Shown piece by piece: positions 1 through 35,902 of a stretch of 35,902 bases of DNA (positions are counted from its first letter, which is position 1; each line of letters starts with the position of its first letter). Origin of the DNA: a bacterium (GTDB lineage: Bacteria > Patescibacteriota > Minisyncoccia > UBA6257 > Colwellbacteraceae); contig JAZDFH010000014.1 of assembly GCA_043808035.1 (NCBI GenBank), positions 1-35,902 on the forward strand. Direction: 5' to 3'. The notes below the pieces were generated by a model. The model did no database searches. It worked only from the letters and a program-made list of their open reading frames with translations, and had not been told where the DNA came from. The translations under genes were made by a program, and so were the position numbers.

Positions 1-2
1 AG

Positions 3-80
3 GCTCATGGTGGAGTGATTCATGCGGAGTCTGCTGGCCGAGACACGGGGAGTGTGTTTGTGGTGGAGATGCCGGTATAA
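3..80 (+). CDS. 3' end of a sensor histidine kinase gene (partial, runs off the left edge)
   Basis: Frame 3 reads AHGGVIHAESAGRDTGSVFVVEMPV then TAA at 78-80. The hGG-I-x-x-eS-x-x-G-x-GS-x-F-x-x-x-lP pattern is the typical extreme C-terminus of GHKL (HATPase_c) histidine kinases. Confidence 0.5.
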   Translation, partial: AHGGVIHAESAGRDTGSVFVVEMPV

Positions 81-193
81 AATCAAAACTGAAAATTCAA
101 AATTGCAACGCAAAAGTCAAAAATTATATCGACGCTTTGTGCGTGTCTCCGAAGTTTTAATTTTTAAGTTGCAATTTTTCTAAGTTTTGATTT
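80..193. repeat. Long imperfect inverted repeat / stem-loop in the HK-ileS spacer
   Basis: aaatcaaaact (80-90) is the exact reverse complement of agttttgattt (183-193). aaaattgcaac (99-109) is the exact reverse complement of gttgcaatttt (168-178). The inner part acgcaaaagtc ... gacgctttgtgcgt pairs imperfectly. Confidence 0.6.
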
Positions 194-309
194 AATGCTT
201 ATTCATTATTCGAGTTAAATGGAGTTTCGTGTTGTTTTTTTCTAGATGCCAAATTCTTGATTCATTCGCATTATTCTATTTTTATACGGTCTTTGTTATA
301 GTAGAAGGT

Positions 310-3300
310 ATGACAGACGAGTTTAAAAAGAGTACAAATGCTCAAAAGGAAGAAGAGATATTAACTTTTTGGCGGGATAATGAGATTTTTCAAAAAACAG
401 TATCAAAGAAATCTCCGAATGGTGATTTTGTTTTTTATGATGGTCCGCCGTTTGCAACAGGTCTACCACATTATGGACATTTATTGGCGGGTACGATAAA
501 GGACGCTATTCCTCGTTATCAAACAATGAGAGGGAAAGCTGTTCGGAGACAATGGGGATGGGATTGCCACGGATTACCGATAGAGAATCTTATCGAAAAA
601 GAATTGGGGCTTAAGAATAAACAGGACATTGAAATTTATGGTGTCGAAAAATTCAACGATGCGGCCAAGAGTAGCGTATTGCGATATGACAAAGAATGGA
701 AAGAGATCATTCCGCGTGTCGGGAGATTTGTCGATATGGACCATAGTTACAAGACGATGGATTGGACATATTCGGAATCAATTTGGTGGGCATTTAGTGA
801 ACTGTACAAGAAAGACTTTGCATATGAAGGATACAAATCAATGCATATTTGTCCGCGGTGTGAGACAACGTTGGCAAATTCGGAAGTAGCACAAGGGTAT
901 AAAGATATAAAAGACCTTTCCGTTATTGCAAAGTTTGAACTTGTTGATGAGCCGAATACGTTTGTGCTTGCTTGGACTACAACGCCATGGACGCTTCCGG
1001 GGAATGTAGCTTTGGCGGTTGGAAAAGATATTTCATATGTCAAAGTAAAGATCGATAAAGGGAAATATTCAGGTGAAACATATATCATTGCCGGCGAACG
1101 CATGACTGACATTTTACAAAAATCAGGCATGTTGGGAGATGCGATTGATCCACTGAAAGATAGTCCTGTTGAGTTGATTGCCGAAATTGTTCATTTGAAA
1201 GGATCGGATCTTATAGGGAAAGCATACAAGCCACTCTTTGATTATTATGCGAATAAAGAAGATTTGGAGAATCGTGAAAATGGATGGAAAATATATGCTG
1301 CTGATTTTGTAACGACAGAAGAAGGTACGGGGGTCGTTCATATTGCTCCGGCGTTTGGTGAGGACGATATGAATCTTGGCGCAGAGTATAAGTTACCGTT
1401 TGTACAACATGTAAAGATGAACGGTACGTTTACTGACGAGGTAATTCCTTTTGCCGGAATGCCGGTGAAGTCGAAAGATGCGCCGCAATCGACGGATATA
1501 GAGATCATCAAATATCTCGCCAAAGAAGGGAAACTTTTTTTGAAAGAAAAATATGAGCATTCATATCCTCATTGTTGGAGGTGTGATACTCCTCTTTTGA
1601 ATTATGCCGCATCGTCGTGGTTTATTAAGGTAACAGCTTTACGAGATAGGCTGGTTGAAAGTAATAAAAATATAACATGGGTCCCTGAAAATATTCGTGA
1701 CGGCCGTTTTGGAAAATGGTTGGAAGGAGCGCGAGATTGGGCCGTGTCCCGATCTCGATATTGGGGAGCTCCGTTGCCGGTGTGGAAATGTAATACCTGT
1801 GAAACTGTGGAAGTCTGTGGCTCTGTAGAGGAAGTTAAGAAAATGACAAAACTTTCAGGAAACAATTATTTCATCGTGCGACATGGCGAGGCAGAAAGTA
1901 ATGCGGGAAATTTTGTAAGCTCGAATGTCAGCAATAAACATCATCTTACCAAGAAAGGAGAATCGCAAGTTGTTGCGGTAGCCACAGAATTAAAGGAGAG
2001 AAAAATCACACGTATTTTTTCATCTGACTTTGTGCGAACGCGCGAAACGGCAGAGTGTATCGCTGAGACAATTGGTTTCGCAAAAGAAGATATTATTTTC
2101 GATACGCGATTGAGAGAAGTAAATACTGGAGATTTTGATGGAAAACCAGTTCAAGAATATTTCGATTTTTTCAATTCTATCGAGGAAAAGTTTGTAAAAC
2201 GTCCACCAAATGGTGAAACGGCGAGTGAGATTAAGCAACGAGTAGGGAATTTTTTATATGACATCGAGAAGCAGTACCATGATGAAAATATTCTTATTGT
2301 TTCGCATGAATATCCTTTATGGCTCCTTTGTGCAGCGGCTACAGGTGCTGATGTAGAACGTGCATCTGACATGAAGAGAGCACGAGTAGGGGAATTTATT
2401 TTTAACGCGGAGCTGCAGGAGCTTCCATTTATTCCATTACCGCACAATCGTGATTATGAGTTGGATGTCCATCGCCCATATATCGATGAAATAGTATTTT
2501 CGTGCCCTTGCGGAGGAGAAAAACATCGTATACCTGAAGTGTTTGATTGTTGGTTCGAATCAGGTTCAATGCCCTATGCACAGTTTCATTATCCATTCGA
2601 AAATAAAGAATTATTTGAACGGAATTTTCCGGCTGATTTTATTGCAGAAGGAGTTGACCAAACAAGAGGCTGGTTTTATACGTTATTGGTCTTGTCAGTC
2701 GGCCTTTTTGATAAAGCGGCATTTAAAAACGTCATTGTAAACGGTCTTATTCTTGCAGAGGATGGACAAAAAATGTCAAAGCGGCTTAAGAATTATCCTG
2801 ATCCGCTCTATCTTGTGAACCGATATGGCGCGGATGCATTGCGATACTATATGTTATCTTCTCCTGTCGTCCATGGAGAAGAATTGCGGTTTTCGGAAAA
2901 AGGCGTTGATGAAGTATTCAAGAAGGTTATATTGCGGCTCAATAATGTGTGTTCATTCTATGATATGTATGCAGATGTATTACATACTCTTGATATGCAT
3001 AAAGGAAGTACTCATGTATTGGATTTATGGATACAATCCAGACTTAATCAATTAATATCAGAAGTTGAGTCTGCAATGGATAAATATACGTTAGATCAAG
3101 CGGTAAAACCAATTGCATCATTTATTGATGGCCTTTCGACATGGTATCTTCGTCGATCAAGGGATCGATTTAAGTCTCATCTGACAGATTCTCAAACAGC
3201 AGGAGAACAAGTAGACGAAAATGAGGACAAACTATATGCGATTGCGACCACTCGTTATGTCCTTGAGACGCTTGCGAAGGTTATGGCGCCGTTTATGCCA

Positions 3301-4002
3301 TTTATTGCTGAAGAGGTTTATCAAAAAGTTACAGTGGGCATCTGTAAGGCTAAAAAGTATTGTGCCGCTACGGATACATCCACACAGTGCGTTTGTGGAT
3401 GTAAAGATAGTGTTCATCTGCAGGATTGGCCGACATGTGGGATGGTTGATATGAAAAAAATAACGGCAATGCAAGAAGCCCGTAGCGTTGTAGAGGCAAC
3501 ACTTGCAGCGCGGTCAAAAACGGGAATAAAAGTAAGGCAGCCACTAGAAAGCGTTTTCTACACCACAACGAGCAAGGAATCATTCCCTGTAGCATACGAA
3601 GCTATTATTGCCGATGAAATCAACGTAAAAAAAGTTATCTTTAAAGAAGAAATAGCAACAGATGATTTACAGGAAGATGATCGATACCAAATCGTAGAAG
3701 GGGACGGAGTGATTGTTGTATTACATACAGAGATAACAGATGAGTTAAGAAAGGAAGGAAATTTTCGTGATCTCGTCAGGTGTATTCAAGATATACGAAA
3801 AAAACAAAATTTGACTCCTCGAGATGCAATTGTTATACGAGTATTCTCGGATAACGAGGGCATTCAGTTTATTAAATCTTGTGAAACTGAACTGCAACAA
3901 GCGACAAATGCGGAAGAAATTATATTCGAAATAGCTGCACTCGAAAATGCTTATTCGATAACGATTGGGTCTATGACATTTTCTTTATTTGTTGCTGTAT
4001 GA
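310..4002 (+). CDS. ileS: Isoleucyl-tRNA synthetase (class I, eukaryote-like/type 2 layout) carrying an internal histidine-phosphatase domain
   Basis: HIGH motif PHYGHLLAG and KMSKS motif KMSKRLKNYP are present. IleRS blocks WTTTPWTLPGN, WRCDTPLLNYAASSWFIKV, DWAVSRSRYWGAPLPVW, DCWFESGSMPYAQ and EGVDQTRGWFYTL are all there. I moved the start from the track's 229 to ATG 310 (MTDEFKK..EEILTFW), where IleRS similarity begins. Confidence 0.96.
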   Translation: MTDEFKKSTNAQKEEEILTFWRDNEIFQKTVSKKSPNGDFVFYDGPPFATGLPHYGHLLAGTIKDAIPRYQTMRGKAVRRQWGWDCHGLPIENLIEKELGLKNKQDIEIYGVEKFNDAAKSSVLRYDKEWKEIIPRVGRFVDMDHSYKTMDWTYSESIWWAFSELYKKDFAYEGYKSMHICPRCETTLANSEVAQGYKDIKDLSVIAKFELVDEPNTFVLAWTTTPWTLPGNVALAVGKDISYVKVKIDKGKYSGETYIIAGERMTDILQKSGMLGDAIDPLKDSPVELIAEIVHLKGSDLIGKAYKPLFDYYANKEDLENRENGWKIYAADFVTTEEGTGVVHIAPAFGEDDMNLGAEYKLPFVQHVKMNGTFTDEVIPFAGMPVKSKDAPQSTDIEIIKYLAKEGKLFLKEKYEHSYPHCWRCDTPLLNYAASSWFIKVTALRDRLVESNKNITWVPENIRDGRFGKWLEGARDWAVSRSRYWGAPLPVWKCNTCETVEVCGSVEEVKKMTKLSGNNYFIVRHGEAESNAGNFVSSNVSNKHHLTKKGESQVVAVATELKERKITRIFSSDFVRTRETAECIAETIGFAKEDIIFDTRLREVNTGDFDGKPVQEYFDFFNSIEEKFVKRPPNGETASEIKQRVGNFLYDIEKQYHDENILIVSHEYPLWLLCAAATGADVERASDMKRARVGEFIFNAELQELPFIPLPHNRDYELDVHRPYIDEIVFSCPCGGEKHRIPEVFDCWFESGSMPYAQFHYPFENKELFERNFPADFIAEGVDQTRGWFYTLLVLSVGLFDKAAFKNVIVNGLILAEDGQKMSKRLKNYPDPLYLVNRYGADALRYYMLSSPVVHGEELRFSEKGVDEVFKKVILRLNNVCSFYDMYADVLHTLDMHKGSTHVLDLWIQSRLNQLISEVESAMDKYTLDQAVKPIASFIDGLSTWYLRRSRDRFKSHLTDSQTAGEQVDENEDKLYAIATTRYVLETLAKVMAPFMPFIAEEVYQKVTVGICKAKKYCAATDTSTQCVCGCKDSVHLQDWPTCGMVDMKKITAMQEARSVVEATLAARSKTGIKVRQPLESVFYTTTSKESFPVAYEAIIADEINVKKVIFKEEIATDDLQEDDRYQIVEGDGVIVVLHTEITDELRKEGNFRDLVRCIQDIRKKQNLTPRDAIVIRVFSDNEGIQFIKSCETELQQATNAEEIIFEIAALENAYSITIGSMTFSLFVAV
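1861..2436 (+). other. Histidine phosphatase (PGAM-like, His_Phos_1-type) domain embedded in the ileS reading frame
   Basis: The ordered motifs are FIVRHGEAESN, FSSDFVRTRETAE, LREVNTGDFDG, PPNGETASEIKQRV and ILIVSHEYP. The segment lies between the two halves of the IleRS zinc knuckle (CNTC ... CPCGG). Confidence 0.8.
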
Positions 4003-4020
4003 TGTGCTGAGAAAGTTTAA

Positions 4021-4065
4021 GTCAATAAAAAAACATCCTCTTCTAAAGGATGTTTTTTTATTGAC
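4021..4065. terminator. Bidirectional terminator hairpin shared by convergent ileS and trpS
   Basis: Perfect 19-bp inverted repeat gtcaataaaaaaacatcct / aggatgtttttttattgac with a 7-nt loop. The A7/T7 runs give a U-tract in both directions. Confidence 0.85.
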
Positions 4066-5045
4066 TATATGAGACCGATTTTTTTATGTATCTTTTGTAA
4101 TGTTACGTTTGCGTGTTTTTCAGCAGTTCGGGCATTTCGCGCAAGCGCTTTCATAACTGCTTCTTTGTTTTTTATAATTTCTTGCCGCTTTTCTCGAAAT
4201 GGTTTGAATTTTTCTATAACTATTTTTGTTAACGATTCTTTGAAAGGAGCATATCCCGCGTTTTTGAACTCACTTACTACCTTTTTTATTGGTACATCGG
4301 AGAGTTCTGAGTATATGAGAACAAGGTTTGACACACCAGGACGTTTTTCTGGATTGTACTCTATTGTTCGTTCAGAGTCTGTTACCGCTCGTTTAATTTT
4401 GTCTCGTATTACTTGTGGCGTGTCAGAAAGATATAGACATCCATTCGGCAATGACTTCGACATTTTTTTAAAAGGGTTATCAAGACTCATGACACGAGGA
4501 ATTTTTGTGTACAAGGCTTTTGGTTCTTTAAATGTTTTACCAAACGTATTGTTAAACGTACGCGCAATGTCACGTGCTAATTCAACATGTTGTCGTTGAT
4601 CTTCACCGACGGGAACATATACGGCGTTGTAAATAAGAATGTCTGCCGCCATAAGAACAGGATAACTAAAGAGTCCAAGGTTGGGGGTATGCCCTTCTTG
4701 GAGTTTTTCTTTGTACTCAATCATATTCGAGAGTCTTCCTGTTGATGTCACAGTGCCGAGTATCCATGAAAGGTTCGTATGTGCTTGTACGTGTGACTGA
4801 ATAAAGATAGTTGATTTCTTTATATCCAATCCCGCGGCAATGAAATCGATAATGACATTGAATATTTCTTTCCTTTTTTCTTTTGGTGAATAATTTTGTG
4901 TAATGGAATGGTAATCGGCAATAAAAAAATAACAATCGTATTTATTTGAGTCTTGCAACGCAACCGCATTTTCGACAGTACCGAGATAATTCCCAACGTG
5001 TAATTTTCCTGACGGCTTAATACCGGTAACAATATTTGGTTTCAT
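4065..5045 (-). CDS. trpS: Tryptophanyl-tRNA synthetase
   Basis: GIKPSGKLHVGNYLG (HIGH-type), KMSKS within FKKMSKSLP, and VPVGEDQRQHVELARDIA are present, and the size fits. Start set at ATG 5045 (MKPNIVTG...) rather than the track's 5081. Confidence 0.94.
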   Translation of the reverse strand: MKPNIVTGIKPSGKLHVGNYLGTVENAVALQDSNKYDCYFFIADYHSITQNYSPKEKRKEIFNVIIDFIAAGLDIKKSTIFIQSHVQAHTNLSWILGTVTSTGRLSNMIEYKEKLQEGHTPNLGLFSYPVLMAADILIYNAVYVPVGEDQRQHVELARDIARTFNNTFGKTFKEPKALYTKIPRVMSLDNPFKKMSKSLPNGCLYLSDTPQVIRDKIKRAVTDSERTIEYNPEKRPGVSNLVLIYSELSDVPIKKVVSEFKNAGYAPFKESLTKIVIEKFKPFREKRQEIIKNKEAVMKALARNARTAEKHANVTLQKIHKKIGLI

Positions 5046-5159
5046 AACAGTATTGTACAAAAAGTGGATAGAGGATGACAAATGAGAGAAAATAATTCAA
5101 AAATTAAAACGCAAAATTGTAACGAAAAAATAAAAACTGAAACTAAAAGACATGGTTGG

Positions 5160-5228
5160 TAAATTTCAAATATCAAAATCAACCCGCCTGAATGACTGAT
5201 GTATTCAGTCGGGCAGGAATACCAAATG
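5160..5228 (-). repeat. About 70-bp hairpin-containing intergenic repeat, copy A (inverted relative to copy B)
   Basis: The reverse complement reads catttggtattcctgcccgactgaatacatcagtcattcaggcgggttgattttgata..tttgaaattt. The first 35 nt differ at one position from 7558-7592, and identity over the whole element is roughly 85-90% by eye. Confidence 0.8.
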
Positions 5229-5340
5229 ACTGAATCCTCCATCCGCCAACCGGCAGCTGGCAGACAAAACATCATGCAGTCTCTTTTTGACATTTGTGTT
5301 TTGTTATTCCTTTGATATTGGAATTTTGTATTTTGGTATT

Positions 5341-5366
5341 AAAAAAGAACCCGAAGGTTCTTTTTT
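5341..5366. terminator. Terminator hairpin downstream of the RNase J gene
   Basis: aaaaaagaacc cgaa ggttctttttt is a perfect 11-bp stem with a tetraloop and A6/T6 flanks. Confidence 0.8.
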
Positions 5367-5370
5367 AAAC

Positions 5371-7152
5371 TTACACTTCAATCACGACTGGTAAAACCAT
5401 TGGTCGACGATAAGTCTTATTATATAAGAATTGTCCGAGCTGGTCTCGCATAAGTGATTTTAAGTAATCGGCATCAAGTTGTTGTTTTCTCGGGATATGG
5501 TCTGCTATGGCGCGTATTTTTTGTCGGACTTGCTTCAACATATCTTGATTGTCTTTCAGGTAAATAAATCCTCTCGATATGATATCGGGATTTTTTAAAA
5601 CACGGCCGGTCTTTCTATCGAGTGTTACAATGATAACAATCATGCCTTCTTGAGCAAGCATTTTTCTGTCGCGTAAGACGATTTCTCCAACATCCCCGAC
5701 ACCAAGGCCGTCGACCATGACGTAGTGTGCAGGTACGGTTTCATCAGTAATGACAAAATGTTGTTTGGAGAGTACGGCAACGCTTCCGTTGTCGAGCATT
5801 CTGACATTTTCTTTTTTTACACCCGCTTCAATCGCGTTCTGACAATTAACTACACGCATGTAGTAGTGTCCATGTACGGGCATGAAGAAATCTGGTTTTA
5901 AAATACGAACGACGGTTTTGATATCTTCTTGTGTAGCATGTCCGCTTGCGTGAATGTCGATGACTTTCGTATGGTAGATGCTTGCTCCTTGTCGAGAGAT
6001 ATTGTCTTTTAATGACTGGACACTTCGTTCGTTTCCAGGGATAACCGAAGAAGAAAAGACGACACCATCTCCTGGTTTTAATTGGATATGCCTATGCTCG
6101 CCGCTCACGATACGCATCAATCCTGCGTTAGATTCTCCTTGTGCGCCGGTTGAGAGGATAAGAAGATTCTTATCTTTATATTTATGGATTTCTTCTATAG
6201 GAATGATTGTGTCTTCGCTTACTTTGATGTATCCCAAATTACGAGCGATCTGAATATTGTTTTTCATTGATCGGCCATTTATAGCGACCTTCCGTCCCAT
6301 TTTTTCTGCGATGTGCATAATTTCACCGATACGAGTGATCATGGAAGAGAACGTCGCAAGAATGATGCGACCTTCCATTTTTTTAAAAAGCATTGCCAAA
6401 TTTTTTTCTACCGTTTTTTCAGAAACGGATTGCCCTGCTTCTTCGGCATTTGTACTGTCTGCCATAAATGTGTGAACACCCATTTTCCCAATGCGTTCAA
6501 CGGTTTCTAGTCCAAGTGGTTTACCGTCTTCCGTGTAGTCTATACGAAAGTCTGCAAAGTAAACTAAATTGCCAATAGGAGTTTTAATAATAACTCCTGT
6601 AGTGTCCGGTACGGTATGAGATACTTCGAAAAATTCAAATTCAAAATATTTTCCAACTTTCGCCATATAGCCGTTTTGTACCGTGGTGATATTCAATTTA
6701 GGAACATTCACAAATTCTTCTTGTCGTTTTTCAACGATAGCTTTGGTAAGTTTTTGTGTATAGATGGGAGGATTACCTAGTCTGCTGGAAAGATATGGGA
6801 CTGCACCAATATGATCAAAGTGAGCGTGTGTAAGGACAATCGCTTTAATATTATCCTTTTTAGGTATAAGCGAGGTAATATTTGGGATGATGTAATCAAT
6901 ACCAGGTGTTTCTTCTTCGGGGAACTGAAAACCCATATCGATGATTACGATCTCATCTTTATATTCGATGTACATCATATTCCTGCCTATTTCTTCAAGT
7001 CCGCCAAGAGGAACAACTCGGATGCCGTTCAATGTTGATGAATTTGTTTGTTTCCGTTGTCGTGGATTACTGTCAGATTCGCTTTCAGGGCGGATCTTTG
7101 GATTACTTGGCACTACAAAATGTTGTTGTGCCGATTTTGGTTGTATTATCAT
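5371..7152 (-). CDS. rnj: Ribonuclease J (metallo-beta-lactamase / beta-CASP RNase)
   Basis: VLTHAHFDHIGAVP (HxHxDH), HASGHATQEDIK, PVHGHYYM and a C-terminal domain match the length and layout of RNase J. A roughly 45-aa polar N-terminal extension precedes the MBL core. Confidence 0.92.
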   Translation of the reverse strand: MIIQPKSAQQHFVVPSNPKIRPESESDSNPRQRKQTNSSTLNGIRVVPLGGLEEIGRNMMYIEYKDEIVIIDMGFQFPEEETPGIDYIIPNITSLIPKKDNIKAIVLTHAHFDHIGAVPYLSSRLGNPPIYTQKLTKAIVEKRQEEFVNVPKLNITTVQNGYMAKVGKYFEFEFFEVSHTVPDTTGVIIKTPIGNLVYFADFRIDYTEDGKPLGLETVERIGKMGVHTFMADSTNAEEAGQSVSEKTVEKNLAMLFKKMEGRIILATFSSMITRIGEIMHIAEKMGRKVAINGRSMKNNIQIARNLGYIKVSEDTIIPIEEIHKYKDKNLLILSTGAQGESNAGLMRIVSGEHRHIQLKPGDGVVFSSSVIPGNERSVQSLKDNISRQGASIYHTKVIDIHASGHATQEDIKTVVRILKPDFFMPVHGHYYMRVVNCQNAIEAGVKKENVRMLDNGSVAVLSKQHFVITDETVPAHYVMVDGLGVGDVGEIVLRDRKMLAQEGMIVIIVTLDRKTGRVLKNPDIISRGFIYLKDNQDMLKQVRQKIRAIADHIPRKQQLDADYLKSLMRDQLGQFLYNKTYRRPMVLPVVIEV

Positions 7153-7281
7153 GATTCGTTTATTTTTTATACGATAGTTATCGTATTTTTTATGTGTTGT
7201 ACATAAGCATTCATTATATTGTTCGACCGATGCTTGAGTACATTTTTTGTAAAAAGATGCTCGTCAGACGTGCACTTTTTG

Positions 7282-7363
7282 TGCCCGAGGGGAGACTCGA
7301 ACTCCCAAGGGTTACCCCACAGCGACCTGAACGCTGCGTGTCTACCAATTTCACCACCCGGGC
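7282..7363 (-). tRNA. tRNA-Leu (anticodon CAG), class II with a long variable arm; no encoded CCA
   Basis: The reverse complement folds as GCCCGGG TG GTG AAATTGGTAGA CAC G CAGCG TTCAGGT CGCTG TGGGGTAACCCTT GGGAG TTCGAGT CTCCC CTCGGGC A. It has a 7-bp acceptor stem (one G-U), a GTTCGAGTC T-loop and CAG in the anticodon loop. Confidence 0.93.
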
Positions 7364-7557
7364 AAGGTGTGTCTATACAAAAAATTGCCGATTAAAGAAC
7401 GGGTTTATATAATACGAAAACAATCACTCGTTTATAATGTGGATAAGTAAACACTCTATAAGGGATTACACTCTATATTTAAACTATAAACCGAAAATAT
7501 CATGTTTGTCAATCTGCTGCAGTTAAAAAAGAACCGTACAACCTTTTAGCATTAAAT

Positions 7558-7631
7558 CATTTGGTATTTCTGCCCGACTGAATACATCAGTCGTTCAGTC
7601 GGGTGAATTTTGGAATTCGACATTTGAAATC
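7558..7631 (+). repeat. About 70-bp hairpin-containing intergenic repeat, copy B
   Basis: catttggtatttctgcccgactgaatacatcagtcgttcagtcgggtgaattttgg...tttgaaatc. It contains the hairpin cccgactgaa / ttcagtcggg. Confidence 0.8.
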
Positions 7632-7655
7632 TTTGTTATTTTATTCATTTTCCTA

Positions 7656-9374
7656 TTAATGCTGATTTTTATTTAGTTCAGAATTATTATTTGCGGTACT
7701 TGATACAGTATTTGATGTTTTGATTGCTTGTTCAATTTGATCAGAATATTCATCGGGAAGTTTTTCTGTATTTGATGTTTTTTGATATGTGGGATCAGAA
7801 GGGGATATAAAAACGCGTTTTGTTTTTATATACCATGAGCCAATATCAGAAAATCGGTCTGATGCGATATTGATCGGCTTTGCAGTATCGAGACCTTTCA
7901 CTTTAGGGTCAGCAATATATATATAATCGGGAGAATATAAAAATATTGCAGGGATATCTGCGGTAATGATGTCACCCAGTTCTTTTAGACAAATTTTTCG
8001 TTCTTCCTCATCAAAGCTCTTGCGGTATTTTTCGAGCAGATTATCTACTGTCGCATTCTGATAAAGTGCAAGATTTTGATCAGGATAAAATCTTCGTGAT
8101 GAATGCCAAAATGAAAAAAGGTCCTGGCTTTCTTTTACAATATTGCCGAATAAAATCATTTCATAACTATTATTTTTCAGTACGTTTTCTTGAATTTCTG
8201 CTAATGAAGTTATTTCTAAAGTAACGTGGGCGCCGTGGGATTCCCATATTTCCTTAATAAGATTTGCTGTTTTTTCGAGAAATGGTTCTTCTGGTATCGT
8301 GATGTGAAGATCAAGACCTTGTAAAAGAGTTACATCGTAATTGATGACTATATCTTTATTCATTGTAGTCGGACCATAGAGTGGAGTTGCATTACTGTCG
8401 AATATTTCTTGAATAATACGGTCACGATTAATTGACTCGCTTAATGCTTTGCGCACATCGATATTTTGTAACGCTTCTGGTGCAAGACTTTGATTTATGA
8501 AGATAGCGTAATAACGGGGGGATTTAAAAAAATGTGTATAATGTCGAATAGTAAGTTCATTGGTTAAAGCTTCTGCGGTACTTAGTCCGAATCCGTCGAT
8601 ATCGCCGTTGTTATATGCGGCGATTAGTTCATCTTTGTTCTTATAAAATTTGAGTACAATTGATGATATATATGGAGCATCTCCATAATATTCGTTATAT
8701 ACATCGAGAGATAAAGAGGTGATTGTGCGTTTATTTTCATCGATGGTATGGTTGGTAACCATATAAGGGCCTGACCCAATCGGATGGAGTCCATCAACAA
8801 GAATACGGAAATTTTGTAATGGAATTCCATCGAAGATGTGGCGAGAGAAAATCCCTAAGTTCCGCAAATGATCTTTAGCGAAGAATGCATAGGAATTTTG
8901 AAGCACAAATTGCACTTCTCGTTCACTTAACCGTTCTACGGCAACGCCCTGGAAACTGGCATATAATGGAGAACGGCTATCGGGATCTTGGATGGTATTT
9001 ATGGTAAAGATGACATCATCTGATGTAAGCGGTTCACCGTCATGCCACGTGAGTCCCTCTTTTAATCGAACATTCCAAATGCGGCCTTCTTCCGTATACG
9101 TAATACTATCAGATAGATCAGCAAGTGAAGAAAACACCAATCTTGAGATGTCTCTGTCTATTTCATTTATTGGAATGACTGGATTTATAAAGACGGGTTG
9201 ACCGATAAGTCCTTCGCGAAATGTGCCTCCATAGTCGGGAATCACGGTTGTTTTTGCGTAAAATAAAAAAAGGCCATTTAAAATACCGGCAACCATACAT
9301 ACAATAAGCGCTCCGATAAGCGTTATTCTTTCTTTCTGGGAGAGGACCGTAAATATTTTTTTAGGGGTTATCAT
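7656..9374 (-). CDS. Extracellular solute-binding protein, family 5 (OppA/DppA/NikA-like), membrane-anchored
   Basis: LTWHDGEPLTSDDVIFTI and the overall length and pattern fit SBP_bac_5. There is an N-terminal TM helix ITLIGALIVCMVAGILNGLFLF and a low-complexity polar C-terminal tail. ATG 9374 is preferred over TTG 9380. Confidence 0.78.
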   Translation of the reverse strand: MITPKKIFTVLSQKERITLIGALIVCMVAGILNGLFLFYAKTTVIPDYGGTFREGLIGQPVFINPVIPINEIDRDISRLVFSSLADLSDSITYTEEGRIWNVRLKEGLTWHDGEPLTSDDVIFTINTIQDPDSRSPLYASFQGVAVERLSEREVQFVLQNSYAFFAKDHLRNLGIFSRHIFDGIPLQNFRILVDGLHPIGSGPYMVTNHTIDENKRTITSLSLDVYNEYYGDAPYISSIVLKFYKNKDELIAAYNNGDIDGFGLSTAEALTNELTIRHYTHFFKSPRYYAIFINQSLAPEALQNIDVRKALSESINRDRIIQEIFDSNATPLYGPTTMNKDIVINYDVTLLQGLDLHITIPEEPFLEKTANLIKEIWESHGAHVTLEITSLAEIQENVLKNNSYEMILFGNIVKESQDLFSFWHSSRRFYPDQNLALYQNATVDNLLEKYRKSFDEEERKICLKELGDIITADIPAIFLYSPDYIYIADPKVKGLDTAKPINIASDRFSDIGSWYIKTKRVFISPSDPTYQKTSNTEKLPDEYSDQIEQAIKTSNTVSSTANNNSELNKNQH

Positions 9375-9425
9375 ACACAAAAAAGAAAATACACTTATTC
9401 AGCGATGCACATGTGGCGTACTTAT

Positions 9426-9647
9426 TTATAAAATCAAGTGTGCAATTGAAAGCCCTGCAAAAATGATAGTGCAAACAATAGTTCCAATAAAAATCATCTT
9501 TTCGAGGCCACGTCGTTGCTGATATACTCCTCCTTCGGTGCCACTGCCGCCAAAAACACCTGACATGCCGGAAGATTTCTCTTGGATGAGAATGAGACCG
9601 ATAATAATAATTGATACGATAACTTGACTAATAGTGGTTATATTCAT
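9426..9647 (-). CDS. secG: Preprotein translocase subunit SecG
   Basis: 73 aa with two TM helices flanking the Gly-rich loop SSGMSGVFGGSGTEGG, which is typical of SecG. Confidence 0.82.
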   Translation of the reverse strand: MNITTISQVIVSIIIIGLILIQEKSSGMSGVFGGSGTEGGVYQQRRGLEKMIFIGTIVCTIIFAGLSIAHLIL

Positions 9648-9648
9648 G

Positions 9649-9999
9649 TTATTTTGTCTTAAACAAAGCGTTTATCAAAATATGTGTTGCGCTTAAAAGG
9701 AGTGTAGCGTAAAAGAGCGGTAAAAGTCCAGAGATAGCTACTCCAGGGAAAAGATGGTCTAATAAGACCAAAAGGAGTGCGTTTATAAGTAAACTGGCAA
9801 TACCGAGGGTTAGAAATATCAAAGGGCTTAATACTATTTTTAGAAGTGGTTTCAAAATAATGACGATTAACGTGAACACACCTGTCATAATCAAGAAAGG
9901 TTCCCATGTCCCAAGAGGGACAGTGACGCCATGTATATAGGTACCTGCTATAAACAGCGCTATCGCATTTGCCAAGAATGCTGTGATAAGTTTTCTCAT
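9649..9999 (-). CDS. Small 4-TM membrane protein, phage-holin-4/DUF360 (YvlD-like) family
   Basis: MRKLITAFLANAIALFIAGTYI...LLINALLLVLLDHLFPG is four hydrophobic helices of about 116 aa. Its stop lies 1 nt from the secG start. Start moved to ATG 9999. Confidence 0.55.
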   Translation of the reverse strand: MRKLITAFLANAIALFIAGTYIHGVTVPLGTWEPFLIMTGVFTLIVIILKPLLKIVLSPLIFLTLGIASLLINALLLVLLDHLFPGVAISGLLPLFYATLLLSATHILINALFKTK

Positions 10000-10133
10000 A
10001 TAAGTAAGTATGGATAATGAATCAAGAATTAGGAAGAATGGATGGGGATTAAAGTAGAGCAACACATCATAAATATTGATGCATATTACTAATTTCTTTT
10101 TTTAGTTCCTCATTCTTGATTCATTATCCATAT

Positions 10134-11714
10134 TTATCGGAGCATCGAGAGAATATCTATCCCTGTCATACTCGTAGGCTGCGGGAGATGTAGTAAAGAT
10201 AAAATAGTTGGAGCAACGTCTGATATAACACCAACGTTTTCATGCTCAAGCATATCGGCCGTTTCGGAGCTTTTTTTATGTTTAAATGCGTTTCCGACGA
10301 TGTAAAAAGGGACAGGGTTCGGATCGTTTTTTATCTCGGGAGTGCCGGTATATGGATTCCTTACTCGTTCAGCGTTACCATGTCCGGAAGTAATGATAAG
10401 GATACTGTTTGTTGCAAGTACTGCGTCCATTAATTTTTGAATTTGTGCGTCGATGCAATGGATTGCTGAGAGTACCGCATTATAATCACCCGTTTGAGCC
10501 ATACTATCGGCGTTTGCATAATTAACAAGGATAAAATCATAAGCCAGTTCATGGATTGCTGTTAATGCTCTCGCAGTAATGCTTTCTGCCATCATTTCTG
10601 GAAAAGCTCGTTGATCAGGAGTGTCGCGGGAAGGGATAAGTATACGATATTCATTTTGGAACGGTTCTTGGCGAAGGCCATTGAAAAAAAAGGTCACATG
10701 GGGATATCGTTCTGTTTCGGCAATGCGGAGTTGTATTTTCCCGTTGTCGGCAAGCACTTTACCTAAGGGTTCCGTTATTGATTCGGGAGGAAATGCAACA
10801 GCAACGGGGAAAGATTTGCTGTATTCGGTAAAAGTTGCTATATACATATTCTCTTTTTTAGACAGTGGGGTTGCAGTGTCGGTATTTTCAACATGGGAGA
10901 AAGATGGGTCCAGGAAGAGTTGGACCAATTGTCGCATACTAGATTCACGAAAGTTAAAAAAAATAACACTATCATTACTCATAACGACACCATTCTTTAA
11001 AAGAAGTGTCGGTTTAATAAATTCGTTAGCCAAGTTTCTTTCATGAAATGTCTCAATGATCGATTGTGCTGTTATGGAGATATCGCCATATGGCAGTTCT
11101 GTCATTGCTTCGTATGTTTTTGTGGTTCTATCCCATCTACGATCGGTATCCATTGCAAAATAACTTCCGGAGATACTTGCTATTTGTACGGGACCGATAG
11201 ATTCTTGTAATTTTTTTAGCGGTCGGTATATGTCGTCAGGAACACTTTCTTTTTGATTAACGATAATATGAAGCATTATTTTTTCTCGAGGAAACGATAC
11301 TGTATCGGCATATTGAAAAAGAGCGATAAGGTGATCAATGGAAGAGTGTACTTGTTCTTCAGAAAGCAGACCGATCAGGTGTAAACAGCTTTGTTTCTCT
11401 TGTGTATGCGTGAAGGCGTTTATAAGTACTTGGTTGGAGAAAAATTTACCAGTTTTTATAGCAAGAGTAATTCGTGGAAGATGTTGGTATAAAATTTTAC
11501 CGGCACCAATCATGAGATGTCCAACCTGTGAATTACTTTCTTCTCCCCATGGGAGACCTACGGCAATACCTGATGCTTGCAGGCTCCCGATAGTGTAGGT
11601 GTGTTTGATGTATTCTACTGTTGGAGGGTTGGCGGTGAAGATTGGGTTTGAAGAATCTTTCCTCCCGATACCCCATCCATCCAGAATTGTCAGAATAACA
11701 GTTTGCTTGACCAT
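10134..11714 (-). CDS. gpmI: 2,3-bisphosphoglycerate-independent phosphoglycerate mutase
   Basis: VILTILDGWGIG, the catalytic-Ser block ESNSQVGHLMIGAG and the metal-site block ITSGHGNAE are present, at about 526 aa. Start moved to ATG 11714 (MVKQTVIL...). Confidence 0.92.
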   Translation of the reverse strand: MVKQTVILTILDGWGIGRKDSSNPIFTANPPTVEYIKHTYTIGSLQASGIAVGLPWGEESNSQVGHLMIGAGKILYQHLPRITLAIKTGKFFSNQVLINAFTHTQEKQSCLHLIGLLSEEQVHSSIDHLIALFQYADTVSFPREKIMLHIIVNQKESVPDDIYRPLKKLQESIGPVQIASISGSYFAMDTDRRWDRTTKTYEAMTELPYGDISITAQSIIETFHERNLANEFIKPTLLLKNGVVMSNDSVIFFNFRESSMRQLVQLFLDPSFSHVENTDTATPLSKKENMYIATFTEYSKSFPVAVAFPPESITEPLGKVLADNGKIQLRIAETERYPHVTFFFNGLRQEPFQNEYRILIPSRDTPDQRAFPEMMAESITARALTAIHELAYDFILVNYANADSMAQTGDYNAVLSAIHCIDAQIQKLMDAVLATNSILIITSGHGNAERVRNPYTGTPEIKNDPNPVPFYIVGNAFKHKKSSETADMLEHENVGVISDVAPTILSLLHLPQPTSMTGIDILSMLR

Positions 11715-11743
11715 AAGTATATTATACTTTAGAATCGCAAATA

Positions 11744-12529
11744 ATGCCTTATGTATATATACATCAGCATGCTCATGATATTGCGTTTGCCGTATTTCGT
11801 GTAGCAGCGTTAGTGAGACATCCAAAACTCAAAGGAGAGCTTGAAGATGCCGCGGTAGATCTTATTGCAAAAATGGATATCTATATAGTCCACGAAGGGA
11901 ATGAATGTAAGGGAAATAAACATTTTTATTATCATGAACGACTAAAATGGCTTGTTCGTCTTTCTGAATCGGTTGGCGAAATGAAGTCGATCAATGCAGC
12001 GGTTTTGTGTAGAGAGATTGATAATTTGGAAGCGGCGATAGTGGAAGCGGTTAATACTCTTAATAATATTGAAGAAGATGATATTGATTTGGACAATGAA
12101 GAATTTGCCTCTTTAGAGACGATTTCAGAAGAACGGCTTATCGAATCGCCACGGGATACTGAAGAATTTATATCATCAGTTGACACGGCGCAAGAAATAA
12201 ATATTGGAGGGATAGAGATGGAACAGCAGGAAGAGAAAGAAGAGAGGGTAATGATTGCCGAAAAAGAGGGCAATCATAGTGAAAAAAAGAATGTCCAGGT
12301 TACTTTACAACCGGAAGAACGGCAAGAAAAGGTCATGAAAACCATTCGGCAAATGCCGAATGGTTGCCGAATGAGGGATTTAATGATTATTTTCCCAAAA
12401 GTCAGTGAACGTACGCTTCGAAATGATCTTCAAACGCTTGTTAAACAGGGCGCGATAGAGCGTTTTGGTAGTCAAGGCCCTTATAGTTATTTTCGTGTTG
12501 TAACGAAAAGTGAGGTATTTGCGTTGTAA
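11744..12529 (+). CDS. Putative transcriptional regulator: helical N-domain, acidic linker, C-terminal DeoR-type winged HTH
   Basis: The C-terminus MRDLMIIFPKVSERTLRNDLQTLVKQGAIERFGSQGPYSYFRV looks like a DeoR/wHTH domain. The middle is E/D-rich low complexity. The gene is divergent from gpmI with only 29 bp between the start codons. Confidence 0.5.
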   Translation: MPYVYIHQHAHDIAFAVFRVAALVRHPKLKGELEDAAVDLIAKMDIYIVHEGNECKGNKHFYYHERLKWLVRLSESVGEMKSINAAVLCREIDNLEAAIVEAVNTLNNIEEDDIDLDNEEFASLETISEERLIESPRDTEEFISSVDTAQEINIGGIEMEQQEEKEERVMIAEKEGNHSEKKNVQVTLQPEERQEKVMKTIRQMPNGCRMRDLMIIFPKVSERTLRNDLQTLVKQGAIERFGSQGPYSYFRVVTKSEVFAL

Positions 12530-12643
12530 TTAATGCAAGCACAATAATGTTTGCAGATACTTTAATCGGTTTTTATTCGTTTTCGTGAGGCAAACGGATA
12601 GAGGACTGATTAGTTTTGAGTAACAGATACCTTTATATTACCG

Positions 12644-12670
12644 CCTCACACTGTCGTGAGGATTTTTTAT
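12644..12670 (+). terminator. Weak intrinsic terminator candidate (or leader attenuator) between the regulator and the surface-protein gene
   Basis: cctcac actgtc gtgagg followed by attttttat. An upstream gtgaggc (12585-12591) could pair alternatively with gcctcac (12643-12649). Confidence 0.4.
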
Positions 12671-12862
12671 ATTCACGATAGTATTAATAGTTGCTAGGGT
12701 CATGTACTGTTGTCAGCTTACGCTATGCTCGCCTCACAAGCATCAATGAGCGTGGCCAGGTCGATGATGATGGATTAATGATCTCCCGAAATAATGTAAA
12801 CGAGACGCATCAGAAGAAGCGTCAAATAAAAAGTAATAAAAAAATTTAAGTCGATTGTCACA

Positions 12863-15800
12863 ATGACCACATTTAAAAGAAAAATTGTTGCAACAGCTTT
12901 ATCCGTCGCGACAATCGTAGCGATTGCAGGGACTGCAATGTTGCCTGTACAGGCACAGACCGCAGCAGAATTGCAATCACAAATTGCAGCGTTACTCGCA
13001 CAGATCCAGCAGTTGCAAACACAACTTGGAACATCAACAACAGGAACAACAACGACAACCAGCACAACATCAACAACCTATACCCATGACCTCACCATTG
13101 GTAGTAAGGGAGAAGATGTAACCGCGTTGCAGAGTTATCTTGTTGCACAGAATAAAGGTACGGCAGCCCAGGCGCTCGCCCAGGCATTTGCAGCAGGTAC
13201 CGCACAAGGCTACTTCGGTTCAATGACTAAAGCAGCTTTTGCAGAATATCAAGCAGCAGTCGGTATTTTACCTGCGGCAGGGTATTTTGGCCCTATTTCG
13301 CGAGCACACATGGCGACAGTGGCTTCAACAACTGCTGGAACCACGACAACAACTGGAACAACGACGACCACAACAACGACAACAACCACAGCGGCTGTTG
13401 AAGCGGGGTTGACGGTTTCGATTGCTTCAGATTCCCCGGCATCATCAACATTGGTTGCCAATCAATCAGTTGCGGATATTGCACACTTAACGTTCACCAA
13501 TGGTGACGAATCAGCAGTGACCGTATCTCAATTGGTTATCACAAAGACTGGTGTTTCGGGCGCTACCGCAATGGAGAACTTATATCTCTTTGACGGAGCA
13601 GTCCGATTGACCGATTCAGCGACATTCGTATCAACCACAAATAAAGCAACATTCGTAAGCTCGGGTGGAATCTTTACGGTTCCTGCAAAGAGCTCGAAGA
13701 CCATTGCTCTTAAGGCTGATATCTTGTCGAGTGCATCAGGTCAGACCGTTGGTATTCAGATCGCAACAGCGACTGATATAACAACGACAGCATCGGCAGT
13801 ATCGGGAACATACCCGGTTTCAGGCGCGATCCACACTATTGCAAGTGCAGGATCAAATCTTGCGACCGCGAATTTCACCGGTACGACCATTCCGTCGAGT
13901 GCAAACATCAATCCGGGAACGGATGTTGTTATGTTTCAACGGAATTTGAGCGTTTCAAACAGAAGTCTTAACTTGAGCCGTCTTGCATTCCGTAAGAGAG
14001 GTTCGGTTTCGGACAGCGATGTCAACAACTTCCGTTTATACGTTGGTTCAACGCTTGTTGACACGCAGGCGAGTGTTGGTTCAAACGGTTATATAACTTT
14101 TGCACCGGCAATTCCGTATGCTTTGACAACAGGAACACATGTCATCAAGGTTGTTGCTGACGTCATCAGCGGCTCATCGTACAGCGTATACCTCCAATTA
14201 AAAGAGGTATCGGATATCGAACTTGTTGACACAAGCTTTGGTGTATCAGTACGCCCAACGGTTGGTGGTTCATCTTTCAGCGCAATTACAGCTGGAACGA
14301 TGACTATTAATTCAGGTAGCGTCGTTGCATCAAAGGCAACAGATTCACCGACAGGAAACATCATCGATAATTCAACAGATGCTGTTCTTGGAAGATTCAC
14401 ATTGACTGCATACGGTGAAAAGGTAAAAATCGAAAGCTTAACGGCAGGATTTACCTATCCTGGAGCAGGAGCAGTGACTGGTCTCCAGAATGGACGCATT
14501 TTGGTTGATGGTGTCCAACTCGGAAACACGACCACATTGGCTGCGGCAGGTACACAGTACACTGGTGTAGCGTATATTATCCCGGGAACACCGGTAACGG
14601 TTGAAATTCGGGCTGATATCGAACCGTCTGCTGGTACTCTTACGACAGGGACGGACTCTGTTCAAGCTAGCTTGAGCATCGGTTCAGCGAATGGTGAAGG
14701 TATGACATCGTCAACCACCATCAATGTTCCGGTTGCGGCAAAGCTTGCAAGCCCACTTACTGTTCAGACAGGTGCGCTTAACTTGGCAGAGAATGTTGTC
14801 TACACAGACAAGACTATCGTTGTTCCGAAGGAAGCATATGAATTGGGCGAATTCACTCTGTTGAACAGCGGATATGAAGATATCGTCTTGGACACAATCC
14901 AGGTTGACTTCACCGCAGGTGGAGCAGGTGGAACGTTCACTTATGCTGATTTAACGAATGTCTATGTCGTTTACGGCACACAGGTAACGAATGTTAAATC
15001 AACAGTGAATGCAACAGGCAACACGTACTCGATTTCCTACACTCTTGGCGCAAGCGAAGGTATTGGAGTTGCGGTATTTGCTGATCTTGCATCGACAGTT
15101 ACAGCTCCTGACACTTTAACACCTGCAGTACTTGCTAGCGGTACCACAATGTCATCAGGCAGCGCGGTATACACAGGTGCGGGTGCAACAGGTACGATTA
15201 TGGGAGGTCAGACAATTACTGTCGGAGCAGGCAGTGTCGCATCAGCAGTTGATGCATCACGACCGAATGCGACGATTGTTGCTGACGCGACAACCGAAGT
15301 GCCAGTTGCGGCATACAAATTCACGACAGTTAACGACGATTACAAGATCGAAGCGCTTGTTGTGAGTTTTGGAGGAACAGGAGCATCATCGGTTATCCAG
15401 TATGCTATCTTGAAGGATAATGGCACAACAATCGCCATGGTTCCTGTCCAGAACGCTACTGCAACCTTTGACATCAGTGTTCCTATAGCGGCAAACGATT
15501 CTAAGGTCCTCACACTTGAGACAAATCTTGGAACGATTGGTATAAACGCTGGTACAACCGGTGCAAACATTCAAGCAACATTGGCGTTGGTACAGACCGA
15601 AACTTCGGCAGGTACACGAGCTAACGTCTCGGTTGCGTTGAGTGGACAAGCAATGTATGCATATAAAGCATATCCGACGATTACGAATCTAACGTTACCG
15701 TCATCATTGCTTTCAGCGGGAACACAAACCTTGGCACGCAACACCGTTTCAGCGACAGGAGGAACAGTTGGTTTCAGCAAGATCGTATATACGGTTTCGA

Positions 15801-16216
15801 AATCAGCAAATCCATACCTGACAAATGGAACAGTGAAGGTGTACAAAGATGGAGTTGAAATCCCAGGTACCGCTACCGTTACAGCAGCTCTCGAAGCGGC
15901 TGGAGCAGCAACCGGCACAATCAGCTTTGTTACAACAAACGAAGTTGAGATTTCAAGCTCATCAGTTATCGAAGTTAAAGCAACTATGGCTGGATCAGTT
16001 ACAACAGGAGATTATGTTAACGCATATATCGCATCAGGAGTTGCAACATATGCATCACCTGCAGCCTATGCAACTGTTGCAGCAACTGCTTCAAGCTTCG
16101 TATGGACCGACCAGGCAGGACAAGGTACGACGAGTCACTCGGCGACCACGACTGACTGGAACAACAATTACTTAGTAAAGAACATCCCAACCGATACTCA
16201 GACAATAAGTCGGTAA
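12863..16216 (+). CDS. Large secreted envelope protein: signal peptide, coiled coil, PG_binding_1 domain, poly-Thr linkers, then tandem degenerate beta-rich modules (S-layer-like candidate)
   Basis: The signal peptide reads MTTFKRKIVATALSVATIVAIAGTAMLPVQA|Q, followed by the heptad segment AAELQSQIAALLAQIQQLQTQLG. The PG-binding repeat is LTIGSKGEDVTALQSYLV...GYFGSMTKAAFAEYQAAVGILPAAGYFGPISRAHM. T-runs follow, then about 930 aa rich in T/S/A/G/V with recurring modules of about 110-120 aa. Confidence 0.85.
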   Translation: MTTFKRKIVATALSVATIVAIAGTAMLPVQAQTAAELQSQIAALLAQIQQLQTQLGTSTTGTTTTTSTTSTTYTHDLTIGSKGEDVTALQSYLVAQNKGTAAQALAQAFAAGTAQGYFGSMTKAAFAEYQAAVGILPAAGYFGPISRAHMATVASTTAGTTTTTGTTTTTTTTTTTAAVEAGLTVSIASDSPASSTLVANQSVADIAHLTFTNGDESAVTVSQLVITKTGVSGATAMENLYLFDGAVRLTDSATFVSTTNKATFVSSGGIFTVPAKSSKTIALKADILSSASGQTVGIQIATATDITTTASAVSGTYPVSGAIHTIASAGSNLATANFTGTTIPSSANINPGTDVVMFQRNLSVSNRSLNLSRLAFRKRGSVSDSDVNNFRLYVGSTLVDTQASVGSNGYITFAPAIPYALTTGTHVIKVVADVISGSSYSVYLQLKEVSDIELVDTSFGVSVRPTVGGSSFSAITAGTMTINSGSVVASKATDSPTGNIIDNSTDAVLGRFTLTAYGEKVKIESLTAGFTYPGAGAVTGLQNGRILVDGVQLGNTTTLAAAGTQYTGVAYIIPGTPVTVEIRADIEPSAGTLTTGTDSVQASLSIGSANGEGMTSSTTINVPVAAKLASPLTVQTGALNLAENVVYTDKTIVVPKEAYELGEFTLLNSGYEDIVLDTIQVDFTAGGAGGTFTYADLTNVYVVYGTQVTNVKSTVNATGNTYSISYTLGASEGIGVAVFADLASTVTAPDTLTPAVLASGTTMSSGSAVYTGAGATGTIMGGQTITVGAGSVASAVDASRPNATIVADATTEVPVAAYKFTTVNDDYKIEALVVSFGGTGASSVIQYAILKDNGTTIAMVPVQNATATFDISVPIAANDSKVLTLETNLGTIGINAGTTGANIQATLALVQTETSAGTRANVSVALSGQAMYAYKAYPTITNLTLPSSLLSAGTQTLARNTVSATGGTVGFSKIVYTVSKSANPYLTNGTVKVYKDGVEIPGTATVTAALEAAGAATGTISFVTTNEVEISSSSVIEVKATMAGSVTTGDYVNAYIASGVATYASPAAYATVAATASSFVWTDQAGQGTTSHSATTTDWNNNYLVKNIPTDTQTISR

Positions 16217-16272
16217 GGATTGACGAAACTTTGTAGTTACGTCCAACCGTTTTCCTGAATCGTATAAACAGG

Positions 16273-16310
16273 ACAGAACCACCCCGATTCATCGGGGTGG
16301 TTCTGTTTTA
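16273..16310 (+). terminator. Rho-independent terminator of the 1117-aa gene
   Basis: acagaaccaccccga ttca tcggggtggttctgt is a 15-bp perfect stem followed by ttt. Confidence 0.85.
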
Positions 16311-16590
16311 CAATCCAGTTTTAGTTGAGAATAAGAGTCTATATATTTCAGACCTGTAAAAATAAGAAAAAATGAGAGTTAAGTAAAATGGAGACGAATC
16401 AGTAACAGATAGGGAATCAGTCAAGATGTTTTAGCCAATAGATATGAAAAAACAGCCAAACATGTGTATCAAATTATCTAACAATATGCTTAGAAGAGCG
16501 TTTAAGATATTTTTTTTGTTAACCGATAGTTGTGTGGTAAAAGTGAGTGGTATTATTAAGGTATGCTTTAAGGTAAAAATTTTTTTGGTA

Positions 16591-16621
16591 ATAAAAAACT
16601 AGGATATATAATCCTAGTTTT
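16591..16621 (-). terminator. Terminator of the small minus-strand peptide gene
   Basis: The minus strand reads aaaactaggat tatat atcctagtttt followed by further Ts. It lies 20 nt downstream of the stop at 16642. Confidence 0.7.
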
Positions 16622-16641
16622 AGGGAGGTAAGTAACAATAG

Positions 16642-16755
16642 TCAATATTGTTTCAGATTTATGTAAATAATAAAAACCCAGAATCCTATTGCTCCAACAA
16701 TTATTCCTGCTGAAATAAGAAAATCGATAATTTTATCTTTTTTTTCTTTTGTCAT
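16642..16755 (-). CDS. 37-aa small membrane peptide (below the cut-off of the ORF track)
   Basis: ATG (16755) to TGA translates as MTKEKKDKIIDFLISAGIIVGAIGFWVFIIYINLKQY, a charged N-terminus plus one TM helix. It has the best SD in the window (gaaagaggaaaaaatATG), its own terminator, and a palindrome just upstream. Confidence 0.55.
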   Translation of the reverse strand: MTKEKKDKIIDFLISAGIIVGAIGFWVFIIYINLKQY

Positions 16756-16768
16756 ATTTTTTCCTCTT

Positions 16769-16795
16769 TCTATATTCAATATTATTGAATATAGA
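16769..16795. promoter_or_regulatory. 27-bp perfect palindrome abutting the SD of the small peptide gene
   Basis: tctatattcaata t tattgaatataga has 13-bp arms. It ends 2-3 nt from the AGAGG Shine-Dalgarno on the minus strand. Confidence 0.6.
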
Positions 16796-16980
16796 AAAAT
16801 AATTAATTTTTTAAAGAAGCTATTATAGTAGCGAGTATACGGTATTTAAATGTAATCGGCAATAGACTTTGCGGCAATCGGTAGTCGACAAATATACAAT
16901 TAAGAGACCCCTTTTTATAGAAAACAAAATATTAATAATTTGAGTGGTAGTATACAATAAGTATTTTTATTACGAATCTT

Positions 16981-17014
16981 CTAAATTAAAAACGCGAATG
17001 AGTTTTTAATTTAG
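16981..17014. promoter_or_regulatory. 13-bp stem hairpin/operator candidate 76 nt upstream of the 320-aa gene
   Basis: ctaaattaaaaac gcgaatga gtttttaatttag is a perfect inverted repeat. Confidence 0.45.
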
Positions 17015-17089
17015 TGAAAAGATAATTTTCCTTTATCTTTATAGAATAACGTTCTATTATATAAGCATTACGTAATTTTTTTTAATAAA

Positions 17090-18052
17090 ATGACTAAACG
17101 ATTAAATTTATTTTTTCTCTATAGGAGTTTCGTATGGGTACTCATAGGATGTACAACGGTTTTATGTGTTGGAGTGCTGCCCGTATCTGCTGCAGCTATT
17201 GCGCCCGAAGTGGCGGTTTCTGGCGGTGCTTCGGAAATACCTGTTTTAATTAGTGTGGCAGCGAGTGATGCAGAGAGTGTTCATTTGCAATGGCTTCCGA
17301 TATGGAGTGCGACGGGGTACGATGTATATCGGCGAACTGGAATTGATGGGGAGTATGTTCGCGTTGGAACGGAACCGACGATCACGGGAAGTAGTGTCTC
17401 GTCATATATTGATACGGATCTTTTTTCGTCGACAGTCTATTCTTATCGTGTTTCGGCATTGAACTCGGGTGCGGAATCTGCCGCATCGTTTCCTGCAACT
17501 GTCGAAACTTCAGCAGCTCCTGTTTTACCGGACAATAGTATACAGGCGGTGACAATTATAAAAGAAGATGTGTTGGATATGACAGTTACTCCTACTGTGG
17601 CAACATCGACAGATAGTACACTTGAAGTAGGATCGGTCGCGACGAGTACAGCACAAGTTATTAGTGAACAATCAACATCACAAGCAACGTTGAAGGATGT
17701 GTTGCAAGGATTGTTAGAACAAGTCGCGGTTTTACAGGCTCAGCTTGCATTGATGAAACAAGAAGAGATAATACAATTCTCTCTAACGGTAATTCCACAG
17801 AGTGGCTCATATACTCAATCTCTACACAGCGGTATGCAAAACGACGACGTTTGTGCATTGCAAACATTTTTAAAAGAACAAGGGGAAGATATTTATCCGG
17901 AAGGATTAACAACGGGACACTTTGGGCTGCTTACTGAAAAAGCGGTACAGCGTTTTCAGAAAAGATATAATATTGCTTCGGAAGGGGATGATGGGTATGG
18001 ATATGTTGGTCCCAAGACCAGGACGAAATTAAATGAGTTGATCGGGTTATAA
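17090..18052 (+). CDS. Secreted protein: signal peptide, fibronectin type III domain, coiled coil, C-terminal PG_binding_1 domain
   Basis: FN3: VHLQWLPIWSATGYDVYRRTGIDGEYVRVGTEP...STVYSYRVSALNSGAESAAS. Coiled coil: LKDVLQGLLEQVAVLQAQLALMKQ. PG-binding: MQNDDVCALQTFLKEQGEDIYPEGLTTGHFGLLTEKAVQRFQKRYNIASEGDDGYGYVGPKTRTKLNELIGL. Confidence 0.85.
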   Translation: MTKRLNLFFLYRSFVWVLIGCTTVLCVGVLPVSAAAIAPEVAVSGGASEIPVLISVAASDAESVHLQWLPIWSATGYDVYRRTGIDGEYVRVGTEPTITGSSVSSYIDTDLFSSTVYSYRVSALNSGAESAASFPATVETSAAPVLPDNSIQAVTIIKEDVLDMTVTPTVATSTDSTLEVGSVATSTAQVISEQSTSQATLKDVLQGLLEQVAVLQAQLALMKQEEIIQFSLTVIPQSGSYTQSLHSGMQNDDVCALQTFLKEQGEDIYPEGLTTGHFGLLTEKAVQRFQKRYNIASEGDDGYGYVGPKTRTKLNELIGL

Positions 18053-18075
18053 AAAAATAAAAAATATTTTTTGAG

Positions 18076-18098
18076 CTCCCATTCTGTGGGAGTTTTTT
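18076..18098 (+). terminator. Terminator of the 320-aa gene
   Basis: ctccca ttctg tgggag followed by tttttt. Confidence 0.65.
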
Positions 18099-18244
18099 GC
18101 GCAATTTTTTTGACAAAAAAATGATTTTATATTTATCCCCATGGTTTGATTTCTTCAGAGTGGTATACTGTTTAATAACAATACATTAAGTAGAAAGCAG
18201 ACAGCACGTTGTCGAGTGTTGTAACTTCAAATTTTAAAAAAACA

Positions 18245-21200
18245 ATGATAAGTAAATTAAAAACATTTTCGATAAAGAACGTACTATTATTTGCGTTCAT
18301 ATTTTTGTTGGCGGCATGTGCTGTTTTTTTTCTTACACAGCAGTCAAATGCTGGGTTGAGTAGTGAGATTCAAGATCTTACAAATGGTAGTGGTATTAAG
18401 ATGAAACAGTCGAGTGATTTCCGTCCGATTTTCGCTATTACTTTTGGTAGTACCGATGCGGGCGAGACATTACAGGCTATTACAGTCGCTTTTATTGCAG
18501 GTAGTGGGACTCCAACATGGAATAATGGAGCAGCAACTTCGTCGGAGTTGCTTGACCTTGCGACAACCAGTGGTGGTGTATCTCTCTGGAAAGAAAGTGG
18601 TGCGACCCCTGGCTTTCATGCGGAGGAAGATACTCAAATAACTCTTGCTTCAACTCCACAATATAGTGGTGGAACATTTCAAATTACGCCGGCATCAGTG
18701 CCGACTTTAGCAGAGGATGATATATATTACGTTGTATTAAAGTCTGACACGACAGGTGTAACGGATGGGAATTCTTTTGGTGTTACGGTTCCAGTAAATG
18801 GTGTTGCAACAAATGGCGGACCAGTAACGTTACCTCAGGTCACAGCTGGTGTAATGATAGACACCGTTGTACCAGTAGTGAGTACTGGAGGACCTCAAAC
18901 AGGGGAACAGTCTGTCCCTGTTGAAGCATTAGTTGATAGGTCATTTAGTGAAGTACTTGATTTTACAACTGTTTCGACATCAACGGTTTCTCTAAAGACC
19001 AATGAGGGGAATACACAGGGAGGAACTCCAACAGGATCTAATCTATGTGGAGTAGTTTTTCTTGAGAATGGGAATCGTATCATTTGTAATCATATGAATG
19101 ATGCAACACCACTTAACCCTTCGATTTGGTATACTTTTACGATTACTACAGATGTAGCGGATAATGCGGGGAATCACCTCGCGCAAGCTTTTACGAGTTC
19201 ATTTCAGACATCAAGTTTCGGTGGAGGACAAAGCTTTAATCCACCGCCGTTTATTATGGGAACGACACCTCCTCCAGGAGGTCAGGTTCCATTGAATGGG
19301 AAAGTTGCAATTAATTTCAATAAACTGATGGTGACATCAGGTGATGGTTCGGTTGTTAGCACAAGTGTTGTGCAATTGTTCCTTACACAAAATTTTCAGG
19401 AGACAGGATCGAATCTATTAAATGTGACAACCGGGTGGAATTATCTGAGTGAATCTAATCAATTGAATATCCCGCTACCAACATTGACGTCAGGGTCACA
19501 GTATCGATTAATTGTTCGTGGTGATAACAACACTGATCCTGGTGATGGTAGTTGTGGTGGCACGGGCGAGCAGGCATGCGCGATGAGTACGGATGGAATG
19601 GCATTCCCTCAAAGCAAATTTATTGTTGACTTTACCGCAGGAGCTTCTGATGCAACAGGACCAACAGTAACGGGGAGTTTCCCAGACAATAACATTATCG
19701 GAGTAGATCGCGCGATCTATGATATCTCGGTGAGTTTCAATGAACCGGTTGCGCCGGCATCCGTATCAACAACATCAGTTAAATTATTTGCTGATAACGG
19801 AGATGCTTCTTTTGATGTTGGTACCGATACATTGGTAAGTACAGGAACAGTTGATCGTGATTTTGATGGTCGAACTGTTTTCTATTCACCAAATGCTTTG
19901 CTATCAGCGAGTACAAAATATTTTTTGGTAATCACATCAGGTTCAAACGGAATTACTGATTTGATTGGCAATCAGATGAGCGCAAATGTTGTCCGATCAT
20001 TTACCACGGGCGCTGACATTAATGGAGGAGCTTCAGATACGACGAATCCAAGTGTAATATTCGCAAACGCGGATAATTATGGTATTGCGATAACACTTTC
20101 AGAAGCGTTGAAGTTTAATACAACAGAGAATCAGACAAGCGGGTCATCAAGTGGCGCGAATGACGCAAACAATGCGAATTTATGGACGATAGAGACTTCC
20201 AGTGATGGAGGAACAACATGGAGAGCAATGCCTCTCACTGATCCGCAAACGGGCGCGATGCAAAACGGTAAATCAATTCGATATGAAGCCCGATCAAACA
20301 CGGTATTTATTGATGGACTTTCGATGCCACCGGGAGATGAATTTCGTGTAACAGCTTCGACAAGTATCCAAGACCTCGCAGGGAATGGGATGGAATCAAC
20401 GGGAAGGATTGCGAGAGGGCAGATACTAAGCAGTCAGGATACGGGAGGTATGCTTGGCGCGGGAGGAATGACGGGCAGCGAGCCTGATTTCTTTACAATG
20501 GGTATGCGTCCGGTAGAAGCGTTTCCAAAGACCGCTCTTGCTGGCGCAACGACACGATATAGAGTTGAATTTCCTGCTGATACGGCAATTCCTGCTTCAG
20601 GGAAGATTAGCTTACTTTATCCATCAGGATTTAGTTTTGGGGCAAGTTGTACAACATTACCCACAGATATATTCGAAAATAACGATATAAATGGACCTGC
20701 TCCAGGTATGGTAACGATAGCATCAGTTGCATGTAACTCTGTCTCTCGGTTGATAACAGTAACGCTTGGCAGCACTGCGACACAAGCAGGGGACATGATT
20801 CGTTTCGAAATTCAAGGGATAGTCAATTCAACTGTTCCTAAAGATTTCTCAACATCGGGATATACTGTTGATATAAAAACATATAACGCTTCAAATACGT
20901 TGTTGGAGACGATGACGACAATGCCATTCTTTGTTACAACGGCGGGTAGTTACTCCGCATCTGGTACGGTTTTTATTGATGATGGAGCAGGAGGAGGAAC
21001 CGCGAATAACGGACAAATGGATGGAACGGAAGCAGGTGTACAAAGCGTTAATGTCTGTATGGGAGGACCGTTTGGTTTTCAGTGCACAAACACGAATTCA
21101 AACGGTGTCTTTACTTTTTCTCAATTAAATAATGGATTCTATAACATCAATATACCGCCGCTTTCTTCAGGAAACGTGACGGGAGGACCATTTTTTAGAG

Positions 21201-24200
21201 ATATAAACATATCGAATGGTAACGCGGCAAATATTAATTTCCCATTACAACAAGTATCGTCTGAAAGTATTCTTGATGTATATATTTCAGGAGGAGTAGC
21301 TCTTGCGAACACGAAATTGGATGTATTCGCATTCTCGTCAATGAGTGGAAATTTGATGGGCGGTCCTGGACAGGATGGTCCTGGGCAAGGAGGATCGGGA
21401 CAGGGAGGATCAGTGCTTCGCGAAGTGACATTGGATGATAGTGGTATAGGAACGGTTACTCTTCCTCTTTCACAAGGAAGGTGGCAGGTTGGACTTGGTC
21501 CATGGATGCCAAAAGAACCGGGTACTATTGCATCTGTGCCAGACTTCACATTCATGCCTCCGCGGCCACAAGATGTGAATGTTGATTCTAACGGCGTGCC
21601 AGATTTATGTACGACTGGGGCGGGAGCAGCAAATGAGTTATGTTTCTCATTAGCCGCGGCAACGCAACAAATCAAGGGTAAAGTTGTTGATGGGGCCGGT
21701 AATGCGATATCGAACGCATTCGTTATGGCGCGACCAGCATTCTTTACGAGTGACGGAGCAGGGTCGGCTGGAGCAGCACAAACAGATTCGACTGGTAACT
21801 TTAACTTAAAAGTTCTTGGTGGTACGTATATTGTTGATGCTTCTATGCCGGGTATGCCTCCATCGAAAGGTTTTGAATGTACTGTTAAAGACAATACGGG
21901 AGCGAGTGACAGTAACAGTACAGCAGATGTGTATTGTCAGGGCGTACTGATAGTTAACGATATTACAGGATTTTCAGGATCGGCTATCAGCGGTACGGTA
22001 ACGGACAATGACTTAATTATAAAGATTGCAAAGGGAGGTACGTCCATTTCAGGACGTGTACTTGATGAAGGCGGTAACGCTATCGCGTTTGCCCACGTGG
22101 AAGCGATGGAGGTCAATTCGAGCGGGAATCCAATGGGGGGATGGGCAGATGCTCCGACTGACAATTCAGGAAATTATACATTATATGTTTCAGGAGGGTC
22201 TGATGTTGCTCTTAAAAATTGGAAAGTTCGTGCATTTGCACCGGAATTTGGAGAACTTCCCGCAATAACGGTTAGTGTTGTCGAAGGAACGAACCAGACG
22301 GGAAAGAATATTCAAGCGACAGCAAGTGACTTTATTACAGTACAAGGATATGTGTATATTGATTCCGATACGAGTGGTTCTTATACCAGCGGTGAAGGAG
22401 TCCAAGGAGCGCATGTTGGAATTAATGGCCAGACAGGTGGAAACGGTGGTATGACCGACAGTGATGGTCTTTACACGATTAAGTTAAGATCTGGGTCAGG
22501 ATATACGATAGATGGATTCATACCGGGACAAGGACCTGCGGCATCGCTTCAGAACCAAACGTTGACGAGTAATGTTACCGGTAAGAATTTGGTAATGGCA
22601 CGACCGGGAACAGTTGTTGTCTATGTTTGTACGCTCACTGATCCAAGTGCGGCACCTTCAGCATCGAATAGCTGCGCAGATAGGAAAGTATCAGGTGCGT
22701 TCGTTGATGCTCGAGATTTTTATGGGAAAGGGAATGGGACACAATCGAATACGACTGCGGGAGAATATCAAGTAGTGGTCCCTGCCGGAACGTATACTGT
22801 TCGAGCGAACGAACCTTCGATAGGTCCGATTGGTTATCAAGACAATGTCACGGTAACAGGAGGTGGTACGACGTATGTCAATATTGCCCCGCCTGCGCTT
22901 TATCAAGTGTCAGGTACGGTTATTTCAACGGATAATGCGTGTATCACCGGAGCAACGATTGCGTTGTCGGACTCTTCGAATGGGCGTGTAATCTTGGCTC
23001 AAGTTCAATCAGATGGAACATGGTCTCTCTCTAATGTTCCGAATGGTGCGTATAGTATCATGGCAGGCAAACCCGGATGTGTTGATAGCGCGGATCCTGG
23101 AACAGTAGTTATTTCAGGAGCGAACGCAACGGCGACTGCAAGAACTATGACACAGGCGGATTCAACGATTAGTGGCCGTGTATGGATCGATGCTGACAAT
23201 GATTTTGTTATGGATTCAGGCGAGAATGTGTCCTTCCCTGCAATGGTATTTGCAACATCAGGGACAGGAAGGAGAGTTATAACAGAGGTTGATACATCAC
23301 AAACTGGAACGAATTCGAATTACACGCTTTCATTGACAGCGGGGACATGGATTGTCAAGGTGCGTTCAGACGGATCTGAATCTGCGGAGGCGCAAGTAGT
23401 GGTTGCTCAAGGAGATAATGCAACGCAAAATCTTAAACTTATTACTATTGCGGGGTATACCAGGAAAGAACCGAAGCCGTTTTCTCTTACTCCGTCTCGT
23501 GGCGGTATCGTAAAAAATTCCGAAATATCAGATAATTTCGAACTTAATGTTCCTGCAGGTGCTTTCGGTACATCATCGAATCAAGGATCGGTTTTAACTA
23601 AAGAAACGACTGCGGTTACCGATAGCGCGAACCAGGTTGTTCTTGGCGGAAAAGGAATCGAGGTTACTCCGAAGGATGCATCAGGACAGCCGATAAAAAC
23701 GCTTTCAGCTTCGTCTGGCGGATCAGCAACTATAACTCTTTCTTATACTGATGCCGATGTCGCTACGGCTGGAGGAGATGAATCAAAAATCGTTATTGGT
23801 GCATGGTCTGACGAAAAACAACAGTGGGATCCGTTACCGACGACTTGTGATGCGGTGAACAATAAATGTACCGCAACAGTATCTCACTTTTCCACCTTTG
23901 CTCCTGTGTTACCGACAGGAGGAGGATCTCCGTCAACTCCTTCGTTTTCGGGAGCAACGGCAGTGGGACAGACCCAAGTTAATCTTACATGGTCACCGAT
24001 AAGCGGTGCGACGGGGTATGATATTTATCGTGCACCGACTCTTTCGGGGCCATATTCACGTGTCGGTTCTGAACCGACTGTTTCAAGTGGAAGTACGTCA
24101 ACTTATTCTGATACGGGATTGTCATCAGGAACATCTTACTCATACAAGATTTCAGCATTAAATGATTCAGGTGAATCAGCTGCTTCGACGACAGTCTCTG

Positions 24201-24805
24201 TTACGACGGACTTTGCCTCAACGGTAGGTGGAGGTGGTGGATTTGCTATCTCACCCACGACAACTCAGACGACTGATGATACGGGCACCGGTACTACTCC
24301 AACAGTTGATACTGATACCACGACAGACACGACGATTGAGGCGGTAACTACAGATACTACTATAACAACAGAAGTAACTTTACAACCCGTTACGATTCCT
24401 ACCTTGCCGGAAAATCCGACAATTGTCGATTACCAAAATCTTCTCAGTGCTTTGCTACAACAGCTTTCATATTTGCAATCGCAGTTAGCAACGGCGCAAG
24501 GATCATCATCGAGTGATACAGTAGCGGCAATTTCTACTGCAGCGGTTCCACAAAGCGGATCGTATGGTGCACCATTGTATAATGGGCTTGAGAATGCAGA
24601 TGTGCGTGCACTCCAGACATTCTTGAAGAATCAAGGAAACGATGTATATCCGGAAGGATTGGTAACGGGATATTTCGGAGGACTTACAGAAAAAGCGGTA
24701 CAAAGGTTTCAAGAAAAACATGGTATCGCTTCAAGTGGTGATCAAGGTTACGGATATGTTGGTCCAAAAACCAGAGCTGCAATAAATAGTCTGTTGGGGC
24801 TCTAG
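18245..24805 (+). CDS. Giant (about 2186 aa) envelope protein: N-terminal signal anchor, several SbsA-type Ig-like domains, at least 6 CarboxypepD_reg/SdrD-B-like beta-sandwich repeats, FN3, Thr/Asp linker, coiled coil, C-terminal PG_binding_1
   Basis: TM segment: NVLLFAFIFLLAACAVFFL. Ig-like: DTVVPVVSTGGPQTGEQSVPVEALVDRSFSEVLDFTTVSTSTVSLK and DATGPTVTGSFPDNNIIGVDRAIYDISVSFNEPVAPASVSTTSVKLF. Regulatory-like repeats include GKVVDGAGNAISNAFVMARP...TDSTGNFNLKVLGGTYIV and SGRVLDEGGNAIAFAHVEA...TDNSGNYTLYVSGG. The C-terminal FN3/coiled-coil/PG-binding cassette is paralogous to 17090..18052. ATG 18245 is preferred; TTG 18209 is possible. Confidence 0.85.
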   Translation: MISKLKTFSIKNVLLFAFIFLLAACAVFFLTQQSNAGLSSEIQDLTNGSGIKMKQSSDFRPIFAITFGSTDAGETLQAITVAFIAGSGTPTWNNGAATSSELLDLATTSGGVSLWKESGATPGFHAEEDTQITLASTPQYSGGTFQITPASVPTLAEDDIYYVVLKSDTTGVTDGNSFGVTVPVNGVATNGGPVTLPQVTAGVMIDTVVPVVSTGGPQTGEQSVPVEALVDRSFSEVLDFTTVSTSTVSLKTNEGNTQGGTPTGSNLCGVVFLENGNRIICNHMNDATPLNPSIWYTFTITTDVADNAGNHLAQAFTSSFQTSSFGGGQSFNPPPFIMGTTPPPGGQVPLNGKVAINFNKLMVTSGDGSVVSTSVVQLFLTQNFQETGSNLLNVTTGWNYLSESNQLNIPLPTLTSGSQYRLIVRGDNNTDPGDGSCGGTGEQACAMSTDGMAFPQSKFIVDFTAGASDATGPTVTGSFPDNNIIGVDRAIYDISVSFNEPVAPASVSTTSVKLFADNGDASFDVGTDTLVSTGTVDRDFDGRTVFYSPNALLSASTKYFLVITSGSNGITDLIGNQMSANVVRSFTTGADINGGASDTTNPSVIFANADNYGIAITLSEALKFNTTENQTSGSSSGANDANNANLWTIETSSDGGTTWRAMPLTDPQTGAMQNGKSIRYEARSNTVFIDGLSMPPGDEFRVTASTSIQDLAGNGMESTGRIARGQILSSQDTGGMLGAGGMTGSEPDFFTMGMRPVEAFPKTALAGATTRYRVEFPADTAIPASGKISLLYPSGFSFGASCTTLPTDIFENNDINGPAPGMVTIASVACNSVSRLITVTLGSTATQAGDMIRFEIQGIVNSTVPKDFSTSGYTVDIKTYNASNTLLETMTTMPFFVTTAGSYSASGTVFIDDGAGGGTANNGQMDGTEAGVQSVNVCMGGPFGFQCTNTNSNGVFTFSQLNNGFYNINIPPLSSGNVTGGPFFRDINISNGNAANINFPLQQVSSESILDVYISGGVALANTKLDVFAFSSMSGNLMGGPGQDGPGQGGSGQGGSVLREVTLDDSGIGTVTLPLSQGRWQVGLGPWMPKEPGTIASVPDFTFMPPRPQDVNVDSNGVPDLCTTGAGAANELCFSLAAATQQIKGKVVDGAGNAISNAFVMARPAFFTSDGAGSAGAAQTDSTGNFNLKVLGGTYIVDASMPGMPPSKGFECTVKDNTGASDSNSTADVYCQGVLIVNDITGFSGSAISGTVTDNDLIIKIAKGGTSISGRVLDEGGNAIAFAHVEAMEVNSSGNPMGGWADAPTDNSGNYTLYVSGGSDVALKNWKVRAFAPEFGELPAITVSVVEGTNQTGKNIQATASDFITVQGYVYIDSDTSGSYTSGEGVQGAHVGINGQTGGNGGMTDSDGLYTIKLRSGSGYTIDGFIPGQGPAASLQNQTLTSNVTGKNLVMARPGTVVVYVCTLTDPSAAPSASNSCADRKVSGAFVDARDFYGKGNGTQSNTTAGEYQVVVPAGTYTVRANEPSIGPIGYQDNVTVTGGGTTYVNIAPPALYQVSGTVISTDNACITGATIALSDSSNGRVILAQVQSDGTWSLSNVPNGAYSIMAGKPGCVDSADPGTVVISGANATATARTMTQADSTISGRVWIDADNDFVMDSGENVSFPAMVFATSGTGRRVITEVDTSQTGTNSNYTLSLTAGTWIVKVRSDGSESAEAQVVVAQGDNATQNLKLITIAGYTRKEPKPFSLTPSRGGIVKNSEISDNFELNVPAGAFGTSSNQGSVLTKETTAVTDSANQVVLGGKGIEVTPKDASGQPIKTLSASSGGSATITLSYTDADVATAGGDESKIVIGAWSDEKQQWDPLPTTCDAVNNKCTATVSHFSTFAPVLPTGGGSPSTPSFSGATAVGQTQVNLTWSPISGATGYDIYRAPTLSGPYSRVGSEPTVSSGSTSTYSDTGLSSGTSYSYKISALNDSGESAASTTVSVTTDFASTVGGGGGFAISPTTTQTTDDTGTGTTPTVDTDTTTDTTIEAVTTDTTITTEVTLQPVTIPTLPENPTIVDYQNLLSALLQQLSYLQSQLATAQGSSSSDTVAAISTAAVPQSGSYGAPLYNGLENADVRALQTFLKNQGNDVYPEGLVTGYFGGLTEKAVQRFQEKHGIASSGDQGYGYVGPKTRAAINSLLGL

Positions 24806-24824
24806 TCATTATAATATGTTTGAA

Positions 24825-24852
24825 ACGAAAGCCCCATAATTGGGGCTTTCGT
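24825..24852 (+). terminator. Strong hairpin downstream of the giant gene
   Basis: acgaaagcccca taat tggggctttcgt is a 12-bp perfect stem with no clear U-tract. Confidence 0.6.
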
Positions 24853-24973
24853 GATAGTGCTCTTTTGACAATGGTGATTACTATTGTAGTACATAGCAAT
24901 GTAGACCTTTAAAAATTTTACTATGACCGAAAAAAATTTGTCTTACAGACAATTTTGAGTGTCATACAATTTT

Positions 24974-25345
24974 ATGAAAAAAGTTTCAATTTTTTTCACT
25001 ATTTTGGTGTTTATGATGTTAATTGCGTCTCCTGTGCTTGCTCATAATTTTGTTATATCAAGGGACGATGCATTTGTTACGAGTGTGAGAAGAACTGATG
25101 TTTTGTATATGTCGTTTGAATATAGTAAAGGAATCATTATAGAAGATTTGGCAGTGTTTAATAGCAAGTATCAAGAGTTGAGTATTCGGTCTGTGCAGGC
25201 GAAGACTATATGTATCAGTGGACGAGGTTTTGCTGTTATAACGATGTATTTGGAAAGGCCGGTTCAGTATAGTGGCACATCTACATCGGAACGGATTACT
25301 GTTGAGACAAGGGCAGATAGCTCCATTAGTGTTAGATGGAATTGA
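24974..25345 (+). CDS. Small secreted protein of unknown function
   Basis: The signal peptide MKKVSIFFTILVFMMLIASPVLA|HN is followed by a beta-rich domain of about 100 aa. I recognise no family. ATG 24974 is preferred over GTG 24959. Confidence 0.55.
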   Translation: MKKVSIFFTILVFMMLIASPVLAHNFVISRDDAFVTSVRRTDVLYMSFEYSKGIIIEDLAVFNSKYQELSIRSVQAKTICISGRGFAVITMYLERPVQYSGTSTSERITVETRADSSISVRWN

Positions 25346-25357
25346 CCAAGACGAAAC

Positions 25358-25389
25358 AAAAAGCTTCTCTATAAAAAGAGAAGCTTTTT
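25358..25389. terminator. Bidirectional terminator between the convergent small secreted protein and flippase genes
   Basis: aaaaagcttctct ataaaa agagaagcttttt has 13-bp perfect arms with A/T runs on both sides. Confidence 0.8.
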
Positions 25390-26811
25390 TTAACGTTTGG
25401 TAATAATCGTATATATCTTTTTAATGATAGTTTCTCTTAAGGCGAGAAGTAAGGCGAAATACGATAGCGCGCTTATGATGATGACGAGTATGACGTGTAT
25501 ATGTGATAGCAGAAGAAGATAGGTTATAATTCCCATCCCCACCGAGCTCGCTATGATTTTTTTAAGGTTACGAAAAATGGTAAAAGGCACGATAGTGCGT
25601 AGTTTGTACCATGCGTATATATTGATAGCGAGTTGGTTGCATAATGTCGAAAGAGCTGCCCCTTCGATACCGAGTGCTTTGATAAACAGTATATTAAAAA
25701 CAATATTTCCGATTACTCCCAGAACAACATAACTAAAAAGCTTTTTTTGTTCACTAAATACAAACAACGCATTTGTTATCAATGTTCCGGGAAAAACGGT
25801 GATAAATGTTGCTGCAAGGATGATAAATGTCATTCCTCCTCCTGTATATGCTTGACCATATAGAAAAGTAATGATGTGTCTGCCTGCAAGAATCCCACCG
25901 ATCGTTAAGGGGAAAGCAAGGAGAAAAATTATTTTTAGTGCTTGTTCAAATAATGATCGAAATAATTCTTTTGATTCAGCTGCTCGTTTTGCTATTTGTG
26001 GGAAAAAGGCTGTGGTAATAAGTGCGGGAGTAATATAAATGAGTTGTACGAGTTTTTGCGATGCGGCATATAACCCAACGGCGGTTTCAGGAACCATCCA
26101 ACCGAGCATGATAATATCAGTATCTATCATAACTGCTCCCATAATGCTTACGAGTCCGAATGTCCATGCTGAAGCAAAGATGTGTGATATGAGAGATAGT
26201 TTAAAATTAGCAAAAAGATTCTTAAAATACTTTCGAAGGGGGATAATTGCTGCAATAAGACCGATCCCTGTACCTATAGCGTATGCATACGCTAGGCTGA
26301 TACTTGTTCTTTGAACCAATAAGGCTGCACATCCTAATCCCGCGATTGCGACATTGGTTAGTATAATAACGATTCCTTCTATCTCCATGCGTTCAAGAGA
26401 TCTGGCAATAGCGAGTACAAAGTCGCGGAATGAGTCGAAAACGAATACGAGAAGGACTATAGGGAATAGCTGTTTGGTCTCTGGAAGTGTGCTGAGAAAA
26501 GGAGAAAGGATAAGCGCTGTTATTCCCAATAGAGAGACAAGAACAAGTTTTATAAAAAAAGCCGTTGCAAGATATTGGTCCCGCATATGAGGATTCTTGT
26601 TCCCTTCCCTCACAAGGAGTCCGTTAATTCCGGTATCGGCAAATATTGTAAGAAACGCAGCAACGCTGAGCGCGTAAGAGAATGCTCCCCAACTTGCAGC
26701 TCCTAAAACACGAGCGGCATAGATAATGATTGCTGCTCGAATAAGACGTCCGGTGATCTGCCCACCGAACAGCCACGCGGTGTTCTTTGCAATTTTTTTA
26801 TGGCTATCCAT
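25390..26811 (-). CDS. Polysaccharide/oligosaccharide flippase, Wzx-type (MOP superfamily, Polysacc_synt family)
   Basis: 473 aa with about 12-14 hydrophobic helices. The N-terminus KNTAWLFGGQITGRLIRAAIIIYAARVLGAASWGAFSYA is typical of Wzx/Polysacc_synt proteins. Confidence 0.8.
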   Translation of the reverse strand: MDSHKKIAKNTAWLFGGQITGRLIRAAIIIYAARVLGAASWGAFSYALSVAAFLTIFADTGINGLLVREGNKNPHMRDQYLATAFFIKLVLVSLLGITALILSPFLSTLPETKQLFPIVLLVFVFDSFRDFVLAIARSLERMEIEGIVIILTNVAIAGLGCAALLVQRTSISLAYAYAIGTGIGLIAAIIPLRKYFKNLFANFKLSLISHIFASAWTFGLVSIMGAVMIDTDIIMLGWMVPETAVGLYAASQKLVQLIYITPALITTAFFPQIAKRAAESKELFRSLFEQALKIIFLLAFPLTIGGILAGRHIITFLYGQAYTGGGMTFIILAATFITVFPGTLITNALFVFSEQKKLFSYVVLGVIGNIVFNILFIKALGIEGAALSTLCNQLAINIYAWYKLRTIVPFTIFRNLKKIIASSVGMGIITYLLLLSHIHVILVIIISALSYFALLLALRETIIKKIYTIITKR

Positions 26812-26947
26812 TGTGTTTGATTATACCATCTCTCCCTATTGATATTGTATATACCATATTTTTTCGAGAAAATATCTAAAATCTTTTCAATTTTTTATTT
26901 TTGGAGTACTCTGTATATACGTCGGGAACAAAGAGAATCTTTTAATT

Positions 26948-27190
26948 ATGATAAAAATTTATAGTACACCGGTGTGTCCATATTGTGTGGTAGCGAAAGA
27001 ATTTTTGAAAAAAAACAATATATCGTTTGAAGATATCAATGTCGCAGCAGATGAAAATGTTGCGAAAGAAATGATAGAAAAGTCTCATCAAATGGGAGTT
27101 CCTGTTATTGATGTCGACGGAGAGATATTTGTTGGTTTTAATCGCGCAGAGCTGGAGAATGCATTAAAGGCTAAAGGTTTACTTTCATAA
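26948..27190 (+). CDS. Glutaredoxin-like small redox protein (CPYC active site)
   Basis: 80 aa: IKIYSTPVCPYCVVAKEFL...MGVPVIDVDGEIFVGF is a thioredoxin-fold glutaredoxin/NrdH-like pattern. Confidence 0.85.
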   Translation: MIKIYSTPVCPYCVVAKEFLKKNNISFEDINVAADENVAKEMIEKSHQMGVPVIDVDGEIFVGFNRAELENALKAKGLLS

Positions 27191-27225
27191 AAAATGTCGA
27201 GAGAAAGAAAATTGTTATAAAAAAT

Positions 27226-27447
27226 ATGACTTATAGATGTGAACAATGTTTATCGATTTCTGATCAAGAAGAATTATGTCCCATGTGTGGAGTCCCTATG
27301 AGAGAACGCGTTGGAGTTTCTGCTAAAAAGGAAGAAGCAAAGAATCAAGACGATCTGGTGACAGCAGAAGAAACTACAGCTACAAACGGGACAAAAGAAG
27401 AAACAGAAGTAGACGTTGAGACAGACGAATTAAAGAAATCGGAATAG
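27226..27447 (+). CDS. Small zinc-ribbon protein with an acidic C-terminal tail
   Basis: MTYRCEQCLSISDQEELCPMCGVPM has CxxC-x13-CxxC, followed by an E/T/D/K-rich tail. It lies between the glutaredoxin gene and trxB and is followed by a terminator. Confidence 0.5.
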   Translation: MTYRCEQCLSISDQEELCPMCGVPMRERVGVSAKKEEAKNQDDLVTAEETTATNGTKEETEVDVETDELKKSE

Positions 27448-27470
27448 ATAGTACCTCTTTAGTTTTTTTA

Positions 27471-27506
27471 CGAAAGCACCTTCTTACATGAAGGTGCTTT
27501 CGTTTT
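27471..27506 (+). terminator. Rho-independent terminator after the Zn-ribbon gene
   Basis: cgaaagcaccttc ttacat gaaggtgctttcg is a 13-bp stem followed by tttt. Confidence 0.85.
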
Positions 27507-27526
27507 CAAAACAATAAGTTGAGAAG

Positions 27527-27532
27527 TATAAT
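27527..27532 (+). promoter_or_regulatory. Consensus -10 box (TATAAT) placed for a leaderless trxB transcript
   Basis: tataat ends 6 nt before the A of the trxB ATG (27539). No SD lies in between, and only 32 bp separate the upstream terminator from the start codon. Confidence 0.4.
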
Positions 27533-27538
27533 AAAAAC

Positions 27539-28462
27539 ATGTATGACTTAATTATTATTGGAGGTGGCCCGGGAGGTATAGCGGCAGGTATATACGCTGC
27601 ACGTAAGAAGATAAAAACAGCGCTCATTACAAAAGAGTTTGGTGGGCAGTCGATTGTTTCTGAAGAAATTCAGAATTGGGTAGGAGAAAAAAGTATTTCG
27701 GGTATTACCTTAGCAAAAAAATTAGAGGAACATATCCGTGCGCAAGAAGGTATAGATATTATTGAAGGCACCTTGATTAATCATATTGAGAAACAAAACG
27801 ATGGGTTTCGTGTTATTACTCACGAAAAGAAAGAATATATCACAAAAACAGTCCTCGTTACTTCTGGGAGCAGACGCAGACGTCTTGGTGTGCTAGGAGA
27901 AGAGAATTTCGAGGGTCGGGGAGTAGTCTTTTGTGCTACCTGTGATGCTCCCTTGTTTAGAGGGAGGAAAGTAGCAGTCATTGGTAGTGGAAATTCCGGG
28001 CTTGAAGCGGTCGTAGACCTATTTTCATACGCAGACCACATTTATCTTTTCTTACGAAGCGAAGAAATGAGAGGGGATGCGGTGACACAAGAGAAAATTC
28101 GCAAGAGCGATAAAGTAACTATTATCTTTAATACAGAGATTAAAGAAGTACTGGGGGAAATTATGGTTACGGGGATAAAGTATAAAGACAAGAAAAGCAG
28201 TGAAGAGAAGATTATAGACGTTGGCGGCATTTTCGTTGAAATTGGTTCACAACCAAATTCAGAATTTGTAAAACATTTGGTTGATTGTAACGAGTATGGA
28301 GAAATTAAGGTTGATTGCAAAACACAACGTACAACATGTACCGGCATTTGGGCGTCTGGTGACGTCTCGGACGCATTCTATAAACAAAATAACATTTCAG
28401 CAGGAGATTCAATAAAAGCAGTATTGAATATTAAAGAATACCTTACACGGGATATAAATTAA
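27539..28462 (+). CDS. trxB: Thioredoxin-disulfide reductase
   Basis: FAD site LIIIGGGPGGIAAGIYAAR, redox centre CATCDAP, NADPH site VAVIGSGNSGLEAV and WASGDV are present, at 307 aa. Confidence 0.92.
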   Translation: MYDLIIIGGGPGGIAAGIYAARKKIKTALITKEFGGQSIVSEEIQNWVGEKSISGITLAKKLEEHIRAQEGIDIIEGTLINHIEKQNDGFRVITHEKKEYITKTVLVTSGSRRRRLGVLGEENFEGRGVVFCATCDAPLFRGRKVAVIGSGNSGLEAVVDLFSYADHIYLFLRSEEMRGDAVTQEKIRKSDKVTIIFNTEIKEVLGEIMVTGIKYKDKKSSEEKIIDVGGIFVEIGSQPNSEFVKHLVDCNEYGEIKVDCKTQRTTCTGIWASGDVSDAFYKQNNISAGDSIKAVLNIKEYLTRDIN

Positions 28463-28526
28463 AATAATTATTGGACTAATTGTTTACTAATAGTAGTTAC
28501 TCTGATGAATCAACTTTTTTCACTGT

Positions 28527-28562
28527 ACTATACTGAAAACGCGATCGCGTTTTCAGTATAGT
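28527..28562. repeat. 36-bp perfect palindrome, copy 1
   Basis: actatactgaaaacgcgatcgcgttttcagtatagt is self-complementary around GATC. It lies 65 nt after the trxB stop and 24 nt before a TATAAT (28586-28591) that precedes the PaaX-like gene. Confidence 0.95.
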
Positions 28563-28611
28563 GAAATAAAAGTATTAAAAGGCGTTATAATAGAAAAAGA
28601 TTATATTGATT

Positions 28612-29181
28612 ATGAGGAGAGGAGAAATTATTAAAAACATTTTGGAAAATTTGGAAGCGGGGATTTCGGATAGTATTGATTTATTCGAAGCAATTTTGAT
28701 TTCCGGGTATGGTGCATCGTATCGTACGATAGACTCGAATTTAACAAAAATTCAACTTAATCATGGTATTTCTGATACTGCAAGAGAAAGAAAAAAGCAA
28801 AATTTTTATTGTCTGCTTTCCAAGCTTAAAAAAGAAGGATTTGTAGAAAAAAATGAATCAAACTATACACTTACACGGTTAGGAAGGTGGAAGCTCAAAC
28901 AGTTAAGCCTTTATTTGCCGTTTAAAACTTCATATAAGCAAGAAAAGGATAGCTCTTTCAAGATAATTATTTTCGATATCCCCGAAAAAAAGAGGTATAA
29001 GCGAGATTGGCTCCGATCTGTTTTAACAGAATTAGGTTTTCAAAAATTGCAACGCAGTGTATGGGCTGGGAAGAAAAAAGTGCCTGAAGATTTTATTAAT
29101 GACCTTAAAGAATTTCAGCTTCTCGAATATATAGATATTTTTGCAGTTACTAAAACAGGTACTATTAAGGTAATAACATAG
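28612..29181 (+). CDS. PaaX-like (COG3327-type) transcriptional regulator: N-terminal wHTH plus C-terminal alpha/beta domain
   Basis: The C-terminal block FKIIIFDIPEKKRYKRDWLRSVLTELGFQKLQRSVWAGKKKVPEDF matches the I-x-FDIPE...R..L...GF..LQ.SVW pattern of PaaX-family proteins. The N-terminal region ...FYCLLSKLKKEGFVEK... is wHTH-like. The start is ATG 28612 or TTG 28606. Confidence 0.55.
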   Translation: MRRGEIIKNILENLEAGISDSIDLFEAILISGYGASYRTIDSNLTKIQLNHGISDTARERKKQNFYCLLSKLKKEGFVEKNESNYTLTRLGRWKLKQLSLYLPFKTSYKQEKDSSFKIIIFDIPEKKRYKRDWLRSVLTELGFQKLQRSVWAGKKKVPEDFINDLKEFQLLEYIDIFAVTKTGTIKVIT

Positions 29182-29308
29182 TTGCCGATTACTGTTCTGC
29201 CGATTAAATAACGGTTATTAGCCTACTATACTGAAAACGCGATCGCGTTTTCAGTATAGTAGATGTTTCTTTGCCGATAGTCGTTTTTTCGTAATCAATT
29301 GCCGATTT
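29182..29308 (+). repeat. Four direct copies of TGCCGAT(T/A), two on each side of palindrome copy 2
   Basis: ttgccgatta at 29182-29191, ctgccgatta at 29197-29206, ttgccgatag at 29271-29280 and ttgccgattt at 29299-29308. Confidence 0.7.
29223..29262. repeat. Perfect palindrome, copy 2 (40 bp; the same 36-bp core plus 2 bp on each side)
   Basis: ctactatactgaaaacgcgatcgcgttttcagtatagtag lies 42 nt after the PaaX-like stop and 187 nt before the next start codon. Confidence 0.95.
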
Positions 29309-29448
29309 GTGGATAAAACGTAATTGTTATTATGGAATAAATTAGTTATTCTGTGAAACGACATGAATGGAATCATTTTGTAGAAAAAAATTTTAAAGTT
29401 ATCGCCGTGTAATTCGATTCAAAAAATCTAAAAACAAAATTTATATCT

Positions 29449-29949
29449 ATGGACATAAAAAAACATTTCAAAAAATACGGTATAGTCGTGGCGATTATTA
29501 TTTCTTTTGGGATTATTGTTGCTCTCGCAGTACAGGTGCCATCTTTTTTGCGGAGGAGAGAGTTGGACAGAATGGTTCACGATATGAAACAAGCAGAAGA
29601 AGATTGGCACGCTGCGCAGATGGCTGATACGTATGGCGGCACAACACCGCAGGAGACATTGAGGATGTTTATTGATGCCATGGAAAAAGAGGACTACGAA
29701 CTGGCAAGTAAGTATTTTGTTATTGAACGACAGCAGGAGGAATTGGATGGAATGGGAACAGCGCCAAAAGAGAATATAGATAATGTTCTTGTTATGCTTC
29801 GGGAGTGCTTGGATGCGATGGATACTCATCCATTGGAAGAGGTGGGCAGCTATTCTTTTAATAATAAAAATGGATACTTAATTGAAAAGCCTATAGCTGT
29901 TGATTTCTTTTTATATCCGAATGGTATCTGGAAGATTGAGGAAATATAA
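29449..29949 (+). CDS. Small membrane-anchored protein of unknown function, probably co-transcribed with the giant gene downstream
   Basis: An N-terminal TM helix YGIVVAIIISFGIIVALAVQV is followed by a soluble domain of about 130 aa (TPQETLRMFIDAMEKEDYELASKYFV...). The stop is 20 nt from the next ATG. Confidence 0.6.
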   Translation: MDIKKHFKKYGIVVAIIISFGIIVALAVQVPSFLRRRELDRMVHDMKQAEEDWHAAQMADTYGGTTPQETLRMFIDAMEKEDYELASKYFVIERQQEELDGMGTAPKENIDNVLVMLRECLDAMDTHPLEEVGSYSFNNKNGYLIEKPIAVDFFLYPNGIWKIEEI

Positions 29950-29969
29950 TTTTTAATTATTTGAGAAGC

Positions 29970-32900
29970 ATGAAGAGGAAAATATTTTTTCTTTTTTTGA
30001 TTGTTTTTATGTGTTTTGGGGGTGCTAAGAGTGTCTTTGCATACGATGACGCAACCACACATCCTGCGTTAACTGATGTTATTGTTGATATGTATAATCT
30101 GCTGTACCCGGGTGATGCTTTTACCGCTGCAGAGAAGGAATGGATTATTCAAGGCAGTACCGCAGAAGATGAGGCTCCGCGGTGGATTAATCATTTTTAT
30201 GATCCTATCTCGGGAGAAGGATGGACTGCCGAGCATGCGGGCGACTTGGATACGGTTACGATGGAACGACTATCTAAGGTAGTTATTTCTTTTAGAGATG
30301 CTCTCCCGGCAAAAGATTGGGTACATAACGAAGTGGCACAAAAGGGATATAGTCGTTATGGGGGGAACCATACATGGGAAAGTGCCATACGTTCTTCTGC
30401 TAATGGCGATATACAAAACGCGTATACGTCTTTGGGGTATGTTTTGCATATTGTAGAGGATATGGCGGTTCCTGACCATACGCGCAATGATAGTCATGGA
30501 GATACTATTGCTACTCGGGGAGATGCTTCTCCGTATGAAGAATATGCGAAGAAATGGACACGCGAGACAATACGATCAAATCAAGGCATCGCGACAATGC
30601 TTAAAAATAATGTGCAGCCGCAGCAATTATTATCCTTGGATGCTCATATCTATACGCTTGCTGATTATTCGAATAAAAATTTTGTTTCAAAGGATACTAT
30701 TAGTAATGAAAAATATAGTTTACCCGACTTGAGTCGGGTGTCTTGTGAAAATGAAATTTGTTTTCATATTAGTGAAAATGGATTAAAGGTACCTCTTTTT
30801 AAAAAAATCATAGTTAGGCTCGATGAGTGGAATATAGAAGATAAGTTTATATTAGAGAATAAGAATTCATATCACCTTATTTTTGACTCATATTTTGATC
30901 GATTATCAGAGCAAGCCGTTTTACATGGAGTTGACGTTCTTCGTTTATTTAAGCAGAAAACGAAGGAAGAATTAGAAAACAGGGAATATCCGCAGTATAT
31001 CGAAGTATATGATTTTTCTTTTTTACCAGCGCCACTTTCTTCAAACGATCCAATTCCACTTGTTGCTCCTGCAGGAGAGAAAGAAGATTTTGAGAATAAG
31101 TTTCCTAAAACAGCGGGATATATAAAGAGTGTCTATGAAACACTTGCCGCTACGGCGGGGAAGGTACTATCGACTACTCAAGAGACGTGGCAGTTTATTA
31201 CATCAAGTAACGAAACGGCACAGGAACGGCTTCGGAGTGTTATTGACGTTCGTCAAGATGTTAGTGATGTTCAAAGTAATCTTGCAGTGATTTCTGCGGG
31301 TCTGGATGATAAGGGTCAAGAAATGCCATTGCCTTCGGAGCAAACAGTTGCGCCTGATGTTAAACAGCAGCAAACAACAGAGCAGCAACCAGTCATCATT
31401 CAACCATCTCAAAAAGATACTAACGTTCAGTATCAAAATACAGATGTTTCCGATGTGACGGGGAAAGATGATAGTGTGATATCTCAACCGATTGAATCAC
31501 AAAAACAAGTTATACCAGTTCCTCCTCCTGTTAATATTCCACAGCAATGTTCTTTTGACGTTATCGGAAAGACTTTTTCGTGGGAAGTTGTTATTAACGA
31601 AGTTGCGTGGATGGGGACACAGAATAGTAGTTCTGATGAATGGATAGAAATAGCGAATGTTTCGGGAGCACCTGTTGATGTTTCAGGATGGCAATTAGTT
31701 GATACCAAAGAACAGATTCACATTGTTTTCCCGTCTGCGAAAATACTTGCACCTGGAGATTTTTTGTTATTGGAACGTACCGACGATACCACTGTCCCGA
31801 ATGTTGCGGCGGATATTATTTATACAGGAGCATTGTCTAACTCAAATGAAGGTCTTCGGTTATTTGATTCGAATTGTAAAATGATGGATGAAGCGCTTGC
31901 GAGTCCGACGTGGCCTGCGGGGAGCTCAAGTGAGAAACGGACAATGGAAAGGACAGGAAGAGGTTTTTATGGGATCCAACAATGGCATTCTTCTTCCGTT
32001 ATTGGAGGAACGCCGCGACAAGCAAATTCTGAGCCATATAGACCGACATCGACCGGGGGCGGAGAGAGTAATGTGACGCATTACGTTGTTGTTTCTGATA
32101 CCACGGAGACGAAAACAGATACAAATAGTCTTTCGTTGAGCGATACAACGAGTGTCCCGTCAGTATCATCCGATATCCAAGTCAATGATGTTATTCCAGA
32201 TATTCATATTACTGAAATTATGTATGATGTAGTGGGAAGTGATGAAGGAAAAGAATGGATAGAAATTTATAACGCGGGGAGTGGATCAGTATTTCTTGAT
32301 ACATTAAATCTATATGAGAATGAGACGAATCATCGATTGGTGTGTGAAAATGCTTGCTCATTACCTGTAGGTTCATATGCAGTGATTGTTTTTGATAAGG
32401 ACACTTTTCTTGCAGAATATCCTGATTATAGTGGTGTAATAGCAAGAAGCAGTTTTTCTTTATCTAATAGTGGTGAACCGCTTGCGTTGGTATACAAAGA
32501 AGGACATATATTTGATGTTACATATTCACCAAATCAGGGAGTGAAAGGTAATGATCTATCTTTACAAGAGATTGGTGGGGTGTGGGTTGAATCAGTACCG
32601 ACTCCGGGGAGAGAGAATGTTTTTGTTGAGGTGACTGTTGGAAACGAAAATGAGCAGAATCGTGATTCTAATGATACATTGTCTGAACAAAAAGATGAGT
32701 CATCTGATGTGACTGATACGGAAAGTACTCAGGACAATCAGATAACCGAAAGCGTGGGTGATGACGAAGAAAATAGTCATGGATTAGTTGATGAGCAGCA
32801 AGAGGCGGAGTCTTCTATCGATTTAACAATAGATACCACGGTAGAAGAGACAACTATTGTGGGAGATAATGAAGACCAACACGAAGTCTTAGAGGGAGAT

Positions 32901-35902: not shown

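Follow-up and report, generated by a model that had tools for sequence, protein, structure and literature searches.

Aminoacyl-tRNA synthetases are among the best-studied enzymes. A parallel in concept to the architecture described here is the CP1 editing domain, which all IleRS, ValRS and LeuRS enzymes carry inside their connective-polypeptide region and with which they hydrolyse mischarged aminoacyl esters. To our knowledge, editing domains are the only hydrolytic domains nested in class Ia synthetases. A precedent for an IleRS with an additional catalytic domain that does not edit is the family NF040702 (ileS_w_GNAT), in which the added enzyme is an N-acetyltransferase. Fusion of a CobC/PhoE-like phosphatase to a nucleic-acid-handling enzyme is found in RNase H/acid phosphatase proteins of the Rv2228c type (NF005567), where the two parts are joined end to end. 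The IleRS zinc knuckle corresponds to the subdomain named CP3 in class Ia synthetases, and T. thermophilus IleRS has its Zn motif (PMC7191050).

The stretch of DNA analyzed, referred to as the window, is a contig of 35,902 nucleotides from a member of the Patescibacteria. Its ileS product is colinear along the whole synthetase with the type 2 IleRS (IleRS2) of Priestia megaterium (8C8U/8C8V) and T. thermophilus (1ILE), and shares with them the HIGH/KMSKS signatures, the CP1 editing motifs, the CP-core and CP3 Cys4 knuckles, and the anticodon-binding and C-terminal domains. It departs from 8c8v in a Cys-rich extra segment of ~25 residues in the anticodon-binding region and in a histidine phosphatase of ~200 residues that occupies the CP3 loop in place of 3 residues. 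Unlike CP1, this insert is lineage-specific, lies in CP3, has an unrelated fold and is predicted to carry out phosphoryl-transfer chemistry. The window protein does not belong to NF040702 (307.3 bits against 1999) and has no GNAT match in Pfam, its extra domain being a phosphatase. The models for mupirocin-resistance MupA and MupB (NF000257/NF000258) were not reached either (736.7 and 763.9 against 1900). The phosphatase half of NF005567 matches the insert at E 4e-22 (78.9 bits, cut-off 326), but the partner enzyme and the phylum are different and the arrangement is nested. A search of the literature for IleRS or other synthetases with a histidine phosphatase, for IleRS of Patescibacteria/CPR and for inserted domains found no description of this architecture. 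The original prediction that it matched nothing described thus holds for the searchable literature but not for the sequence databases, where such proteins are already deposited under generic, uninformative names ('class I tRNA ligase family protein' or 'histidine phosphatase family protein, partial'). The window protein itself had no exact entry in the assembly index.

The synthetase and the position of the insert

The ileS gene of the window is a single unbroken open reading frame of 1230 codons, as had been reported, counted from ATG310; an alternative GTG start is located at 229. The features of the gene, all on the forward strand, are as follows.

310..4002, +, ileS, encoding an IleRS type 2 (eukaryote-like) of 1230 amino acids with a nested phosphatase (open reading frame list, TIGR00392, PDB matches)
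469..480, +, HIGH signature HYGH of the class I catalytic site (translation; HxGH or GxHH in the alignment of 62 sequences)
910..1569, +, CP1 editing domain, residues ~201-420 (TTTPWT and GTGVVHIAP intact; aligns to structures 1wk8/1wny)
1765..1842, +, first half of CP3, a beta-hairpin with C494-x2-C497 (nucleotides 1789-1800) and the short helix SVEEVKK (translation, 8c8v alignment, AF2)
1843..2442, +, nested histidine phosphatase, residues 512-711, with the Pfam core at residues 521-689, nucleotides 1870-2376 (Pfam, AF2, Foldseek)
1879..1887, +, RHG motif with R524, the nucleophile H525 and G526 (62/62 fused IleRS)
2035..2037, +, R576, second phosphate-binding Arg, in VRTRET (62/62 fused IleRS, 25/25 free-standing and 28/28 ValRS-nested domains)
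2116..2118, +, E603, presumed general acid/base, in LREVNTGDFDG (E in 61/62 and D in 1/62)
2305..2307, +, H666, distal catalytic His, in IVSHE (62/62 fused IleRS, 25/25 free-standing and 28/28 ValRS-nested domains)
2443..2544, +, second half of CP3 (HNRDYELDVHRPYIDEIVFSCPCGGEKHRIPEVF) with C732-x-C734 (nucleotides 2503-2511), where the 8c8v alignment restarts at residue 712
2545..2784, +, second half of the Rossmann fold, from DCWFESG (2545-2565) to the KMSKR loop (2770-2784) (translation, alignment)
3022..3993, +, Anticodon_1 (residues 905-1081) and the IleRS2-type C-terminal DUF5915 (residues 1121-1228) (Pfam)

The product scored 857.4 bits against the isoleucine--tRNA ligase model TIGR00392, above the cut-off of 621.4. 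It was assigned to IleRS2 because the IleRS2 structures 8c8v and 8c8u are its best PDB matches (E 1e-220), while the type-1 structures 8c9e and 1ffy match only at E 1e-78 to 1e-74, and because it ends in DUF5915 instead of the zinc-binding domain of bacterial type-1 enzymes. The flanking synthetase blocks had been described as intact, and HYGH, KMSKR, TTTPWT and GTGVVHIAP are indeed all in place and conserved in homologues. In the alignment of 62 fused IleRS sequences used for all conservation counts of that group, KMSK and the D, W and S of DxWFxSG are present in every member, and the key positions of the CP1 editing motifs are kept in 59 to 62. The four CP3 cysteines are all present in 43 of the 62 sequences and all missing in 18. 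The synthetase is apparently a working one, and the intact motifs suggest that it aminoacylates tRNA-Ile.

The insert was located by alignment with 8c8v, in which residues 9-511 of the query correspond to chain positions 9-476 and residues 712-1008 to chain positions 480-767. When an unfused patescibacterial IleRS (L082) is taken as the reference instead, ~207 residues stand in place of ~12. The Pfam tRNA-synt_1 match of the window protein is split around His_Phos_1. AF2 modeling placed strands E6-9 and E15-17 and helix H21-27 in the first half of CP3, and strands E244-246 and E252-255 in the second. These data agree with the earlier claim that the insert separates the two halves of the zinc knuckle and has no counterpart in ordinary IleRS, since CNTC and CPC flank it and the alignment gap coincides with it. 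The motifs that had been quoted were all found in the translation at the places given for them. The span first proposed, nucleotides 1861-2436, encodes residues 518-709 (NNYFIVRHGEAESN...ELQELPFIP); its location was right and its limits were slightly too narrow. The short linkers that join the insert to the synthetase are conserved, notably N518, F707 and P711.

Fold and catalytic residues of the nested domain

A profile comparison had been suggested as a check on the identity of the insert. Pfam His_Phos_1 (PF00300) was recovered at E 3.7e-33 when the whole protein was searched, and the insert alone scored 120.7 bits (E 8.2e-35) against a gathering threshold of 21.7. The structure predicted by AF2, another proposed check, is a compact domain with a pLDDT of 94.2 and a pTM of 0.89, and the insert is predicted to fold as a separate lobe. 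Foldseek assigned it a PGAM-like fold, with probability 1.00 to PspA, GpgP and PhoE, top matches with TM values of 0.73-0.79. It resembles in fold, catalytic set and size the small-molecule phosphatases PspA (4IJ5/4IJ6), GpgP Rv2419c (4PZ9), PhoE/YhfR (1H2E/1EBB), CobC (6E4B/6NRU) and the riboflavin-pathway HFP (9MMH), with Foldseek E values from 4e-14 to 1e-11, target-normalised TM of 0.72-0.79 and 21-25% identity. It differs from them in its nested position within a synthetase and in its membership of a patescibacterial subfamily, which is marked by N-x-Y ahead of RHG and by a GE(L/F)R(K/E)L strand at the C-terminus. Among PDB entries, PspA matches it best, whether sequence or fold is compared. 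No NCBIfam equivalog cut-off was reached by the insert, including those of the alpha-ribazole phosphatase CobC (TIGR03162, 82.4-87.7 against 162.9) and the phosphoserine phosphatase PspA (NF045917, 65.6-69.3 against 350).

The catalytic elements R-H, R, E and H follow one another in the canonical order and coincide in the alignment with those of PspA 4ij5, so the complete fold that had been recognized with its catalytic elements in sequence was borne out, each residue being invariant or nearly so among the 62 fused enzymes. Asn531 is conserved in 61 of them, and the R and H of RHG are invariant also in the 25 free-standing and 28 ValRS-nested domains. Mean identity to the window protein is 0.45 for the insert, 0.45 for the anticodon-binding domain and 0.34 for the C-terminal domain. 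At protein identities of 40-55%, synonymous sites are saturated. The catalytic set R524, H525, R576, E603 and H666 appears to be under strict purifying selection, judging from this pattern of conservation. The anatomy of the nested phosphatase and its probable catalytic competence are proposed with high confidence.

Occurrence in synthetases and other hosts

A wider search of IleRS sequences, which had also been recommended, detected the phosphatase nested in the IleRS CP3 in at least 80 GTDB species of Patescibacteria. In the scan of GTDB loci, which used a query alignment of four sequences, all 80 retained species loci span both junctions, and 61 of them are uninterrupted frames of at least 1100 amino acids. 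A second, unrelated catalytic domain thus appears to be kept in IleRS under strict selection across at least 80 species of a mostly uncultured bacterial radiation. Apparent IleRS proteins devoid of the editing domain (matches of ~950 amino acids with the insert at ~270) were N-terminally truncated fragments beginning inside that domain. The fragments P0021, P0026 and P0029 carry deletions in the cap region of the phosphatase.

The same subfamily occurs in at least 25 ValRS proteins, where it is inserted into CP3 at the site homologous to that of IleRS. It also occupies two other sites in IleRS, and two to four divergent copies can be present per synthetase. Sites and copies vary among P0198, where the phosphatase lies at the start of the anticodon-binding domain, P0252, where a CP3 phosphatase and a nested GNAT coexist in one IleRS, and P0122. 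Tandem copies are 26-36% identical to one another and all retain the catalytic residues. Fusions to the C-terminus of ArgRS and of TsaC were found as well, those with TsaC recurring in four clusters, and among the best 150 relatives every long host is IleRS, ValRS, ArgRS, TsaC or an AlkB-like protein. About 25 genuine free-standing homologues of ~190 amino acids exist, and they have no added RNA-binding module. Several other matches of ~200 amino acids, P0121 among them, were discarded because they derive from fused genes. The free-standing gene can sit between argS and an unfused ileS, and four of the five contexts, independent of one another, have it directly upstream of such an ileS. Compared with a free-standing homologue of 195 amino acids, the insert is 39% identical along its entire length, and it corresponds to the whole free-standing protein minus a few N-terminal residues. 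The nesting in the ValRS CP3, the other IleRS sites, the presence of up to four copies, the ArgRS and TsaC fusions, and the free-standing form adjacent to ileS are new here.

Possible functions of the phosphatase

Nested, fused and ileS-adjacent forms recur independently, which points to a phosphatase subfamily functionally tied to tRNA-charging enzymes. In the mechanism that we propose, the protein would be bifunctional. The IleRS would charge tRNA-Ile as usual, and the lobe would hydrolyze a terminal phosphate through a phospho-H525 intermediate. The phosphate would be bound by R524, R576 and H666, and the leaving group would receive its proton from E603. The existence of free-standing homologues suggests that the phosphatase can work in trans, and because the insertion sites vary (P0198, P0252, P0122 and the ValRS CP3) an exact placement seems not to be required. 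What is selected would then be joint expression with class Ia synthetases, or a location shared with them, and not a precise geometry.

We favor, at a little better than even odds (about 0.55), a small soluble phosphorylated compound as the substrate rather than tRNA or protein. The nearest relatives in sequence and structure are all small-molecule phosphatases, and the domain is acidic to neutral, with a median pI of 6.05 and a net charge of -8 in the window copy. Two versions of this reading, each doubtful when taken singly, can be formulated. The phosphatase may clear a phosphate-bearing by-product, of the AMP type or the pyrophosphate type, of enzymes that convert ATP to AMP and PPi; IleRS, ValRS, ArgRS and TsaC all turn ATP into an adenylate and PPi. 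We know of no branch-1 histidine phosphatase that hydrolyzes PPi, however, and dephosphorylation of AMP looks wasteful for organisms that salvage nucleotides. It may otherwise be a housekeeping metabolite phosphatase merely riding on translation genes. Hydrolysis of Ap4A, one of the roles on which the original prediction speculated, is chemically the least likely because Ap4A is not a phosphomonoester. One free-standing homologue, L084, has no synthetase gene adjoining it, an observation that counts against the synthetase link of the small-molecule reading.

The hosts can equally be described as tRNA-handling enzymes, which fits a different substrate. In this main rival reading, the phosphatase would act at the CCA end, taking off a 2'- or 3'-phosphate or a pyrophosphate left there by toxSAS toxins and thereby making the tRNA available for charging by the attached synthetase. 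Such built-in repair or immunity is in our view unlikely but worth weighing. Pyrophosphorylation of tRNA CCA ends by toxSAS toxins, which blocks aminoacylation, is established (bioRxiv 10.1101/2021.04.30.441581; PMC11559606). Most hosts deal with tRNA, either by direct binding, as in IleRS, ValRS and ArgRS, or by producing the precursor of t6A, as in TsaC. In class I synthetases, modules derived from the connective peptides are located close to the acceptor arm, and IleRS and ValRS carry the insert at homologous CP3 positions. Moreover, in the same phylum TsaC is fused to a 2H cyclic-phosphodiesterase/LigT domain, which would generate phosphomonoester ends for clearing. Patescibacterial TsaC is fused to TruB, MGMT-like, AAG, GNAT and Nudix domains too, and this variety can be read either as a theme of RNA repair and modification, favoring a tRNA-end substrate, or as general fusion promiscuity, in which case a fused partner would be poor evidence of any functional link to aminoacylation. 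Against action on tRNA ends, we know of no histidine phosphatase that acts on RNA ends, TsaC itself is not known to bind tRNA, the domain is acidic and most closely related to metabolite phosphatases, the free-standing forms lack an RNA-binding module, and some insertion sites are far from the acceptor end, such as that of P0198. A protein substrate appears very improbable; in that case the lobe would restore a synthetase, or some other translation factor, that had been inhibited through phosphorylation by kinases such as the HipA/HipT-like toxins, which target synthetases. The superfamily does include SixA, PGAM5 and Sts-1, and Hip kinases phosphorylate the synthetases GltX and TrpS. The similarity to the SixA model (TIGR00249), however, is weak and partial (33.9-39 bits against 74.5), covering only the N-terminal third (profile positions 3-68 of 154), the structural neighbors are metabolite phosphatases, and the neighborhood scan around the fused ileS loci found no conserved kinase or other informative partner.

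Appended non-catalytic domains are common in synthetases, and the cap-region deletions in the three fragments mentioned above could suggest a silent module whose fold is kept as a structural or tRNA-binding appendage. Retention of R524, H525, R576 and H666 in all 62 fused enzymes, and of N531 and E603 in all but one, despite ~45% overall identity makes this highly improbable, as does the persistence of the catalytic residues in ValRS-nested and free-standing copies of a domain that is not basic; a dead phosphatase was ruled out on the conservation of these residues. The insert had been called PGAM-type, a term that holds for the histidine-phosphatase fold and not for the predicted activity, which is of the phosphatase type (PhoE/PspA/GpgP/CobC-like). 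That it could be the organism's glycolytic cofactor-dependent phosphoglycerate mutase fused to IleRS is suggested by a generic similarity to the dPGM models (dPGM_arch, 79.5 bits; GpmB, 71.7 bits) and is extremely unlikely. All of these models score far below their cut-offs (NF038349, 79.5-83.7 against 225; TIGR01258 pgm_1, 19.1 against 81.7; PRK03482 GpmB, 71.7-77 against 261), and the motif that follows the catalytic Glu, EVNTGDFDG, is phosphatase-like and not the ERHYG of mutases. The identity as a glycolytic mutase was dropped on these scores and because the window encodes its own iPGM at 10134-11822. An assembly chimera, or a mobile or spliced, intein-like element absent from the mature enzyme, has nothing in its favor beyond the odd architecture and a C-terminal junction that happens to read PHN followed by Arg. 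This reading is effectively refuted. A chimera is excluded because 61 independent assemblies of different species share the uninterrupted architecture, the GC content is even across both junctions (0.39-0.44), and the linker residues are conserved. As for an intein, the insert begins with MTKLSG, the residue after HN is Arg and not Cys, Ser or Thr, and no Hint/intein match was found in Pfam.

The pattern of recurrence predicts a phosphate-removing step linked to tRNA charging, the alternative being a housekeeping phosphatase with no mechanistic link. More speculatively, class Ia aminoacylation in Patescibacteria may have a so far unrecognized accessory activity, and the phosphatase would then be a further class of hydrolase embedded in synthetases besides the editing domains. 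It might de-block the tRNA 3'-end, which would give these bacteria a built-in protection from toxins that modify such ends, or locally destroy a phosphate-bearing product of adenylation, and either one would explain the repeated independent wiring into IleRS, ValRS, ArgRS and TsaC or the placement upstream of ileS. CP3 emerges as a permissive site for the insertion of a whole enzyme, a property useful for engineering, and the insertion is a lineage marker for Paceibacteria-type CPR. The conserved gene order at the fused loci is argS-ileS-recO-x-glyS, a housekeeping context.

A histidine phosphatase within the CP3 knuckle of IleRS

The gene that carries the insert is a single open frame:

229 (GTG) or 310 (ATG) to 4002, + strand, ileS, 1230 residues from the ATG at 310

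Its product scored 857 bits against the NCBIfam IleRS equivalog TIGR00392 (cut-off 621), and the closest solved structures were those of the type-2 IleRS of P. megaterium (8c8v/8c8u, E 1e-220); by sequence, we assign the host enzyme to IleRS type 2. A Pfam search returned tRNA-synt_1 in two pieces split around a His_Phos_1 match at residues 521-689 (E 3.7e-33 with the whole protein, 8.2e-35 with the insert alone), as well as Anticodon_1 and DUF5915. The original prediction of an intact histidine-phosphatase domain within IleRS was therefore confirmed, and translation recovered all the motifs it quoted in their places. Its location of the insert at 1861-2436, which translates to residues 518-709, was slightly too narrow. 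In the alignment to 8c8v, residues 9-511 and 712-1008 correspond to chain residues 9-476 and 480-767, and the insert occupies residues 512-711 (nt 1843-2442). Thus, about 200 window residues stand in for three. The insert is bounded by C494-x2-C497 and C732-x-C734, the cysteine knuckle known as the CP3 subdomain, which is a zinc-binding site in the T. thermophilus enzyme (PMC7191050). GC content is unchanged over both junctions. An AlphaFold2 model of residues 486-745, built with 33 homologues (pLDDT 94.2, pTM 0.89), predicts a compact alpha/beta domain, folded as a separate lobe, whose N- and C-terminal flanks supply the two CP3 hairpins.

Conservation was assessed in an alignment of the window protein and 61 full-length homologues. 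R524, H525, G526, R576 and H666 are invariant in all 62 sequences, N531 and E603 are found in 61, and G635/E636 in 60-61. Short linkers join the insert to its host and are likewise conserved (N518 in 62/62, F707 and P711 in 60/62 each). The insert and the anticodon-binding domain each average 0.45 identity to the window protein, the C-terminal domain 0.34 and the Rossmann halves about 0.60. The catalytic set is therefore strictly kept while its background diverges like the less conserved IleRS domains, and by this signature the lobe is predicted to be a working enzyme. The IleRS motifs are likewise intact (KMSK in 62/62; TTTPWT, GTGxVHxAP and DxWFxSG). All four CP3 cysteines are present in 43 of the 62 proteins and all are missing in 18; the phosphatase is retained regardless, and the insert is therefore independent of the zinc site. 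By their residue content, these proteins combine an intact IleRS with a catalytically equipped CP3 phosphatase lobe and are predicted to be bifunctional. The superfamily works through a phospho-His intermediate, with Arg/Arg/His binding phosphate and Glu as acid/base; in the insert, H525 would be phosphorylated, R524, R576 and H666 would bind phosphate and E603 would be the acid/base.

The HIGH signature of the window protein (residues 52-59, nt 463-486) is the canonical HYGH. In about 16 of the 62 fused IleRS, HxGH is replaced by GxHH (e.g., PGIHHLE), which we take to be the altered HIGH motif reported for hyper-mupirocin-resistant IleRS2.

Distribution and gene neighbourhoods

A search with window IleRS residues 440-790 found dozens of proteins combining PF00133 and PF00300 (36-58% identity to the query), nearly all from Patescibacteria/Parcubacteria-type MAGs and named 'class I tRNA ligase family protein' or 'histidine phosphatase family protein, partial'. 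Across GTDB species, each represented by a single genome, a scan gave more than 599 pattern matches; 517 were confirmed by tblastn and 80 loci were retained. Both IleRS/phosphatase junctions are covered in all 80 (40-56% identity), and these loci include Wolfe-, Campbell-, Taylor-, Lloyd-, Zambryski-, Nomura- and Sungbacteria and Minisyncoccia. Of the 80, 61 have an unbroken frame of 1100 aa or more and share the fused architecture, which excludes a chimeric assembly; an artefact of any kind is unlikely. At one locus (L001, 3745-7243 of a 61-kb ENA contig) the fused ileS appears as three consecutive ORFs of 431, 526 and 205 aa, probably through frameshift errors and not as a truly split enzyme.

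In four of the five independent contexts with a free-standing histidine-phosphatase gene (hp), this gene immediately precedes an unfused ileS, the two being 2-10 bp apart or overlapping:

L082, argS ... hp-ileS (955 aa)-...-recO
L083, argS-hp-ileS
L085, hp-ileS
L086/L087, argS-hp-ileS

The unfused IleRS of L082 has about 12 residues opposite about 207 in the window IleRS, and the 195-aa phosphatase beside it aligns over its full length to window residues 518-705 (39% identity). The two genes are thus neighbours in some genomes and one protein elsewhere, which is the Rosetta-stone gene-fusion pattern, here nested and not end-joined. In the differing context, L084, the phosphatase gene has MazG-like, SLFN-type helicase and DUF3800 genes for neighbours, possibly as part of a defence or mobile region, and ileS is not adjacent. 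Fused loci share the order argS-ileS::hp-recO-x-glyS in about 43 of 61 cases, ileS::hp being the fused gene.

Other hosts, sites and copies

When the 192-aa insert was searched exhaustively, 11,991 cluster representatives matched it at E <= 1e-3, of which 1199 did so at <= 1e-10 and 43 at <= 1e-30; the best 150 were classified by architecture. Most are IleRS with a single CP3 phosphatase; about 25 are genuine free-standing proteins of about 190 aa (MKLNNKYFLLRHG ... GELRKLN-stop). P0198, a full-length IleRS of 1419 aa, has an intact, uninterrupted CP3 and two phosphatases at other sites, one after DCWFESGSMPYA and the other where the anticodon-binding domain begins. Two further IleRS (P0223, P0251) have two copies each, and an IleRS fragment (P0252) has three foreign domains in its predicted frame: the CP3 phosphatase, a GNAT acetyltransferase nested after HFPFEN and, in the editing region, a REP-associated tyrosine transposase domain (HUH motif PDHVHLLL; NF047646, 81.3 bits vs 80). 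P0205 is an ArgRS and P0237 a TsaC (TIGR00057, 146.8 bits vs 123.2), each with a C-terminal phosphatase, the TsaC fusion being found in four clusters; in P0246, a weak AlkB-like match accompanies the phosphatase. Patescibacterial TsaC proteins (P0383-P0495) are fused to varied small enzymes, most commonly MGMT-like DNA_binding_1, with TruB, 2H/CPDase-LigT, AAG glycosylase, GNAT, Nudix and His_Phos as other partners.

A subsequent search brought up 25 or more different phosphatase-bearing ValRS proteins (P0260-P0316, P0122, P0266) from Gracili-, Moran-, Doudna-, Colwellbacteria and others. RHG lies about 35 residues and DxWFSS about 230 residues past WCISRQ, a spacing that places the insertion site in CP3, homologous to that of IleRS. 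P0122, which has four copies, and P0266 carry an additional phosphatase ahead of WCISRQ. The R/H/R/H catalytic quartet is invariant in 62 IleRS-CP3, 25 free-standing and 28 ValRS-nested domains. Copies inside one protein are only 26-36% identical and are therefore old, not recent, duplications. Mean identity is 0.36 (maximum 0.49) between IleRS-CP3 and free-standing domains and 0.27 between ValRS-nested domains and either group, which suggests separate capture events. These results demonstrated that this phosphatase subfamily has been repeatedly and independently tied genetically to tRNA-charging or adenylate-forming enzymes.

Synthetases that harbour an additional nested catalytic domain are a known kind of protein; the association of the phosphatase across hosts is the main new result. 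The nearest architectural precedents are the NCBIfam 'ileS_w_GNAT' family and the mycobacterial RNase H/acid-phosphatase fusion, with the nested CP1 editing domain a precedent in concept. The original prediction could match the insert to no described architecture, and the searchable full-text literature yielded no aaRS described as containing a phosphatase; the fused sequences have nonetheless been public, under generic names, since at least a GW2011 Wolfebacteria genome (L025, LCHW01). The finding will surprise specialists and can be tested immediately.

Phosphatase type and possible substrate

The nearest solved relatives by sequence and fold are PspA phosphoserine phosphatase, glucosyl-3-phosphoglycerate phosphatase Rv2419c, PhoE/YhfR, a riboflavin-pathway phosphatase, TIGAR and CobC (21-25% identity, target-normalised TM 0.72-0.79), all small-molecule phosphomonoesterases; a protein phosphatase is unlikely. 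No NCBIfam equivalog cut-off was reached by the insert (CobC 82/163, dPGM_arch 80/225, GpmB 72/261, PspA 66/350, SixA 34/74.5), a His_Phos_1 member outside every characterised equivalog family. A glycolytic mutase was considered and rejected as unlikely: the insert falls short of the mutase models, the stretch following its catalytic Glu resembles that of phosphatases, and the window has its own iPGM, so that the embedded domain is unneeded in that role:

10134-11825, - strand, cofactor-independent phosphoglycerate mutase (iPGM_N + Metalloenzyme)

We slightly favour a small soluble phosphate compound as the substrate (probability about 0.55), because all close relatives have small-molecule substrates, the domain is acidic to neutral (median pI 6.05; net charge -8 for the window copy), the phosphatase, in our reading, also functions in trans as a 190-aa protein with nothing added, the insertion sites are too diverse for geometry-dependent chemistry, and the multiple, deeply divergent copies resemble a set of metabolite phosphatases. 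Since PPi and AMP are products of IleRS, ValRS, ArgRS and TsaC alike, local clearance of such a product is attractive, but we know of no precedent for it in this branch of the superfamily. About equally likely is a housekeeping phosphatase merely riding on translation genes. A caveat applies to the arguments for every reading: with so many unrelated small enzymes as partners of patescibacterial TsaC (MGMT-like, TruB, AAG, GNAT, Nudix), a fusion in these genomes does not in every case argue strongly for a functional connection. A silent module is unlikely with the catalytic residues so strictly kept.

The main rival, in which the phosphatase would free tRNA 3' ends of a blocking phosphate or pyrophosphate, seems to us improbable. 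Pyrophosphorylation of tRNA CCA ends by toxSAS toxins is known (bioRxiv 10.1101/2021.04.30.441581, PMC11559606). Most of the host enzymes handle tRNA, and TsaC in the same phylum is also fused to 2H cyclic phosphodiesterase/LigT domains. However, the charge of the domain is wrong for this role, certain insertion sites lie far from the acceptor end and, to our knowledge, the superfamily holds no precedent.

The window ileS is without the argS-ileS-recO-glyS synteny and starts only about 300 nt from the window edge. An ORF at 12863-16216 (1117 aa) had no Pfam match. Other features are the ileS flank and two giant ORFs, probably encoding cell-surface proteins:

4065-5081, - strand, TrpRS
5371-7152, - strand, RNase J
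7281-7363, - strand, tRNA-Leu(CAG)
9649-10065, - strand, holin-family (PF04020) membrane protein
18209-24805, + strand, giant ORF of 2198 aa with Big_5, CarboxypepD_reg, fn3 and PG_binding_1 domains
29961-35534, + strand, giant ORF of 1857 aa with lamin-tail domains

Within ileS itself, a Cys-rich segment of about 25 residues (KYCAATDTSTQCVCGCKD; window 3334-3408) in the anticodon-binding region falls in a gap of the alignment to IleRS2 8c8u and may be an extra metal site.
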